Shown in pieces: positions 1 through 64,000 of a stretch of DNA of 64,000 bases. The stretch's first letter is position 1, and each line of letters begins with the position of its first letter. Source of the stretch: Eubacteriales bacterium (GTDB lineage: Bacteria; Bacillota; Clostridia; Oscillospirales; CAG-272); the NCBI GenBank assembly GCA_045580085.1, contig JAZNND010000049.1, positions 1,144 to 65,143 of the forward strand, written 5' to 3'. Under the pieces are notes generated by a model. It worked only from the letters and a program-made list of their open reading frames with translations. It made no database searches and was not told the DNA's origin. The translations under genes were made by a program, and so were the position numbers.

Positions 1-1271
1 GATGCTCCGAGATGAGACGCCAAGAGGGCGGTGGGAATAGCAAATGCCCAAAGCGAACCGATGTCAAACACGGTTGCCGCCAGGGTATCTCCTCCCGATC
101 GGAAGACACCGACGATTTGCACATAGGGAATGTTTCGGATGGGAAGCTCCAAACTGTAAATCAGGATCATGCCCGCCGCTGTTGCAAGCGTGATGGCAGG
201 GAGTGTTCCGCTGAGGTTGAAGAAGGCGAGAATGGGAGAACGCAACGCGATCAGAAGCCCACCGACGAACACCGAGAAAAGCGGAATGATCAATGAAAAA
301 CGCTTTGCGTCGCGTACGGCGTTTTCCGTTTCTCCCGCGCCGATGCTTTTTCCGATGCTGACACAGCAAGCGGCACCGAGACCTTGCACGAACGCAAAAG
401 CAATGCTCTCACAATTTTTAAAGATGGTTACGCCGCCGTACTCGTCTTTGCCGAGATTGGCATAGATGAGCGCAACAGTCCATGTGCCGAGCCCCCACAA
501 GCCTTCGTTGCAGATTACGGGAATCATCCGTTTTAAAACCGCAGTCAATTCCTTTTTGGTAAAGCGGAAAAAAGCGGCGGGAAGCGCACGGATTGCCGTT
601 TTACGCATCACGGACAGTACGATCAAAAGAATCGGACCGAGCCATGCCGAGATGACGGTTGCGACAGCGGCACCCGTAACGCCCATGGCGGGAATGGCAC
701 CGAGCCCAAAGATAAAAATATAGTTGAGCGCTGCGTTAGCGACGGTTGTGATACCCGATACCGCCATCGGCAGATTTACACATTCCGTGGAGCGAAGGGT
801 AGCCGATACCACGCTGTTGAGCATGATGGCGGGATAGGACCAGATGGCAACGGATAAATATGCCGCACCGACCGAAACGATCGTGGGATCCTGGTTGAAC
901 AAGGATATGACAAAAGGAGCAGATACGAGAGGTATGATGAGGATGGGGAGCATGATCACGCATGAAACAAGAAGTGCGATTCCCGTTACGCGGTGAATGC
1001 CCGGCATGTCTCTGACGCCCCAGTATTGAGCGAGAAAGACCGAGGCACCCGAGGAAACGCCGAACATAAAGATGTTTAACAACCATGCCCATTGCCCTGC
1101 CATACCCACTGCGGAAAGCTCGGTACCGCCCAACTGACTGACCATGGCGGTATCAATCAAGGCGAAAGAGGATATTAAAATGTTCTGAATTGCTATGGGG
1201 AGCGCAAGTCTTAGGCAGGAACGCCAAAAGGGGGCGTCTCCGAGATAGCGTGTTATTTTTGTTTTTACCAT
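1..1271 (-). CDS. MATE family efflux transporter (3' end cut by window edge)
   Basis: Absent from the ORF track because no stop lies inside the window. My minus-strand translation from the ATG at 1271 gives MVKTKITRYLGDAPFWRSCLRLALPIAIQNILISSFALIDTAMVSQLGGTELSAVGMAGQWAWLLNIFMFGVSSGASVFLAQYWG... The frame stays open to base 1 (...VGVFRSGGDTLAATVFDIGSLWAFAIPTALLAS). This is a typical MATE polytopic sequence. Confidence 0.8.
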   Translation of the reverse strand, partial: MVKTKITRYLGDAPFWRSCLRLALPIAIQNILISSFALIDTAMVSQLGGTELSAVGMAGQWAWLLNIFMFGVSSGASVFLAQYWGVRDMPGIHRVTGIALLVSCVIMLPILIIPLVSAPFVISLFNQDPTIVSVGAAYLSVAIWSYPAIMLNSVVSATLRSTECVNLPMAVSGITTVANAALNYIFIFGLGAIPAMGVTGAAVATVISAWLGPILLIVLSVMRKTAIRALPAAFFRFTKKELTAVLKRMIPVICNEGLWGLGTWTVALIYANLGKDEYGGVTIFKNCESIAFAFVQGLGAACCVSIGKSIGAGETENAVRDAKRFSLIIPLFSVFVGGLLIALRSPILAFFNLSGTLPAITLATAAGMILIYSLELPIRNIPYVQIVGVFRSGGDTLAATVFDIGSLWAFAIPTALLASHLGA

Positions 1272-1315
1272 TTTTGCAAGAAGGGGAGAGAGCAAAACGC
1301 TCTCTCCGATGTTTT

Positions 1316-2548
1316 TTAAAATGTTACTTTAGCGACTCTGACTACATAGCTTGTGCCGTAAGGATAGCCGGTGCAGTTTACGGTCAGCTCGCCGTTTTCT
1401 TGGCGGAATTCCAGCTTTTCGCCGTCATCGAGCCATTCAATGCTCTTGACCTTGCCTTCGATGCCGCGGAATACCTTGTCTCCGCATCCGCCGCCCGCAA
1501 CGGTAACGTTGGCATCGCCGCGGCGGGAGAGGTTGTGTACAAAGAGGAATACTTCGCCTTTTTCATTTTTAAGGCCGAAGTTCTTGTAATCGCCCTCAAT
1601 ACCGCAGGGAACGGTATCATAAATGGCTTCGCCGAATACACGGAGCCATCCGCCGATGGCTTTCAGCGTTTCCTTTTGCAAAGGATCGAGCAAGCCTTGT
1701 TCGCGCGGACCGATGTTAAGCAGATAGTTGGCACCGACACGGCGGCAGTGGCAAAGCGTTTCAATCAGCGCAGAGGTGGACTTGCAGTTGAAGTCGCCCG
1801 CACCGTAGCCCCAGTGGTCGTTGATCGTTTCACACATTTCGCATGCAACATATTTCGGCATGCCTTCGCGGTTCAAGGGCTCGGGGCGGCCTTGCTCAAA
1901 GGTGACACTGTCGATCTCGGGATTGCCGAATGCACCTCTGGCGGAAAGACCGGTGTTGTTGACGATGATGGCATCGGGTTGGTAGTGGCGGATGGTGGCA
2001 TAGAGTTCATCCTCTTTCCAGTCTGCGTCCTTTTTGGACCAGTTACCGTCAAACCAAAGACCGCCGATTTTGCCGTAGTTTGCGCAGAGAACCTCTACGG
2101 ATTTGCGCAAATACTCGAGATACTCGTCAAAGTTTTCGTTGAAGGACTTGACATACCAGTCAAGCGTGGTGTGATAGAAAAAGGGAATAATGCCTTCCTC
2201 GTTGCACGCGTCCACATATTCACGGATCAAGTCGCGCCCTGCGGGGGAGTGGGGGGCATCAAAATCCGAAAGCCCCTTGGTGTCGTAGAGAGAAAAGCCC
2301 TCGTGATGGCGTGTGGTCAGCACGATATATTTGGCACCTGCCGCTTTGGCGGTACGGGCTATATCTTTGGCGTCAAAATCTTCGGCGGTGAAGGTGTCAA
2401 AGAGTTTGTTATATTCTTCATCCGGAATTCCTTCGATGTACTTTGCCCATTCGCCTTTTCCTCTTTGAGAATAAAGACCGAAATGAATGAACATGCCGAA
2501 GCCGAGCTTTTCAAAATCACGGATGTACTTTTTTGGTGTAGGTGTCAT
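1316..2548 (-). CDS. alpha-L-fucosidase (GH29)
   Basis: 410-aa ORF with FGMFIHFGLYS, VLTTRHHEGFSLYDT and TLDWY blocks typical of GH29 fucosidases. The long + strand ORF opposite it is a shadow. Confidence 0.85.
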   Translation of the reverse strand: MTPTPKKYIRDFEKLGFGMFIHFGLYSQRGKGEWAKYIEGIPDEEYNKLFDTFTAEDFDAKDIARTAKAAGAKYIVLTTRHHEGFSLYDTKGLSDFDAPHSPAGRDLIREYVDACNEEGIIPFFYHTTLDWYVKSFNENFDEYLEYLRKSVEVLCANYGKIGGLWFDGNWSKKDADWKEDELYATIRHYQPDAIIVNNTGLSARGAFGNPEIDSVTFEQGRPEPLNREGMPKYVACEMCETINDHWGYGAGDFNCKSTSALIETLCHCRRVGANYLLNIGPREQGLLDPLQKETLKAIGGWLRVFGEAIYDTVPCGIEGDYKNFGLKNEKGEVFLFVHNLSRRGDANVTVAGGGCGDKVFRGIEGKVKSIEWLDDGEKLEFRQENGELTVNCTGYPYGTSYVVRVAKVTF

Positions 2549-3597
2549 GATGATACTCCTTTATGCTTTTTTTCTACCAAAAGGTGATAGATGGTCGCTA
2601 ACTGTTTATCGGTGAGACGTGCGTATTCTTTTAGGTAAGAGGCTGCCTTCTCTCGCAAGCTCTTGCCGGGCAGAGCTTGAAACTTTTCCACGAATTCCAT
2701 AAATTTTGGGTAATTTCTTGATCTGGTACCCCAGATGGAAAGGCTGGTAAATTCATATTCAAAAATTAAGTCCGCATAGCTCATACCGAGAAACGCACCC
2801 AAAACGAAAGCAAAGGTACCGGTGCGGTCAGCACCGCCCCAGCAATGATAGTAAATGGGGTAGTTTTTCGGATTGGCAAAAACGCGATAAAAACGGTTGA
2901 TGGCTTTGATCTGCTTGCGGTCGAAAACCTCTTCGTAAGGAACGGAAGGAACAAAAACGCGTTGCATCCCGACAAGCTCGCTTGTGGGGAAGTCTACCTT
3001 GCCGATGGCTTCTCCGCGCATGTCAAGATCCGTGCGCATGCCCACGCGGCGAAGCTCTTGCACGCCCTCGGGCGAAAGATGCATATGGAGTTCAAATTCG
3101 CCGCCGCGATAGACAAGACCTTGGCGAATGGTGCCCTCTTCTACCGTATAGCCGCCCATATCGCGCACGTTGGAAACGGCATCGATTTTTAGGCAACGGG
3201 GAAGAGCAAGCTCTGTTTGAAAAGAGGAAACCGAACTTCGCTTTCCTTCCTTTTGTACGCACCAAAAGTAGGATGTGCCGACTTTGAGGTTATATATTTC
3301 ATGCGTTGTCTCTTTGGTCATATATACCCAAGGTTCACGCATATCGGCGGATTCGGATATGAGAAGATAGTAATAAGCGTCTACCGCCTTTTCTTCTTCG
3401 CCAAGAATCTCTTCCCATGAGAAAACGGCGGGAAGAGGAAGCGAACGGTCGCATCCTTCTTTTTCAAGAGCGTACCATTTGAAGGTTAAAGCACCGTCCA
3501 TGGCGGCGCGGCGGTCTTCTTCCGCGATAAATGCTTTTTGAATGGAGGTTTGCAAGGTCACGGTCGCGCCTTCAAGCGGCGTTTTTAATTTGATCAT
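2545..3597 (-). CDS. protein-tyrosine/dual-specificity phosphatase-like protein with extra N-terminal domain
   Basis: 350-aa ORF. The C-terminal HCWGGADRTG matches the CX5R(S/T) phosphatase P-loop. Its stop overlaps the fucosidase start by 4 nt (2545-2548), suggesting co-translation. Confidence 0.7.
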   Translation of the reverse strand: MIKLKTPLEGATVTLQTSIQKAFIAEEDRRAAMDGALTFKWYALEKEGCDRSLPLPAVFSWEEILGEEEKAVDAYYYLLISESADMREPWVYMTKETTHEIYNLKVGTSYFWCVQKEGKRSSVSSFQTELALPRCLKIDAVSNVRDMGGYTVEEGTIRQGLVYRGGEFELHMHLSPEGVQELRRVGMRTDLDMRGEAIGKVDFPTSELVGMQRVFVPSVPYEEVFDRKQIKAINRFYRVFANPKNYPIYYHCWGGADRTGTFAFVLGAFLGMSYADLIFEYEFTSLSIWGTRSRNYPKFMEFVEKFQALPGKSLREKAASYLKEYARLTDKQLATIYHLLVEKKHKGVSS

Positions 3598-3608
3598 AGC
3601 AGCTTCCT

Positions 3609-4373
3609 TTACTGATTCTTTCCGAGTGCCAAGGCACGGCGGAATAATTCGGTGGCATCGTTGTAATTCTTTTCGGCTCGGTCCGCACCGAAAAATGCGT
3701 TCGTGGGAGAAGGCTTACGGATGCAAAGGATCGTGTTTTCGGGTAAGGACGATATGCCGGCTCTTTGACCGAAAGCGGTTTTGGAAAGCTGAACCCCGTA
3801 GGGCGTGCTCTTGCCGTTTTTATCGCGTGCGTAAATATCGTCTCCCCAATCGGCGATTTCGGGAAGAATATCGGTCACCGCGACAAAACCGTTTTCTTGG
3901 TTCACCATATGGAAAAGGTGGGGCGAGACCAAGAAGACCGTCAAATTCCCTGCTTGGACTTCATCGAGGTACATTTCTTGGTTTTTAAGGGAATGATTCA
4001 TGCTGTAGCTGATGTCCGAGGATGTCATGTCTTTGTATTGCTCGGAATCGGGAGAAATGTTCTCATCCACCCAATAGGAAACGAGGTTGACGGTTTTCTT
4101 ACCGTCTCCCGTACGGTCGAAACCCAAATCGGCAAAGGCTGCCTCAATATCCAAAATGGTTTGCTTATTGTTGAGGTTATAGGGACCGGCGTAAAGAACC
4201 TCGTAATCATAATCGTCTTTTTTGCACATCTGCAAGGAACAAATCAATATCACAACCACAAGAAACAAGGCTATGATGGAGTGCCATTTATAGTGATACC
4301 AATAGTTTTCGAGTTTTTTGAAAAAAGGGGAAGAAACTTTGATTTCCCCCACGGTTTGCTTTTCTTCTTCCAA
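3609..4373 (-). CDS. hypothetical single-pass membrane protein
   Basis: The ORF-track model starts at a TTG at 4433, which lies inside a strong promoter (see next feature). An in-frame TTG at 4373 sits 5 nt after AAAAGGAGA. The product MEEEKQTVGEIKVSSPFFKKLENYWYHYKWHSIIALFLVVVILICSL... has one TM segment and an extracytoplasmic domain. I recognise no family. Confidence 0.55.
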   Translation of the reverse strand: MEEEKQTVGEIKVSSPFFKKLENYWYHYKWHSIIALFLVVVILICSLQMCKKDDYDYEVLYAGPYNLNNKQTILDIEAAFADLGFDRTGDGKKTVNLVSYWVDENISPDSEQYKDMTSSDISYSMNHSLKNQEMYLDEVQAGNLTVFLVSPHLFHMVNQENGFVAVTDILPEIADWGDDIYARDKNGKSTPYGVQLSKTAFGQRAGISSLPENTILCIRKPSPTNAFFGADRAEKNYNDATELFRRALALGKNQ

Positions 4374-4421
4374 AACACATCTCCTTTTTATAAAAGCGAG
4401 GATAGGAAACAATCCAAGAGT

Positions 4422-4450
4422 ATTGTAGCACAATTCCCTTATTCCGTCAA
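4422..4450 (-). promoter_or_regulatory. sigma-A type promoter (TTGACG-17-TACAAT, TGn extended -10)
   Basis: The minus strand reads TTGACGgaataagggaattgtgcTACAAT, with -35 at 4450..4445 and -10 at 4427..4422. It is upstream of the 3609..4373 CDS. Confidence 0.6.
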
Positions 4451-4598
4451 GGGTTTTCGCCGTTTTTCAAAAAGTAAAAATACAAGGGTAATATGCGTGG
4501 TATTCCAAACTGAATATTTTATTTTTGTCCGCAGATGGAGTGCTTACAAAGAGAAAAGAGCAGAGACCGTAAAAATTCTCTGCTCTTTCTTATGGTTT

Positions 4599-5249
4599 TT
4601 ACATATGTTCTTTTATGAACGCGGCAATCTCGCGTGCGAGTACGAGGTGTCCCTCGGGATTGGGGTGGCAACCGTCGATGGTATGCTTTTTCCAGAAAAA
4701 ATTGCTTTTCTCGTGAAGATTTAAAACGGGGAAACCGTATTTTTCAGCCACATGCGCGACGGCGTCGGAGTAGTCGCCGAGAACATGACCGTTGAAGTTT
4801 TCTTCGGATGTGTCATGCTCCGAGGACTGATGCCAGTCTTCTCCTCCCGCAAAATTTCCGATGCCGTGATGGCGGTAGGGTGTGACAAACAGAACACGGA
4901 TATCCTTGTATACGGTTCGACAGCTTTCACAAATGTTACAAAGTGCTGTATAAAAATAGTCGGTGCCGTCGTTTTCTCCCTTCGGGAAAATGGGGCGGTC
5001 GCTCCAAAAATAATCATTGGTACCGCCGAAAACAATGGCGATGTCCGCCCCTTTGATGAGAGGGAGACGATCGATAAAGGCGTTTTTATCCGTTCTGTTA
5101 AGCCCTGCGCGGGCGACAAGTGTTCCCGTAATGCCGAGATTGATTTCCTCGGCTTGGAGCATATTCGCAACAAGAGTAGCAAAGCGTTCTTTTTTGTCGG
5201 TAAGACCGTAACCGAGCGTGATGCTGTCTCCCAAAAACGCGATTTTCAT
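4599..5249 (-). CDS. SGNH/GDSL family hydrolase (esterase)
   Basis: 216 aa. Contains MKIAFLGDSITLGYG (block I GDS), FGGTNDY (block III) and DGCHPN (block V DxxH). Confidence 0.85.
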   Translation of the reverse strand: MKIAFLGDSITLGYGLTDKKERFATLVANMLQAEEINLGITGTLVARAGLNRTDKNAFIDRLPLIKGADIAIVFGGTNDYFWSDRPIFPKGENDGTDYFYTALCNICESCRTVYKDIRVLFVTPYRHHGIGNFAGGEDWHQSSEHDTSEENFNGHVLGDYSDAVAHVAEKYGFPVLNLHEKSNFFWKKHTIDGCHPNPEGHLVLAREIAAFIKEHM

Positions 5250-5267
5250 TTTATAACCGTTCCTTTC

Positions 5268-6164
5268 TTACCCCATGCAAAGCAAAAGTACCGCGACAGT
5301 ACCCGAAGCAAGCCCAAGCCACTGCTTGAGCGTGAGACGCTCGCGAAAGAGAAGAAAAGCGGAAAGTGTTGTTAAAATCAACCCGCCTCCATTGACCAAT
5401 GGGAAAAATACCGCACTGTCCATAGCACCCGAAAGGTAAAGATTGAGTTTGTTGTTGAGCGCGACGCAAACGCCGCCCACAACCATCATAGCCCACGGCA
5501 GGGCGCGAATCAGCCACGACACATTTTGTGTGCTTTCTTGAGGGGGTTCTTTTCTCTTTAAGAAGAGTGCCATCATAGCAGAATACAGGAAGGAAACGGC
5601 GAAGGCAATCACGAGAAAAGCGTTGAGTTCTTCCTTATAAGAAGAGGACTGATGCCATTTTTGCATGACACCGATGCCGCCCGTGCAAAGAAAGGCGATA
5701 GCGCAAAACAAAAGCCAACGGAAAGAGGCTTTGCGCTTTTCGGTGTCACCGCTATTCTCAACCGAGAGAATCAAGCAAACGACCATGAAAAGAATACCGA
5801 TGATTTGCCATGCGCTGATATTCTCATGCCAGATCAATGCACCGGAAAGCGTGGGAATCAGCATGGAGAGGGACGTGATCACGGTGGTATACGCCCATGG
5901 TCCGTTTTCCATGGCTTCGAGTGTGGTAATTTGTTGCACGGCGGTGACGATGCCGAATACGATACCTAAGATCAAGGTAAAAGCAGAGATCGAAGAGATT
6001 CCGCCCCAAAGAAACAAAACAAGTGCCGCCATAACGGAGGTCGTTGCGTTGTAGATATGACGGGCGGATCCCACACCGCCATAGCGTTCGGTATAAAACT
6101 TGCGGATGATACCGCCGATGAGGGCGGCGATCATAGAAACGGTTAATGAAATCGGAATGTTCAT
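5268..6164 (-). CDS. DMT/EamA-like 10-TM permease
   Basis: Polytopic hydrophobic ORF. I chose the second ATG (6164) because GGAGA lies 7 nt upstream. It has two internally similar halves. Its C-terminal half resembles the 26054..26956 protein (FPLVNGGGLILTT... versus FPILTGGSVIIAG...). Confidence 0.6.
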   Translation of the reverse strand: MNIPISLTVSMIAALIGGIIRKFYTERYGGVGSARHIYNATTSVMAALVLFLWGGISSISAFTLILGIVFGIVTAVQQITTLEAMENGPWAYTTVITSLSMLIPTLSGALIWHENISAWQIIGILFMVVCLILSVENSGDTEKRKASFRWLLFCAIAFLCTGGIGVMQKWHQSSSYKEELNAFLVIAFAVSFLYSAMMALFLKRKEPPQESTQNVSWLIRALPWAMMVVGGVCVALNNKLNLYLSGAMDSAVFFPLVNGGGLILTTLSAFLLFRERLTLKQWLGLASGTVAVLLLCMG

Positions 6165-6237
6165 GCTTTTTTCTCCTTGCACTTGACTTTTTGATCACAA
6201 TGCATTATAATTATAGCACGATAAAATTTGCATTTCT

Positions 6238-7104
6238 ATGAGAAAGCAATCAAAAAATATAGAAAATCGTTCATTTGGAGATGCCATGGTTCACTTGCCT
6301 ATTTTAAACCGCACAGCAACGCTTTGCGATACGAGCTATGTGGTCAGCTATCACACCGACTATCTTTTGCCGGACGATGAGAGACTGGACGAATCGCACA
6401 TCCACGGTTGTTACGAGATCTATTTCAATTTGTCGGGTGATGTTTCTTTTCTTGTCAACAATCATCTTTATGCCATCGAAAGCGGTGATATCATCGTCAC
6501 ACGTCCGGGGGACGTACACCTTTGCATTTTGAACAAGGCATGTGTGCACGAGCATTATTGCTTGTGGATCGATGCGGCGGCAGGTTCTGCCATAGCGGAT
6601 CTTTTCGCAAGAGCTTTTCAAGATGTGTGCTATTCGCTGAAGGGGAAAAAAGAACGAGCCGCGAATCTGTTCAAGCAGCTTTATGAGGGAGAAAATTCGA
6701 CACTCAAGGACACTGCCATTCTTCTCTCACTTCTCTTCTTTTTGGAAGAGCAAGGAGAACAGCATATAGATGCAGATGCGCATGCTATGCCTGCCGAAAT
6801 GCAAACAATAGTTGACGATATTAATGAAAAATTTGCGGATATTCGATATATTGAAGATATCCTTGCCCGTTATTACGTTAGCCAGGCAACTTTGAACCGT
6901 TGGTTCCGAAAATACATGCATCTGTCTCCCAAGGAGTTTTTGGAAGCGAAGAAGCTTTCCTATGCCAAAGGGCTTTTGGCAAGCGGCGCAAGTGTGATTG
7001 ATGCGTGCACAAAGTCCGGGTTCAACGACTGCTCTCATTTTATTTCGGTTTTTAAAAAACGGTTTGGAGAAACTCCTTTTCGGTATAAATGCAGACATAA
7101 ATAA
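6238..7104 (+). CDS. AraC family transcriptional regulator
   Basis: 288 aa. Has a cupin-like N-terminus and a C-terminal double HTH (YYVSQATLNRWFRKYMHLSPKEFL ... DCSHFISVFKKRFGETPFRY). Confidence 0.85.
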   Translation: MRKQSKNIENRSFGDAMVHLPILNRTATLCDTSYVVSYHTDYLLPDDERLDESHIHGCYEIYFNLSGDVSFLVNNHLYAIESGDIIVTRPGDVHLCILNKACVHEHYCLWIDAAAGSAIADLFARAFQDVCYSLKGKKERAANLFKQLYEGENSTLKDTAILLSLLFFLEEQGEQHIDADAHAMPAEMQTIVDDINEKFADIRYIEDILARYYVSQATLNRWFRKYMHLSPKEFLEAKKLSYAKGLLASGASVIDACTKSGFNDCSHFISVFKKRFGETPFRYKCRHK

Positions 7105-7106
7105 AA

Positions 7107-7140
7107 AACGGATTTGCCCTCAAAGAGCAAACCCGTTTTT
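7107..7140. terminator. bidirectional stem-loop between araC-like gene and lysS
   Basis: aacggatttgc (7107-7117) pairs with gcaaacccgtt (7127-7137) with one mismatch. The stem is flanked by A-runs and T-runs. Confidence 0.55.
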
Positions 7141-7145
7141 TTTAT

Positions 7146-8624
7146 TTAATCAATCGGTTTCATGGTGGGGAACAGCAGTACGTCGCGGATGGAGGCACTG
7201 TCGGTCAACAGCATGACGAGACGGTCGATACCGAATCCGAGACCGCCCGTGGGAGGCATGCCGTATTCAAGTGCCGTTACGAAGTCGTAGTCTACTTCGC
7301 TCTTGGAGGAGGGATCTTCTGCGTGCTTAGCGGCAACCTGCTTTTCAAAGCGTTCTTTTTGGTCAATGGGATCGTTGAGCTCGGAGAAAGCGTTGCCAAA
7401 TTCCGTTGCGTTGATGAAATACTCAAAACGCTCGGTGAAAGCGGGATCTTCGGGCTTTCTCTTGGCGAGAGGGCTGTTCTCAACAGGGTAGTCATAAATA
7501 AAGGTAGGCTGAATGAGGTGCTCTTCTACGAAAGCATCGAAGAATTCTACAAGCACCGTACCCTTGGTGGCTCCCTCGGGAACCTCTACGTGATGCTCCT
7601 TAGCGCAAGCGCGGGCATCTTCGTCGGTTGCCCAGTCATTGAAATCACAACCGGAATACTTCTTGACAGCTTCGACCATGGTAAGTCTTTCCCATTTGCC
7701 CATATCGATCTCGTTGCCTTGATAGGTGATGACGGTGGAGCCGCAGATGGTTTTCGTGAGCTTGCTGTACATATCTTCTACAAGATCCATCATGCCCTTG
7801 TAATCGGTATAGGCTTGATAGAGCTCAATGGTGGTAAATTCGGGGTTGTGCTTGGGATCCATGCCCTCGTTGCGGAAAATTCTTCCGACTTCGTATACAC
7901 GATTCATACCACCCACGATGAGACGCTTTAAGTAAAGCTCGGTCTCAATACGCAGATACATGTCCATATCCAGCGTGTTATGGTGGGTAGCGAAGGAGCG
8001 TGCCGATGCGCCGATTTCCAGCGGAACGAGAATAGGCGTGTCTACTTCAAGGAAGCCTTTTTCGTCAAGATAAGAACGAAGCTCTTTCAGAATGCGGGAA
8101 CGCTTGATAAAGGTTTCTTTTACTTCGGGATTGACGATAAGGTCAACGTATCTTTGGCGGTAGCGGGTTTCGGTATCTTTCAGTCCGTGAAATTTTTCGG
8201 GAAGAGGCAAAAGGGATTTTGCGAGAAGTTTGATCGCTTTTGCATGAACCGATACTTCGCCTGTCTGGGTACGGAATACAAAGCCTTCGATGCCGATGAT
8301 ATCGCCGATGTCCCATTTCTTGAAATCGGCATAATCCTCTTCGCCCACCTCATCGCGGCGGACATAGAGTTGAATTTGACCTTCGCCGTCGTAAAGATGA
8401 ACGAAGGAAGCCTTGCCCATGATGCGGCGGCTCATCATTCTGCCTGCGAGACGAACGGTTTTTTCTTCGTAATTGTCAAAATCGGAAATAATATCGGGTG
8501 CCTTTGCTGTGACGTCGTAACCTGTTACGGTGAAGGGATTCTTGCCGTTTTCCACAAGCGCGGTAAGCTTATCACGGCGCACCTGAAGCTCCGAGGTAGC
8601 GTTAAGCTTGATTTCTTCTGCCAT
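7146..8624 (-). CDS. lysS: lysine--tRNA ligase (class II)
   Basis: 492 aa. Has an N-terminal OB anticodon-binding region and class II motifs (FRNEGMDPKHNPEFTTIELY, GGLGFGIDRLVMLLT). The greA-lysS gene order is classic. Confidence 0.95.
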   Translation of the reverse strand: MAEEIKLNATSELQVRRDKLTALVENGKNPFTVTGYDVTAKAPDIISDFDNYEEKTVRLAGRMMSRRIMGKASFVHLYDGEGQIQLYVRRDEVGEEDYADFKKWDIGDIIGIEGFVFRTQTGEVSVHAKAIKLLAKSLLPLPEKFHGLKDTETRYRQRYVDLIVNPEVKETFIKRSRILKELRSYLDEKGFLEVDTPILVPLEIGASARSFATHHNTLDMDMYLRIETELYLKRLIVGGMNRVYEVGRIFRNEGMDPKHNPEFTTIELYQAYTDYKGMMDLVEDMYSKLTKTICGSTVITYQGNEIDMGKWERLTMVEAVKKYSGCDFNDWATDEDARACAKEHHVEVPEGATKGTVLVEFFDAFVEEHLIQPTFIYDYPVENSPLAKRKPEDPAFTERFEYFINATEFGNAFSELNDPIDQKERFEKQVAAKHAEDPSSKSEVDYDFVTALEYGMPPTGGLGFGIDRLVMLLTDSASIRDVLLFPTMKPID

Positions 8625-8641
8625 TTTTATAAAGTCCTTTC

Positions 8642-9127
8642 TTATGCACCTGCGCGGCGAACATTCTTGACAACAAGCGAGATGATCTTGCCGTTAGGAA
8701 GCTCGATGGATACCTTTTCTCCCGATTGAGTGCCGAGAAGTCCGGCACCGATTGCGGATTGGTCGGAAATTTTGCCGGCAAGAGGATCTGCCTCATAAGA
8801 GCCGACGATATGATAGGTCTTCTTAACCTTGGTTTCGGTGTTTTCTACTTCCACGATTGAGCCGACGGAAACGCGGGTGTGGTCAATCTCGGATTCGTCG
8901 ATGACGTGAGCGACCGCGATCATTTCCTCAAGTTCGTGAATGCGCATTTCGATCTTGGCTTCTTCGTTCTTTGCCTCATCGTATTCGCTGTTCTCAGAAA
9001 GGTCTCCGTAGCTTCTTGCCTTGGCTACCTCTTCTTTAATCTCGTTGCGGCGAACGTTTTTGAGTTCATTCAGCTCCTTTAACAGTGCATCGTAACCCGC
9101 TTGGGTATAATTCTTTGCTTCAGCCAT
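8642..9127 (-). CDS. greA: transcription elongation factor GreA
   Basis: 161 aa. MAEAKNYTQAGYDALLKELNELK...ARSYGDLSENSEYDEAK is the GreA coiled-coil with its acidic tip. Confidence 0.95.
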   Translation of the reverse strand: MAEAKNYTQAGYDALLKELNELKNVRRNEIKEEVAKARSYGDLSENSEYDEAKNEEAKIEMRIHELEEMIAVAHVIDESEIDHTRVSVGSIVEVENTETKVKKTYHIVGSYEADPLAGKISDQSAIGAGLLGTQSGEKVSIELPNGKIISLVVKNVRRAGA

Positions 9128-9153
9128 GATAATTCTCCCTTATGATAATGTTT

Positions 9154-10905
9154 TTAATTTTGATTGGTACCGTCATCGGAACCGATTACGGTGGTATCTG
9201 TCGGCGGTGCGAACAGATCGGTTTCTTTTCTTCTTCTGGTCAGAACCCAAACAAAGAAAGCGGTAAGCGATACGGCGGCAAACGCAAGAATGCCGAACAG
9301 AGTCCAGAAGAAAGCATCGCTTTTAAAGAAGGGAACCTTTTCTTGATAAGGAACGCCCTCTTGCTGATTTAAGAAAGAAACGGCAGCCAACAGCTGGTTG
9401 TCGATCTCTTCCGTCAGCTTGTAGAAGTTCAAAGCGGCAGCCTCTTCGGAGAGCTCCGTGATCACGTTTGGCGTGATACCGACGCCTTCATAATTGGAAG
9501 TTTTTGCCGTATGATAACGGAAGGTGGAAATGTTGACGATGGCTTCACGGAAGAGGGTGGTATTTAAACCTTCGTATGCGTAGTAGTCGGTCATATAAAA
9601 ACCGCTTTGCCCGGTTCCTTTGCCATAGGTTTTTGTACCAAAGGAGGTAGCAACCCCGAAATCCATTAAGCAGGATGTGAAAAGCTCGCCTGCAGAAGCG
9701 GTAAACTCATTGCAAAGAACGGCAATGGGTGCTTTAATTTCGTGGTTTTTAGCATCCTTATAAAGCTTCTCGAGCGTATCGTTTCCGTCGATATAATCAA
9801 AAAGCGAACGGTAGGTGACGGTTTCGTCTTTGTATTGCATATGGAGCAAGGGAAGATCCGTATCGTCGGGGAGGATATATTCGAGAACTGCGAGCACGGA
9901 ATCCAAGCGGCCGCCCGGATTGTTTCTGACATCGAATATATACTTTTCCGCGCCGGATTTTCCGAGAGACTCATAGGCGTTTTTGAATTGGCCGAATGTG
10001 CCCTCGTCGAACTGTGAAATGCGGATATAGCCGATTTTACCGTCTGCGGCAGAAAGCATACGGTATTCTACCGTATATTCCGTCAGCTTTTCGCGTGTTA
10101 AAGTGTAAGTGTTATAGCTTTCACCGCGTTTAAAGGTGATATCTACGGTCGTTCCGGTCTCACCGCGAATCAGGTTGATGGCAGCGGAATAGCCGATTGT
10201 GGCAAAGTCTTCGCCGTTGACGGCGGTGATGATATCGCCGGGCAACACCCCTGCTTTTGCCGCGGGGGAGTCGGGCGTAACACCCAAAACCTCGGCATAT
10301 CCGTCATCAAGCAAGGTAACCGTAACGCCGATGCCGCTGTATTCGGCGGCGTTGTCCGCTTCGTATTCGGCAAAGGTTTCTTCATTGTAATAGCTGGCAT
10401 AGGTATCGCCGACCATACGCATGTAGGCGTAGATGACCGCATCCGTTACCATTTCGGTGTCGGTCAGCTTATCCAGGTAAAATGCAGTAGGGAAAAAGTC
10501 CGCGATCTCGTCTGCCAAATCCGCCATAGAGGTATAGGTTCCCACGTAATTTTTTTCGTAAAGATCGTCCACAATGGCGAGCAGATAGCCATGCGCGGTA
10601 TAAGCTCTCAGATAAGCGGCATCTAGGAAAAGCTTGTCGATATAAGCATCCATATCGATGTCGTTGCCCGCCTCGTCCTTGAGCACGGTATCGTTTGCGA
10701 GATACTCGGAAGCTTCCACTTCCAGTTCGTCCGCTTTTGCATCAAAAGCGGAGTCCAGTGCTGCCCAAATGAGATCGCCGCGCGTGCTTAAGCCCGGATG
10801 GAGATTCGTGTTTGCGGCAGAGAGAGGAAGTGATGAAAGTACGGAAAGCAGAACAAGAAGAATAACGGCGAGGCTGACGGCTTTTGTTTTGCGTTTGATA
10901 AACAT
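9154..10905 (-). CDS. S41 family C-terminal processing peptidase with PDZ domain and C-terminal TM anchor
   Basis: 583 aa. Has a signal/TM N-terminus, a PDZ domain (GVTPDSPAAKAGVLPGDIITAVNGEDF), the S41 blocks VRNNPGGRLD and FTASAGELF, and a C-terminal hydrophobic stretch FFWTLFGILAFAAVSLTAFFVWVL. Confidence 0.85.
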   Translation of the reverse strand: MFIKRKTKAVSLAVILLVLLSVLSSLPLSAANTNLHPGLSTRGDLIWAALDSAFDAKADELEVEASEYLANDTVLKDEAGNDIDMDAYIDKLFLDAAYLRAYTAHGYLLAIVDDLYEKNYVGTYTSMADLADEIADFFPTAFYLDKLTDTEMVTDAVIYAYMRMVGDTYASYYNEETFAEYEADNAAEYSGIGVTVTLLDDGYAEVLGVTPDSPAAKAGVLPGDIITAVNGEDFATIGYSAAINLIRGETGTTVDITFKRGESYNTYTLTREKLTEYTVEYRMLSAADGKIGYIRISQFDEGTFGQFKNAYESLGKSGAEKYIFDVRNNPGGRLDSVLAVLEYILPDDTDLPLLHMQYKDETVTYRSLFDYIDGNDTLEKLYKDAKNHEIKAPIAVLCNEFTASAGELFTSCLMDFGVATSFGTKTYGKGTGQSGFYMTDYYAYEGLNTTLFREAIVNISTFRYHTAKTSNYEGVGITPNVITELSEEAAALNFYKLTEEIDNQLLAAVSFLNQQEGVPYQEKVPFFKSDAFFWTLFGILAFAAVSLTAFFVWVLTRRRKETDLFAPPTDTTVIGSDDGTNQN

Positions 10906-10925
10906 CGCTCGATTCTCCTCGAATA

Positions 10926-12014
10926 TCAGAACTTAGTGGGCTTGTTGATAAGATATTTCTTAACCATAAGCGCGACTTTGAAGGTGATTGCCTGGTCAAA
11001 GTTGCGAAGGTCAAGCCCTGTGATTTTGCGAATCTTTTCGAGGCGGTATACCAGCGTGTTGCGGTGCACAAAAAGATTGCGGGAGGTTTCGGAGACGTTT
11101 AGATTGTACTCAAAGAAACGCTGAACCGTGTCAAGCGTGTCTCTGTCAAGCGATTCGAGCGATCCTTTTTTGAAAACCTCTTGCAAAAACGCTTCACAAA
11201 GAGTGGTGGGAAGCTGATAGATCAATCTTCCGATGCCGAGATTGTCATAACTTATGATATTCTTCTCGGTGTCAAATACCTTGCCCACTTCAAGTGCCAC
11301 GCGGGCTTCTTTGTAAGCGCGTGCAAGATCCTTGAGCCCCGTTACCATGGAAGAAACACCGATGGCAACCTTGGAATAGAACTCTGTGGAAAGCGTTTGA
11401 GAGATGCTCTTGGCAAGCTCTTCGATGTCTTCTGCCTCTTCGTTCGCCGACACTTCCTTGACAAGCACAATGTCTTGCTCGCTGATGTTGATGACATAAT
11501 CGGCGTTCCTGTCGGGGAACATATCTTGGATGATCTCAAAGGGAAGCATATCGGTGTGGTTATAGAACTTAATCAAAAAGACCACACGGCAGGAGTCGTT
11601 GTCGAAATGGAGCTCCTTGCTCTTGATAAAGATATCGCTTTGCAGTATGTTGTCCAGCATTACATTCTTAATAAAGGATGCCTTATCATACTTTTCATCA
11701 TACAGATTTTTGATGCTTCCGAGTGAAACGGCAAGCACCGAGGAAAGCTCCTCCGCCTTCTTATCTTCGCCTTCTACGAAAACAAAGCAATCGGATTTGC
11801 CGCTGCCCGTGACCAAAAAACGGTAAGTATAGCCATTTTGCTGGAGCGCATTCGAGGTGAACACGAGCTCCTCTTTTACACCGGATACCATTTCTCCGAT
11901 GCGTTTCATATCGCTTGAAGCGATGATCATGCCGTTTTCATCAATGACACCTACCACACGAGAGATGGTATCCTTCATCTGATGAATGACACTCTGAAAC
12001 AAACGGTTAGCCAT
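10926..12014 (-). CDS. PucR/CdaR family transcriptional regulator
   Basis: Has the C-terminal PucR-type HTH (ETSRNLFVHRNTLVYRLEKIRKITGLDL). I chose the start at 12014 (MANRLFQSV...) because GGAG lies 7 nt upstream and the predicted TSS (~12054) is too close to the ATG at 12050. Confidence 0.75.
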   Translation of the reverse strand: MANRLFQSVIHQMKDTISRVVGVIDENGMIIASSDMKRIGEMVSGVKEELVFTSNALQQNGYTYRFLVTGSGKSDCFVFVEGEDKKAEELSSVLAVSLGSIKNLYDEKYDKASFIKNVMLDNILQSDIFIKSKELHFDNDSCRVVFLIKFYNHTDMLPFEIIQDMFPDRNADYVINISEQDIVLVKEVSANEEAEDIEELAKSISQTLSTEFYSKVAIGVSSMVTGLKDLARAYKEARVALEVGKVFDTEKNIISYDNLGIGRLIYQLPTTLCEAFLQEVFKKGSLESLDRDTLDTVQRFFEYNLNVSETSRNLFVHRNTLVYRLEKIRKITGLDLRNFDQAITFKVALMVKKYLINKPTKF

Positions 12015-12060
12015 AAAAAACTCCTTCTTTTGCATGAAGCAATTTGTCATATTGCACTAT

Positions 12061-12089
12061 ATTATAGCGGATATTTTGTTATTTTTCAA
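12061..12089 (-). promoter_or_regulatory. sigma-A type promoter (TTGAAA-17-TATAAT)
   Basis: The minus strand reads TTGAAAaataacaaaatatccgcTATAAT, upstream of the CdaR-like gene. Confidence 0.5.
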
Positions 12090-12181
12090 TAGGTAAAATG
12101 AAATTTTTTATTAAAACTGACTAAAAAATTTGTTTATTTTTTGATTATTTTCGAAAAAACACAAAAATGGTTTTTTATGGG

Positions 12182-12916
12182 TTATAATTCGTATAAACAA
12201 GAGAGCGCGGAGAGGGCATAGATGGGGGCTGTCTCACAGCGCAAAATTCGCTTGCCGAGCCCTGTCATGGCAAGACCTGCCGCAGCTGCCGCTTCGGCTT
12301 CTTTGGCGGAAAAGCCGCCTTCGCTTCCCACAACCAAAGCGATTTCTTTTAAATCGGGACACGAGGCACAGATCTCTTTCAAAGACCTCGTGCCGTCGCC
12401 CTCGTAGCAGAACAGGCACAGCGGATAATGGCTTGCCTCGCGGAGCATGTCCTCGAACTGTATGGGAGTATGAACTTGCGGCAAAAGCGAACGGCCGCAT
12501 TGCTTGGCGGCTTCGGCGGCGATCTTGTTTTGACGTTCGGCGATATGGGCAATTTTGTCGGCTTTGGGGCGTTTGATACAGCGTTCGCTTTCAAACGGTG
12601 TGATCTCGGCAACACCAAGCTCTACTGCTTTTTGAATGATAAATTCCAATTTGTCGGCTTTGGGGTAAGCTTGAAAAAGATGGATGCGAACGGGGGATTC
12701 ATTTTCGGACGGAAAGCTTTCAAGCACGGTGGCTTTTACGGTTTCACCGTCAAGCATATCCAAACGGCAGATATGCGTTTGCCCTTTCATATCACATACC
12801 GTGACCGTTTCCCCTGCCGCCATGCGCAACGCAAAGGAAATGTGGTGAGCGTCACTGCCTTCAATGGTGACCGTTTCTCCCGAAAAACCGCTGTCGGGCA
12901 CAAAAAATCTCGGCAT
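12182..12916 (-). CDS. rsmE: 16S rRNA (uracil1498-N3)-methyltransferase
   Basis: 244 aa. MPRFFV...HHISFALRM N-terminus (PUA-like) and a SPOUT C-terminus (VVGSEGGFS...E). It lies downstream of prmA, as in many Firmicutes. Confidence 0.85.
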   Translation of the reverse strand: MPRFFVPDSGFSGETVTIEGSDAHHISFALRMAAGETVTVCDMKGQTHICRLDMLDGETVKATVLESFPSENESPVRIHLFQAYPKADKLEFIIQKAVELGVAEITPFESERCIKRPKADKIAHIAERQNKIAAEAAKQCGRSLLPQVHTPIQFEDMLREASHYPLCLFCYEGDGTRSLKEICASCPDLKEIALVVGSEGGFSAKEAEAAAAAGLAMTGLGKRILRCETAPIYALSALSCLYEL

Positions 12917-12971
12917 AAAAGCACCTTGCCTTAAAATGGCATCCTTTCACTGGGGTGGAGTATAAAAGCAA

Positions 12972-13895
12972 TCAAATTTTCTGCGCCAAAAGTGCGAACC
13001 AATCGCGCTCTTCCATTTCGCGCACAAGGCGGAAACCATAGCGGGGCAGAGCTTCCTTGACTGCGTCGACGCGCATGCCGACGATGCCGGAAAGAATCAC
13101 CTTGGCGTCTTTCTTCATGTAGGCACCGAGATCGGGCAAAAGTTTTAGAATAATGTCAGCTACGATGTTGGCAAGAACAAAATCATAGCCGCCGCCTTGG
13201 GTATCGACGTTGGATAAGAGGTCGGACACATCGCAGTATACGTTGTCAGCTCCGTCGGCGGCGATGTTTTCCCTTGCCACGCGCACAGCCATCGGATCGA
13301 TATCATAAGCATAACATTCTTTTGCGCCGAGTTTCGAAGCGCAAAGAGCCAAAATGCCGCTTCCCGTTCCCACATCCAAGACTCTTTCTCCGCCGTGAAT
13401 CTCTTCTTGCATCATTTCCATGACGAGTCTGGTCGTTTCATGTGTGCCGGTGCCGAATGCCATTCCGGGATCCATGCGAATGATGCTTTCGCCTTCCTTG
13501 GGGGTATATTCTTCCCATGCGGGGACGATGGTTACTTTACCAAGCGGAATGGGATGATAGTATTTTTTCCAAACATGCGCCCAATCCTCCTCGCACATGC
13601 TCTCGGTTTCGATCTCGGCATGCAATCCGAGCGTATCGATGCGCTCACGCAAAAAGGCGATCGCTTCGGGAATGCTTCTTTCTGCCGAAAGAAATACAGA
13701 AACAACAGCGCGGGTTTTGTCGGCGTTTAAAATCGATTCGTCGATCAAGGCACCGTACATGCCGTCGGTGGTAATATCACTGTAATCCTCAATCATAATC
13801 CCGTTATCGATCATGCTCATCACAGCGGCAAGGGTTTCCGCTTCGTCGTGCTTTCCGACCAGTGAAAGCTTGATCCATTCGTTTGCCTGACTCAT
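12972..13895 (-). CDS. prmA: ribosomal protein L11 methyltransferase
   Basis: 307 aa. WKKYYHPIPLG, MDPGMAFGTGTHETT and the SAM motif VLDVGTGSGILA are PrmA hallmarks. Confidence 0.9.
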   Translation of the reverse strand: MSQANEWIKLSLVGKHDEAETLAAVMSMIDNGIMIEDYSDITTDGMYGALIDESILNADKTRAVVSVFLSAERSIPEAIAFLRERIDTLGLHAEIETESMCEEDWAHVWKKYYHPIPLGKVTIVPAWEEYTPKEGESIIRMDPGMAFGTGTHETTRLVMEMMQEEIHGGERVLDVGTGSGILALCASKLGAKECYAYDIDPMAVRVARENIAADGADNVYCDVSDLLSNVDTQGGGYDFVLANIVADIILKLLPDLGAYMKKDAKVILSGIVGMRVDAVKEALPRYGFRLVREMEERDWFALLAQKI

Positions 13896-14776
13896 TTTAT
13901 TTTTTTCCTTTCTGTTTGGGCAAGATCGAGCGCAAGCTGTGCTCTTAATGCCTCTATACTTTCAAACTGTTTTTCATCGCGCAATCTGCGTATAAAGGAA
14001 ACGGCAAGTTCTTTGCCGTACAGATCGCCCGAAAAATGCGGAATGTGGGTTTCCATGCGTCTTTCCCCCTTTTTCTCTGCCGTGGGGCGAAAGCCTATGT
14101 CGGTCAAAGCGGCATAGATCATCCCATCGATGAGAACACGGGTTTCATACACTCCGTTTTTGGGTAAAAGCTCATTCGGTTTCATGTTGGCGGTGGGAAA
14201 ACCGATGGTGCGCCCAAGGGCTTTGCCGCGGTCCACAACGGCTTTTACGGTGTAGGGCTTGCCCAAAAGACGCGCGGCATCCTCTACCGCCCCTTGTTCA
14301 AGAAGGTTTCTCACACGGGTAGCGGAGACTGCCTCTCCGCCTTGCTTTACGGGATCGAGCACGATGCTTTCGGGAAGATGCTCTTGCAAAAAAGCAGCGT
14401 CTCCGACCGCATTTTTTCCAAAACGAAAATTAAAACCGCATACAGCCGCGCTTGCATGGCAAATATTCTTAAGGATGCTTTCGATAAAATCTTCGGGAGA
14501 AAGCTCTTTGAGTGCCCCGAAATCGGCGGTGAATACCACTTCAATGCCGTGCAGTGCAAAGCGAGAAAGCCGTTCTTCGAGCGAGAGAAGCCTTTCGCCC
14601 GTTTTGTGCGGTGCGTCCGTAAAGGTGAAAACGGCGGGGATGAGTTTCTTTTCTTTTGCGAACGCAACCGTTTTTTTCAACAGTGCGGTGTGCGCAATGT
14701 GCACTCCGTCAAAAAAACCGAGTGCCGTCACGGTGGCTTTTTCATACGGTTGACACGGCAGTTTTAAAATTTCCAT
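13892..14776 (-). CDS. ribF: bifunctional riboflavin kinase / FMN adenylyltransferase
   Basis: 294 aa. Contains GFFDGVHIAH (FAD synthetase nucleotidyltransferase motif) and a C-terminal riboflavin kinase (GFPTAN, ETHI..F.GDLYG). It overlaps the prmA start by 4 nt. Confidence 0.9.
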   Translation of the reverse strand: MEILKLPCQPYEKATVTALGFFDGVHIAHTALLKKTVAFAKEKKLIPAVFTFTDAPHKTGERLLSLEERLSRFALHGIEVVFTADFGALKELSPEDFIESILKNICHASAAVCGFNFRFGKNAVGDAAFLQEHLPESIVLDPVKQGGEAVSATRVRNLLEQGAVEDAARLLGKPYTVKAVVDRGKALGRTIGFPTANMKPNELLPKNGVYETRVLIDGMIYAALTDIGFRPTAEKKGERRMETHIPHFSGDLYGKELAVSFIRRLRDEKQFESIEALRAQLALDLAQTERKKIK

Positions 14777-14869
14777 AACGGCTCCTTTCCGGTTTGTTTA
14801 TCCCATCTATTATATATGAGTTGTGAAAAAAAGTCAATCCTTTTTGCAAGAAAGAGCCGCTTTTCGCGA

Positions 14870-14898
14870 TTGACAAGCGGAGATTCTTGTGGTACAAT
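14870..14898 (+). promoter_or_regulatory. sigma-A type promoter (TTGACA-17-TACAAT, TGn extended -10)
   Basis: TTGACAagcggagattcttgtggTACAAT lies directly upstream of the MFS transporter gene. Confidence 0.6.
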
Positions 14899-14929
14899 AA
14901 AAAAGATAAAATAAAGAAAGGTGAATATC

Positions 14930-16270
14930 ATGCATCTGAACACAAGTCGCACCTTCCGTATCGGACTTGCTTTTATGTCCATTTCGCTCTTTTGGCAGTT
15001 CTACGACCAAGTCATCCCCTATATGCTCGAATATTCCTTCGGCGCACGTATGGAGGAGATTTTCGGTGTCGGCACACGCACGGTTGTGACCAACACCATC
15101 ATGTCGTTTGATAATATCTTGGCTTTGTTTATGTTGCCCTTGTTCGGGGCTTTGTCGGACAGAGTGAAGTCGCCGCTTGGTAAGCGTACCCCTTTTATCC
15201 TTTTCGGAACGGCGGGGGCGGTCAGCTGCTTGGTATTCTTAGGGCTTTTTGAAAGTGCAGATGCCTTTTGGCCCTTTTTCATCGCCCTTTTCTTGCTTCT
15301 CCTTTTTATGGGCACCTATCGCTCCCCCGCGGTTGCCTTGATGCCCGATTTGACACCCAAGCCGCTTCGCAGCCGCGCCAATGCCATCATCAATGTGATG
15401 GGTACCGTCGGTGCCGGCATTTCCTTGCTTGCGGTGATGCTGCTGGTGAAAAAAGAGACTATGCCGAACGGTGAAAGCGCCCCCATTGAAAACACCAATT
15501 ATTTGCCGCTTATCCTGGCGGTTGCCGCCGGTATGCTTCTTCCCATCGTTATTTTCCTCTTAACCGTACGCGAAAATACCCTTGCCGCTTTCGTGCCCAA
15601 GGAAGAAAACGAAGAGGAGAGCGCGGATAACGGCGAAAAGTTACCCCGCCCCATGCTTATTTCTCTTCTTTTGATCCTCTTTTCCGTCTTTTTCTGGTTT
15701 ATGGCATATAACGGAGCCACCACGGCTCTTTCCCGCTATTGCCAAGAGGTTTTGGGGCTTGGGTTGGGTAAATCCTCCGGTTTTGTGATGGTCGCGCTCA
15801 TTGTTGCCACGGTAAGCTACATTCCCGTCGGTATTCTTTCCTCTCGTCTCGGCAGAAAAAAGATGATTCTCACGGGTGTCGTGCTTTTGTTCGCAGGCTT
15901 TCTTTCCGCCTCTTTCATTACGGCGGATGTTTATGCCAAGATTCCATTTATTCTTTATGTCGTTTTTGCCGTGGTCGGTGTCGGATGGGCATCCATCAAT
16001 GTCAATTCCTTTCCGATGGTTGTGGAAATCAGCAAAACGGGCAGTATCGGACGGTATACGGGATACTATTATACCTTTTCAATGGCGGCGCAGGTCTTTA
16101 CCCCCATTTTGTCGGGTGTTTTGATTGCGAATGTCGGTTATCGCGTTGTATTCCCGTATGCGACGGTCTTTACCGTGCTTGCCTTCGTTACTATGCTGTT
16201 TGTACGGCACGGTGACGTTCGCCCCGACCGCAAAAGCCTTCTTGAAAATCTTGATGTAGGAGATGATTAA
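14930..16270 (+). CDS. MFS transporter (sugar/glycoside-cation symporter-like)
   Basis: 12-TM hydrophobic profile, with an LSDR..SPLGKRTPF loop motif typical of the MFS/GPH-SLC45 type. I preferred the ATG at 14930 (AAAGGTGA 5 nt upstream) to the GTG at 14921. Confidence 0.75.
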   Translation: MHLNTSRTFRIGLAFMSISLFWQFYDQVIPYMLEYSFGARMEEIFGVGTRTVVTNTIMSFDNILALFMLPLFGALSDRVKSPLGKRTPFILFGTAGAVSCLVFLGLFESADAFWPFFIALFLLLLFMGTYRSPAVALMPDLTPKPLRSRANAIINVMGTVGAGISLLAVMLLVKKETMPNGESAPIENTNYLPLILAVAAGMLLPIVIFLLTVRENTLAAFVPKEENEEESADNGEKLPRPMLISLLLILFSVFFWFMAYNGATTALSRYCQEVLGLGLGKSSGFVMVALIVATVSYIPVGILSSRLGRKKMILTGVVLLFAGFLSASFITADVYAKIPFILYVVFAVVGVGWASINVNSFPMVVEISKTGSIGRYTGYYYTFSMAAQVFTPILSGVLIANVGYRVVFPYATVFTVLAFVTMLFVRHGDVRPDRKSLLENLDVGDD

Positions 16271-16273
16271 ACC

Positions 16274-17119
16274 GTGAAAGCTCTCTTTTGGGTGATTTTT
16301 GCGCTCGCATGCTTGATTCTTATTTATTTGTTCCTTTTGACACCGCGCCGCCGCCGTAAGGAGGCGGAACCCTTTATGCAGTCTTCCTATGCGCATCGCG
16401 GTCTTTGGGGAAAAGAGGCACCCGAAAACAGTCTTGCCGCTTTTCGCCTTGCTGTGGAAGCGGGTGTCGGCATCGAGCTTGACGTTCAGCTTTCTTCCGA
16501 CGGAGAGGTTATGGTTTTTCACGATGAAAATCTTTTACGCATGACGGGTGTAGACGCTTCTCTTTACGAAAAAGATGCCGCTTTTTTGAAATCGCTTTCT
16601 CTGGGCAAGTGCACCGAAACCATTCCTACTTTTAAAGAAGTCCTCACGCTTATCGACGGCAAGGTGCCGCTTTTGGTCGAGATCAAGAGCGATCACGCGT
16701 GGCAAGCGGTTTGCGAAAAGACTGCCGCACTTTTGGACGGGTATCACGGCGCGTATATGGTCGAATCCTTTCACCCTTTTGCCGTGGCGTGGTTTCGCAA
16801 AAACCGTCCCGACACGGTGCGCGGACAGCTTTCCGCACGGCTATGGAAAGAAAAACACTTGCGCACGCCTTCTCATTTGATTGTGCAAAGTCTTTTGCTG
16901 AACTTTTATGCGCGTCCCGATTTTATCGCGTACGATGTCAATGATCGCCGTTCTTTTTCCTTTTGTCTTACACGGCTTATCTTCCGCCCCTATAGTGTGG
17001 CATGGACGGTGAAGGACGCAAAAGATTTCCAAAATGCGCACGGTTTTGACAGCGTGATCTTTGAAGAGGGCGCGCTTGCCGATGTGCAAAAAAAGAAAGA
17101 AAAAGGTAAAAACAAATGA
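16274..17119 (+). CDS. glycerophosphodiester phosphodiesterase family protein (N-terminal TM)
   Basis: 281 aa. YAHRGLW...ENSLAAF..A...G.GIELDVQLSSDGEVMVFHD is the GDPD catalytic signature. GTG start. Confidence 0.8.
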   Translation: MKALFWVIFALACLILIYLFLLTPRRRRKEAEPFMQSSYAHRGLWGKEAPENSLAAFRLAVEAGVGIELDVQLSSDGEVMVFHDENLLRMTGVDASLYEKDAAFLKSLSLGKCTETIPTFKEVLTLIDGKVPLLVEIKSDHAWQAVCEKTAALLDGYHGAYMVESFHPFAVAWFRKNRPDTVRGQLSARLWKEKHLRTPSHLIVQSLLLNFYARPDFIAYDVNDRRSFSFCLTRLIFRPYSVAWTVKDAKDFQNAHGFDSVIFEEGALADVQKKKEKGKNK

Positions 17120-18231
17120 CACTTGAACTCGTTGCCACCTGCCTTTTCGGACTTGAACATTTGCTTGGGGAAGAAATCGATGCCTTGGGCTTTGACCGCG
17201 TTTCGACCATAGACGGCAGAGTAACCTTTCGCACCGACGAAGAGGGAATCGCACGTGCCAACATCGGTTTGCGGTTTGCCGAGCGTGTCTATATTCGCAT
17301 GGGCGGATTTCGCGCCGAGACTTTCGACGAGCTTTTTGAAGGAACGCGCGCGTTGCCTTGGGAAATGTGGGTTGGCAAAAACGATTGCTTTCCGGTCAAG
17401 GGGCACGCCATTCGTTCCCGTCTCTTTTCGGTGCCGGATTGTCAAAAGATCGTCAAAAAGGCCATCGTGAGCCGTCTGTCGCAAAAATACGGGCTTTCTT
17501 GGTTCGAAGAAAGCGGTGTGAAGTACCAAATTGAATTTTTCATTTTAAAGGATGAGGCGACCTTGATGATCGATACCTCGGGCACTCCTCTTCACAAAAG
17601 AGGATACCGTCCCGTTGCCAATGAAGCTCCCATCCGTGAAACGCTTGCCGCCGCTATCGCCGCCATTTCTCGCCCGAGAGACAATGTTCTTTTTTGGGAT
17701 CCGCTTTGCGGCTCCGGTACCATTGCCATTGAGGGTGCCATGCTCGCGCGCCGTATCGCGCCGGGCAAAAACCGTTCGTTTGCCGCCGAAGCTTTTCCGA
17801 ATATTCCGCATGCTGTTTTTTCTCTTGCCAGAGAAGAGGCAGTGGCGGCAGAACTTTCGGGCGATTTCGAGGCGTATGCCAGCGATATTGATCCCGAAAC
17901 GGTTGAAATCGCCCGTGCGAATGTTGCCCGCGCGGGACTTTCGGACACCGTCAAAGTTTTCGAGGCGGACGCAAGGTGTATCTCTGCCGAGGGCAGGCGG
18001 GGAACGATCGTCACCAACCCTCCTTACGGCGAAAGACTTATGACCAAAAATGAAGCGGAGGAGCTTTATCGCGAACTTGGAAAACATTTCCGTTCTCTCG
18101 CTCCGTGGCAGGTCTATATCATCACCTCGGACGCTTCTTTCGAACGTTTTTACGGCAAGCGCGCCGATCGCGTGCGCAAGCTTTATAACGGCATGATACC
18201 GGCATATTTATATCAGTATTTTAAAAACTGA
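17116..18231 (+). CDS. THUMP-domain class I SAM-dependent RNA methyltransferase (RlmL/YpsC-like)
   Basis: 371 aa. Has a THUMP N-terminus, DPLCGSGTIAIEGA (SAM motif I) and VTNPPYGERL (motif IV). Confidence 0.8.
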   Translation: MTLELVATCLFGLEHLLGEEIDALGFDRVSTIDGRVTFRTDEEGIARANIGLRFAERVYIRMGGFRAETFDELFEGTRALPWEMWVGKNDCFPVKGHAIRSRLFSVPDCQKIVKKAIVSRLSQKYGLSWFEESGVKYQIEFFILKDEATLMIDTSGTPLHKRGYRPVANEAPIRETLAAAIAAISRPRDNVLFWDPLCGSGTIAIEGAMLARRIAPGKNRSFAAEAFPNIPHAVFSLAREEAVAAELSGDFEAYASDIDPETVEIARANVARAGLSDTVKVFEADARCISAEGRRGTIVTNPPYGERLMTKNEAEELYRELGKHFRSLAPWQVYIITSDASFERFYGKRADRVRKLYNGMIPAYLYQYFKN

Positions 18232-18242
18232 AAGGACAAGCT

Positions 18243-19208
18243 ATGCTTTCGGCTTTTCTGTTCGCGCTTTCCGCCATTGCTCCCATTTTGCTTTATATGG
18301 GGATCGGTTATTTTCTTCGCCTCGTGTATATCAAGGACGACGCCTTTTGGAAACGGCTTAACGGTTTGATCTTCCGTGTGTTTCTTTCGGTGCTTTTGTT
18401 TGTCAATGTTTACGATGTGGAGAGTTTTTCCGATATTGATTTCCGCGGTCTTGCGCTGATCGTTTTTGTTGTTTTTTCCCTGATTGCTTTGGGTGCTCTT
18501 ACCTCTTTTTTCGTCAAAAAAAGAGAAAAAAAGAGCGTGATTTGGCAGGTTACATACCGTTCTAATTATGCCGTTGTCGGCATCCCACTTGCCGAGTCCA
18601 TCGGCGGTTCGAGCGCGGTCACTTTTGCATCCCTTGTTTCGGCGGTTACGATTCCCATTTATAATACTTTCTCCGTTTTTATGCTTTCTTTCTTTGCGCA
18701 CGATAAGGAACATAAGCAAAAAATAGGGCATACGATTTTGTCGGTTTTTAAAAATCCGCTTATTTTAGGTGTTTTGGCGGGACTTTTGGCACTCGGCATT
18801 CGTGCTTTGTTGCCTACCGACGCGTACGGAGTGCCTGTTTTTTCCCTCAAAGAGGATCTTGCTCCTATCTATACGGTTTTGTCGGCAATAGCAAAAGCAT
18901 CCTCGCCTCTTGCGCTGATTGTGTTGGGGGCACGCTTTGATTTTGCGGCGTTGCGCCGCAGTTTCGGCGTTCTTTCTTACGGCACTTTTTTACGTATAGT
19001 GCTTTCGCCCATCTTGGCTCTCGGTATCGGTATTTTGGCGGATAAGCTCGGTATTGTTTCCGTTGGCAGTGCACAATATGCCACATTGGTCGCCATCGGC
19101 GGTACCCCCGTTGCCGTTTCAAGCGCAGTTATGGTCAGTGTGAGCTTGGAGGTGACGAATCGCTTGCCACGGGGCTTGTGGCTTCCACCAGCCTGTTTTC
19201 TATGGTGA
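18243..19208 (+). CDS. AEC (auxin efflux carrier) family transporter, C-terminus disrupted by apparent 1-nt frameshift
   Basis: Typical AEC N-terminus (MLSAFLFALSAIAPILLYMGIGYFL). The listed frame ends in non-membrane-like sequence. The conserved AEC C-terminus (GGDESLATGLVASTSLFSMVTLTFIITFLRSFGLI*) continues in another frame to 19255. Confidence 0.75.
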   Translation: MLSAFLFALSAIAPILLYMGIGYFLRLVYIKDDAFWKRLNGLIFRVFLSVLLFVNVYDVESFSDIDFRGLALIVFVVFSLIALGALTSFFVKKREKKSVIWQVTYRSNYAVVGIPLAESIGGSSAVTFASLVSAVTIPIYNTFSVFMLSFFAHDKEHKQKIGHTILSVFKNPLILGVLAGLLALGIRALLPTDAYGVPVFSLKEDLAPIYTVLSAIAKASSPLALIVLGARFDFAALRRSFGVLSYGTFLRIVLSPILALGIGILADKLGIVSVGSAQYATLVAIGGTPVAVSSAVMVSVSLEVTNRLPRGLWLPPACFLW

Positions 19209-19341
19209 CGCTGACCTTTATTATTACATTCTTACGCTCTTTTGGATTGATATGAGGTATAACAACCCTTTTTTTGCCGCATACTTGTAAAAAAGTGTGC
19301 GGCTTTTTTTGCCGCCTTACGCAGAAAGGAATAGCTACTTT

Positions 19342-20793
19342 ATGCAAATACTTTCCCCAAGCTATGAGGAAAATCTGACTTATTTCAAACACCTTCTGAA
19401 ACCGGGGCAGAATTTTGATATCATTTGCCGTGAAATGCATATCGGTGCGGAGAATGTTGCCTTCTTTTACGTTGACGGTTTCACCAAGGACGAGGTGCTT
19501 TTAAAGCTTTTTCAGTATTTCATCGGACTGAAAGAAATCGAAAAAGGGAAAAACGCCGCTTTGCATTTTGCAACCAAGCATATCCCGTATGTCGAGGTGG
19601 AGGTCGGTCGCGAAACCGAGCATCTGACAACCATGATCCTTTCGGGCGCGTGTGTGATGCTTGCTGAGAGCTTCGGCGATCAGGCGGTTGTGATGGATAC
19701 CCGTACCTATCCCGCCCGTATGACGGAAGAACCGAACGATGACCGCGTGATGCAGGGGGCGCATGACGGTTTTGTGGAGACTTTGATTTTTAATACCGCC
19801 TTAATCCGTCGCCGCTTGCGTGATCCGCGCCTTTCCATGCGCTATATCAATATGGGGGGCTCTTCACGTACCGATGTGGTTATTTGTTATATGGAGGGAA
19901 AAGCCGATGCCAAATACGTCAAATGGCTGGAAGGCAAGATTGCTTCCGTGCGCCCCGCCTCCTTGACGCTCGGTGCGCAAAGCCTTGCGGAAGCTCTTAT
20001 TCCGCGGCGATGGTTCAATCCCTTTCCTAAGATACGTTACATCGGACGCCCCGATGCCGCCGCCGCGGAGCTTGTGGAGGGGAGGGTGCTTGTTCTTTGC
20101 GACACCTCGCCGCAGGTGATGGTTTTGCCGACAGCCATCTTTGACTTTATGCAAGAAACAGACGATTTTTACCTACCTCCCATCACGGGATGTTATATGC
20201 GCCTTTTGCGCCATGCGATTTTCGCGCTCGCGCTTTTCTTTATTCCCACTTGGTATATGCTTCTCGGTTATCCCGATGTTCTCCCCGATTTTTTAGCCCC
20301 CCTCGTGCCCAAAAACGCGGGTATGTTGCCGCTTCTTTTACAGCTCTATCTTGCCGAGTTTGCCGTAGACGGGTTAAAGCTTGCCTCAATGAATACCCCC
20401 GATATGCTGACCAATTCTTTGAGCGTGATCGGCGGTCTTATTCTCGGAGAATTTGCCGTGGAGATCGGCTGGCTTTCCCCCGATGTCATTTTCTATATTG
20501 CGTTGGTCGCCATTGCCGGCTTTTCGCAACAGAATCACGAGCTCGGGTACGCCTTTAAGTTCTTGCGCATGATTTGGCTTGCTGTAACAGCCGTGTTCGG
20601 CGTGTGGGGCTATCTTGCCTTTTTGCCCGTGATTCCTTTGCTTCTTGTTTGCAATCGCACCGTCAACGGCGGTCAAAGCTATCTCTATCCCCTGATTCCT
20701 TTTCATCCCCGCGCCTTTTTGCGTCTCTTCTTGCGCTTGAAAAAGAATGATGTGGAGCGTAGACCATATCCCGATAAATATGAAAAAATGTAA
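19342..20793 (+). CDS. spore germination protein, GerA/SpoVAF family (A subunit-like)
   Basis: MQILSPSYEENLTYFKHLL...FYVDGFTKDE..., DDRVMQGAHDGFVETL, and a C-terminal 4-5 TM region typical of the GerA-family A subunit. I preferred the ATG at 19342 (AAAGGA upstream) to the GTG at 19297. Confidence 0.8.
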   Translation: MQILSPSYEENLTYFKHLLKPGQNFDIICREMHIGAENVAFFYVDGFTKDEVLLKLFQYFIGLKEIEKGKNAALHFATKHIPYVEVEVGRETEHLTTMILSGACVMLAESFGDQAVVMDTRTYPARMTEEPNDDRVMQGAHDGFVETLIFNTALIRRRLRDPRLSMRYINMGGSSRTDVVICYMEGKADAKYVKWLEGKIASVRPASLTLGAQSLAEALIPRRWFNPFPKIRYIGRPDAAAAELVEGRVLVLCDTSPQVMVLPTAIFDFMQETDDFYLPPITGCYMRLLRHAIFALALFFIPTWYMLLGYPDVLPDFLAPLVPKNAGMLPLLLQLYLAEFAVDGLKLASMNTPDMLTNSLSVIGGLILGEFAVEIGWLSPDVIFYIALVAIAGFSQQNHELGYAFKFLRMIWLAVTAVFGVWGYLAFLPVIPLLLVCNRTVNGGQSYLYPLIPFHPRAFLRLFLRLKKNDVERRPYPDKYEKM

Positions 20794-20806
20794 ACTTTAG
20801 TATGAA

Positions 20807-20840
20807 GGGGCTGCTTCACGACAAGCGAAGCAGCCCCTTT
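20807..20840 (+). terminator. rho-independent terminator
   Basis: ggggctgcttc (20807-20817) pairs perfectly with gaagcagcccc (20827-20837) and is followed by TTTGATT. Confidence 0.7.
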
Positions 20841-20970
20841 GATTGTAAACCAAAAATTCAAAAGATGACTTGAAGCCATCAAAGGAAACCGAGTAGGAAA
20901 GGTTTCGTGTTTTCAGTTTCATATGAATAAAAATCTTTTCTGTGACGCATTTTACGGTGCGACGGTTTTA

Positions 20971-22143
20971 TCATTTTAAATAAGTCGCCATGGAATCACC
21001 GCCGTCCAAAACAGCCATGATCATATAAAGTCTCGGAATATGGAAGGGACCTTTGAAAATATTGCCCTTCAGCGTGGTCGAGGGGGTATTGTCGTAGTGC
21101 AAATAACCGTACCATTCTCCGTATGTCTCGTCGAGAAAGAAACGGCGGCAATACGCTTCGGTGTCTTGATAAAGTTTTTGATATTTTTCTTCGCGGAACA
21201 GTGTGTAAGCCAGGCGTGCGGCGATCATGGTCTCACATTGCGGCCACCACAGCTTCATATCCCATTCCAGTTGCACCGGCGGTTTTCCCGAAACATCGGT
21301 GAATGCAATGATACCGCCGTTTTTTTGATCCCATCCGAGGGGAAGAGTCAGATCAATGATCTTTTTACCTGCTTCTATCGCCTCTCGGTTGTCGGTGAGC
21401 AAGCCTTCCGCCATCACAAACCAAGCTGCTTCCATGGAGTGACCGGGATTGACAATTCTGCCTGTCGGGCTGTCCACCCTCTTGCCATCGGTTGAGACGC
21501 TCTCAAAAAGTGCCTCATCCGTTAAAAAGCCGCCGTAAAGAATTTCATCTAAGCACTCTTTGGCAATAGCGGCATAGCGATCGGCTTTTTCGGAATCGAT
21601 CGCGCGCATGGTTTGCGCGGTTGAAAGCATGATCATCACGGGCGAAAGAGCTTTGAGCGCACGGGTTTCGCTGTTGAATTTGGGTGCGGTGGGGCGTGCG
21701 CCGGTGAAGCAATCGTAGGCAATATCAAAATATTTGCGAGCCGCTGTCAGCGCCGCGACCTCTCCGCCGGCACGGTAGTATTCGGCGCAACCGATGGCGG
21801 CGAAGGTTTCGGAAAAGTAATATCTTCTTTTTTGGATCCCCCTGCCGTCGGCGGTAACGGTGAAATACATTCTGCCGTCGCTGTCCTCGCATTTCGGCAA
21901 AAAGGAAAAAAGGCTTTTTGCCGCGTCGAGATAGCGGGGATTCTTTTCAATGAGGTTATATGCTTTGGCAAAGGTCCAGAGTGCGCGCCCTTGAAACCAA
22001 ACGCTTTTTTCGTCTCCGTATCTCTCCCCTGTCTCATCCAAGCAGGTAAAGATTCCGCCGTTTTCGGTATCCATGGCATGGGTAAGCCAAAACGGTAAAA
22101 TGTTTTCCGTAAGTTCTTTTCTGTAATTCATATTTATAGCCAT
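20971..22143 (-). CDS. N-acylglucosamine 2-epimerase (AGE) family epimerase/isomerase
   Basis: 390 aa. ILPFWLTHAMDTENGGIFTCLDETG...WFQGRALWTFAKAY and repeated (alpha/alpha)6 barrel segments are typical of AGE/RENBP-like enzymes. Confidence 0.8.
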   Translation of the reverse strand: MAINMNYRKELTENILPFWLTHAMDTENGGIFTCLDETGERYGDEKSVWFQGRALWTFAKAYNLIEKNPRYLDAAKSLFSFLPKCEDSDGRMYFTVTADGRGIQKRRYYFSETFAAIGCAEYYRAGGEVAALTAARKYFDIAYDCFTGARPTAPKFNSETRALKALSPVMIMLSTAQTMRAIDSEKADRYAAIAKECLDEILYGGFLTDEALFESVSTDGKRVDSPTGRIVNPGHSMEAAWFVMAEGLLTDNREAIEAGKKIIDLTLPLGWDQKNGGIIAFTDVSGKPPVQLEWDMKLWWPQCETMIAARLAYTLFREEKYQKLYQDTEAYCRRFFLDETYGEWYGYLHYDNTPSTTLKGNIFKGPFHIPRLYMIMAVLDGGDSMATYLK

Positions 22144-22208
22144 TCCTTTCTGTGAGAGGTTGCTTCAAATACGGTGGGGCTTGTCTTTTTGAAAAAAGGT
22201 TGAAGATA

Positions 22209-22237
22209 TTGACAAGAGTTGTTCTCTCGTTTATAAT
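22209..22237 (+). promoter_or_regulatory. sigma-A type promoter (TTGACA-17-TATAAT)
   Basis: TTGACAagagttgttctctcgttTATAAT has perfect hexamers. It lies inside the GTG-extended ORF-track model, which argues for the ATG at 22311 as the true start. Confidence 0.7.
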
Positions 22238-22310
22238 TGTAGTGTATTTATCTTTCGATATCTATAAAAATTTTGGCAAAAAATATCACTGTATTGACAT
22301 TGAGGGCAAA

Positions 22311-23165
22311 ATGTTTAGAGATGAGTTCAAAGAACGCTATACCACCATTCCCTTTGCCATCCATCGAACCTGCTTCGAAACACCTATGCAAGAGATCCTT
22401 TCCCATCAGCATAGGGAAATTGAGTTGATTGCCATGGAGGAGGGATGCGCGGATTTTTACATCGACTCCGAGCTTTATAAGGCGAAAGCGGGAGACGTTT
22501 TACTCATACCGCCCTATGCGATCCATCGCATTCGAATGAGTGGGGAAGCGGTTAGCTCACATTTGTGTATTTGTTTTGATTTAAAACTGCTTTGCGATGA
22601 GGATTTAAAAAACGGGCTTGAAAATTACACGCTCACTGCCCATCCTTTGCTTGAACGTTCGCATCCCGATACGGCTCTTTTGGCACGGTTGATCGAGTCG
22701 GCCTTTTCGGCGTGTGAAAAAAGCGAGGCGGGGTGGGAGCTTGCGGCGGTAGGAAGCATGTCTCTTTTCTTCGGTATATTAAAAAAGAACGCGGTTTTTA
22801 CACCGCGTTTGCAAGATAAAAAAGAAAAAGAGTTTGGGAAGAATACCATGGCGTATATCACCGAACATTTTGCCGATTCCATTACTTCACATACGGCGGC
22901 AAAAGCTTTTTTCATGAATCACAGCTATTTCTGCCGCCTGTTTAAGAAAACATTCGGATGCTGTTTTTCGGAGTACATTCTTGCGTACCGCCTTGAAAAG
23001 GCAAAGCACTCTTTGGCAGGTACGACTCTTCCCGTTTCACAGATCGCTTCCGCCACAGGCTTTAACAGTTTCAGCTATTTCGGAAAGAAATTCAAGGAAA
23101 AATTCGGTCTGTCTCCGTTGAATTACCGAAAGAGCGCGCAGGAACTGTTGCTGAGAAAAGAATAA
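22311..23165 (+). CDS. AraC family transcriptional regulator
   Basis: Has a cupin-like N-terminus and a C-terminal AraC HTH (HSYFCRLFKKTFGCCFSEYI...GFNSFSYFGKKFKEKFGLSP). GAGGG lies 5 nt before the ATG at 22311. Confidence 0.8.
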   Translation: MFRDEFKERYTTIPFAIHRTCFETPMQEILSHQHREIELIAMEEGCADFYIDSELYKAKAGDVLLIPPYAIHRIRMSGEAVSSHLCICFDLKLLCDEDLKNGLENYTLTAHPLLERSHPDTALLARLIESAFSACEKSEAGWELAAVGSMSLFFGILKKNAVFTPRLQDKKEKEFGKNTMAYITEHFADSITSHTAAKAFFMNHSYFCRLFKKTFGCCFSEYILAYRLEKAKHSLAGTTLPVSQIASATGFNSFSYFGKKFKEKFGLSPLNYRKSAQELLLRKE

Positions 23166-23181
23166 AAAAGGGGATAGAACC

Positions 23182-24099
23182 ATGAAGATCTTTGCTCCCG
23201 AATACTATCGGGATTTTAGATGTATCGCGTCGCGCTGTCGGCATAATTGTTGTATCGGTTGGGAGATCGATATCGACCGCGCGACTATGGAAAAATACCA
23301 AGCGCAAACGGGTGCTTTCGGTAAACGCCTGCGGGAAAATATTCGGGTGAGCGAAGGTGTAGCCTCTTTCCGCTTGGATAAGGATGACCGTTGCCCTTTC
23401 TTGAATAAAGAAGGGCTTTGCGATATCATTCTTCATAGCGGAGAGGATTCGCTTTCGGAGATTTGTGCCTTACATCCCCGTTACCGCCATTTCTTTTCCG
23501 ATCGAGTTGAGATTGGGCTTGGCATCGCTTGCGAGGAGGCATGCCGCTTGCTTTTGCAGCATAAAGAACCGCTTTCTCTCGTTTTAATCGGGGAAGACGG
23601 CGAGAGGGAAGTACCGTGTGATGCTTGGGAGAAAGAAATCCTTGCGCAACGGGAAGATTTGCTTCGCATGGCACAAGATCGCAGTATGGCTCTTTCTTCG
23701 CGTATGCGGGCAATTTTAAAGACTTGCGGTGTTTCTCTTTTTGCTCGAAGCTATGCCGAATGGGCGGATTTTTATCGCTCGCTTGAAAGGCTTGACGGCG
23801 CATGGGATACCTGCCTTGACCGTTTGGCAAACGGGATAGACCTGCCCGACGGCTTTAACGAATGCGAAGGCGAACAGCTTTTGTCCTATTTCCTTTTGCG
23901 CCATATTCCGGACGCTTTTGATGCGGAGGATCTTGCTTGCCGAGCCGCATTTGCCGTGCACGCCTGTTCCGTGATTCTTGCTTTGGCTTATGTCGGCGTT
24001 TTTGACATGGCAGAGGTCGCGCGCCTTTATTCCTCCGAAATTGAATATTCCGAGGAAAACACCGAAGCAATTTTGGATGAAATATCTCGGTTTATGTAA
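23182..24099 (+). CDS. Cys-rich FliB-family protein (family annotated as flagellin lysine-N-methylase)
   Basis: The N-terminus FRCIASRCRHNCCIGWEIDIDRATMEKY plus DDRCPFLNKEGLCDI resembles the Cys-cluster signature I recall for FliB/YkgJ-like proteins. I assign the family from memory of the motif only. Confidence 0.5.
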   Translation: MKIFAPEYYRDFRCIASRCRHNCCIGWEIDIDRATMEKYQAQTGAFGKRLRENIRVSEGVASFRLDKDDRCPFLNKEGLCDIILHSGEDSLSEICALHPRYRHFFSDRVEIGLGIACEEACRLLLQHKEPLSLVLIGEDGEREVPCDAWEKEILAQREDLLRMAQDRSMALSSRMRAILKTCGVSLFARSYAEWADFYRSLERLDGAWDTCLDRLANGIDLPDGFNECEGEQLLSYFLLRHIPDAFDAEDLACRAAFAVHACSVILALAYVGVFDMAEVARLYSSEIEYSEENTEAILDEISRFM

Positions 24100-24107
24100 A
24101 AAAATGT

Positions 24108-24995
24108 TTACATCGGTTCTTTTTTTCGAAAGGCGGTCGGCGTCATGCCTGTTTGCGCGTGAAAACAGGCGGCGAAGTAGCTGTAGCTTTGAAAACCGCA
24201 AGACTCGGCAATTTCTTCCAACGGTGTTTCAGTGCTTTCCAAAAGGAATTTGGCTTGCTCAATGCGCACGCGCGTCAGTTTTTCAATAAAACTTAGACCA
24301 AACGCGCGCCTGACAAGGCGCGATGCTTGTCTGGAAGAGACGCGCAACGCCAAAGCAAGATCGTCTAATGTCACTTTTTCGGGGTATTTATGCCGCAAGA
24401 ACCGTTCAATTTGGTTGCGGAAATAACTGCTGTGCCTCAGTTCCTCCGATGGAAAGACGGCGGATGTATCTATTTGGCTTAAACGGATGATGTCCGTTAA
24501 AAGAAGTCCGCACACCGCCCTGACGCAATCATAGTATCCCTGCTTTTTTTCTTTCAGTTCAAGCCGTAAGCGTTCAAGGTGCGGCTGTAAAATTCCTTCG
24601 CTGTCATGAAGCAGACGAATTTTCGATAAGAGAGAGAGCATAGCGATATGCCCTCTTTTTTCTTCCGCCCCTGCGCTTTTGGAAAGCGGTTTGAGGGAAA
24701 AGCGTAAGCTGTACCGCGCCGTTTGATCGGCGAGCGTAGAGGCGGACTGATGATGGTATTCACCGGGCTTTAAAAGCAAAAGATCTTTGGCGGTATAAGG
24801 ATAACATACTCCTTCTATTTCTTGGATGCCGTGTCCCGTGTCGGTGTAAAACAGTTCATAATCGCTGTGGTCGTGCGGAAAAGAGGCGCATGCTTGCCCT
24901 TTTAAATACAGGTTTTCATATACAAAAAAAGAAACGGATACCATTCCCACCTTGACAGGAAATTCCAAGGCGAACGGGAGTTTGTTTTCTTCCAT
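24108..24995 (-). CDS. AraC family transcriptional regulator
   Basis: 295 aa. Has a cupin-like N-terminus and the C-terminal HTH pair (LDDLALALRVSSRQASRLVRRAFGLSF ... GFQSYSYFAACFHAQTGMTP). It is divergent from the NanA-like gene. Confidence 0.85.
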   Translation of the reverse strand: MEENKLPFALEFPVKVGMVSVSFFVYENLYLKGQACASFPHDHSDYELFYTDTGHGIQEIEGVCYPYTAKDLLLLKPGEYHHQSASTLADQTARYSLRFSLKPLSKSAGAEEKRGHIAMLSLLSKIRLLHDSEGILQPHLERLRLELKEKKQGYYDCVRAVCGLLLTDIIRLSQIDTSAVFPSEELRHSSYFRNQIERFLRHKYPEKVTLDDLALALRVSSRQASRLVRRAFGLSFIEKLTRVRIEQAKFLLESTETPLEEIAESCGFQSYSYFAACFHAQTGMTPTAFRKKEPM

Positions 24996-25113
24996 GCCGA
25001 ACCCTTCTTTCGCATTTTTTTCTATTTTATACCTTTTTTCTCATAAATGCAATAGCGAAAGCCATAATTTAAATATTAGGACACATTTTGAACAAAGAGG
25101 TCGTTTTTTTATA

Positions 25114-25142
25114 TTTACTTTTTCTTCTTTCGATGATACAAT
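25114..25142 (+). promoter_or_regulatory. candidate promoter (TTTACT-17-TACAAT)
   Basis: TTTACTttttcttctttcgatgaTACAAT lies about 40 nt upstream of the NanA-like start. Confidence 0.4.
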
Positions 25143-25178
25143 GCAAGAAGAAAAACAAAACCGAAAGGAATACACATT

Positions 25179-26054
25179 ATGAAATTTACCGGAGTTATGC
25201 CCGCCATCATTACCCCTATCAATAAGGAAGGAAAGCTCAATGTCACCGCGCTTGAAAAGCTCGTTAACGACTTGATCGCGCAAGGTGCCGACGGTTTCTA
25301 TGTTTGCGGTGCTACAGGTGAGGGACTTACCATCAATAAAGATTTGCACAAAGCAATGACGCGTGAGACCATTCGCATCGTCGGCGGCAGAGTGCCGAAC
25401 ATCGTGCATGTTGCCAGAATGAATTTCGATGAGATGATCGAGCTTGCCAAGTATGCGGAAGCAGAGGGTGCCGATGCCATTTCCGCCGTTCCTCCGCTGT
25501 TCTACAAATACAGCGATGACGGTATCTATGATTACTACAAAGCCCTTTGCGATTCTGTCAAGATTCCCGTTGTCATCTATAACAACCCCAACACCGGCGT
25601 TTCCTTTGGCGCGGATCTTTTGGAGCGTTTGTTCTCCATTCCCAACCTTACCTCCATTAAATGGACCAACTATGATTTCTTTTCCGTTCTTCAGCTCAAA
25701 GCGCGCGTACCCGACGCAAACGTCATCAACGGCCCCGATGAAATGGTTGCCATGGGCCTTATGGCAGGGTGCGACGCTTGCATCGGTACCACCTACAACT
25801 TCCAGCTTCCCCTCATCAAGTCCATCTACGACGCATTCCGCGCCGGCAAGATCGACGAGGCAAGAGCCCTTCAAACCAAAGCGGATAAAATTATCGCCGC
25901 GCTCTGCTCGAAAAACGTTATCATGGGCACCAAGGCAGTCCTTGCACGTATGGGCTATGATGTAAACTATGCGGTGTTCCCCATGCATCTGATTGAGGGA
26001 GACGAGGAAGAGGCGTACATTCAAAATCTCCGCAAGGCAGGCCTTGAGATCTGA
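25179..26054 (+). CDS. nanA: N-acetylneuraminate lyase-like DapA/DHDPS-family aldolase
   Basis: 291 aa. The DHDPS-family fold signature is present (GVMPAIITPI, CGATGEG, IPVVIYNNP). The NanA assignment rests on context (AGE epimerase nearby) and is not proven. Confidence 0.65.
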   Translation: MKFTGVMPAIITPINKEGKLNVTALEKLVNDLIAQGADGFYVCGATGEGLTINKDLHKAMTRETIRIVGGRVPNIVHVARMNFDEMIELAKYAEAEGADAISAVPPLFYKYSDDGIYDYYKALCDSVKIPVVIYNNPNTGVSFGADLLERLFSIPNLTSIKWTNYDFFSVLQLKARVPDANVINGPDEMVAMGLMAGCDACIGTTYNFQLPLIKSIYDAFRAGKIDEARALQTKADKIIAALCSKNVIMGTKAVLARMGYDVNYAVFPMHLIEGDEEEAYIQNLRKAGLEI

Positions 26055-26956
26055 TGCAATATTACCTTCTTTTGGCACTCAGTTGCCTTTTCGGCGGTGT
26101 GCGCCTCGGGTTCAATAAGCTCTATGTCAACAAGTACGGCTCAACGCTGAAAAGTGCCCTTTGGTTTCTCTTTCTTTGCTGCGGTGCCTTCTTTGTGATG
26201 ATGCTTTGTATTCAAAGAACGCTTGCTTTCTCCGTCTTTTCGGTGATACTCGCGCTCATCTTCGCCGTAATCAATGTCGGATGCACCCTCTTCGGGTTTG
26301 CTACGCTTGCCATCGGAAACGTTGCGACCTATAACCTGGTGCTCATGCTCGGCGGTATGCTTGTGCCCTTCCTTTACGGTGTTACCTTAGGCGGCGAACC
26401 TGTCACCCTCCCCAAGGCTATTTGTATGTTGCTCATCACCGCCGCCCTCGTGGTTGGCATGGAGCGTAAAGCGGGCGAAAAGTCCTCGAAAAAAGCATGG
26501 ATTTATTACGGATTGCTCTTTACCCTTAACGGCTTGGCTTGCATCGTGCTCAGCATTCACCAAACGCTACCTACGCCCTTTGGAGCTACCGCGGTAGATA
26601 CTACCTCCTTTACCATGCTTTACATGATCTTCACCTCGCTTTTGGCACTTTGTGCCTTTGTGGTGATTCGCTTGAAGAACGGCAAAGAGAAAACCGCGGT
26701 CAAAAGAGGCCCCGATATCGCCCTTTCGGCAGGATACGGCCTCTTTTACGGGCTCGCCAATCTCATAAGTGCTTTCTGCTTGCTTCATATCGAAACCTCC
26801 GCCCAGTTTCCCATTCTCACCGGCGGAAGCGTTATCATAGCGGGTGTGGTCGGTCTTTTCTTCAAAGAAAAAATCACGCCGCGCTTCTTAATCGCCGCCT
26901 CCCTCGTGATGGTCGGCACACTCCTTCTTCTCCCTTGGGGTGAAATTTTTGCATAA
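26054..26956 (+). CDS. DMT/EamA-like 10-TM permease, translationally coupled to the NanA-like gene
   Basis: The ATG overlaps the nanA TGA by 1 nt (ctgATGc). The 300-aa polytopic protein is a paralog-like match to the 5268..6164 product. Confidence 0.55.
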   Translation: MQYYLLLALSCLFGGVRLGFNKLYVNKYGSTLKSALWFLFLCCGAFFVMMLCIQRTLAFSVFSVILALIFAVINVGCTLFGFATLAIGNVATYNLVLMLGGMLVPFLYGVTLGGEPVTLPKAICMLLITAALVVGMERKAGEKSSKKAWIYYGLLFTLNGLACIVLSIHQTLPTPFGATAVDTTSFTMLYMIFTSLLALCAFVVIRLKNGKEKTAVKRGPDIALSAGYGLFYGLANLISAFCLLHIETSAQFPILTGGSVIIAGVVGLFFKEKITPRFLIAASLVMVGTLLLLPWGEIFA

Positions 26957-26964
26957 ATAAAAAA

Positions 26965-27012
26965 GAAGCTATTTCAACGCCATTGATTTGCGTTTGAAGT
27001 AGCTTTTTTTAT
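26965..27012 (+). terminator. rho-independent terminator
   Basis: gaagctatttcaacgc pairs with gcgtttgaagtagctt (one bulge, one wobble) and is followed by TTTTTTT. Confidence 0.65.
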
Positions 27013-27037
27013 TTTATTATTACATTTGTGGTACACT
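27009..27037 (+). promoter_or_regulatory. weak candidate promoter for recombinase gene (TTATTT-17-TACACT with TGn)
   Basis: An extended -10 (TGgTACACT) is present, but the -35 is poor. Confidence 0.3.
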
Positions 27038-27076
27038 AAAGAACAAACAAGGCTAAAAAAGAAAGGATTTGTTTTT

Positions 27077-27916
27077 ATGTATACCGTTTCAAATGAGATG
27101 ATTTTATCGTTTAAGCAATGTCTGCTTGAAAATGAACGTGCCACAGCTACTGTGGATAAATATTTGCGAGATGTCAACACTTTCGTGATATGGCTTGCGG
27201 GAAGGCTGCTTCATAAATCACTTGTGCTTGATTATAAAAAGTATTTAAGCGAACGCTATGCCGTTCGGAGCGTTAATAGTATACTATCGTCTTTGAACGC
27301 CTTCTTTTCATTTCTTAACCGGAATGAGCTTCGCGTGAAGACGCTGAAAGTGCAACGTGAAATTTTTTCGTCTTCCGATAAAGAACTAAGCAAAACAGAA
27401 TATGAACGTTTGCTTTCTGCCGCTAAATCCAAGAAAAATGAGCGCCTCTATCTTTTGATTCAAACAATTTGCGCTACAGGTATTCGTATTTCCGAGCTTC
27501 GCTTTATCACTTGCGAAGCAATCGCAAACGGTTATGCCGATGTTAATAATAAAGGAAAACGCCGCCGCGTTTTTATACCGCGTATGCTGTGCAAAATGCT
27601 TGCGGTATATGTCAAAGATCAGAAAATAAAAAAAGGTTCCGTCTTCGTCACTAAAAACGGAAAACCGCTTGATCGTTCCAACGTTTGGAGCGATATGAAA
27701 AAGCTTGCCAAGAGTGCACATGTTTCCGCAAGTAAGGTTTTTCCCCATAATCTTCGGCATCTTTTTGCGCGCACCTACTATTCTGTTCAAAAAGATATCG
27801 TTCGCCTCGCTGATTTGCTCGGGCACACAAGCATCAACACAACACGCATCTACACAGTTGAAAGCGGTGAAATTCATCGTCGCCATATCGAACGCCTTGG
27901 CCTTTTGCGATGTTAA
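27077..27916 (+). CDS. site-specific tyrosine recombinase (XerC/D / phage-integrase family)
   Basis: 279 aa from the ATG at 27077 (GAAAGGA upstream). Has an N-terminal SAM-like core-binding domain and a catalytic set ATGIRISEL (R), NKGKRRRV (K), HNLRHLFA (HxxR), LLGHTSINTT (H) and RIYT (Y). Confidence 0.9.
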   Translation: MYTVSNEMILSFKQCLLENERATATVDKYLRDVNTFVIWLAGRLLHKSLVLDYKKYLSERYAVRSVNSILSSLNAFFSFLNRNELRVKTLKVQREIFSSSDKELSKTEYERLLSAAKSKKNERLYLLIQTICATGIRISELRFITCEAIANGYADVNNKGKRRRVFIPRMLCKMLAVYVKDQKIKKGSVFVTKNGKPLDRSNVWSDMKKLAKSAHVSASKVFPHNLRHLFARTYYSVQKDIVRLADLLGHTSINTTRIYTVESGEIHRRHIERLGLLRC

Positions 27917-27940
27917 CCACATAATAGTGATTATGTGGTA
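27916..27940. repeat. left inverted repeat (IRL) of candidate invertible switch; lox/dif-like core site
   Basis: ACCACATAATAGTGATTATGTGGTA. It starts on the last base of the recombinase stop codon. It is internally palindromic except for the central AGTG. Confidence 0.85.
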
Positions 27941-27971
27941 GAATGTTCGAAAATTAAAATAATATGAACAA

Positions 27972-28000
27972 ATTATAGCACTTTAGAAAAGAGAAGTCAA
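27972..28000 (-). promoter_or_regulatory. near-consensus sigma-A promoter inside the switch, currently pointing toward the recombinase gene (OFF for the giant gene)
   Basis: The minus strand reads TTGACTtctcttttctaaagtgcTATAAT. The -35 is at 28000..27995, the -10 at 27977..27972, the spacer is 17 nt, and there is a TGn extended -10. Confidence 0.75.
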
Positions 28001-28122
28001 CCTTTTTCCCTAAAAAAATCAATTAAAATTTCAAAATTTACATATTAAGCCCCCATATCTTTTTTCGCCATCAAATTTCTGGGATATTGTTTTTGTCATA
28101 AAGATATTTTTAATTTTGGCAA

Positions 28123-28147
28123 TACCACATAATCACTATTATGTAGT
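28123..28147. repeat. right inverted repeat (IRR) of candidate invertible switch
   Basis: TACCACATAATCACTATTATGTAGT is the reverse complement of IRL with one mismatch (A at 28145 where G is expected). Its central CACT is inverted relative to the AGTG of IRL. Confidence 0.85.
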
Positions 28148-28251
28148 GTTTTCCGAGAGTGGTTGATTCGAAAATATGAAAATAAGACTTATGTGAATGT
28201 GCATCACATTTGCATCAAGGGTATCATATAAAACTCAAAAGGAGAAAAGAC

Positions 28252-28338
28252 ATGAAAAAAATTATTTCGGGCTTTCTGGCAGTTTTAATGGCGGTTATGG
28301 TTTTTCCGTTTGCCGCATTGCCGTTAGACGCTTCTGCG
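28252..28338 (+). other. Sec signal peptide of giant protein (no lipobox Cys)
   Basis: KK n-region, hydrophobic core, and an ASA-A cleavage-type site at residues 27-30. Confidence 0.7.
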
Positions 28339-31300
28339 GCTGAAGCGGACACTGCTTCGCAAAATGCGCGTAGTGCAAATTATGCCGCGCAAGCGACTTC
28401 AGCAGAGGGGGAACCGATTGACGTATGGGACGGCACGGTTGCATCCGGTTTTGAGTACGGAAGCGGTACGGAAGAAGATCCTTATATCATCGCCACCGCG
28501 GAGCAGTTGGCATATTTATCAAAAATATCTGCTTCTAATTATTGCTGGGACTATTACTCTTTGGCGACCAGCATAGATTTGAATGGAAAAACATGGACTC
28601 CAATTCAAAATTTTTGTGGTTTTTTTGAAGGGAATGGCTATACTATTAGAGGCCTTTCTGTTTTAGAACCTATAAACGGAACTGTGGGACTTTTTTCTAC
28701 TTTGGGTTGCTACCTTCATATCGATGGTGGCAATGCAGGTACTGTAATCCAACCATGCGAGATTAGCAATCTGACGATTGAAATAAGCAGTATTAGAATC
28801 GCATATGATTGTTTGGATGTAGGTGGTTTAGTAGGAACAATGTATTGTGGAACGGTGAAAAATGTTTCTGTGTTTGGCGATATAAGCATTAGTAGTACAT
28901 CTGTAAATGTCGGGGGATTGGTTGGCAACTTTACAATTCCAAGTGATGCGCGTGGCAGTACTTATAGAGATATAATAGATTCTTCTTATTCGGGAAACAT
29001 TTCTGCAAGTGCAACGGGAAGCAGTGCAGGAGGAATTTGTGGCCTAATTTCCAATGCCAATATGAATACGTGTAGGTCAGCCGGAACTATTCAAGCAGAT
29101 TGTTCTGGTGGCCTTTGCGGCACAGCTACAGATTGTCTGGTGCTTAATTCGTATTCTAAAGCTACAATATATGGAAGAGGGGGTTTTTCTCCCAAAAGCG
29201 GTGGCTTATTTGGGGTAACTGAGAATTCTTATATTAGGAATTGCTATGCTTCAGGAGATATCAATGTTATTGCCGTTTGGGATTCAGTTGTATGGGCAGG
29301 CGGGGTGATTGGAGAAAGTAAAAAAGGAAGTGTGGAAAACAGCTTTTCTTTCAATAATTCTGTTTGGGGTGTAATAGAAAGTACAGCACAATCAACGGTC
29401 CGTGAAGCGAAAGTGGGAAAATTAATTGGAGACTCTTCCAATACATCCATTTCCTATTCTTATGTAAAAAGTAATACATCAATTCAACGTTCCGGACATC
29501 AAGTACATGATAATGGATGCAAGGATGATACGTATAGCCATCCTACCTTGACGACTCCTTCCAATCAAGTGGAAACAGGAACGATTTCTTCTGTTACTAA
29601 TGCCTTCATTTTCTCCACCCTTGGTTGGGATCGCTCTGTTTGGGCTCTTGACTCGGGCGAGTTGCCGCATTTGAAATGGGAAGATAAGCTTGGTTGCACC
29701 ACTCGCTTTATCAAGGACGGAAAAGTAATCGGCGTTGAATACAAAGAAGTAGATTACGGCGCAACCTATACGTGCAAAGCCGATCCCATTACCGGATACA
29801 ACGCCGGAGAAATCAATACCAAGGTCTACGCAGATAATAGTTTTTACACCATTGAATATACACCGAAAAACGATTGCAAATTGACGGTCGTGTGCAAGTC
29901 AACTACTACCGATAAAGTAATTGATGAAAAAGTTTTTACAAAAGGTGTATTTGACAAAGATTATACAATTAGTGCCGATCAACTGAATGTTACGGGATAT
30001 GAACGCGAGAATACCGCTGTCACCGTTACCATGACAGCGACCGAAAAAACGGTGGATGTTTATTTTACGCCGGTTGAGTCCGAGATTATAGTAACGCATG
30101 TGTACTATGACAAAGATGGAAACGTAGAAAGCCGCGAAACGGATCCTGTCCGTAAAATAAAATATGATGAGACAGTGACCGTATACCCTCGTACAAGAGA
30201 GGGCTACACGACATCGCAGGAGTCAATTGAAATTTCAGGTCAAACGGCATATAACGGCGGAACGCGCAAGTATGAAAGAGAATTTTATTATAATACCAAA
30301 ATTGTTACATATACGATCAAGTTCGTGGATGAAAACGGCACAGAAATAAGAGAGCATGAAGTAATTGAGCAGATAGAGGGCGAAAGGATTGAGCTTACCG
30401 CCGATACTGCGCCAAAAATCGAAGGATATTCTCTTGATGCTGACTCCCTTTTTGCAGAAAAGGCGATGGAGAACACCACGAAAACAATTAGGTATACTCA
30501 CAATAAATATGACGTTTATATCGAGTACGTGGTGGTGGATTACGATGGTAACGAGGATAAGTTCTGTTCGGATCCTGTAGCAACGGATGTTCCTTACGGT
30601 GACACAATAGAGGTTGCTTTAGATGATAAATATAGTAATTTGAACGGCTTTAATGGTAAAATAAAAATTACGCTTAATAAGTCCGAAGTTTTGTATCAAG
30701 AAAATGGCGGGCATTATGAGAAAGTGGTGCTGACTGACGAAGGGTGCATTGTTACCGTGGAAACACAGTATGAAGATGATGCCGATGCTACCACAGTATC
30801 TAAACCAGAGGTGGTTCACCACGGCGGACAAGTTCTGATTGAGCCTTCTGCCAAAGAGTTTTATACCGTTTATTTGTATGAAAAGCGCGAGAATGGTAGT
30901 TTGATTCAAGTAGGGCCTTGCGGCGAAGGCGTTTTGATCACCGATATCCAAAGCAATCGCTATTTTGTGGTGAAATATCAAAGAAATACCATTGCCTCAG
31001 GTGTGTGCGGCGATTTTATGCTTTGGACTCTCTATGAGGGAAATAATCTTTTGAAGATTAAGGGTACCGGTGACATGTATGATTATGCACAAGGAGAAGC
31101 TCCTTGGTATAATTATGCGGAAGAAATTTATGAGGTTCAAATTGCAGACGGTGCAACCTCCATCGGTTCTTATGCGTTTGACGGATGCGTAAATCTCACC
31201 AAGCTTCAAATCGGTGACAGTGTAACGAGTATTGGTTCACGCGCTTTGGAAGGCTGTTCGTCACTCCGCACATTAAGCCTCCCTGCGTCTTTGCAAAAAG

Positions 31301-34300
31301 TAGGAACCGCAGCCTTTGCCGGTTGTGCTCAATTAGAGGCGTTCACGCTTTCTTCGGATAATACATCGTTCGTATTGGATGGCGGTGCGCTTTATCACCT
31401 TGAAAGCAAAGCGCTGATCGCTTATCCGGCATCTCGAACGGGCTCGCTCTTCACGCTTCGAGAAGGGATCGTGGCGATAGCACCCTATGCTTTTTACGGT
31501 AATAAAAGAATTTCTTTTTTGAAGATCCCGCAACCTGTTCTCAAGGAGGACGGAAAGCCAACCTTTGAGTCCTTAAAAACCATCGGTGCGTATGCTTTTG
31601 CAAACAGCTACTTGAATACACTGGAACTTCCGTCTTCCGTAACGGAAATTGAGGAATATGCTTTTGCCGATGCTTATTGTACGAAGATCATCATTTATGG
31701 TGATTTGAGCTCCGTCGGAGACGGTGCTTTCAGTACAAAATGGTACAGCAATTTAAAAATCTATTTCAAGGGCAATGCGCCACTTAGCGTTGGTGAAAAG
31801 ATTTTCGGCGAAGCCAATGAAAAAATTTGCATCTACTATGCTTCCAATAATACCACTTGGCAAGATCAGATCACATATGATACCGTAGATTTAATGAAAT
31901 ATCCTTACTGGAATGATTATTTGGCATACGGTCACAGTAATATGGCGAGCGTTTCCGTTTATAACAGCGGAAATGAAAGCATATATGCCATTTTCGTCAT
32001 GTGCGACAAAACTCCGATTGAAGGTGTGAAGGTCTCCTTCGGTTCCGCCGATCCCAAAGTGACGGATGCAGACGGATTTGTATATTTCACCCATACAAGC
32101 ACAGTCACACAGGTTACTCTATCCGTACAAAAGGAAAATTATTATAGCATATACGACGTTTCATGTACGTACAATTTAAAATCGTTGGGCGTGGATTATA
32201 TCGATCTTGATACAAATTCCTCCGTCAAAGGAATTTCCAGTTTCGGCAATGATATTGCTAACGATACACAGAGCATCAACAACAAATACGACGGAACCAT
32301 TCCGATTTTGGTCAAAGGTGACACGGAGTTTGAGATCACAGCCATGCACTTGGTACAATGGGTATACGATGCCCAAAATCCTTCTTCCGAGCCAATCAAG
32401 AAGGTTCTTCAAACGGTGAAAGCCGGGGATCGTGATCTGGATGCGGATGGATACTGTTTGTTTAAAGTGGAGGCATCCGCATTTTCCTACAAGAAAAATG
32501 AGAATTTGCCGATTGCTGTGGTAATGGAAACAACATCCGGTGAAGAGCCTGTTGTAGAGTTTTTGAACTTAGAGGTTATCTCTGTTTCTTTGGAAATCAG
32601 TTTTGATGATTTGTTCGGTGATGCTAAACCGATATCGTTAGGGGACCTCGGACTTGATTTTTTGGGCGGCGTTTCGATTGATCTTGAAGAAGAAACAGAA
32701 TCAAGCAAGCTGAAGTTTAAAATCGTAAATGATGAAATTTACATTACTTATGATGTGGATTCCGACAAGATCTGGAAAGGTATCGATGCTTTTGAGGATA
32801 ATGTAATGTCTTTGACAGGTTCCGATCATCGGAAACTCAGCGAAATCGTTGAAAGTGCCAACACGCGCGGCAATCAATTTTTGAAAGAGGCGGCGGAGGG
32901 TACGAATAAACGGATGCAAAGGATGGGGGCATCGAGTAAAGTAAACAGCAATTTTTCCATTGAACCTATCTTGAGTGCAGGTATTGCGATCAAACTGACG
33001 AATGACGGCATAAGATCAATACGTACGGAAATGAAGCTCGGCGTTGCTTTTGGAGCTGAATGGAATGCTAATATTACGGTTGTATACGTTCCCATCACAT
33101 TCGGTGCGGAAATAAAGCTTGAGGCATTGGTTGATGTCCCCGATTTGGAGTATGATTTTTCCAAAAAGAAGCTTGGCTTTTCCGACAGCTTTTCGCTTGA
33201 ACTCGGCGGCTCGGTGAAAGTAAATGCCGGGCTCGGCTTCTCCTATCCCGTTGCTGCGGCACATTTAGGCTTTTATGGCAAATGCAGTGCAAAAGTTGAG
33301 ATAGCTCTCGGCAAAACAACTTATTTTGAATATTTGATGCTTTCCGGAGAGCTTGGTGTTTATATTAAACTTAAAGTCGGACCGTTTTCAGTCTTGGATG
33401 AAGAGTATGCACTTCTAAAAGGAAAATATGAGAAGTGGTATACCGAGAACGGCGTCTTAGTGCCGCGTGAACAGATTATGCTATTATCCGAGGATGATCC
33501 GTCAGGTGCTTTTGGAACCTATAATGGCATAGCAATCTATGACCTGTCATCTTACAGTCTTAGAAATTCTACAGCTGAACTCGATCTTGACGATGTGGAA
33601 TGGGGAGAAGAATTCGGCTTGACGGTGGAAAACAATACCTACGTTTATGCGGAACCGCAAATAATCGATTGCAACGGCATTTACGTGGCAGTATATATGG
33701 CACAAGCGGAAGAGCGCGCCGCGGCTGATGCTCAATGCTTGATGTACCGTATATACGATGCGAAAACAGAAACATGGTCGGAAGCTTCTCTCTTGGAAAA
33801 CGACGGCATGAGCGATTCGACTTTTTCTGCAAAATTCCATAACGGGAAATTGTATATCGCTTATGCGCATGCCAACAAAGTGATTGGTGAAGTTTCCGAA
33901 GAGAATGAGACCGAAGCCATCATTGATATGGCGAGAGCGCAAGACATTGCCATTTGTGTTTTGAATCCGCAAACAGGAACGGTGGAGAATATCACTGCTA
34001 TTTCCTCCGATGATGTTTATGAATTTTTGCCCGTTTTGCAGGAAGTGAACGGAACGCTTTATTTGGCGTGGATGTCGAATGATAAAGCAGATGCCCATTC
34101 CGTTTTCGGTATGAACACGAACAACAGTATTTGGGTAAGTACGCTTTCCGGCGGCGCATGGAGTGCACCTAACTGCTTGTTGTCGGATTGCAACCCAATT
34201 GCCGAAATGACACTTGGAAGCTATCAAAACCAACCTTACATCGCGATGATCTTGGATGACGATGCCGATTATTATACCTCACTTGACAGGAACGTATATC

Positions 34301-37300
34301 TTTTAGACACGGAAGGCAATGTGACATTCATCGATTGCGGCGGTATGGGACTTATCTCCTTGCAAAGTGCGGTGGTGGATGGAGAAGAAACATTTGCTTT
34401 CCACAGCAAAGGAAATATTCTCTATATGGATTCTAAAGGTGAATTTTCGGCATGGTACAGTGGAGCGCATGGTGCCGGCATTGATTACAAGCTTCTTTCT
34501 TTAACGGAAGACATCACCATGCTTTTGTGGAGTGAAGCTTCTTTGGAGAATGAGAAGGGGGAATCCATCTCAAAGGTTTATTTTGTACTGCATGAAGACG
34601 GTGGCGAATGGGGAGATGTGAGAGAACTCTTGACGGCATCCCAAAATATGATTTCGTTCGCTGCTACAGCCAACAACGGTGATGTTCAGGTAATCTATGT
34701 CTCGGCACTCATTCAGTCAGCTGAAAATGAGCTTATCATGCTTGGAAACATGTATTCCGATTTCTTTGATATGGATTACAGTTTCTTAGTAGAGGCAACG
34801 GATTTGGTATACAATTCCGAGGCGAACACGATTTCTTCCAAAGCAACGGTCATTAACACCGGTGTAAAAGAGATCAAACGGCTTGCCGGCATGGTTGCAG
34901 TGCTTGATTCTCAAAGCACTGTACGAAAGGTAAAGAAGTATTATCCCATCGGTCTTTATGATGTTAGTATTGGTTACGGTGAAACCGACAGCTGGGATAT
35001 GACTGCTGTTTTGCATCCGGATTGGGTGCAAAGTGAATGCGAGGTCGTCTTTACTGTTTTTGAGGGAAATGAAGAGGATTATCTTGCATATGTTGAACTT
35101 TTGAATCAAGCCATCGAAAACGGCGAAAGTGGCGAAAATATGGGAAGCAGCAGTAGCGGTAGTATCACGGATAAGAATGAAACAAACGGGATGCCGGCAA
35201 CTGCAAATAATGATTTTTATATCAACGGCGAACATATTATCGTTGGCGAAGCCGAATACTTATCGCTTAAGGTAGGAAAAAGCGGTAATGGGATGATGGG
35301 AATGGGTGAAAATGTTTTGAAGGTCTATAAAATCCATGAAGACGGCAAGGAGTTGATTTACAGCGAAAAAATTACGATACATGATGCTCGCCAAATGCAA
35401 TACTTCTTGGTAGAACTGCAAAAAGATTTTTACAGCGAAACAGATGCAGTTTTCGAATGCGTCATCGAGATTAGCAACACTGAGGATGTTGATTTGAGCA
35501 ATAATGTAGTGAGCATCCATGCGGAAAAGCCCGAAAATGCGGCACCAACCCTGTACGATAAAACGGCAATCGCGGCTGAGCTTTCGGCGTATTTCGGAAC
35601 CTTCGATAAATTCAAAGGGGAAGATTTGACTTTGGATATCACCCCCAACGGAAACGGCATATACGGTGTCACGGAGTCGGAGGGCGTGGTTAACAAGGTG
35701 GGTACCGTGGAAGAAAACGGGGTTCTCCATGCTACGGTTTCCGCAGAACAGCTTTCTCAGCTGTCTCTCGGTGAGCATGAGCTTCGTTTCCTGTTTAGCA
35801 CAAAGAACGGCTTTATTGATTGCGTTTTCAATCTCACCGTGATAGATAGCACTCCGATTCCCGTAGAGGGCACCGTTTCGATTCTTGGAACGCCTTCTCG
35901 CGGCAATAGGGTAACAGCGGATATATCCGGAGTCAGCACAAAAGAATTGACATATGAATGGATTATCAATGGAGAAGTGCTTTCAACGGAAAGTAGCTAT
36001 CAGATCACCAATAAAGATCTAGGCAAGGAACTTGTTGTTCGCGTTAGCGGTACCGGTTTTCATCAAGGCACTTTACAAAGCACCCCTGTTTATGTAGAAA
36101 AGCTACCGAGAACCTTGGGTGCTTTGAAAATCTCTTCTGCCATGGATTCTTCTGTTTCTTTGAAAAACATGTTCTATGTCGGTGACGGTGAAATCTATTA
36201 CGGATATTCGCAAGCGAACGATCCTTATGCGGTAACTAATTGGCAAGAGAGTACAAGCTTTGTGCTTCCTGAGGTAGGACAATACTTCTTCTTCGCTAAG
36301 GTTGCCGACAGTGCGACGTATCAAGATTCTTATACCGAAGGACTCTCGTATTCGTATCATAATGACAGCGGTCTGACCGTTGCCGGCTCTACCTTGTCCA
36401 TTCAAAGCGATATTACGATCAATTATTATGTTGATGCTTCCTTCTTGGAAACATATGATAATGTGTATATGGTATTTGCGCACACGAAGCATTTGAATGG
36501 TGGTGGAACGATTGATACGTTTGAAACGATTACCAATTATACCATTCGTCAAAGCGGAAAGTATATTGTTTTCTCTTATGAGGGAATTGCCGCAAAAGAG
36601 ATGGGCGATATGATTCGCGCTGTTGTATATGCGGAAAATGGCGAAACTTTGTATTGCGGTCCCACCGATTATTACAGCGTTTCCGCCTATGCATACAATA
36701 GAATTCAAAATTCTGCGGATGAGAAGATGGTGACTTTGGCAATTGATATCTTAAATTACGGAGCGAGTGCACAGATTTACTTTGGATACAATGAAAAGAA
36801 TCTTGTGAACAGCGAGTTGACACAAGAGCAAAAAGATTACGTAAAAGACGAAGTGCTTGTGGATAATGTTAAAGAATATATTCCCGGTGCGAATGCAAAT
36901 GTAGTGTTTGCAGGTTCTGCATTGCTCTTGGAGGAAAAAGTAGCCATTAAATACTATTTTAATGCCGAAGAATACCTGAAAACGCATTCGGATTTGAGTG
37001 ATCTCCAACTTGTGATTACCTTTGCGGACCAAACCGTTGTTATTCAAGGTGATGCCTTCGTTCATTCTGAGAAGAGTATTTATTATGCGGTTCTGGATGA
37101 ATTGGCAGCAAAGGATATGCGTGTAATATGTCGCGCAACGTTCTATTCCGATTACATGGGTGCGAGTGAGATTGAGCAAAGTGAAACGATGGTTTACAGT
37201 GTTGAGTCTTATGCGTACAGCATGCAAAACAGCACAAATGCGAATATGGTATCGCTAGTAAATGCGATGATGATTTACGGTGATGCCGCAAAGGATTATA

Positions 37301-37308
37301 TAGGATAA
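28252..37308 (+). CDS. giant secreted surface/adhesin-like protein (3018 aa): signal peptide, GLUG repeats, MucBP-like repeats, BspA-type LRR, large uncharacterised C-terminal part
   Basis: One uninterrupted ORF. I preferred the ATG at 28252 (AAAAGGAGAAAAGAC-ATG) to the TTG at 28210. The N-terminus MKKIISGFLAVLMAVMVFPFAALPLDASA/AEA is a Sec signal peptide. See the sub-features below. Confidence 0.9.
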   Translation: MKKIISGFLAVLMAVMVFPFAALPLDASAAEADTASQNARSANYAAQATSAEGEPIDVWDGTVASGFEYGSGTEEDPYIIATAEQLAYLSKISASNYCWDYYSLATSIDLNGKTWTPIQNFCGFFEGNGYTIRGLSVLEPINGTVGLFSTLGCYLHIDGGNAGTVIQPCEISNLTIEISSIRIAYDCLDVGGLVGTMYCGTVKNVSVFGDISISSTSVNVGGLVGNFTIPSDARGSTYRDIIDSSYSGNISASATGSSAGGICGLISNANMNTCRSAGTIQADCSGGLCGTATDCLVLNSYSKATIYGRGGFSPKSGGLFGVTENSYIRNCYASGDINVIAVWDSVVWAGGVIGESKKGSVENSFSFNNSVWGVIESTAQSTVREAKVGKLIGDSSNTSISYSYVKSNTSIQRSGHQVHDNGCKDDTYSHPTLTTPSNQVETGTISSVTNAFIFSTLGWDRSVWALDSGELPHLKWEDKLGCTTRFIKDGKVIGVEYKEVDYGATYTCKADPITGYNAGEINTKVYADNSFYTIEYTPKNDCKLTVVCKSTTTDKVIDEKVFTKGVFDKDYTISADQLNVTGYERENTAVTVTMTATEKTVDVYFTPVESEIIVTHVYYDKDGNVESRETDPVRKIKYDETVTVYPRTREGYTTSQESIEISGQTAYNGGTRKYEREFYYNTKIVTYTIKFVDENGTEIREHEVIEQIEGERIELTADTAPKIEGYSLDADSLFAEKAMENTTKTIRYTHNKYDVYIEYVVVDYDGNEDKFCSDPVATDVPYGDTIEVALDDKYSNLNGFNGKIKITLNKSEVLYQENGGHYEKVVLTDEGCIVTVETQYEDDADATTVSKPEVVHHGGQVLIEPSAKEFYTVYLYEKRENGSLIQVGPCGEGVLITDIQSNRYFVVKYQRNTIASGVCGDFMLWTLYEGNNLLKIKGTGDMYDYAQGEAPWYNYAEEIYEVQIADGATSIGSYAFDGCVNLTKLQIGDSVTSIGSRALEGCSSLRTLSLPASLQKVGTAAFAGCAQLEAFTLSSDNTSFVLDGGALYHLESKALIAYPASRTGSLFTLREGIVAIAPYAFYGNKRISFLKIPQPVLKEDGKPTFESLKTIGAYAFANSYLNTLELPSSVTEIEEYAFADAYCTKIIIYGDLSSVGDGAFSTKWYSNLKIYFKGNAPLSVGEKIFGEANEKICIYYASNNTTWQDQITYDTVDLMKYPYWNDYLAYGHSNMASVSVYNSGNESIYAIFVMCDKTPIEGVKVSFGSADPKVTDADGFVYFTHTSTVTQVTLSVQKENYYSIYDVSCTYNLKSLGVDYIDLDTNSSVKGISSFGNDIANDTQSINNKYDGTIPILVKGDTEFEITAMHLVQWVYDAQNPSSEPIKKVLQTVKAGDRDLDADGYCLFKVEASAFSYKKNENLPIAVVMETTSGEEPVVEFLNLEVISVSLEISFDDLFGDAKPISLGDLGLDFLGGVSIDLEEETESSKLKFKIVNDEIYITYDVDSDKIWKGIDAFEDNVMSLTGSDHRKLSEIVESANTRGNQFLKEAAEGTNKRMQRMGASSKVNSNFSIEPILSAGIAIKLTNDGIRSIRTEMKLGVAFGAEWNANITVVYVPITFGAEIKLEALVDVPDLEYDFSKKKLGFSDSFSLELGGSVKVNAGLGFSYPVAAAHLGFYGKCSAKVEIALGKTTYFEYLMLSGELGVYIKLKVGPFSVLDEEYALLKGKYEKWYTENGVLVPREQIMLLSEDDPSGAFGTYNGIAIYDLSSYSLRNSTAELDLDDVEWGEEFGLTVENNTYVYAEPQIIDCNGIYVAVYMAQAEERAAADAQCLMYRIYDAKTETWSEASLLENDGMSDSTFSAKFHNGKLYIAYAHANKVIGEVSEENETEAIIDMARAQDIAICVLNPQTGTVENITAISSDDVYEFLPVLQEVNGTLYLAWMSNDKADAHSVFGMNTNNSIWVSTLSGGAWSAPNCLLSDCNPIAEMTLGSYQNQPYIAMILDDDADYYTSLDRNVYLLDTEGNVTFIDCGGMGLISLQSAVVDGEETFAFHSKGNILYMDSKGEFSAWYSGAHGAGIDYKLLSLTEDITMLLWSEASLENEKGESISKVYFVLHEDGGEWGDVRELLTASQNMISFAATANNGDVQVIYVSALIQSAENELIMLGNMYSDFFDMDYSFLVEATDLVYNSEANTISSKATVINTGVKEIKRLAGMVAVLDSQSTVRKVKKYYPIGLYDVSIGYGETDSWDMTAVLHPDWVQSECEVVFTVFEGNEEDYLAYVELLNQAIENGESGENMGSSSSGSITDKNETNGMPATANNDFYINGEHIIVGEAEYLSLKVGKSGNGMMGMGENVLKVYKIHEDGKELIYSEKITIHDARQMQYFLVELQKDFYSETDAVFECVIEISNTEDVDLSNNVVSIHAEKPENAAPTLYDKTAIAAELSAYFGTFDKFKGEDLTLDITPNGNGIYGVTESEGVVNKVGTVEENGVLHATVSAEQLSQLSLGEHELRFLFSTKNGFIDCVFNLTVIDSTPIPVEGTVSILGTPSRGNRVTADISGVSTKELTYEWIINGEVLSTESSYQITNKDLGKELVVRVSGTGFHQGTLQSTPVYVEKLPRTLGALKISSAMDSSVSLKNMFYVGDGEIYYGYSQANDPYAVTNWQESTSFVLPEVGQYFFFAKVADSATYQDSYTEGLSYSYHNDSGLTVAGSTLSIQSDITINYYVDASFLETYDNVYMVFAHTKHLNGGGTIDTFETITNYTIRQSGKYIVFSYEGIAAKEMGDMIRAVVYAENGETLYCGPTDYYSVSAYAYNRIQNSADEKMVTLAIDILNYGASAQIYFGYNEKNLVNSELTQEQKDYVKDEVLVDNVKEYIPGANANVVFAGSALLLEEKVAIKYYFNAEEYLKTHSDLSDLQLVITFADQTVVIQGDAFVHSEKSIYYAVLDELAAKDMRVICRATFYSDYMGASEIEQSETMVYSVESYAYSMQNSTNANMVSLVNAMMIYGDAAKDYIG
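28650..29450 (+). other. GLUG-motif repeat region of giant protein
   Basis: Recurrent G-G-[LIV]-x-G motifs about every 25-30 aa: VGGLVGTM, VGGLVGNF, AGGICGLI, SGGLCGTA, SGGLFGVT, AGGVIGES. Confidence 0.6.
29690..30850 (+). other. MucBP-like beta-repeat region of giant protein
   Basis: Four to five repeats of roughly 70-90 aa with the pattern x-V-x-Y..D..G..I........G......P.I.GY (for example YTIKFVDENGTEIREHEVIEQIEGERIELTADTAPKIEGYSLD). Confidence 0.5.
31000..31870 (+). other. BspA-type leucine-rich repeat (LRR_5-like) region of giant protein
   Basis: Repeating ...I.IGDSVTSIGSRALEGCSSLRTLSLPASLQKVGTAAFAGC..L... and TIGAYAFANSYLNTLELPSSVTEIEEYAFAD units. Confidence 0.7.
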
Positions 37309-37314
37309 AAAAGA

Positions 37315-37342
37315 GGAATGCCGTATACTTGTACGGCATTCC
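37315..37342 (+). terminator. stem-loop after giant gene (no T-run; possible attenuator/processing site)
   Basis: ggaatgccgta (37315-37325) pairs perfectly with tacggcattcc (37332-37342). It is followed by CGAACC rather than a U-tract. Confidence 0.4.
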
Positions 37343-37363
37343 CGAACCTAAAGGAATCTATGT

Positions 37364-38116
37364 ATGATTGAACAAATTGATCTTGGCTTTTTTGAAATCA
37401 GCTTATACTATTTTTTTCATGTATTAGGATTTGCCACTGTTGCGGCTTTTAATGTTTGGTATGGTAAGAAATACGGTATCTCGTGGCATAAAGCACTTAT
37501 CTTTACGGCTATCGTCTACAGTTTGACTTACCTATGGATCCATGTTCAATTTTGGATTGAAACCGGCTTCAAGATTTGGGGCGGTCAAAACATAGTGAGG
37601 GGTTTTGTATACGTACCCTTGATAGCTTATCCTATAGCGCGATTAATGAGAATGCAATGGAGAAAAACTTGTGATTTTATTGCGCCGTGTGTTTGCATTG
37701 CGCAAGGTGTCAGCCATGTGGGGTGCATTTTCCCGGGGTGTTGTCACGGATATCCGTGGCAATGGGGTATATACAACAACAGCTTGGGCGTGAGAACATT
37801 TCCGGTTCAGCTGTTGGAGGCTGCAACGGCGTGGATCATTGTTTTTGTTATTGTCTACCGCGCCTATGAAAAAAAATATGCGTCGGATGGGGTTTCCTAT
37901 CCTTTGATGCTTTTTCTGTTTGGCAGTACGCGTTTTTTGTGGGAATTTATGAGAGATAATGATAAGATCTTTTTAGGTTGTTCTTCGTTGTCTTTTCATG
38001 CACTTTTTATGGCGGCGGTAGGAGGTGCTTTTTTGCTGATCTTGTCTTGTCGAGAGAAGCGAACGGCGAAATTAAACAAAAAACTATGCCGTAGAAAACA
38101 AAAAAAGAGAAAATAG
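37364..38116 (+). CDS. Lgt (prolipoprotein diacylglyceryl transferase) family paralog, divergent
   Basis: 250 aa, polytopic. CDFIAPCVCIAQGVSHVGCIFPGCCHGYP aligns by eye to the Lgt block D-F-I-A-P...G-R-x-G-N/C-F-x-N-G-E/C. FPVQLLEAATAWIIVF matches P-x-Q-L-Y-E, and GSTRFLWEFMRDN matches R-x-x-x-E-F-x-R. Confidence 0.7.
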   Translation: MIEQIDLGFFEISLYYFFHVLGFATVAAFNVWYGKKYGISWHKALIFTAIVYSLTYLWIHVQFWIETGFKIWGGQNIVRGFVYVPLIAYPIARLMRMQWRKTCDFIAPCVCIAQGVSHVGCIFPGCCHGYPWQWGIYNNSLGVRTFPVQLLEAATAWIIVFVIVYRAYEKKYASDGVSYPLMLFLFGSTRFLWEFMRDNDKIFLGCSSLSFHALFMAAVGGAFLLILSCREKRTAKLNKKLCRRKQKKRK

Positions 38117-38149
38117 AAAAATTCAACCATGCGAAAGGAGGATCTATGA

Positions 38150-38284
38150 ATGGAAAAGTATGAGAAACCGTGGTTTAGTGTGATAGAAATCGCGGTAGAA
38201 GATATTATGGTGGTTTCGGGTGGCTCTAAACCACCGGCCACTGAAGAAGACGATGACAATGAGACGGAATTTGATCCTCGTTGA
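38150..38284 (+). CDS. unlisted 44-codon ORF: MEKYEKPWFSVIEIAVEDIMVVSGGSKPPATEEDDDNETEFDPR
   Basis: It is not in the ORF track, presumably because it falls below the track's length cutoff. AAAGGAGG lies 8 nt upstream of the ATG at 38150. It is followed at 38291 by a strong terminator. The coding status is unproven. Confidence 0.4.
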   Translation: MEKYEKPWFSVIEIAVEDIMVVSGGSKPPATEEDDDNETEFDPR

Positions 38285-38290
38285 CAAACG

Positions 38291-38328
38291 AAAAGAGACT
38301 TTCAGCATCATGCATGAAAGTCTCTTTT
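38291..38328. terminator. bidirectional rho-independent terminator (small ORF / mutY)
   Basis: aaaagagactttc (38291-38303) pairs perfectly with gaaagtctctttt (38316-38328). A-runs and T-runs lie on both sides. Confidence 0.75.
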
Positions 38329-38330
38329 CC

Positions 38331-39401
38331 TTAGTTCTCAATTTGCCTTTTAAACACTCCGAAGGCGGAGGCAATGGGGTAAACGGTTTTGATTTCGTCG
38401 GATGTGGCGAGGACAAAGCCGTTTTTTTCTTCCCATGCGGTGCATTCGATCAAATAGCCCGACATATGCCATTCCTTGTGGGTGAAAATGTGGATGCCGC
38501 CTTCGGCGGCTATCGCGCCGTCGGCGTGGACACCGAGGGTGTGGGCGAAGGCAAGCGCATCCTCTGCCGAGAGCGTGCCATCGGTGTTCGGGAATTCCCA
38601 AAGTCCGCCGAGCAAGCCCTTGGCGGGGCGTTTGTGTAAAACGAATTTTCCTTCTTTTTCATCGGCAATATGAAGAATGAGAACGGTTTTTTTCTCTATT
38701 TTTCGCTTGGCTTTTGGGGTTCTGTGAGGAAGAGTGAGGGCTGTGCCGTTTTCGGCGGCTTGGCAAATAGAGCGAAGCGGACAAGAATCGCACAGCGGTG
38801 CGCCGTTCGGGAGGCAAAAGCGTTGCCCGATCTCCATCATGCCTTGCGTGACATCCGCTGAGCGATTCTTGGGAAAGGCGGCGGAAAGACGCTCGGTGAT
38901 TTCTTTTTTGACGGCGGCGTTTAGAATATCTCTTTCGTCTTCAAAAACGCGGGCATAAATGCGAAGCACATTCCCATCCACCGCCGCACGCGGAATACCG
39001 AAACAAATGCTTCCGATTGCCGCGGCGGTATATTCTCCCACCCCGGGGAGTGTGAGAAGCTGTTCGTAGCTTTCGGGAAAATGACCGTCATATGTTTGAA
39101 TGATTTCTTTGGCGGCGCGGTGTAAGTTGCGAGCGCGACTGTAATAACCGAGCCCTTCCCACAGCTTCAAGACGGTTTCTTCTTCTGCCTCGGCTAAAGC
39201 GGAAAGTGAGGGCAGCGTGTCTAAAAAACGGTGAAAATAAGGGATGACTGCCTCCACGCGCGTTTGCTGAAGCATGATTTCCGAAAGCCAAACTTTATAG
39301 GGAGAGATGTCTTCGCGCCACGGGAGCATACGACCGTTTTGACGGTAAAAATCTGCTATGATTTCTAAGAGTTGTTTGCATTTTTGCATGTTTGTGACCA
39401 T
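38331..39401 (-). CDS. mutY: A/G-specific adenine DNA glycosylase
   Basis: 356 aa. Contains LPWRED..PYKVWLSEIMLQQTRV, the HhH-GPD motif (LPGVGEYTAAAI), a 4Fe-4S cluster loop (C..C..C.....C) and a C-terminal NUDIX-like domain. Confidence 0.9.
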   Translation of the reverse strand: MVTNMQKCKQLLEIIADFYRQNGRMLPWREDISPYKVWLSEIMLQQTRVEAVIPYFHRFLDTLPSLSALAEAEEETVLKLWEGLGYYSRARNLHRAAKEIIQTYDGHFPESYEQLLTLPGVGEYTAAAIGSICFGIPRAAVDGNVLRIYARVFEDERDILNAAVKKEITERLSAAFPKNRSADVTQGMMEIGQRFCLPNGAPLCDSCPLRSICQAAENGTALTLPHRTPKAKRKIEKKTVLILHIADEKEGKFVLHKRPAKGLLGGLWEFPNTDGTLSAEDALAFAHTLGVHADGAIAAEGGIHIFTHKEWHMSGYLIECTAWEEKNGFVLATSDEIKTVYPIASAFGVFKRQIEN

Positions 39402-39512
39402 ACCATTCTGTATAATGTGCGTCGGTTTCTTTTCACATCAAAGTATAGCATATTTTTTCTTTTCCGTCAACTGTTCAAAAAACGGAAATGACGCAAAGAT
39501 GGAAAAAAAGGG

Positions 39513-39541
39513 TTGCGTAAAATCGAAAAATGTGCTACAAT
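39513..39541 (+). promoter_or_regulatory. candidate promoter (TTGCGT-17-TACAAT, TGn)
   Basis: TTGCGTaaaatcgaaaaatgtgcTACAAT lies about 40 nt upstream of the 39581 start. Confidence 0.4.
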
Positions 39542-39580
39542 ACTTTGTGGTTACAGTGATATGAAAGGAAGGGATTTAAA

Positions 39581-41080
39581 ATGGGCATCATAATTAATGA
39601 TGATTTTGAGATATATACCAAACACCTATGGCGGCAAGGTATATCCGAGAGTGCCGGTGAGGCACAAGCGCGTTCCTATATTCGCCGTTACGCGAATACG
39701 CAGGTGACCGCCATTTTTTTCAATGTGAACGCACAGCTTTCCAGCTCTCCCAGTGAGGTTTTGGAAACCGTCGGTGAAAAATATCTCAAAAAAGAAGTGG
39801 ACGGTATTCCCGTTGATTTTTCCGATACATTGCATAAAGGATGGTATGATCAGTTTGTTCGAAATGGCCTTGATCTGTATGCCATCTTTGTCGACGAATG
39901 CCGCGCGTGCGGTATCTCTCCGTGGCTCTCTTTCCGTCTCAATGATACACATGATAATTTGGAACCCACGGGCGGTTTGCGTCAAAGCAATTTTACTCAT
40001 ACGGCGCGCCGCGATGGCAGAAGCCGTTGCCGTCACAGAGAAGTAACGGGTTATTACGATAACTGCCTTGATTATGCCGTGCCTGCCGTACGCGAGCTTT
40101 TTTTGGCGTATGTAAGAGAACAGTTAGACCGTTATGATGTTGACGGAATTGAAATTGATTTTCTGCGAGAGCCTTTTCTTTTCTCGCCGGGGTATGAGGA
40201 TGAGGGAAGAGAAATCGTAAAAGAAATGATAAAGAAGGTTCGCTCTTATGCAGATGCCGCGGCAGAGATGTACGGGCACCCTGTTCAGCTTTCCGTGCGC
40301 ACCTTCCGAGATCCCGAAAGTGATTATTACGCAGGTATTGACACGCCAACTTTAGCGCGAGAGGGGATTGTCGATGCCGTTACGGTGTCCTGCCGTTGGG
40401 AAAGTACCGACAGCGATATACCGCTTGCACATTGGCGCGCGATTTTGCCCGCCGAGACGCGCTTATCGCTTTCTTCCGAAATGAATTACCGTGCTCCGAA
40501 CAGAGAAGATGCACGCTGTACCCCTGAGCTTTTGCGCGGACTTGCCAATTATGCACTTTCGGCAGGCGCGGATGATTTTTATATGTTCAATTACTCTTAT
40601 CTTGCGCTTCCCACAGGGGAAGGTCTGCCGGAATGCCCTAGTGCTGAGCCTTTCTTGGCACTTTTAAATGAGGTCGGCAGTCTTGACACATTGCGTGCGC
40701 TCCCGCGCCGCCATGTGCTTACCTATAACGATCTGACCGCATACGGTATGCGCACGCGCCCCACCCTCCCTCTTGAGGTCACGCGCCGCCATGAAAAGTC
40801 TGCCGTGCGTCTCTTTACAGGTGAACCGCGCGAAAAAATGTATTTGCTCCTCGATATCGATACCGATGCGGAAAATCTTTCGGTCTATCTCAATGCCGCG
40901 CCTGTTCGATATCTTGGCAAGGCAAAGGTGGAAGAGGCATACGCCTCTTGTGCGCTTCATGTTTTTGAGGCAGACTGCCTTCGCCCCGTTACGCAGATGC
41001 TTGAAGTCGGTGTCAAAGACGAGGAAAGCTATTTGCTGAAATATGCTGAGCTTTGTACCGAACGTCCCACGCTTGTCTAA
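39581..41080 (+). CDS. hypothetical protein, possibly TIM-barrel glycoside-hydrolase-like
   Basis: 499-aa ORF with good coding appearance. DVDGIEIDFLREPFLF and LSFRLNDTHD resemble strand-end motifs of GH-like TIM barrels. The family is not recognised with confidence. Confidence 0.5.
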   Translation: MGIIINDDFEIYTKHLWRQGISESAGEAQARSYIRRYANTQVTAIFFNVNAQLSSSPSEVLETVGEKYLKKEVDGIPVDFSDTLHKGWYDQFVRNGLDLYAIFVDECRACGISPWLSFRLNDTHDNLEPTGGLRQSNFTHTARRDGRSRCRHREVTGYYDNCLDYAVPAVRELFLAYVREQLDRYDVDGIEIDFLREPFLFSPGYEDEGREIVKEMIKKVRSYADAAAEMYGHPVQLSVRTFRDPESDYYAGIDTPTLAREGIVDAVTVSCRWESTDSDIPLAHWRAILPAETRLSLSSEMNYRAPNREDARCTPELLRGLANYALSAGADDFYMFNYSYLALPTGEGLPECPSAEPFLALLNEVGSLDTLRALPRRHVLTYNDLTAYGMRTRPTLPLEVTRRHEKSAVRLFTGEPREKMYLLLDIDTDAENLSVYLNAAPVRYLGKAKVEEAYASCALHVFEADCLRPVTQMLEVGVKDEESYLLKYAELCTERPTLV

Positions 41081-41105
41081 AATTTATACTATACAGGAGA
41101 CTCTT

Positions 41106-41837
41106 ATGGAATTTAATGTTAATCATCCCATTCTGTTTGTGTTTGCCGCCGTGATCATCATAGCGGTGCTCGGTCAGTCTTTCTATTTTCTTTTCCGCGC
41201 ATGTATGCGCGCGAAGGAACTTGGCATGGATAAAGCCAAAATCAGAAAAACCATAACCTCTGCCGCCATATTTACCGTTGCGCCGGCTGTTTCTATTTTG
41301 GTTGGCGTTCTGGTTCTTTCCAAAAAGCTCGGTGTTGCGCTTCCTTGGCTCAGACTTTCCATCATCGGTTCTCTCAGCTATGAAACGGTTGCCGCTGAGA
41401 CAACCATCGAACAACTTGGTGTGGAAGGCACCGAAGCTATCACGGCATCCGGTTTTGTTACCGTTCTTTGGGTGATGACGCTTGGTATTATTCTCGGACT
41501 GGCACTGGTTCCCGTGCTTGCCAAACGCATTCAAAAGGGAATCAAAAAAATGGAAAAAAGGGATAACCGTTGGGGCGAGATCTTCAATAACGCCATGTTT
41601 CTCGGCATGATTTCCGCTTTTCTCGGCTATGTTTTTTGCGATGTTTCCACCATCTTCTCAGGCGACGCGTCGGGGCTTATTCCCGTATGCGTTATGGCCG
41701 TGTCGGCGTTGATCATGGTCGTGTGCGGTTTGCTCTCCAAAAAGCTCGGTGCCCGCTGGCTGACGGATTATGCCTTGCCCTTCAGCCTCATTGGCGGCAT
41801 GGCAGCTGCTATTCCGATTACGGCGTGGTTGATTTAA
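41106..41837 (+). CDS. polytopic membrane protein of unknown function (DUF5058-like by recollection)
   Basis: I chose the start at the ATG at 41106 (AGGAG 8 nt upstream), since the ORF-track start overlaps the previous gene. The 243-aa product is hydrophobic. Confidence 0.55.
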   Translation: MEFNVNHPILFVFAAVIIIAVLGQSFYFLFRACMRAKELGMDKAKIRKTITSAAIFTVAPAVSILVGVLVLSKKLGVALPWLRLSIIGSLSYETVAAETTIEQLGVEGTEAITASGFVTVLWVMTLGIILGLALVPVLAKRIQKGIKKMEKRDNRWGEIFNNAMFLGMISAFLGYVFCDVSTIFSGDASGLIPVCVMAVSALIMVVCGLLSKKLGARWLTDYALPFSLIGGMAAAIPITAWLI

Positions 41838-41859
41838 AGATAAGGGAGGAAAAGTAATC

Positions 41860-42564
41860 ATGGATGAAAAGAATATGGAAATAAAAGCGGAAAAATCTTC
41901 GGTCGAAAGCACCCCCTATTTGGAAAGCGTACATCGGTCCGGCCGTGCTTGGGGTTTTGTAATCTTGGCTTTGATTTTGGCTTTCCCAATCGCTACTATG
42001 ATCGTTTTCGGTGCTGCACCCGAATGGGAGGCGTTTTTCAGCGGTCTTGTTGCCATTCTGCCCATGTATTGGGCTGTGGGCTTGGTTGAACTTTTTACTT
42101 ATGTGCCGATGCTCGGCGCGGGAGGTGCTTACCTTTCTTTTGTAACGGGTAATATCTCTAATCTCAAGCTTCCCTGTGCCTTGGACGCCATGGAGAGAGC
42201 CAATGTAAAGGCGAGCACGGAAGAGGGGGAGATCATTTCCACCATCGCCATTGCCACTTCCAGCATTGTAACGACTTTAATTATTTGCGTTGGCGTTATT
42301 TTTATTGTACCGCTGACACCTTTGCTCAACGCTCCCATTCTTGCACCTGCTTTTGATATGATTCTGCCTGCGCTTTTTGGCGGTCTTGCGGTAGTGTTTA
42401 TCTCGAAAAATGCCAAGCTTTCGATCGCTCCCATTGTTTTGATGCTTATTCTTTTTATTTTCGTTCCCGCACTCAACGAAAGTACGGTTGGCATTATGGT
42501 TCCCGTTGGCGTGGTCTTTACCATCCTTACGGCGCGTATTCTCTATAAAAAAGGAATTATTTAA
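41860..42564 (+). CDS. polytopic membrane protein of unknown function
   Basis: 234 aa, about 6 TM segments, tightly packed between the previous membrane protein gene and the M20 peptidase gene. Confidence 0.55.
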   Translation: MDEKNMEIKAEKSSVESTPYLESVHRSGRAWGFVILALILAFPIATMIVFGAAPEWEAFFSGLVAILPMYWAVGLVELFTYVPMLGAGGAYLSFVTGNISNLKLPCALDAMERANVKASTEEGEIISTIAIATSSIVTTLIICVGVIFIVPLTPLLNAPILAPAFDMILPALFGGLAVVFISKNAKLSIAPIVLMLILFIFVPALNESTVGIMVPVGVVFTILTARILYKKGII

Positions 42565-42566
42565 AA

Positions 42567-44015
42567 ATGGAAATTTTAGTTTACATTTTAATGGCATTGG
42601 CGGTCCTTTTGTTGGCGTTTTTGGGTGTAATTATCGGAAGAGCCCTGGCGTTTCGCCCCCAAAAACAAGTTCCCATTGATGAAAGAGAGATTCACTTTGA
42701 TCAAGAGAAAAGTTTGGAAAATTTCCGAACGCTCGTGCGTTTCCCCACGATTTCGAATGCCGCCCCCGCCCTTGAGGATGACGGTGCATTTGAGGCGCTC
42801 ATTGCTGCTTTGCCTTCGCTCTATCCGAATGTATTTGCCCATTGCTCTTTTGATCGCTTGCCCGACCGCGCACTTTTGTTTCGCTTGAAAGGTAAAAAGG
42901 GTGGTGAGCCTGCCGTTTTGATGGCGCATTACGACGTAGTGCCCGTCAATGAAAAGGATTGGGAAAAGCCTCCGTTCGATGCCGTTTTGGAGAACGGAGT
43001 GATTTGGGGGCGAGGAACACTTGATACCAAGATCACCTTCCACTCGGTTCTTTTTGCCGCCGACACGCTTCTTAAAGACGGTTTTGTTCCCGAAAATGAC
43101 GTTTATTTCGCCTTTTCGGGCGGAGAAGAGGTCAACGGAAACGGTGCCAAAAATATTGTTTCCTATTTCAAAGAGAATGGTATCACGCCTGCCTTTGTGT
43201 TAGACGAGGGCGGAGCCGTTGTAGAAAATGTTTTCCCCGGTGTGAAGATGCCTTGCGGTATGATCGGTATTGCCGAAAAGGGAATGATGAATGTCCGCTA
43301 CAGCACATCGTCGAACGGCGGTCACGCCTCGGCACCCAAACCTCATACGCCGGTCGGACTTTTATCCCGCGCTTGTACACGCATCGAAAACCACCCTTTC
43401 CCTTATCATATTTCAAAACCCGCTTACGCTATGTTCGATACGCTTGGCAGGCATTCAAGCTTTCTTTACCGCGTCATTTTTGCCAACCTCTGGTGTTTTT
43501 CTCCCTTGTTGAATAAAATTTGCAAAGCGGGAGGCGGAGAACTCAATGCTCTTTTGCGCACTACGGTTGCCTTCACGCAGATGCAAGGCAGTTCCGCCGC
43601 CAATGTAATTCCGCCTGAGGCTTCTATGATCTCCAATATCCGTTTGAATCCCTGCGATAATGCCGAGGAAGCTCTTGCATATCTTCGCAAGACCGTTTCG
43701 GATGAAAATGTTAAGATTGAGGCACTTTACGCCATGGATCCGAGTCCTGTCTCACGTATTGATGTTGAAGGGTGGCAAAAGGTTTCCGCCGCTGTCGCTT
43801 CCACGTGGAAAGGCTCGATCGTTTCTCCATACTTGATGATGCAATGCTCCGACAGCCGTCATTATGCTGAAATATCCGATCGTGTATACCGCTTTTCGGC
43901 AATGGATCTTACCAAAGAAGAACGTGCCACCATTCACGGCAACAACGAGCGCATCCGCGTAGAAACGGCGCACCGTGCAGTTGAATTTTATATCCGTTTG
44001 CTCGGCTCTTGCTGA
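42567..44015 (+). CDS. M20 family metallopeptidase with N-terminal TM anchor
   Basis: 482 aa. Has an N-terminal hydrophobic helix, then MAHYDVVPV, WGRGTLDTK and GGEEVNG, the metal-binding blocks of the M20/M25/M40 family. Confidence 0.85.
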   Translation: MEILVYILMALAVLLLAFLGVIIGRALAFRPQKQVPIDEREIHFDQEKSLENFRTLVRFPTISNAAPALEDDGAFEALIAALPSLYPNVFAHCSFDRLPDRALLFRLKGKKGGEPAVLMAHYDVVPVNEKDWEKPPFDAVLENGVIWGRGTLDTKITFHSVLFAADTLLKDGFVPENDVYFAFSGGEEVNGNGAKNIVSYFKENGITPAFVLDEGGAVVENVFPGVKMPCGMIGIAEKGMMNVRYSTSSNGGHASAPKPHTPVGLLSRACTRIENHPFPYHISKPAYAMFDTLGRHSSFLYRVIFANLWCFSPLLNKICKAGGGELNALLRTTVAFTQMQGSSAANVIPPEASMISNIRLNPCDNAEEALAYLRKTVSDENVKIEALYAMDPSPVSRIDVEGWQKVSAAVASTWKGSIVSPYLMMQCSDSRHYAEISDRVYRFSAMDLTKEERATIHGNNERIRVETAHRAVEFYIRLLGSC

Positions 44016-44042
44016 GTTGCTATAACAAAAGGAGGGCTTAGG

Positions 44043-44948
44043 ATGTATCTTGAAAGCTTTCGTCTTCCGTCGCGTGACGATGAGGACGCTTATGTTCTTT
44101 CTTATCCCGCAAAGCTTGAAATGCGTTGCTACAGCGATAACGTATATCCTTTTAAGCTGTTTGCGATGAGAGATATGCCGCAGCTCTCTTTTGTGACACC
44201 CATTACGCTTTTTTACGGCGGAAACGGTTCCGGAAAAAGCACGCTTCTTAATATCATTGCCGAAAAGTTGGGGCTTGCTCGGGAAGCCGCTTTCAATCGC
44301 ACTCCGTTTTACGAGGATTACTTGACTCTCTGTTCTTACCGATTGGCGCGCGGTATCCAAACTTTGCCCAAGGGGAGCCGTATCATCACGAGCGATGACG
44401 TATTTGACTATCTGCTTGATATTCGCGCCGTCAACGAAGGAATTGATCGCAAGAGAGAAGACCTTTTTCGCGAATATGATGCCTTGACGGAGCTGAAAGA
44501 CGAGCCTGTGCTCCTAACTTCATTAGATGAGCACGAGTCTTTTAAAAGAATGCTTGAAGCAAAGCGCAAAACAAAATCCGCTTTTGCAACACCGCGTCTC
44601 AAAAGAGAATACCGCACACGCTCTAACGGTGAGAGTGCGTTTTTCTACTTCACCGAGCATATCAAAGAGGGGGCACTCTATCTGCTTGATGAGCCTGAAA
44701 ACAGTCTTTCCGTAGAACTTCAAAAATCGCTTGCGGCTTTCGTGGAGGATTCCGCCCGCTTTTATCGCTGTCAGTTCGTCATTTCCACCCATTCACCTTT
44801 TCTTCTTTCTATGAAGGGGGCGCGCGTATATGATCTTGACGCGCTGCCCGTTGCAGAAAAGGAATGGACGGCACTTCCGAATGTTCGTCTTTTTTATGAT
44901 TTTTTTGAAGCGCACCGAGCATCTTTTGAAAAAAATAAAAAAATGTGA
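44043..44948 (+). CDS. AAA/ABC-type ATPase (AAA_21-like), orphan
   Basis: 301 aa. Walker A GGNGSGKST, Walker B/D-loop LYLLDEPENSLS, and an H-loop-like STHSP. Confidence 0.7.
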   Translation: MYLESFRLPSRDDEDAYVLSYPAKLEMRCYSDNVYPFKLFAMRDMPQLSFVTPITLFYGGNGSGKSTLLNIIAEKLGLAREAAFNRTPFYEDYLTLCSYRLARGIQTLPKGSRIITSDDVFDYLLDIRAVNEGIDRKREDLFREYDALTELKDEPVLLTSLDEHESFKRMLEAKRKTKSAFATPRLKREYRTRSNGESAFFYFTEHIKEGALYLLDEPENSLSVELQKSLAAFVEDSARFYRCQFVISTHSPFLLSMKGARVYDLDALPVAEKEWTALPNVRLFYDFFEAHRASFEKNKKM

Positions 44949-44978
44949 ATTTTTTTGTGGAAAAATAGCAAAAACATC

Positions 44979-45007
44979 TTGATTTTAGTGAGATGATGTG
45001 TTAAAAT
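44979..45007 (+). promoter_or_regulatory. sigma-A type promoter of the T-box operon (TTGATT-17-TAAAAT, TGn)
   Basis: TTGATTttagtgagatgatgtgtTAAAAT. Confidence 0.6.
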
Positions 45008-45013
45008 ATACCC

Positions 45014-45270
45014 ATCAAATGCGTTTGAGCGAAAAAGAGTAACCGTAATCTTAGTCTCAGAGAACTGTCGGTTGGTGCGAGACAGTGGCGATGGTGCGGC
45101 GAATACCTTTCGTGAGCAGTGCACCGAACGGAAACCAGTAGGCTGCAACGGGTGCTCCCGTCACAGAGCAAAAGGGTGAATGCCCTATGAGGTTCGCTTT
45201 GCGGATAAAATGAGGTGGTACCACGGGAATTTCTCGTCCTCTGCTTTTTGAAGAAGGACGGGATTTTTTT
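45014..45270 (+). promoter_or_regulatory. T-box riboswitch leader, probable Tyr (UAC) specifier
   Basis: Stem I has a K-turn (GCGA.../...CGTGAGC), an AGTA/GAA S-turn, an AGAGA bulge (45058-45062) and a TGGTGCGA distal loop (45073-45080). The specifier GAA-TAC-C is at 45101-45107. The T-box sequence AAATGAGGTGGTACCACGG is at 45208-45226, followed by the terminator. Confidence 0.85.
45235..45270 (+). terminator. T-box terminator hairpin
   Basis: CGTCCT (45235-45240) pairs with AGGACG (45255-45260) and is followed by ATTTTTTT. It competes with the antiterminator that contains the T-box sequence. Confidence 0.75.
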
Positions 45271-45373
45271 GTTCCGGCCTTCGGTGAGAAGGCGCATAAA
45301 AATTGATACAGCTATGCAATAAGCCTTCTCGAAGTGCGCAGGATGACATCTGCGCATGATGGAGGAAAATGTC

Positions 45374-46921
45374 ATGGACATGTTTGTGAAAATTGCGTTA
45401 TTGGTTGTGTTCTTTGCCGTGATGATCCTCGTCGGCTTCTATTGCAGACGAGCTGCCAAAGACGTAAACGGTTTTGTGCTCGGCGGGCGAACCGTCGGAC
45501 CGTGGCTTACGGCGTTTGCATACGGCACTTCGTATTTCTCGGCAGTTATTTTCGTCGGTTATGCAGGTCAGTTTGGTTGGAAATTCGGTATCGCGTCCAC
45601 TTGGATCGGCATCGGTAACGCGGTGATCGGTTCGCTTCTCGCTTGGGTGATCCTCGGCAGACGTACCCGTTTGATGACACAGCATCTCGGCAGTGCCACC
45701 ATGCCGGAATTTTTCGGTAAACGCTTTGGAAGCCCGGCCCTTAAGATTGCGGCGTCTGTCATTGTATTTATCTTCTTAATTCCCTATACGGCTTCGCTGT
45801 ATAACGGTCTTTCCCGTCTCTTCTCCATGGCGTTCCCCGGTATCAGTTACACGGTTTGCGTTATTATCATGGCAATTTTGACGGGTATTTACGTGGTTGC
45901 CGGCGGTTATATGGCTACTGCCGTCAATGATTTCATCCAAGGTATTATCATGCTTGGCGGTATTATTGCTGTCATCGCCGTCGTTTTGAACGGGCAGGGC
46001 GGCTTTACCGCAGCACTTGAAGGGCTTGCTTCCGTTCACGTAGAAGGCAACGCACCCGGTGCCTTCAATTCCTTCTTCGGCCCCGATCCGCTTTCTCTTC
46101 TTTTCGTCGTTATCCTTACCTCTCTGGGTACATGGGGCTTGCCTCAGATGGTGCAGAAATTTTACGCCATCAAGAGCGAAAAAGACATCAATAAAGGTAC
46201 TATTATTTCCACCCTCTTTGCAGTTGTCGTTGCCGGCGGATGCTACTTCCTCGGCGGCTTTGGCAGACTCTTTACCAATGAGCTGAATGTTACAAACGGT
46301 ATGCCCGAAGGCGGATATGATGCTATCATTCCCACCATGCTCAGTAACCTGCCCGCTGTCGTGATCGGCGTTGTGATCGTGCTTGTGCTTTCGGCATCCA
46401 TGTCGACGCTTTCGTCTCTCGTTCTCACCTCATCCTCTACCATGACGCTTGACCTCGTGCGCGGTCATATCGTCAAGAAGATGAGTGATAAGGTTCAGGT
46501 TTTGGTTATGCGCATTTTGATCGTTGTTTTCATCGCCATTTCCGCTTTCATTGCTTTGAATAAAGATAAACTCGGTTACATTGCCGATATGATGGGTATT
46601 TCTTGGGGTGCGCTGGCAGGCGCATTCCTCGCACCCTTCCTCTACAGCCTCTACTCCAAGCGCATCACCAAGGTTTCCGTATGGGTAAGCTTTGCTGTCG
46701 GTGCGGGTGTGATGGTATTCAATATGGTAGCAAGAAATATTTTCCCCGCCATTTTGCAATCCCCCATCAATTGCGGTGTTGTTGTGATGTTGCTCGGGCT
46801 TATTCTTGTTCCCATCGTCAGCCTCTTCACACCCAAGCAGAAGAAGGAAGAGGTAGATGAAATGTTTGCTTGTTATGATAAAGAGGTCGTTGTTCCGTCG
46901 AAAGAATCGTTGGGCAAATGA
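45374..46921 (+). CDS. sodium:solute symporter (SSS) family transporter
   Basis: About 515 aa, 13-14 TM segments. The N-terminal block GGRTVGPWLTAFAYGTSYFSAVIFVGYAG is typical of the SSS (PutP/PanF-like) family. The ATG at 45374 has GGAGGA 7 nt upstream. Confidence 0.85.
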   Translation: MDMFVKIALLVVFFAVMILVGFYCRRAAKDVNGFVLGGRTVGPWLTAFAYGTSYFSAVIFVGYAGQFGWKFGIASTWIGIGNAVIGSLLAWVILGRRTRLMTQHLGSATMPEFFGKRFGSPALKIAASVIVFIFLIPYTASLYNGLSRLFSMAFPGISYTVCVIIMAILTGIYVVAGGYMATAVNDFIQGIIMLGGIIAVIAVVLNGQGGFTAALEGLASVHVEGNAPGAFNSFFGPDPLSLLFVVILTSLGTWGLPQMVQKFYAIKSEKDINKGTIISTLFAVVVAGGCYFLGGFGRLFTNELNVTNGMPEGGYDAIIPTMLSNLPAVVIGVVIVLVLSASMSTLSSLVLTSSSTMTLDLVRGHIVKKMSDKVQVLVMRILIVVFIAISAFIALNKDKLGYIADMMGISWGALAGAFLAPFLYSLYSKRITKVSVWVSFAVGAGVMVFNMVARNIFPAILQSPINCGVVVMLLGLILVPIVSLFTPKQKKEEVDEMFACYDKEVVVPSKESLGK

Positions 46922-46950
46922 TCTAAGAATCCCCCGAAAGGAAAAATATT

Positions 46951-48588
46951 ATGCCAATTACGGAAGTTCTCCAAAAAAATGCGGATTTTTATCCCGCCGA
47001 TGTCAGTTTGGTTGAGATCAATCCCAAGCTTGAAAACCAAACACGCATGACATGGCGCGAGTATTCGCTGATCGAAGCCAATCCCAATGAGGCGTATCGC
47101 AATGAGATCACATGGAGTGAGTTCAATCGCCGTGCCAACCGTTTTGCCAATTTTCTTTTGACGCGCGGCATCAAAAAAGGCGATAAGGTTGCCATTCTCT
47201 TGATGAACAGCCTTGAATGGCTCCCCATCTATTTCGGTGTACTCAAAACGGGTGCGCTTGCCGTGCCCCTCAATTATCGCTATGCCGCGGATGAGATCAA
47301 ATATTGCCTTGAGCTTGCGGATGCCGATGTTTTGGTGTTTGGTCCCGAGTTTACAGGACGTGTGGAGGAAATCTGCACACGTGTCGCACGCGTAAAAATG
47401 TGGTTATATGTCGGTGAAGATTGCCCCACTTTTGCGGAGAGCTATGATAATCTTGTTTCCTATTGTTCCTCGAAAAGTCCTCGCATCAAGCTGACCGATG
47501 ACGATGATGCCGCTATTTACTTTTCTTCGGGTACCACCGGTTTCCCGAAAGCCATCATCCATAAGCACAGAAGCTTAATGCATGCCGCCATGACTGAGCA
47601 AAATCACCATGGTCAAACCAAGGACGATGTGTTCCTTTGTATCCCCCCTCTCTATCATACCGGTGCCAAGATGCACTGGTTCGGCAGCTTTTTGGTGGGC
47701 GGCAAAGCGGTTATTTTAAAGGGCATTAAACCCGAATGGATTCTCCGTGCCGTTTCTGAAGAGAAGTGTTCCATCGTTTGGTTGCTTGTTCCGTGGGCGC
47801 AGGATATTCTTGATGCCATTGATCGCGGAGAGATCTCTCTTGCGGATTATGATCTGTCTCAGTGGCGCTTGATGCACATCGGTGCGCAACCCGTTCCTCC
47901 CAGTTTGATCAAACGCTGGAAGGCGATATTCCCTCACCACGCCTATGACACCAATTACGGTCTTTCCGAGTCCATCGGTCCCGGTTGTGTACATCTTGGC
48001 GTAGAAAACGAACACAAGGTTGGCGCGATCGGCAAAGCCGGTTTTGGTTGGGCGACCGATATTGTGGACGAAAAAGGCAAAACTGTTCCTAAAGGTGAAG
48101 TCGGTGAGCTTGCCGTCAAAGGCCCCGGCGTAATGACTGCCTATTACAAGGATGAAAAAGCAACAGCTGAAGTATTGCACGGCGAATGGCTTCATACGGG
48201 TGATATGGCGTTTGAAGATGAGGACGGTTTTATTTTCTTGGTAGACCGCAAAAAGGATGTCATCATTTCGGGCGGTGAAAATCTTTATCCCGTGCAGATC
48301 GAAAACTTCATCCGCAAGCATGATGCCATAAGCGATGTTGCCGTGATCGGGCTTCCCGATGCGCGCCTTGGTGAAATTGCCGCCGCCATCGTTCAGTTGA
48401 AGGAAGGTTATACGCTGACGGAAGAGCAGTTCAATGATTTTTGCATGGAGCTTCCTCGCTATAAGCGTCCTCGCCGCGTGATCTTTGCGGACGTTCCCCG
48501 TAATCCCACGGGTAAGATCGAAAAGCCCAAGCTTCGCAAGATCTATTGCGGTGAAAGCGTAGTGGCACAGCAAAATGAAATTAAATGA
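46951..48588 (+). CDS. AMP-dependent acyl-CoA synthetase/ligase (ANL superfamily)
   Basis: 545 aa. AMP-binding motif YFSSGTTGFPKAI, then YHTGA, GELAVKGPGVMTAYY, TGDMAF.DEDGF...VDRKKD and PRNPTGKI. Confidence 0.85.
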   Translation: MPITEVLQKNADFYPADVSLVEINPKLENQTRMTWREYSLIEANPNEAYRNEITWSEFNRRANRFANFLLTRGIKKGDKVAILLMNSLEWLPIYFGVLKTGALAVPLNYRYAADEIKYCLELADADVLVFGPEFTGRVEEICTRVARVKMWLYVGEDCPTFAESYDNLVSYCSSKSPRIKLTDDDDAAIYFSSGTTGFPKAIIHKHRSLMHAAMTEQNHHGQTKDDVFLCIPPLYHTGAKMHWFGSFLVGGKAVILKGIKPEWILRAVSEEKCSIVWLLVPWAQDILDAIDRGEISLADYDLSQWRLMHIGAQPVPPSLIKRWKAIFPHHAYDTNYGLSESIGPGCVHLGVENEHKVGAIGKAGFGWATDIVDEKGKTVPKGEVGELAVKGPGVMTAYYKDEKATAEVLHGEWLHTGDMAFEDEDGFIFLVDRKKDVIISGGENLYPVQIENFIRKHDAISDVAVIGLPDARLGEIAAAIVQLKEGYTLTEEQFNDFCMELPRYKRPRRVIFADVPRNPTGKIEKPKLRKIYCGESVVAQQNEIK

Positions 48589-48622
48589 TGTATTTAAACT
48601 TTGACAAAAAGGAAATAAGTAT

Positions 48623-50359
48623 ATGAAAAAACTTTTACTCGGAAATGCCGCCGTTGCGCGCGGTGCGTACGAAGCGGGAGTGAGAGTGGTCTCCTCTTAT
48701 CCCGGAACTCCTTCTACGGAGATCACCGAAGAGATCGTTAAATTTGAAGAGGTATACGCCGAATGGGCACCCAACGAAAAGGTCGCCGCAGAGGTTGCCA
48801 TCGGTGCTTCTATCGGCGGCGCGCGTGCCATGAGCTGTATGAAGCACGTCGGTCTCAATGTGATGGCGGATCCCGTATTCACCGTCAGCTATACCGGCGT
48901 GGGCGGAGGATTGGTTCTTTGCGTAGCGGATGATCCCGGCATGCACTCTTCTCAAAACGAGCAGGATTCCCGCCACTACGCCAAGGCGTCTAAGATCATG
49001 ATGCTTGAGCCTGCAGATTCTTCCGAGTGTAAAGAATTTACCAAAATCGCCTTTGCTCTTTCCGAACAGTTTGATACCCCTGCCTTTATTCGCCTTTCCA
49101 CTCGCGTATCCCACTCTCAAAGCTTGGTTGCGCTCGGTGAAAGAGAAGAGAAGGATTTGCTTCCCTATGAAAAGAACATCGGCAAGTATGTCATGATGCC
49201 CGGTAATGCCATCAAACGTCACGTCGTTGTGGAGGACCGTATCAAAGCCCTTACCGCATTCGCGGAAGAGACGGAACTAAATGCGGTAGAAAACAACGGT
49301 TCCCGCATTGGTGTTATCACCGCGGGTATCTCTTACATGTACGCGAAAGAGGCTTTGGGCGAAAAAGCAGATTACTTAAAGCTCGGCATGGTATATCCGC
49401 TTCCCGTGGAAAAAATAAAGGCTTTTGCCGCCTCTCATGATGAAATTTACGTGATTGAGGAATTGGATCCTTTCATTGAGGAACATTGCAAAGCACTCGG
49501 ACTGCAGGTAAAAGGTAAAGAACTCTTTACACTTTTGGGTGAATACACCCCTGCTATGATCAAAAAGGCGGTGCTTGGCGAAAGTGCACCCGATGTATTG
49601 CGTGCCGAAGAGCCCATTCCTGTTCGTCCTCCCGTGATGTGCGCGGGATGTCCGCACAGAGGTACCTTCTATGTCTTAAAGAAGCTTGGTTGTGTTGTTT
49701 CGGGTGATATCGGATGTTACACGCTCGGTGCAACCATTCCGCTTCAATCTGTGGATACCACCATTTGCATGGGTGCTTCTGTCAGTGCCGCACTCGGCAT
49801 GGCGAAGGCGAGAGGGATGGAGTTTAATAAAAAGCTGGTCTCCGTGATCGGCGACTCTACCTTTATGCATTCCGGTATTACGGGCCTTGTGGATATTGTT
49901 TATAACAAAGGTGCCAATACTGTGATCATTCTTGACAACTCCATCACGGGTATGACAGGGCATCAAAATAACCCTACCACAGGTTATACCATTCGCGGTG
50001 AAGAAACCAAGCAGGTCAATCTTGTGGATCTTTGCCACTCTGTAGGCGTAGCTCATGTGGTGGTTGCCGATCCTTTTGATATCAAGAATTTTGAAAAGGT
50101 TGTAAAAACCGAACTTGAGAGAGAAGAACCCTCTGTTATTATCGCACAGCGTCCTTGCGCGCTGTTGAAAACCGTCAAATACACCGGTCACTGTGTTATC
50201 ACTGACAAATGCAAGAATTGCAAAATGTGCATGAAGCTTGGCTGTCCTGCCATCACGGTTAAAAACGGTAAAGTCATGATTGATCCTACGCAGTGCAACG
50301 GATGCGGACTTTGCGTGAACGTTTGCCCCTTCGGCGCGATTGAAAAGGAGGAAAACTGA
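48623..50359 (+). CDS. iorA: indolepyruvate (arylpyruvate) ferredoxin oxidoreductase subunit alpha
   Basis: 578 aa. LLGNAAVARGAYEAGV..SSYPGTPSTEI N-terminus, a TPP-binding region GDIGCYTLG...GDSTFMHSG, and a C-terminal 2x[4Fe-4S] ferredoxin (CKNCKMC...CP; CNGCGLCVNVCP). Confidence 0.9.
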   Translation: MKKLLLGNAAVARGAYEAGVRVVSSYPGTPSTEITEEIVKFEEVYAEWAPNEKVAAEVAIGASIGGARAMSCMKHVGLNVMADPVFTVSYTGVGGGLVLCVADDPGMHSSQNEQDSRHYAKASKIMMLEPADSSECKEFTKIAFALSEQFDTPAFIRLSTRVSHSQSLVALGEREEKDLLPYEKNIGKYVMMPGNAIKRHVVVEDRIKALTAFAEETELNAVENNGSRIGVITAGISYMYAKEALGEKADYLKLGMVYPLPVEKIKAFAASHDEIYVIEELDPFIEEHCKALGLQVKGKELFTLLGEYTPAMIKKAVLGESAPDVLRAEEPIPVRPPVMCAGCPHRGTFYVLKKLGCVVSGDIGCYTLGATIPLQSVDTTICMGASVSAALGMAKARGMEFNKKLVSVIGDSTFMHSGITGLVDIVYNKGANTVIILDNSITGMTGHQNNPTTGYTIRGEETKQVNLVDLCHSVGVAHVVVADPFDIKNFEKVVKTELEREEPSVIIAQRPCALLKTVKYTGHCVITDKCKNCKMCMKLGCPAITVKNGKVMIDPTQCNGCGLCVNVCPFGAIEKEEN

Positions 50360-50360
50360 T

Positions 50361-50927
50361 ATGACAAAGAATATCATGATCGTCGGTGTAGGCGGCCAAG
50401 GCACCCTCCTTGCCAGCCGTATTCTCGGCAATACCGTTATCAGCGAAGGCTATGACGTAAAAGTCTCCGAGGTGCATGGCATGAGCCAGCGCGGTGGAAG
50501 TGTTGTTACTTATGTGAAATATGGCGAAAAGGTCTACTCTCCCATCATCGGTGAGGGCGAGGCGGATGTTATTCTTGCGTTTGAGCTTCTCGAGGCTTAC
50601 AGAGCCCTGCCTTATCTCAAAAAAGGCGGAAAGATCATCGTCAATACTCAAGAAATCGATCCCATGCCTGTCATCACGGGTGTGGCGGCGTATCCCGAAA
50701 AGATTGCAGAAAAGATTGCCGCCGCCGCGGATCTTGTAACGGTTGACGCGCTTTCCCTTGCTAAAGAGGCGGGTACCATCAAGGCTGTCAATGTTGTTTT
50801 GATCGGCGTTATGGCAAAAGCAAGCGACATTTCTTATGAAAGATGGGTGGAAACACTCAAAACAACTGTTCCCGCAAAATTCCTTGAAGTCAATCTCAAG
50901 GCATTTGATCTTGGATATAATCTTTAA
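50361..50927 (+). CDS. iorB: indolepyruvate ferredoxin oxidoreductase subunit beta
   Basis: 188 aa from the ATG at 50361 (AAAGGAGG upstream). IVGVGGQGTLLASRILG...VKVSEVHGMSQRGGSV is the IorB/gamma-subunit signature. Confidence 0.9.
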   Translation: MTKNIMIVGVGGQGTLLASRILGNTVISEGYDVKVSEVHGMSQRGGSVVTYVKYGEKVYSPIIGEGEADVILAFELLEAYRALPYLKKGGKIIVNTQEIDPMPVITGVAAYPEKIAEKIAAAADLVTVDALSLAKEAGTIKAVNVVLIGVMAKASDISYERWVETLKTTVPAKFLEVNLKAFDLGYNL

Positions 50928-50944
50928 TAAAGAGGTGAAAAAAC

Positions 50945-52249
50945 ATGGCTTTCTGGCAGAAAGAAATTGAAACCATGCCCCGCCCCGCGCTCGAAAAACT
51001 GCAGAGCGAACGCCTCGTGTGGCAGGTAAGAAGAATGTATGAAAAGGTGGAGCTTTTTCGCCGCCGTATGGATGAATTGGGGTTGAAGCCCGAAGATATT
51101 CATGGCATTGAAGATCTTCACAAGCTTCCGTTCTCCTACAAACAGGACCTCCGTGATTATTACCCCTATGGGCTTTTTGCAACTCCCATGAAGGATATCC
51201 GCCGCGTGCATGCCTCCTCGGGTACCACCGGAAAGCAGATTGTTGTCGGTTATACCGATAATGATCTTGAAATGTGGGCGGATTGCTTTGCCCGTATGCT
51301 GATCGCCACGGGCGGTGATGAAAACTCCTTCGTTCAGGTTTCTTACGGTCTTGGACTTTTTACAGGCGGCTTCGGTGCGCATGACGGTGCTGTTCGCATT
51401 GGCGCAACGGCTATTCCGATCTCTGCCGGAAACACCCAACGCCAGATTCAAACGATGATCGATTTCGGTGCTACCGTTCTTTGTTGCACGCCTTCCTATG
51501 CGCTTTATCTCGGTGAGACAATTGCCGAAATGGGCGTGAAGGATCAGCTGAAGCTCAAAGCAGGTATTTTTGGCGCTGAGCCTTGGACCGAAGAGATGCG
51601 TGCGCAGATCGAGGAAAAGCTCGGTTTAAAAGCTTACGATATTTACGGCCTTTCCGAGATCATGGGCCCGGGTGTATCTTATGAATGCGACGGGCAGTGC
51701 GGTATGCATGTTTGCGAGGACAACTTTATCCCCGAGATCATTGATCCCGATACAGGCGAAGTGCTTCCCGCAGGTGCGCAGGGTGAGCTTGTCTTTACCA
51801 CGATTACCAAGGAAGGCTTCCCCCTCATCCGTTACCGCACGCGTGATATTTGTTCTCTCAATTACGAGGTTTGTAAGTGCGGAAGAACCCATGTCCGCAT
51901 GAATAAGCCGCAGGGCAGAACCGACGATATGCTGATCATCCGCGGTGTCAATGTATTCCCCTCTCAGATCGAAGAGGTTCTTCTTAAAGTCGGCGACGGT
52001 GTTACGCCCAACTATCAGATCGTGGTGGACCGTGAAAACAATACCGACACCTTCCTTGTTAATGTAGAGATGAGCGAAAGCCTCTTCTCCGACGGCATCA
52101 AGGCGATTGAAAAGCTTGAAAAGAACATCACCGAAATGCTTAAGAGTATGCTTGGTATTGCTCCCAAAGTCAAGCTCGTCAATCCCAAGAGCATCGAGCG
52201 CAGTGAGGGCAAAGCAAAGCGTGTCATCGATAAGCGTAAGCTGAAATAA
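50945..52249 (+). CDS. paaK: phenylacetate--CoA ligase family protein
   Basis: 434 aa. [35 protein letters not shown] and RYRTRD are PaaK-type blocks. Confidence 0.9.
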
Positions 52250-52261
52250 GGAGGAAAAAAT

Positions 52262-52687
52262 ATGTTTATCAAACAGCTTTCTGTTTTTGTGGAAAATTCC
52301 GCCGGCAGTCTGCAACATGTTGTAGATGCTCTCAGTGAAAATCATATCAACATCCGCGCGCTTTCTTTGGCGGATACTTCGGAGTTTGGCATTCTTCGTT
52401 TAATTGTTGACAATGAAGAAAAGGCTCTTGCGGCGCTTCGCGGCATCGGTGTGGTCTCAAAGGTCAGCGACGTGATCGCCGTTGCTATGGATGACTGCGC
52501 GGGCGGTCTTGCCAATGTTACTCGCTTGATTTCCGAAGCGGGGATCAATATGGAATACAGCTATGCTTTCCTTGGCAGAAAAGAGGGCAGAGCACTGCTT
52601 GTCATCAAGGCAACCGATGAAGCACTTGCCGAAAAAGTGCTCCGTGAAAACGGCGTAGCACTTGCTACGGAAGAGGATCTTAAATAA
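52262..52687 (+). CDS. ACT domain-containing protein
   Basis: 141 aa. Tandem ACT-like beta-alpha-beta-beta-alpha-beta pattern (LSVFVENSAGSLQHVVDALSENHINI...). This gene commonly follows ior-paaK in anaerobes. Confidence 0.8.
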   Translation: MFIKQLSVFVENSAGSLQHVVDALSENHINIRALSLADTSEFGILRLIVDNEEKALAALRGIGVVSKVSDVIAVAMDDCAGGLANVTRLISEAGINMEYSYAFLGRKEGRALLVIKATDEALAEKVLRENGVALATEEDLK

Positions 52688-53526
52688 TGAAAATCCAGTA
52701 TCTTGGCACTGCTGCCGCAGAGGGGACTCCGTCCCCTTTTTGCGAGTGTGATGTGTGCGAATATGCGCGAGCGCATGGCGGAAAAAACATTCGCACGCGC
52801 ACGCAGGCTTTGCTGGACGGCAGACTGTTGATCGATTTCTCTCCCGACACTTTTTTGCACACCTTGCGGGATGGCAGTCGGCTTTGCTATCTTGACGGCT
52901 GTCTGATCACCCATCCGCATAGCGATCATTTCGCTCCCAAGGAGCTGTTTTGGTGCGTCAAAAGCGTCGGTATGATGAAAACGCCGAAGAGCTTTCATAT
53001 TTACGGTTCCGATGACGTAATGGATCAGTTGCGCGCCGAAAAATATGATGTTGACGTGATCGCGCTTGAAAAAGAGGGCGGTGTTACCCTGCATCCCTTG
53101 AAGGTTTTTGAGCCGTCAGAGGTGGCAGGTTACCGTGTGACGCCCTTGAAAGCCGACCATCCCACGCGTGAGCCCTTTCTCTATATCATCGAGAAAGGCG
53201 GAAAAAGCATGCTTTACGCTACCGATACCGGTATGCTTCCCGAGGTAACATGGGAGTATCTTGCTAAGATTGATACGGTTTTTGATCTCGTTTCGTACGA
53301 TGCGACGTATCTTTTGCGTGAAGCGGATAACCGCTATCACATGAATTTAAAGGGTAATGCCGAAATGCGCGAACGGCTCGCTTCCATGGGCAGAGTGAGT
53401 AAGGACACTAAGCACGTCTTGCTTCATTTTTCCCATAAAGGTACCCTTTCGCATGACGCGCTTGAACCCATCGCCCGAGAAAGAGGGTTTATCCCTGCCT
53501 ACGACGGGCTTGAAATTGAGTTTTGA
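52687..53526 (+). CDS. MBL-fold metallo-hydrolase (PhnP-like)
   Basis: 279 aa. An ITHPHSDHF (HxHxDH) motif and a Cys-rich N-terminal knuckle (CECDVC). The start overlaps the ACT gene stop by 1 nt. Confidence 0.8.
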   Translation: MKIQYLGTAAAEGTPSPFCECDVCEYARAHGGKNIRTRTQALLDGRLLIDFSPDTFLHTLRDGSRLCYLDGCLITHPHSDHFAPKELFWCVKSVGMMKTPKSFHIYGSDDVMDQLRAEKYDVDVIALEKEGGVTLHPLKVFEPSEVAGYRVTPLKADHPTREPFLYIIEKGGKSMLYATDTGMLPEVTWEYLAKIDTVFDLVSYDATYLLREADNRYHMNLKGNAEMRERLASMGRVSKDTKHVLLHFSHKGTLSHDALEPIARERGFIPAYDGLEIEF

Positions 53527-53534
53527 TGCAAAAA

Positions 53535-53560
53535 GGGGCTGTCTTTCGTGAGACAGCCCC
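53535..53560. terminator. bidirectional terminator (operon end / sigG end)
   Basis: ggggctgtct (53535-53544) pairs perfectly with agacagcccc (53551-53560). An A-run precedes it and GGCGTTTTATT follows. Confidence 0.7.
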
Positions 53561-53597
53561 GGCGTTTTATTCAACAGACAAAAGATATGAATTGTTG

Positions 53598-54368
53598 TTA
53601 AAGCATCTTTTTAACCTTCTCAAGCGCGCCTTTTTCAAGGCGGGAGACTTGTGCTTGTGAGATGCCGATTTCTTCGGCAATCTCCATTTGCGTTTTGCCT
53701 CGGTAGAATCGCATAAGAAGAATATGCCGTTCCCGTTCCCCGAGCCGTCGCATGGCTTCTTTTAAGGAAATGTCTTCGATCCAGTCCTCGTCCGTTTCCC
53801 CGCCTTCCAATTGATCGATGACAAAAACAGAATCCTCTCCGTCGTTGTATACCGAATCATAGAGAGACACGGGTTCTACGATGGCTTCCAAGGCGTGAGA
53901 AACCGCCTTTTTTTCTTCTCCGAGCAGAGTCGCAATCTCCTCCACCGTAGGCTCGGTGCCTTTAGCGTGCGTTAAAGCATCGCGTGCTTGCAGAGCTCTG
54001 TAGGCAAGATCTCTGACCGAACGGGAAATGCGGATGGCGTTATTGTCACGCAAATAGCGTTTGACTTCACCGATGATCATGGGTACCGCGTAGGTTGAAA
54101 ATTGTACGTCAAGATCGGTGTTGAAATTATCCACCGCTTTGATAAGCCCGATGCACCCCACTTGAAAAAGATCGTCAAGGCTTTCCTTTCTGCCTGTGAA
54201 TCGCTGAATGATGCTGAGCACCAGCCTAAGATTGCCGTATATGAGCTTGTCTCTTGCCTCCTTGTCTCCCTCCTTGACGCGCAAGAGAAGCGCGCGCTTT
54301 TCTTCACTCGTTAAAATCGGAAGTTTTGCGGTGTTAACACCGCAAATTTCCACCTTGTTATTGTACAT
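53598..54368 (-). CDS. sigG: RNA polymerase sporulation sigma factor SigG
   Basis: 256 aa. MYNNKVEICGVNTAKLPILTSEEKRALL...GNLRLVLSIIQRF...DDLFQVGCIGLIKAVDNF...STYAVPMIIGEVKRYLRDNN closely parallels B. subtilis SigG as I recall it. The VEICGV.T.KLP N-terminus favours SigG over SigF. Confidence 0.85.
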   Translation of the reverse strand: MYNNKVEICGVNTAKLPILTSEEKRALLLRVKEGDKEARDKLIYGNLRLVLSIIQRFTGRKESLDDLFQVGCIGLIKAVDNFNTDLDVQFSTYAVPMIIGEVKRYLRDNNAIRISRSVRDLAYRALQARDALTHAKGTEPTVEEIATLLGEEKKAVSHALEAIVEPVSLYDSVYNDGEDSVFVIDQLEGGETDEDWIEDISLKEAMRRLGERERHILLMRFYRGKTQMEIAEEIGISQAQVSRLEKGALEKVKKML

Positions 54369-54424
54369 AGCGTTATCCTTTTCGGCAAGGACAATCTTGC
54401 GCCGGCGCCGTCCTTACGTTTGTA

Positions 54425-54454
54425 AGTATTGGCAAAGAAGGAGTTTTCTTATGC
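54425..54454 (-). promoter_or_regulatory. tentative forespore-type (SigF/SigG-like) promoter upstream of sigG
   Basis: The minus strand reads GCATA-18 nt-CAATACT, loosely like the GHATR / CAtnnTA consensus. The -10 match is imperfect. Confidence 0.3.
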
Positions 54455-54513
54455 AGTTTCAAGGATGGTAAAAGTTTGAAATTGATCGGAAGAGAAAAGA
54501 GACCTCTTTCCTC

Positions 54514-54542
54514 TTGACTTTGCAAGGAAAAAGGTCTATAAT
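54514..54542 (+). promoter_or_regulatory. sigma-A type promoter (TTGACT-17-TATAAT)
   Basis: TTGACTttgcaaggaaaaaggtcTATAAT lies about 35 nt upstream of the 54576 start. Confidence 0.65.
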
Positions 54543-54575
54543 AATACTGTTCTACATGCTTTTTGGAGGTATGTC

Positions 54576-55334
54576 ATGAAATTTTCGGTTTCGCTTCCGT
54601 GCTTTTTTAAGAACATTCCCTTTGCCGATATGATTCGCCGCGTAGCTTCTCTTGGCTATACTGCGGTGGAGTCGTGGGATATGTCGAAAAGTGAAAACTT
54701 GCGGGAGATTCGCCTTGTGTGCGACTCGCTCGGCGTTCGTTTCGTTGCCCTATGTCCGCCCGAGTTTCGGATGAACGATTCCGCCTACAGAGGTGCCTAT
54801 TTAGATGGGTTAAAGGCAGGGTGCGAAGCGGCATCTATCCTTGGTGCCGATCGGCTGATCACACAAGTCGGTGATGATACGGGCGCACCGCGCGAATTTC
54901 AGCATGCGGCAATCCTTGAGACGCTTGAAGGGGCAAAGCCTATTCTCGAAGCTTACGGCAAGACTTTAATGCTTGAGCCTTTGAATACTTATTTCGACCA
55001 TAAGGGCTATTATTTGGATTCTTCGCGCGAGGGCTTCCGTCTTATCGAAGAGGCTTCGCACCCTCTTATTAAGACTGTATATGACATATATCATATGCAG
55101 ATTATGGAAGGAAATATCATTCCTACCGTGACGGCAAATTTAGACAAAATCGCGCATTTACATGCCGCGGGACATCCCGGCAGGCATGAAATGCAATTTG
55201 GTGAAACAGACTATCGCAACGTTTTTGCCGCCATAGATGAGGCAGGCTATCAAGGCTATTGCGGCCTTGAATACCGCCCTACGCTTGATCCCCTCGAAAG
55301 CTTAAAACAAGTAAAAAATATATACGGAAAGTAA
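54576..55334 (+). CDS. hydroxypyruvate isomerase-like / xylose-isomerase-like TIM-barrel protein
   Basis: 252 aa. LEPLN, VYDIYHMQIMEGN, HLHAAGHPGRHE and GYQGYCGLEYRP resemble Hyi-family blocks. Confidence 0.75.
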   Translation: MKFSVSLPCFFKNIPFADMIRRVASLGYTAVESWDMSKSENLREIRLVCDSLGVRFVALCPPEFRMNDSAYRGAYLDGLKAGCEAASILGADRLITQVGDDTGAPREFQHAAILETLEGAKPILEAYGKTLMLEPLNTYFDHKGYYLDSSREGFRLIEEASHPLIKTVYDIYHMQIMEGNIIPTVTANLDKIAHLHAAGHPGRHEMQFGETDYRNVFAAIDEAGYQGYCGLEYRPTLDPLESLKQVKNIYGK

Positions 55335-55339
55335 AGAAA

Positions 55340-56065
55340 ATGTCATTTAGAGATTTCAAACGCGGTATGCTGCATGGCGTTCCGATTTTTTTAGGGTATC
55401 TCGCCGTTTCCTTTTCCTTTGGCATCTTTGCGGTTGGGCAAGGGCTTTCGGTGATTGAAACCGTTTTTATCTCCATGTTTAATTTAACATCGGCCGGGCA
55501 ACTTGCGGGCGTACCCATTATCGCGGCGGGAGGTTCTTACTTGGAGCTTGCGCTCGGTCAGCTTGTCATCAATTTGCGCTATTCGCTCATGTCGGTGTCC
55601 TTATCACAAAAGCTGGATCATACGGTGAAGCTCGGGCACCGCTTTCTCATTGCCTTTGCCAACACCGATGAGGTGTTTGCCGTTTCGGCATCGCAACCGG
55701 AGCAGGTTTCGAAAAGCTACATGTACGGACTCATCACGCCTCCCTATCTCGGATGGACGGTGGGCACGCTTCTGGGGGCTTTGGCTGGCACCATTCTCCC
55801 CGCTATGGTCATTTCGGCACTCGGTGTTGCTATTTACGGCATGTTTGTTGCCATTGTTGTGCCCGAGATGAAGGCGCATAAAATGACTGCCTTGTGCGTT
55901 CTTTTTGCCATTCTTTTGAGCTGTCTTTTCTATTATTTGCCCGTTCTTAATCAAGTTTCAGGCGGTTTCGTTATTATCATTTGCGCGGTGGCGGCAAGTG
56001 CTCTTTTTGCCCTTATCGCTCCCATTCCCGTTGAAGGCGAAAAGAAAGGAGGGAATGACGCATGA
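55340..56065 (+). CDS. azlC: AzlC family branched-chain amino acid permease subunit
   Basis: 241 aa. PIFLGYLAVSFSFGIFAV..G, NLTSAGQ and LVINLRYSLMS are AzlC hallmarks. Confidence 0.85.
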   Translation: MSFRDFKRGMLHGVPIFLGYLAVSFSFGIFAVGQGLSVIETVFISMFNLTSAGQLAGVPIIAAGGSYLELALGQLVINLRYSLMSVSLSQKLDHTVKLGHRFLIAFANTDEVFAVSASQPEQVSKSYMYGLITPPYLGWTVGTLLGALAGTILPAMVISALGVAIYGMFVAIVVPEMKAHKMTALCVLFAILLSCLFYYLPVLNQVSGGFVIIICAVAASALFALIAPIPVEGEKKGGNDA

Positions 56066-56385
56066 GCATTCGTCCTATGTTCTTTCTTTATCTTGCGGTG
56101 ATGGCGGGGGTAACCTATCTTGTCCGCATGCTTCCCCTCGTTTTGATCAAAAAAAAGATAGAAAACCGTTTTTTGCTATCTTTTCTTTACTATATGCCGT
56201 ACGCTGTTCTTTCTGTGATGACCGTTCCCGCTATTTTTTATGCCACGGAATCCGCTGTGGCGGCGGCTGTCGGGTTCGTTATAGCCATAGCTCTGGCGTA
56301 TTTCGGCAAAAGTCTCGTCACGGTCGCAGGGATCTCTTGCCTAACCGTCTTTTTAGCCGAACTTGTCATACAGCATTTCTTTTAA
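56062..56385 (+). CDS. azlD: AzlD family protein
   Basis: 107-aa small hydrophobic protein whose start overlaps the azlC stop by 4 nt. LAVMAGVTYLVRMLPLVL is typical. Confidence 0.8.
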   Translation: MSIRPMFFLYLAVMAGVTYLVRMLPLVLIKKKIENRFLLSFLYYMPYAVLSVMTVPAIFYATESAVAAAVGFVIAIALAYFGKSLVTVAGISCLTVFLAELVIQHFF

Positions 56386-56390
56386 AAAAT

Positions 56391-56430
56391 AGGCACGCAA
56401 GGTTAACCTTTGCGTGCCTTCTCGTTTTTT
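56391..56430. terminator. bidirectional terminator (azlD / HAD hydrolase)
   Basis: aggcacgcaagg (56391-56402) pairs with cctttgcgtgcct (56407-56419) with one bulge. It is followed by TCTCGTTTTTTATTTTT. Confidence 0.7.
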
Positions 56431-57109
56431 ATTTTTCTACTCGTGTGATCAAAAGATCAAAGCTCTCTCCCTCAGAAAGATAAATATCCGATGCCGCGGC
56501 AAGGCGGTCTTGGCTGTAATTGTTGGGATCAAAAATGCCAACAGTTTTGCAACCGATGCCTTTGGCGGTCTCAAGTGCTACATAAGAGTCTTCGAAAACG
56601 CATGTTTCCTCAGGCTCACTTCCGAGTTCTTCCATGGCTTTTAAGTAAATGTCGGGCATGTCCTTGCCCTTTCCGATGTCTGCGCAGGAGAGAATCGTGT
56701 CGAAGTAATCCGAAAGCCCATGGCAGGCAAGCGCATGCTTGATATATTTCAGCTCGGTCGCCGAGGCAAGGCAGATCTTGATTCCTTTTGCGCGCAGATC
56801 TTCCAAAAATGCTCTCGCTCCCGCTTTGACGGTGGCTTCATGCTCGTAAAAGTCGGCAAGACTGTCGGAAGCAAAGTGGGCTAACTCTTCATATGTGGCG
56901 GAAAGCCCATATGCCGTGCGGATTGCTTCCAGTGCTTCTGTGAAAATCATGGTGCGCACACGGCGATCAAGATCTTTGTCATAGTCAAAGTTTTTCTTTC
57001 CCAGATACTTTTCGCCGAAAACACGCCAAAAACTTTCCCAATAAAAAAGTGAATCGATAATCGTTCCGTCCATATCAAAAATTGCCGCTTTGATTTTCAT
57101 TTTAACCAA
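56429..57109 (-). CDS. HAD-IA family hydrolase (beta-phosphoglucomutase/phosphatase-like)
   Basis: IFDMDGTIIDS (motif I DxDGT), a cap domain, and C-terminal ..EDS....A..AG. The start is ambiguous: TTG at 57109 or ATG at 57100. Confidence 0.85.
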   Translation of the reverse strand: MVKMKIKAAIFDMDGTIIDSLFYWESFWRVFGEKYLGKKNFDYDKDLDRRVRTMIFTEALEAIRTAYGLSATYEELAHFASDSLADFYEHEATVKAGARAFLEDLRAKGIKICLASATELKYIKHALACHGLSDYFDTILSCADIGKGKDMPDIYLKAMEELGSEPEETCVFEDSYVALETAKGIGCKTVGIFDPNNYSQDRLAAASDIYLSEGESFDLLITRVEK

Positions 57110-57210
57110 CTTACTTCGCTTAACGAAGTTTTCCTTTCCTTTTTAGTCAACCGATGGATATTTTAGCATAATCAAGGCGAAAAGTCAAGCCGGGATGACA
57201 TTTCATTTTA

Positions 57211-57239
57211 TTGACATCGCGTGGATTTTGTGTTATAAT
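57211..57239 (+). promoter_or_regulatory. sigma-A type promoter (TTGACA-17-TATAAT, TGn)
   Basis: TTGACAtcgcgtggattttgtgtTATAAT has perfect hexamers and lies about 45 nt upstream of the 57283 start. Confidence 0.7.
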
Positions 57240-57282
57240 CTAATATCATCCATGAATCTAATGTCAGAAGGAAGAAATAATC

Positions 57283-58815
57283 ATGAAAAAGAATTTTTTT
57301 GATTCCGATTGGGAAAAATATCTGCCGCGCCCTGTGTGCGACGATCATCCCGAGTACGATGTTTTGTATAAAAAAGCGTGGGAGTTGGCGCACGATCATA
57401 TAAAATTCATTGACGGCATGCCCCAATCCCCTTATATGGATGAGGCGTTTTGCGATACACAGATTTGGATATGGGATACCTGCTTTATGACCTTTTTCTG
57501 CAAATATGCGGCAGAGGTCTTTCCCGGTGTTGAAAGCTTGAATAATTTTTATGAGGTTTTGCATGGCGAAGGATCGCTTCCGAAGGTTGTTCCCACCGAA
57601 AAAGAGCCCACATGGACGGGGGCTGTTCCCGGTGTGCCCAGAACCATTGATATCCATATTGCGGATAATCCGCCTCTTTTTGCGTGGGCGGAATACGAAA
57701 ATGCTCTTATCCACGGTGATAAAGAGTATATCAAGACGCTCCTTTATCAGAAGCAAGCCCTCCAAAAGCATTATGAATGGATTGAGTCTCTCAAAACGGC
57801 AGTGAAGCCGCGCGGCGTTTTGTTGCCCACCTGCTTGATTCACGAAGAATGCGGTTATAAATGGGAGGGCGGCAGATCCGGTATGGACAACACCCCTCGC
57901 GGAAAAACAACCGAAACGGCGCAAGCCGAACGCCCCAATAACCCCGATATGCTCTGGGTTGACGCAATTTGTCAGCAAGCTCTCGCCGCCAAAATGATAG
58001 CGAATCTTTTTGATATTGTGGAAGATACGGCAAAATGCGACGCTTGGAACAAAAAATACGCCGAGAAAAAGGCGTTGGTCAACCGTCTTTATTGGGATAA
58101 AAATGACGGTTTTTATTACGATATTGACTGCAAAACCCACGAGTTTTATAAAGTTATGACACCGGCATCCTTTTGGGCACTGACGGCAGGTATCGCAAGC
58201 GAAGAGCAGGCGAAGGCTATGGCAGCGTATGTTCAGGATGAAAAAACGCTTGGCGGTAACGTACCGCTGCTGTCTCTTTCGAGGAGCGACAGTGATTTTA
58301 ACGCCAACGGAAAATATTGGCGCGGATCGCTTTGGATGCCGACCGCCTATGCCGCACTGAAGGGGCTCGGAGAATATAAGCTTTACGGTATTGCCCACGA
58401 AGCCGCACGGAAAATACTCGACCATATGTTAAAAACCTATCTTGAGTACGAACCGCATACCATTTGGGAGTGTTATGCCCCCGATGCGTGTACCCCTGCC
58501 ATGCAGGTGGACGGCGAAGAGGTAGTGCGTCCCAATTTTTGCGGATGGTCGGCACTCGGGCCGATATGCGTCTACATCGAGTACCTTTTGGGCTTCCATA
58601 CCGTCAATGCTTATAAAGGCATTGTCGAATGGGAAAAACCTGTTGGCTTAGAGAAAAAAATCGGCATTTGCAATCTTCGTTTCGGGGATGTCGTCACGGA
58701 TATCGTAGCGGAAAATGGTGTTTGTACGGTTACCTCCAACCTGCCCTACACCTTAAAAATAAACGGAAAAAGCTTCTCTGTTTTAGAGGGAACCAATCAT
58801 ATTCCTTTGGCTTAA
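57283..58815 (+). CDS. (alpha/alpha)6-barrel glycoside hydrolase, GH63/trehalase (MGH1)-like
   Basis: 510 aa. WIWDTCFM, NPPLFAWA, GMDNTPRG and YWRGSLWMPTAY resemble GH63/GH37-type catalytic-domain blocks. The family-level call comes from motif memory only. Confidence 0.6.
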   Translation: MKKNFFDSDWEKYLPRPVCDDHPEYDVLYKKAWELAHDHIKFIDGMPQSPYMDEAFCDTQIWIWDTCFMTFFCKYAAEVFPGVESLNNFYEVLHGEGSLPKVVPTEKEPTWTGAVPGVPRTIDIHIADNPPLFAWAEYENALIHGDKEYIKTLLYQKQALQKHYEWIESLKTAVKPRGVLLPTCLIHEECGYKWEGGRSGMDNTPRGKTTETAQAERPNNPDMLWVDAICQQALAAKMIANLFDIVEDTAKCDAWNKKYAEKKALVNRLYWDKNDGFYYDIDCKTHEFYKVMTPASFWALTAGIASEEQAKAMAAYVQDEKTLGGNVPLLSLSRSDSDFNANGKYWRGSLWMPTAYAALKGLGEYKLYGIAHEAARKILDHMLKTYLEYEPHTIWECYAPDACTPAMQVDGEEVVRPNFCGWSALGPICVYIEYLLGFHTVNAYKGIVEWEKPVGLEKKIGICNLRFGDVVTDIVAENGVCTVTSNLPYTLKINGKSFSVLEGTNHIPLA

Positions 58816-58829
58816 TACCGAATGAAAAG

Positions 58830-58875
58830 CGTGGCTATCGCACAGAGATCGTGCGATAGCCACGAAAACTTTTTA
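58830..58875 (+). terminator. rho-independent terminator
   Basis: cgtggctatcgcac pairs perfectly with gtgcgatagccacg (a 14-bp stem at 58830-58864) and is followed by AAAACTTTTT. Confidence 0.65.
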
Positions 58876-58939
58876 AAGGTATTTTTCAGCGTAAAGCGGC
58901 AAGGCGGACGCGTTTGCTTTGGCGGCATATAGCCTGTTG

Positions 58940-59755
58940 TTATTTTTCGCGCAGGGAACTTCTGTATTTTTGAGGCGAAACTCCTGTCTTTTTCTTAAAG
59001 GCATCGCAAAAATAGGAAGGAGAGGAGAAGCCTATCATATTGCCGATTTCGCCCACGGGGATGCTTTCGTCTTCCAACAATTCCTTGGCGTGCTCAATGC
59101 GGAGCTTGTTTCTGTATTCAAGGGGGGATGTGCCCGTGATGTCTTTAAACACGCGAAGAAAGTGAAATTTGCTCATTCCGGCAACAGCGGCATATTCTTC
59201 CAAGGAGTAGTTTTTATAATATTCACGGTTCATGGATTGCATCACGGGGGTGATGCGGTCCGCGTATTTTTGGATGGGAATGGCGGCGGGGCAGTTGCGG
59301 CGTGCGAGACGGGAAAGTAACTCAAAAAACTTCGCCGTGGCAATCTTCTCATAGAAAAGTTCTTTGCGTTCAAGTTCGCCGATGATCTCTTCGAAAAGGT
59401 CGCGCAGATACCCGGAATGTCTTCCGTGATAGACGTGAGAAGAAAAAAGACCGAAAAGATCAAAATCCGAAGGAGCAGAGAAGTGCACGTAATAGAACTC
59501 AGCCGTTTTATCAAAAAGACAAATGTGTTCTTGTGCCTCGTGCGGTTTAAAAATGATAAAAGAGCCTTCGTCGGCATCGGTTTCGGTTGGTGTATAAAAA
59601 TGTTCGCATCCTTTTGCAACGTAGAACAAAAGCCAATCCTCTCGCCCTAAGGGGCGGGATATGGTTCTGCCTTGTTTGGCGAAAATGTGTCCCGCACTTT
59701 GCACAGAATATTCAAAAAGTCCCCGATCGGTGTCGGAATAGGCATTGAATATCAT
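58940..59755 (-). CDS. AraC family transcriptional regulator
   Basis: 271 aa. Cupin-like N-terminus and a C-terminal HTH pair (LEEYAAVAGMSKFHFLRVFKDITGTSPLEY ... GFSSPSYFCDAFKKKTGVSP). Confidence 0.85.
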   Translation of the reverse strand: MIFNAYSDTDRGLFEYSVQSAGHIFAKQGRTISRPLGREDWLLFYVAKGCEHFYTPTETDADEGSFIIFKPHEAQEHICLFDKTAEFYYVHFSAPSDFDLFGLFSSHVYHGRHSGYLRDLFEEIIGELERKELFYEKIATAKFFELLSRLARRNCPAAIPIQKYADRITPVMQSMNREYYKNYSLEEYAAVAGMSKFHFLRVFKDITGTSPLEYRNKLRIEHAKELLEDESIPVGEIGNMIGFSSPSYFCDAFKKKTGVSPQKYRSSLREK

Positions 59756-59814
59756 ACCTGACCGTTCCTTTCTTTGGAAAAAAGCTGCCCTTTTTAGAGG
59801 ACAGCTTTTTGTTT

Positions 59815-61722
59815 TTACGAGTTCCTTCGTTTTGTTGCAACGATGCTGTCTTTTCGTTTGTCCTCTTCGGGAAGATCATCGAAGCAGACCAAGTTGTGAT
59901 GCATTTTTCCAAGATTGTTGCGCGATCTTTTGTCCTTGCTTCCGCTGTATACGTAACCCTCGGAGCGCATGTAAGCATTCCAACGGCGGTGCTCCAACAC
60001 TTCGATAAAAGCAAGTTCACGCTCGGTGAGCGTACCCTCTTCCTTGCCGGCACCGGGAACGTCCAGCTGAACACGGATGGAATTGTGGATAGCGGATGCC
60101 ATGGAGGAATTATAGTTGTATTCGTATCCCCAGAAGGAAATACGGTCGGGATCTTTCTCCATGTCTTCGGCACTCATATAACGTTCGTGGATCGCCAACG
60201 CCTCTTTTTCAAGCTTCGAATCAATGATGATGTCGGCAGAATAGAGTGTGTCACGGTCACCCACAAAATCGATCATATATTCGTCGCCGAACGCGTTTTT
60301 TGCGTTTTCAAGCGCTTTTTTGTTCTTGGAGTCGTAAACGACCGCTTGGATGATCGTTTTTTCTTTGGGCAAATGCATACGTTCGAAAAGGGTGCGTAAT
60401 GCCACCGCGGTTTTGACGTTGAGCTCATCCGAGCCGAGAGACACAAACACGTAAGACACAAGCCCGATCTGCTTTACCTTGTTGATGAAGGTGGAGGTGT
60501 CAACATCGATCTTTCCATGAATGTCAATGCGGTATTGCGCTTCGCCGTCCACATAAATGCCGTTGTATGCCTCATCCAAGAGCTCAGGGCAGAGCGCTTC
60601 GAATTTTTCTTTAGCGTTCTTGTCTCTATCAAATCCGTTGATTTTGATACGGTATTTGGTGTCGAGCGTTTCCATTTGTCCGAACCAAGAAAGTGCTTTG
60701 ATCATCTCGCCGCCCTGACCGCCTGTGCCGAGCACCAAAACCGAGATCAGCTTTTCACCGTTGCCGATGTCGATGGCGTTGTCAAACAATGTCTTTCCTT
60801 GATTGTAAAGCGTGCGATTAACCAAGGCACGGATATCGTTGACGCGTTTGACAAGAATGCGAGGTCTTTTTTTGCCGTTTTCAGCACATTCTTCACGAAT
60901 GCCCGATTGAATATTACTGAGCACAAGCTCACCTTCCGCTGTTACGGAGAATACAAACAGTCTTGTGTTTTTGCGGTAACGGTAAGGACCTTCCTTGCGT
61001 GTTAAATACAAGGCTTGGGAAATGTTCTCGGAGTCATCCTCGCCTATGGCGAACAAATAGATCTTACTTTCGGGTGCGCGAGGCGGAAGGTGCAAGGAGA
61101 TAATGTCGTTTTTAAAGCAAATACCGTCAAGCTCCTTGACTTTTTCAATCAGCTCTGCTAACTTTTCCTCCTCTTTTTCGTAAACGTCCGTGAAGAGGAG
61201 AAGGGCATTTTTATCTTTTTTACGGATGCTTTGCGCGAGAGAAACGGATTTTTCGTTGAGATCCGAAAAAATGTAGGCATCTGCACCGGGACGGACCAGT
61301 ACCTTGCGGTATGCTGAGAAATTTTTGAAGAAAGAAAGGATAAAGCCGAAGGTTAAAAGCGGAGCCGCGACGTATAGGATCGCGCCGTGCGCGACAAAGA
61401 GCCCTCTGATAAAAGGAACACTGTGATACACGCTCGATTCGACAATGTCAAAATCACTGTCAATGGCAAAGAGTCGAATGGTGTGATGCAAAGCAATCAA
61501 AATGGTGTTGCTGATGCTGGCAATGGGAGAACCCCTCAGCCAAAGCTTGGTGCTGTAAATCGGTAAAAAGTAGATAAAAATGGAAAATGCGGTACCGACG
61601 AACAAAATTTTGGAAGGTGTGAAAAAACGCCCCGCTTTGTATTTCATGATGGAAAATCGCAATGCGGCGATCACAGAGATCCAAAACAGAAAAAATGAGA
61701 AAAAGTAAGCAAATGTTTCCAT
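59815..61722 (-). CDS. membrane protein with Rossmann-like (TrkA-N-like) modules and C-terminal RyR-like domain
   Basis: 635 aa. About 5 N-terminal TM helices. Two candidate Rossmann-like segments (...ADAYIFSDLNEKS..., VLVLGTGGQGGEMIKAL). The C-terminus EALAIHERYM...LEHRRWNAYMRSEGYVYSGSKDKRSRNNLGKMHHNLVCFDDLPEEDKRKD resembles bacterial RyR-domain repeats. Confidence 0.55.
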   Translation of the reverse strand: METFAYFFSFFLFWISVIAALRFSIMKYKAGRFFTPSKILFVGTAFSIFIYFLPIYSTKLWLRGSPIASISNTILIALHHTIRLFAIDSDFDIVESSVYHSVPFIRGLFVAHGAILYVAAPLLTFGFILSFFKNFSAYRKVLVRPGADAYIFSDLNEKSVSLAQSIRKKDKNALLLFTDVYEKEEEKLAELIEKVKELDGICFKNDIISLHLPPRAPESKIYLFAIGEDDSENISQALYLTRKEGPYRYRKNTRLFVFSVTAEGELVLSNIQSGIREECAENGKKRPRILVKRVNDIRALVNRTLYNQGKTLFDNAIDIGNGEKLISVLVLGTGGQGGEMIKALSWFGQMETLDTKYRIKINGFDRDKNAKEKFEALCPELLDEAYNGIYVDGEAQYRIDIHGKIDVDTSTFINKVKQIGLVSYVFVSLGSDELNVKTAVALRTLFERMHLPKEKTIIQAVVYDSKNKKALENAKNAFGDEYMIDFVGDRDTLYSADIIIDSKLEKEALAIHERYMSAEDMEKDPDRISFWGYEYNYNSSMASAIHNSIRVQLDVPGAGKEEGTLTERELAFIEVLEHRRWNAYMRSEGYVYSGSKDKRSRNNLGKMHHNLVCFDDLPEEDKRKDSIVATKRRNS

Positions 61723-61778
61723 TGATTTGCATCAATCCTTTCTTATAAACATGAGAACGGTTTTTTGAAAAACATATA

Positions 61779-63938
61779 TTATTTTTGAGCTTTCAGATGC
61801 ATCATAAAGCTCCATTCATCCTGCCCGTCGGGATGAATAAAAATGCCTTTTTTAAGCTCTTTTCCGGTGTATTCTTTGCCGGAAAGAAGATCGGTGTAGA
61901 CCAAGTCTTTTTGGGCGGCTTGTAAAGAAAATTGCAAAGCGGAAGCATCGCCTTTGGCTTGTAAAGCCGTGAAAAGTATTTCGTCGTCTTTGACGTAGTA
62001 ATAGGCGTAGGTGGAGCTTTCGTAGGGAGAAGAGAGCTCGTAATAATCACCGCCTTCGGGCAGGTGCGCGTAGCTCTTGTATTCTTCAATCTGGGCCTTG
62101 ACGGATGCGCAAAGCGCATCGGAGCATTCCGAAAGATTGAATTCATAGCCAAGCGGTCCCGCCGCCGCCACCGCATAGCGGAAACGAAGCGTGCGAGGCT
62201 TGCCTTCGCAGATGTTTTCGCGGTTGGCAACATGGCAACTCATCGTAGGAGCAGGATAACCCATGAGAGAGGCGCACTGTATATCCATGCGCCAAACGGG
62301 ATCGGTATTGTCGCTCGTCCAAATCTGCTCGCCGTAGTACATCATACCAAGATCGTATCGACCGCCGCCGCCGCTGCAGGTTTCAAGCATGGCGTGGGGA
62401 AAAGTCTCTCTGAGCCAAGATAAAAGCTCGTATGTGCCGAGCATAAAGCGGTGCGCAGCCTCAGCTTGCCGTTCTGCGGGCAAGACGGAGGAATAAACAT
62501 CTGAAAGATGACGGTTGAAATCCCATTTAAAATAATCGATCGGAACTTCGCCGAGCGTCTCGCCCAAGGTTCGTTTAAGATAGGCAAGAACCGCGGGATT
62601 GCCCATATCAAGAACCAGTTGGTTTCTTGAGAGGGAAGGATCTACCGACGGTACGGCAAAAGCATACTCCGGATGTGCACGGTAAAGATCGCTGTCGGGG
62701 TTGACCATTTCGGGTTCAATCCAAATGCCGAAAGAAAGCCCCATATCTTTCACCTTTTGAACCGTGGAGGCAAGCCCGTTCGGGAATCGTTTCGGATTGA
62801 TAAACCAATCGCCAAGCCCCGCTGCGTCGTTCACGCGCGCACCAAACCAACCATCGTCCATCACCAGCATTTCAATGCCGTTTTGGCTTGCCGCGCGGGC
62901 ATAATTGAGAATCAGGGGTTCATTGACGTCGAACCAAGTGCCTTCCCATGTGTTGAGTACGATGGGAGCACGCGCCTCTTTTCTGGGATAAAGAACATAA
63001 TTCTTTACAAAGCGGTGGGTTTGGCGGCGCATCTCGCCGATGCCGAATGCCGAATAGCACATGGTTGCCTCCGGTGTCTCAAAGCTTTCGCCTTTGGCAA
63101 GAAGCCACGAAAAGTTGTGGTCGCCCAGCCCCGAAAGCACGCGCACAGCACGGTAAGGTGTCAACTCTACCGTGTTGGTATACGCGCCGCTATAAATGAG
63201 ATTGAAGGCGTAAGCGTCGCCCGAGTCCTCGGTTGCGCTATGAGAAACCAAAGCGAAATAAGGGTTCATTTGATGCCCTGAAGCACCTCTGTGGGAGGTC
63301 ATCACATAATTGCCTTGGCGAAGCGGTGCTCTTTCGATATGACGCTCAAAATAATAAGTGCCGGGAAGGTTGATAAGATCAAATTCGCCTTGGGCGGGGA
63401 AATCCACGCAAAGACTCATCACGTTCGAAAGGCGAACGCTTTTTTTGGTCTTGTTCTCATACCGAACCGAACGCACAATGGTGTCGGTATCGGGATAAGC
63501 GGAATAGCTTACATAGGCAAAAATACCGGAAAAACGGTCTTTCAAGGTAAGCTCAAGCGTTTCTACCGTCTCATCCGCACGCGCGTGAGGCAGGGAAGAG
63601 GAGAGGGGCTTGCCTTTGTATATGCGAGCGCTTAAAAAACGAAAATCGGTTGCCGAAGCTCCCGTTTTGTCCGTAACGCGTATGGCTTCCGCCCGATAAT
63701 CGCCCGCGCCGTAACCGGGCAGCTCGGCGGGGATAATGTCGTGAGAAAGATGGGCAGGTTTTTCCTTGTCGTTGGGAGAAAAACCGTAGTTGTGCGGATA
63801 GGGGGCGATCGGTGCATTTCTCACTTTTCGCCCATAATAAATATGCTCCACTCTTTCTCCGCGAAGCGCACGGAGCGCGTAAAGCGTATGTTCGGTTTCT
63901 ATGCGGAAAATATGCGTTTTTGCGTTTTTGCGTATCAT
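61779..63938 (-). CDS. alpha-galactosidase (GH36)
   Basis: LVMDDGWFGARVNDAAGLGDW, YFKWDFNR and ETCSGGGGRYD are GH36 catalytic blocks. I preferred the ATG at 63938 (GAGG 6 nt upstream), because the longer model would include a perfect stem-loop. Confidence 0.9.
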   Translation of the reverse strand: MIRKNAKTHIFRIETEHTLYALRALRGERVEHIYYGRKVRNAPIAPYPHNYGFSPNDKEKPAHLSHDIIPAELPGYGAGDYRAEAIRVTDKTGASATDFRFLSARIYKGKPLSSSLPHARADETVETLELTLKDRFSGIFAYVSYSAYPDTDTIVRSVRYENKTKKSVRLSNVMSLCVDFPAQGEFDLINLPGTYYFERHIERAPLRQGNYVMTSHRGASGHQMNPYFALVSHSATEDSGDAYAFNLIYSGAYTNTVELTPYRAVRVLSGLGDHNFSWLLAKGESFETPEATMCYSAFGIGEMRRQTHRFVKNYVLYPRKEARAPIVLNTWEGTWFDVNEPLILNYARAASQNGIEMLVMDDGWFGARVNDAAGLGDWFINPKRFPNGLASTVQKVKDMGLSFGIWIEPEMVNPDSDLYRAHPEYAFAVPSVDPSLSRNQLVLDMGNPAVLAYLKRTLGETLGEVPIDYFKWDFNRHLSDVYSSVLPAERQAEAAHRFMLGTYELLSWLRETFPHAMLETCSGGGGRYDLGMMYYGEQIWTSDNTDPVWRMDIQCASLMGYPAPTMSCHVANRENICEGKPRTLRFRYAVAAAGPLGYEFNLSECSDALCASVKAQIEEYKSYAHLPEGGDYYELSSPYESSTYAYYYVKDDEILFTALQAKGDASALQFSLQAAQKDLVYTDLLSGKEYTGKELKKGIFIHPDGQDEWSFMMHLKAQK

Positions 63939-63958
63939 AAAATACCTCTTGAATAAAG

Positions 63959-63985
63959 CGGAGATGCGCAATTTGCGCATCTCCG
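63959..63985. other. perfect 13-bp-arm palindrome/stem-loop upstream of the GH36 gene (terminator of upstream gene or operator)
   Basis: cggagatgcgcaa-t-ttgcgcatctccg. On the minus strand it is followed by CTTTATTC. Confidence 0.45.
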
Positions 63986-64000
63986 TGAATTGTGCAATTA

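Follow-up and report, generated by a model that had tools for sequence, protein, structure and literature searches.

The tyrS leader from Bacillus subtilis, the work of Grundy and Henkin, is reportedly the founding Tyr-specific T-box. In the Bacillus cereus group, Tyr T-boxes precede tyrosine biosynthesis genes, phenylalanine hydroxylase and NhaC-family transporters (Wels 2008, PMC2494555). No IOR, PaaK, acyl-CoA ligase or SSS carrier is named as T-box cargo in PMC2494555 or in the supplement text of PMC3766115, and we found no paper that links T-boxes to IOR or PaaK. An IOR-dependent route from aryl acids to aromatic amino acids is described for Methanococcus maripaludis (Porat 2004, as cited in PMC4162585). 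Carboxylation of phenylacetate is described for rumen bacteria (Allison, as cited in PMC7356843), and rumen cultures are known to make phenylalanine from phenylacetate (PMC7356843). For a Bacteroides cluster of IOR and an AMP-forming arylacetate-CoA ligase, the authors suggest a role that may be biosynthetic, on the ground that thioester synthesis is the direction favoured by AMP-forming ligases (PMC13285125, discussion and Figure S11); work cited in the same paper reports that an IOR which neighbours an AMP-forming ligase in Bacteroides thetaiotaomicron contributes to phenylacetate production, which is the oxidative direction. The characterised catabolic route from tyrosine to 4-hydroxyphenylacetate uses an oxidoreductase, a phosphotransacylase and a kinase, which in the Hpd system of Clostridium scatologenes are HpdDEFG, HpdJ and HpdK, respectively (PMC13285125).

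The 64-kb stretch of DNA analysed here (the window), from a gut Clostridia bacterium, carries a typical T-box whose cargo is unreported and biologically informative. Behind the leader lie, in this order, genes for an SSS symporter, an ANL ligase, IorA, IorB, a PaaK-type ligase, an ACT-pair protein and an MBL-fold hydrolase (Table 1). A tyrosine-starvation switch placed on genes that are usually annotated for the degradation of aromatic amino acids argues for their reverse use, in which this bacterium and relatives with the same arrangement would rebuild tyrosine from scavenged aryl acids.

Table 1. Features of the T-box operon and its borders, in window coordinates
Feature	Position	Strand	Remarks
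Promoter-like site	44979-45007	+	TTGATT 44979-44984, 17-nt spacer, TAAAAT 45002-45007; TG extended -10
T-box leader RNA	45015-45244	+	Stem I, stem II, IIA/B region, extra hairpin, stem III, antiterminator
Stem I	45021-45118	+	From motifs and Rfam consensus alignment; GA/K-turn halves UGAGC 45026-45030 and GUGAGC 45112-45117; S-turn specifier loop AAGAGUA 45035-45041 facing GAAUACC 45101-45107 (S-turn AAGAGUA / GAA); AGAGA bulge 45059-45063; distal loop GGUUGGUGCGA 45070-45080
Specifier UAC (Tyr)	45104-45106	+	3' side of specifier loop, adjoining lower helix
T-box sequence AAAUGAGGUGGUACCACGG	45208-45226	+	UGGU bulge 45216-45219
Intrinsic terminator of leader	45232-45270	+	Stem 45232-45263, then U7 45264-45270
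SSS transporter, 515 aa	45374-46921	+	PF00474, 192 bits, residues 40-439
Class I ANL (AMP-forming) acyl-CoA ligase, 545 aa	46951-48588	+	AMP-binding and AMP-binding_C
IorA, indolepyruvate (arylpyruvate):ferredoxin oxidoreductase alpha	48623-50359	+	POR_N, TPP_enzyme_C, Fer4; C-terminal 2x[4Fe-4S]; TIGR03336 728.6 bits, equivalog cut-off 650.9
IorB, indolepyruvate oxidoreductase beta	50361-50927	+	POR domain; NF005325 288.4 bits, cut-off 230
PaaK-family (phenylacetate-CoA ligase-like) AMP-forming ligase	50945-52249	+	AMP-binding and AMP-binding_C_2
ACT-domain-pair protein, 141 aa	52262-52687	+	PF19571 ACT_8, 101.8 bits
MBL-fold metallo-hydrolase, 279 aa	52687-53526	+	Start overlaps ACT stop (TAATG)
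Bidirectional terminator hairpin	53535-53560		11-bp stem, 7 G-C pairs; closes operon and convergent sigG
sigG	53598-54368	-	Convergent with operon

The Rfam T-box model (RF00230) matches the leader with 120.2 bits against a gathering score of 93 (E 4.9e-26), and the alignment covers model positions 1-219 of 219, a full-length leader. It is the sole Rfam match within the window, which holds no tRNA gene. An earlier note on this DNA had described a complete leader with a K-turn, an AGTA/GAA S-turn, an AGAGA bulge, a distal loop, a T-box sequence and a terminator with U-tract; the Rfam search agrees on its completeness, and every one of these motifs lies where the note had placed it. Across 30 related leaders, compensatory changes occur at 38 of the 51 consensus pairs, with stem I pairs among those covarying, and the GGUGGUA of the T-box sequence is invariant; a terminator and U-run are found in all aligned leaders. 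The UGGU bulge would pair with the ACCA of the tRNA 3' end (discriminator A). Predicted folding energies are -20.6 kcal/mol for the leader terminator and -8.6 kcal/mol for the antiterminator, and since CUCGUCCUCU, the 5' arm of the terminator, is common to both, the two folds are mutually exclusive. By these features the element is an ordinary transcription-attenuating T-box riboswitch.

Comparison with 32 other Tyr-type leaders indicates that the leader is specific for tRNA-Tyr, the assignment already made in the earlier note. UAC occupies the canonical place in all 33 leaders, the window counted; it is invariant across the 28 that were aligned, and a further five were read separately. In the 32 others, the 3' half of the specifier loop reads GAA-UAC or GAA-N-UAC directly before the lower helix, and one of them, with the same specifier loop, governs a tyrosyl-tRNA synthetase gene (tyrS of locus L070). 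A purine 3' of the T-box specifier is usual, though not obligatory. The window departs from this expectation with C45107, as do L007, L008 and L140/L143/L145, and the remaining Tyr leaders have A.

Transcription may start at the promoter-like site, whose -10 box ends 8 nt 5' of the leader start. The promoter TTGATT-17-TAAAAT had been proposed earlier, and its sequence and position are confirmed, with 9 of 12 hexamer matches and the TG present. However, the hexamers alone do not exceed chance (12 promoter-like sites against 11.2 expected in 10 kb), and the case for a promoter is positional; a -10-like box stands at the same place in several of the orthologous leaders that have upstream sequence. 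At its other end, the operon stops at the hairpin that begins at 53535, as had been claimed, and its seven genes are indeed tightly packed: the intergenic gaps are 29, 34, 1, 17 and 12 nt, none exceeding 34, with one 1-nt overlap, so that two junctions overlap or abut. This compactness suggests that the seven genes are transcribed as one unit. Two starts were moved, that of the SSS gene from 45356 to 45374, with GGAGGA 7 nt upstream, and that of iorB from 50340 to 50361, where the ATG lies 1 nt past the IorA stop behind an AAGGAGG ribosome-binding site.

Both IorA and IorB pass equivalog cut-offs and thereby belong to the indolepyruvate oxidoreductase families. The PaaK-type protein, with 537.7 bits to TIGR02155, falls under the equivalog cut-off of 646.3 and is therefore a PaaK-family ligase rather than a certified PaaK. 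The ANL ligase scores best against the family PRK06187, with 422.6 bits under a cut-off of 476, and among solved structures it comes nearest to FadD13, FadD5, feruloyl-CoA synthetase and 4-coumarate-CoA ligase. Since neither ligase reaches the cut-off of any named equivalog family, their substrates are guesses. The SSS protein, which has at least 597 matches in species-level genomes and orthologues about 80% identical across many Clostridia MAGs, is likewise below named-family cut-offs (PutP 208.8 vs 515.5, PanF 139.8 vs 328, ActP 36.9 vs 1099); 4-hydroxyphenylacetate and tyrosine are both candidate substrates. The ACT-pair protein is probably a small-molecule-binding regulatory subunit.

The association of Tyr T-boxes with this cargo is conserved across many species and several Clostridia families. 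A Tyr T-box lies 5' of SSS or ANL-SSS in 26 of 80 species-level loci, and the arrangements behind it are SSS alone, SSS-ANL, ANL-SSS or the entire cluster. The closest relative (L081) has a synteny identical to that of the window operon, including the MBL-fold gene; none of the other related loci showed that gene behind ACT, and the ACT gene itself follows PaaK in most of them. The earlier note had proposed a survey for T-boxes ahead of ior-paaK clusters in other Clostridia, and such leaders exist with either of two specifiers. In three metagenome loci (L140/L143/L145), a Tyr T-box operon runs ANL-SSS-IorA-IorB-PaaK-ACT-class I aminotransferase, and in L068 (81.6 bits, E 4.6e-18) and L108 a Phe (UUC) T-box stands ahead of YerC/TrpR-like-IorA-IorB-PaaK-ACT. 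L068 also has ANL-aminotransferase-pyruvate kinase-SSS. Tyr and Phe are the only specifiers seen on modules of this kind. The ANL orthologue adjoins SSS in 20 of the 59 evaluable loci, in both gene orders and in lineages that include Treponema, Selenomonadaceae, Lachnospiraceae and Ruminococcus, and it lies near IorA in 23 of 35 evaluable IorA loci. In some related operons, SSS and ANL are separated by an additional Amidohydro_2 gene.

We propose that uncharged tRNA-Tyr would pair through its anticodon GUA with UAC and through ACCA with the UGGU bulge, stabilising the antiterminator so that RNA polymerase could pass the leader terminator and transcribe the seven genes. The SSS symporter would import 4-hydroxyphenylacetate, and perhaps other arylacetates; the ANL ligase, the PaaK-type ligase or both would spend ATP, cleaved to AMP, on converting the acid to its CoA thioester; and IorAB would carboxylate the thioester reductively, with reduced ferredoxin and CO2, to 4-hydroxyphenylpyruvate. 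An aminotransferase would then yield tyrosine; the operon in the window encodes no such enzyme, but the homologous operons of L140/L143/L145 do. End-product sensing is a candidate role for the ACT-pair protein. From regulation and gene content we infer the tRNA response, the identities of the substrates, the direction of IOR and the part that each ligase plays, and we put the probability that the operon serves to enlarge the tyrosine pool with the help of an aryl acid from outside at roughly 60%.

Starvation-type control combined with two AMP-forming ligases, and no phosphotransacylase/kinase or ADP-forming ligase in the operon as an ATP-yielding partner, favours this anabolic reading. The conserved Tyr T-box link, the Phe T-boxes on IorAB-PaaK-ACT and the aminotransferase of the three metagenome operons also support, by inference, the anabolic direction that the earlier note had suggested. 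Its wider proposal, service to all three aromatic amino acids, is unsupported for the window because only tyrosine starvation is sensed. Several points count against the anabolic reading: the window's operon encodes both ligases and IOR but no aminotransferase, its specifier is followed by C, and in three close relatives (L001, L002 and L030) the genes are present but lack a T-box. In addition, the direction of IOR cannot be read from sequence, and AMP-forming ligases can run in reverse in some syntrophs.

The most serious competitor, which we consider unlikely, holds that the T-box primarily controls a tyrosine importer, the SSS protein, and that ANL, IOR and PaaK were merely fused downstream in some lineages. 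In about 12 loci, about half of the T-box loci, a Tyr T-box indeed controls SSS alone with the gene's own terminator next, which is how T-boxes usually govern a carrier of their cognate amino acid (Wels 2008, PMC2494555). However, the adjacency of SSS and ANL, in either order, would be difficult to account for if SSS were an amino acid carrier, and in L022 as well as L140/L143/L145 it is ANL, not SSS, that directly follows the Tyr T-box. In favour of the importer, the named families closest to the SSS protein are PanF and the amino acid carrier PutP, rather than the monocarboxylate carriers ActP and MctC. Although T-box-controlled transporters overwhelmingly import the cognate amino acid, no SSS-family tyrosine carrier is among those surveyed in PMC2494555, where the Tyr ones belong to the NhaC and NSS families. 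Under such a scheme the operon would still supply tyrosine; aryl acids would diffuse in or take some other route.

It is considerably less probable that the operon is anabolic with a different substrate, such that SSS and ANL take another 4-hydroxyphenyl or a non-aromatic acid, the IOR homologue makes another 2-oxoacid and the gain in tyrosine is indirect. Only from arylacetyl-CoA would a single carboxylation give the 2-oxoacid of an aromatic amino acid, and both the equivalog scores of IorA and IorB and the restriction of specifiers to Tyr and Phe speak for aromatic products, even though ANL resembles FadD13, feruloyl-CoA synthetase and 4-coumarate-CoA ligases instead of arylacetate ligases and the Amidohydro_2 gene in some related operons would fit another acid.

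Even more improbable is a catabolic operon that oxidises amino-acid-derived arylpyruvates to arylacetates, its T-box link being incidental or serving another purpose. IorAB is annotated and biochemically known as oxidative in fermenting archaea, and the Bacteroides IOR contributes to phenylacetate formation according to work cited in PMC13285125, but inducing tyrosine breakdown upon uncharged tRNA-Tyr would be self-defeating. Such a role would also leave unexplained why the link is kept across families with strong covariation and recurs with a Phe specifier, why two ATP-consuming AMP-forming ligases occur with none of the ATP-yielding partners of the characterised route (PMC13285125), and why the first gene belongs to an importer and not an exporter family. 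Finally, we give next to no credence to a specifier one nucleotide later, ACC, by which the leader would sense threonine: the 8-nt Rfam consensus GAAauuca puts ACC in the codon columns and shifting the frame gives ACN (Thr) in every relative, but ACC was rejected on its position within the loop, given that all leaders have UAC plus one nucleotide when counted from the lower helix, the conserved anchor, that leaders with an extra base (GAA-U-UAC-A, GAA-A-UAC-A) hold UAC-A against the helix, that the tyrS of L070 is controlled by an identical loop, and that the Phe leaders differ solely at the middle codon position.

Read as an operon that rebuilds tyrosine from aryl acids, the locus shares features with each of the known systems. 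Its leader is of the same RNA class as that of B. subtilis tyrS, with a stem I that contains a K-turn, an S-turn specifier loop, an AG bulge and a distal loop, with stems II, IIA/B and III, with a UGGN-bulge antiterminator opposed to a terminator, and with UAC as specifier. In contrast to tyrS, the cargo is a seven-gene transporter/ligase/oxidoreductase operon with no aminoacyl-tRNA synthetase, the specifier is followed by C instead of a purine, and the response to tRNA is predicted. As in the T-box biosynthesis and uptake operons of Firmicutes, uncharged tRNA would induce genes that raise the cognate pool, often with a transporter first, but the putative means is reductive carboxylation of an aryl acid and not the shikimate/prephenate route. 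That chemistry, from aryl acid through arylacetyl-CoA to arylpyruvate (by IOR with reduced ferredoxin and CO2) and on to the amino acid, would be the one of Methanococcus and the rumen; in the window its predicted setting is the operon of a bacterium, which combines two AMP-forming ligases with a dedicated transporter, an ACT protein and a tRNA-sensing riboswitch. The Bacteroides cluster has the same IorAB/PaaK-type core, and is described without a T-box, an SSS carrier or a second ANL ligase (PMC13285125). With the Hpd pathway, the window would share the interconversion of 4-hydroxyphenylpyruvate and 4-hydroxyphenylacetate via a CoA thioester and a ferredoxin-dependent 2-oxoacid oxidoreductase. 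However, Hpd is a catabolic pathway that growth on tyrosine induces and that conserves ATP by way of an acyl-phosphate, whereas the operon in the window, with an IOR-type instead of a VOR-type enzyme and without phosphotransacylase or kinase, appears to be wired to tyrosine starvation.

The RNA that precedes the seven-gene operon is, by its sequence, an ordinary T-box. It gives the only gathering-level Rfam match in the 64-kb window, and this covariance match, which covers the full model, bears out the identification made in the earlier note, whose leader motifs were all found at the positions read in the window. A consensus fold of 30 aligned leaders contains stems I, II and IIA/B, an extra hairpin, stem III and the antiterminator, with compensatory changes at 38 of the 51 consensus pairs. 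The predicted folding energies in the window leader are -20.6 kcal/mol for the terminator and -8.6 kcal/mol for the antiterminator, and its UGGU bulge is compatible with a discriminator A. Scanning the 64 kb for tRNA genes found none. As for the promoter claimed for this leader, the hexamers are present, but hexamers alone do not exceed chance in the region (12 promoter-like matches found versus 11.2 expected); we retain the call because of its position, with the -10 ending 8 nt upstream of the leader. The -10 is placed alike before several of the orthologous leaders that were read with upstream sequence.

Features of the T-box leader and its operon in the window
Feature	Position	Strand	Basis or remark
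Promoter hexamers with TG	44979-45007	+	-10 end 8 nt before leader
T-box leader RNA	45015-45244	+	Rfam, 120.2 bits vs gathering score 93; E 4.9e-26; 219/219 model positions
GA/K-turn halves	45026-45030 and 45112-45117	+	motif reading
Specifier-loop halves AAGAGUA, GAAUACC	45035-45041, 45101-45107	+	motif reading
AGAGA	45059-45063	+	motif reading
Distal loop GGUUGGUGCGA	45070-45080	+	motif reading
T-box sequence AAAUGAGGUGGUACCACGG	45208-45226	+	motif reading
Leader terminator	stem 45232-45263, U7 at 45264-45270	+	folding; 5' arm common to antiterminator
Transporter			SSS family; under all named substrate-family cut-offs (PutP best, 208.8 vs 515.5)
Second gene			generic class I ANL ligase
IorA			equivalog cut-off passed, 728.6 vs 650.9
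IorB			equivalog cut-off passed, 288.4 vs 230
Fifth gene			PaaK-family ligase; under PaaK equivalog cut-off, 537.7 vs 646.3
Sixth gene			ACT-domain pair
Seventh gene, MBL-fold hydrolase	52687-53526		translationally coupled to ACT gene by TAATG overlap
Operon-end hairpin, 11-bp	53535-53560		common to convergent sigG gene

The 3' half of the specifier loop in the window leader reads GAAUACCUUUCG. In the Rfam consensus register ACC (Thr) falls in the codon columns, and the Tyr assignment therefore needed testing. Leaders were sampled from 80 species-level loci, retrieved with the transporter as query, and 80 metagenome loci, retrieved with IorA (handles such as L070 denote these loci), using a motif scan first and an nhmmer profile second. 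The regular expression GTGGNAYCNCG missed leaders with a UGGUAAC variant of the T-box sequence, which the profile recovered; these score under the Rfam gathering score, among them the Phe-type leader of L068, a Lawsonibacter MAG (81.6 bits against 93, E 4.6e-18, full model). In 32 other Tyr-type leaders the loop abutting the lower helix reads GAA-UAC-A or, with one extra loop base in L058, L064, L069 and L080, GAA-N-UAC-A. When the triplet is counted from the lower helix, a conserved anchor, the result is UAC plus one base without exception, and the reading is calibrated by L070, where one Tyr-type leader stands before a tyrosyl-tRNA synthetase gene. The base 3' of UAC is C, not the usual near-universal purine, at window position 45107 and in L007, L008, L140, L143 and L145, so that such leaders span species-level genome loci as well as human-gut metagenome contigs. 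The Thr register is ruled out by the helix anchor, the extra-base leaders and the L070 tyrS leader. Given the UAC comparison, the L070 calibration, the UGGU bulge and the covarying pairs, we regard the window leader as almost certainly a genuine, conserved Tyr-specific T-box, as the earlier note had proposed. The L070 tyrS gene (15870-17510) has a Tyr T-box of its own and comes immediately 3' of an ANL-SSS-IorAB-PaaK-ACT cluster. The agreement in specifier loop between its leader and the transporter leaders suggests that the latter were derived from a duplicated tyrS leader.

The seven genes 3' of the leader are indeed tightly packed, with gaps of at most 34 nt or overlaps, and end at a terminator hairpin. 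Two starts were revised: that of the sodium:solute symporter (SSS) gene to 45374, with GGAGGA 7 nt upstream and in agreement with a 515-aa database orthologue, and that of IorB, a subunit of indolepyruvate:ferredoxin oxidoreductase (IOR), to 50361. The closest solved structures to the class I AMP-forming (ANL) ligase are FadD13, FadD5, feruloyl-CoA synthetase and 4-coumarate-CoA ligases; for this ligase and for the SSS carrier, solved-structure searches returned generic relatives only and no substrate clue, and the ligase substrates used in our model are guesses. Family searches found no phosphotransacylase, acyl kinase, ADP-forming ligase or aminotransferase among the operon's genes, and no aromatic biosynthesis gene or aminotransferase among the scanned ORFs flanking it. 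The MBL-fold gene was found only in the window and in the closest syntenic contig, L081 (from GCA_054291565.1), and has no obvious pathway role. Outside the T-box unit, an upstream cluster at 39581-44948 (499-aa protein, DUF5058, 234-aa protein, M20 peptidase, AAA_21 ATPase) keeps its gene order in L081, and a 3032-aa ORF at 28210-37308, probably for a giant surface adhesin, combines a MucBP domain with leucine-rich repeats of the BspA type (LRR_5).

A Tyr leader stands 5' of SSS or ANL-SSS in 26 of the 80 species-level loci. The labels on these 26 are Acutalibacteraceae, Oscillospiraceae, Ruminococcus, Monoglobus, Christensenella, Eubacterium and unclassified Clostridia, and their sources are the guts of ruminants, rabbit, mouse and human. 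Three arrangements follow the leader: SSS-ANL-IorAB-PaaK-ACT, complete or in part; ANL-SSS, with the ligase immediately 3' of the T-box (L022); and, in about 12 loci, SSS by itself, closed by a separate terminator. These monocistronic units, together with the closeness of the carrier to PutP, would fit a transporter that carries tyrosine itself, a reading that we consider unlikely, if by no means negligible, in view of the recurrent SSS-ANL adjacency: of 59 evaluable loci, 20 have the ANL orthologue adjoining SSS on the same strand, and these cover both gene orders and three phyla. The orthologue also occurs in 23 of 35 evaluable IorA loci. From this adjacency, the presence of ANL in IorA loci and the T-box links, it follows that the cargo's four functions form a recurrent module. 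In three human-gut metagenome contigs (L140, L143, L145) a Tyr T-box precedes ANL-SSS-IorA-IorB-PaaK-ACT together with a class I aminotransferase. Close relatives also have the genes without a T-box (L001, L002, L030), L030 with an AraC-type gene upstream, and many Lawsonibacter-like loci have only a TrpR-related gene. In the Tyr-T-box operons of two species, an Amidohydro_2 (PF04909) gene lies between SSS and ANL (L012 11595-12410, L019 11636-12427); reversible decarboxylases acting on hydroxy-aromatic acids are among the members of this family.

The survey for T-boxes before ior-paaK clusters suggested in the earlier note returned Tyr leaders and, in L068 (4891-5167, minus strand) and L108 (6069-6352, plus strand), leaders with a Phe specifier, UUC followed by A (GAA-AU-UUC-A), and the UGGUAAC variant. 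Their cargo is a YerC/YecD TrpR-related gene followed by IorA-IorB-PaaK-ACT. Two different aromatic specifiers, Tyr and Phe, have been recruited to the module. Divergent from the Phe-T-box operon of L068 lies a second operon (5342-11469) of ANL ligase, a class I aminotransferase (PRK06836, cut-off exceeded), a pyruvate kinase and SSS. Five further loci (L083, L085, L087, L096, L122) share a conserved promoter-region motif, CTGTTTAC..TCAC(A/G)CTTTAATG(T/C)GTTA, within about 100 nt 5' of the TrpR-related gene before IorA. The motif contains an imperfect inverted repeat between -35 and -10, is a putative operator bound by the TrpR-related protein and, if real, would provide a second, protein-based control of biosynthesis type for IOR operons.

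T-boxes with other specifiers also occur in these loci. In L006, a T-box read as Ile (AUC then A; 12812-13079, minus strand; Rfam 94.4 bits) precedes an 806-aa fusion of HTH_3, Cupin_2 and an AMP-binding ligase (10453-12873, minus strand), which adjoins a tmRNA gene and the Tyr-T-box SSS gene and is possibly an analogue that activates branched-chain acids. In L142 (3318-5064), a TrpB-like (TrpB2) gene is under a Trp (UGG) T-box and converges with the ANL gene of a cluster of ANL, IorAB-PaaK-ACT and SSS. The Ile T-boxes of L153, L156 and L161 were rejected as cluster control: they are followed by a 1048-aa ORF, probably ileS, and two small ORFs, and a promoter region intervenes before the unrelated ANL-IOR cluster.

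Gut and rumen anaerobes commonly have IorAB-PaaK clusters, for which the routine annotation is degradation of aromatic amino acids. T-box genes make more of the cognate amino acid available and are switched on only when it is lacking. Given that tyrosine breakdown switched on during tyrosine shortage would make no sense, we assign the cargo a putative biosynthetic role. In the proposed mechanism, uncharged tRNA-Tyr would pair with UAC and the UGGU bulge, stabilising the antiterminator and allowing read-through; 4-hydroxyphenylacetate would then be activated to its CoA thioester, carboxylated reductively by IOR with reduced ferredoxin to 4-hydroxyphenylpyruvate, and transaminated to tyrosine. 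This is the only one-step chemistry joining the enzyme set to tyrosine. The biosynthetic view fits because the operon has two AMP-forming ligases and an importer, and some relatives an aminotransferase. With the conserved Tyr and Phe T-box links, this comparative evidence supports, without proving, the anabolic interpretation of the earlier note, and we give the whole salvage model a probability of roughly 0.6. Tentatively, SSS and ANL, the constant cargo of the Tyr T-box, would be a tyrosine-specific uptake and activation pair, and IorAB-PaaK-ACT, the cargo of the Phe T-box, a general arylacetate module. The most specific version falls a little short of an even chance: riboswitch-gated tyrosine salvage from 4-hydroxyphenylacetate in gut and rumen Clostridia and, in some lineages, Phe-T-box salvage of phenylacetate to phenylalanine, with the uncharacterised SSS subfamily as aryl-acid importer and the uncharacterised ANL as a 4-hydroxyphenylacetate-CoA ligase feeding reductive IOR.

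As a regulatory label, a T-box is unusually clear, and its occurrence on these modules in many genomes, as a Tyr and separately as a Phe type, is independent evidence for the biosynthetic direction. The link also names two unassigned partners, the SSS carrier and the ANL ligase. If true, the model would assign genes to the aryl-acid carboxylation that rumen bacteria have been known to perform since the 1960s, making an old physiological observation testable with defined genes, and would identify gut consumers of p-cresol and phenylacetylglutamine precursors. It indicates possible consumers of phenylacetate and 4-hydroxyphenylacetate, precursors of host-relevant metabolites, and bears on how the metabolism of uncultured Clostridia is reconstructed and their auxotrophies are predicted. 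We found no precedent for a T-box regulon of this cargo; the finding is valuable for what the switch tells about the genes under it. In the literature searched, a scope with Vitreschak 2008 (PMC2271356) outside it, no paper joined a T-box to indolepyruvate, indolepyruvate ferredoxin oxidoreductase or phenylacetate-CoA ligase; such genes are absent from the T-box cargo surveys covered, the PMC3766115 supplements have no ior or paaK entry, and the search for a reductive carboxylation link gave no match.

Oxidative versus reductive direction in bacteria has been raised explicitly by a 2026 paper (PMC13285125), whose authors argue that IOR beside an AMP-forming arylacetate-CoA ligase may be biosynthetic; according to work cited there, a Bacteroides IOR adjoining an AMP-forming ligase contributes to phenylacetate production. 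The chemistry that we propose for the window operon is the same as that of the aryl-acid route of Methanococcus maripaludis, shown genetically (Porat 2004, as relayed in PMC4162585), and of the phenylacetate route known from rumen cultures, as summarised in PMC7356843. In contrast, the characterised catabolism of tyrosine to 4-hydroxyphenylacetate runs through an oxidoreductase, a phosphotransacylase and a kinase (PMC13285125), and the window operon differs from this Hpd-type route in having neither of the latter two.
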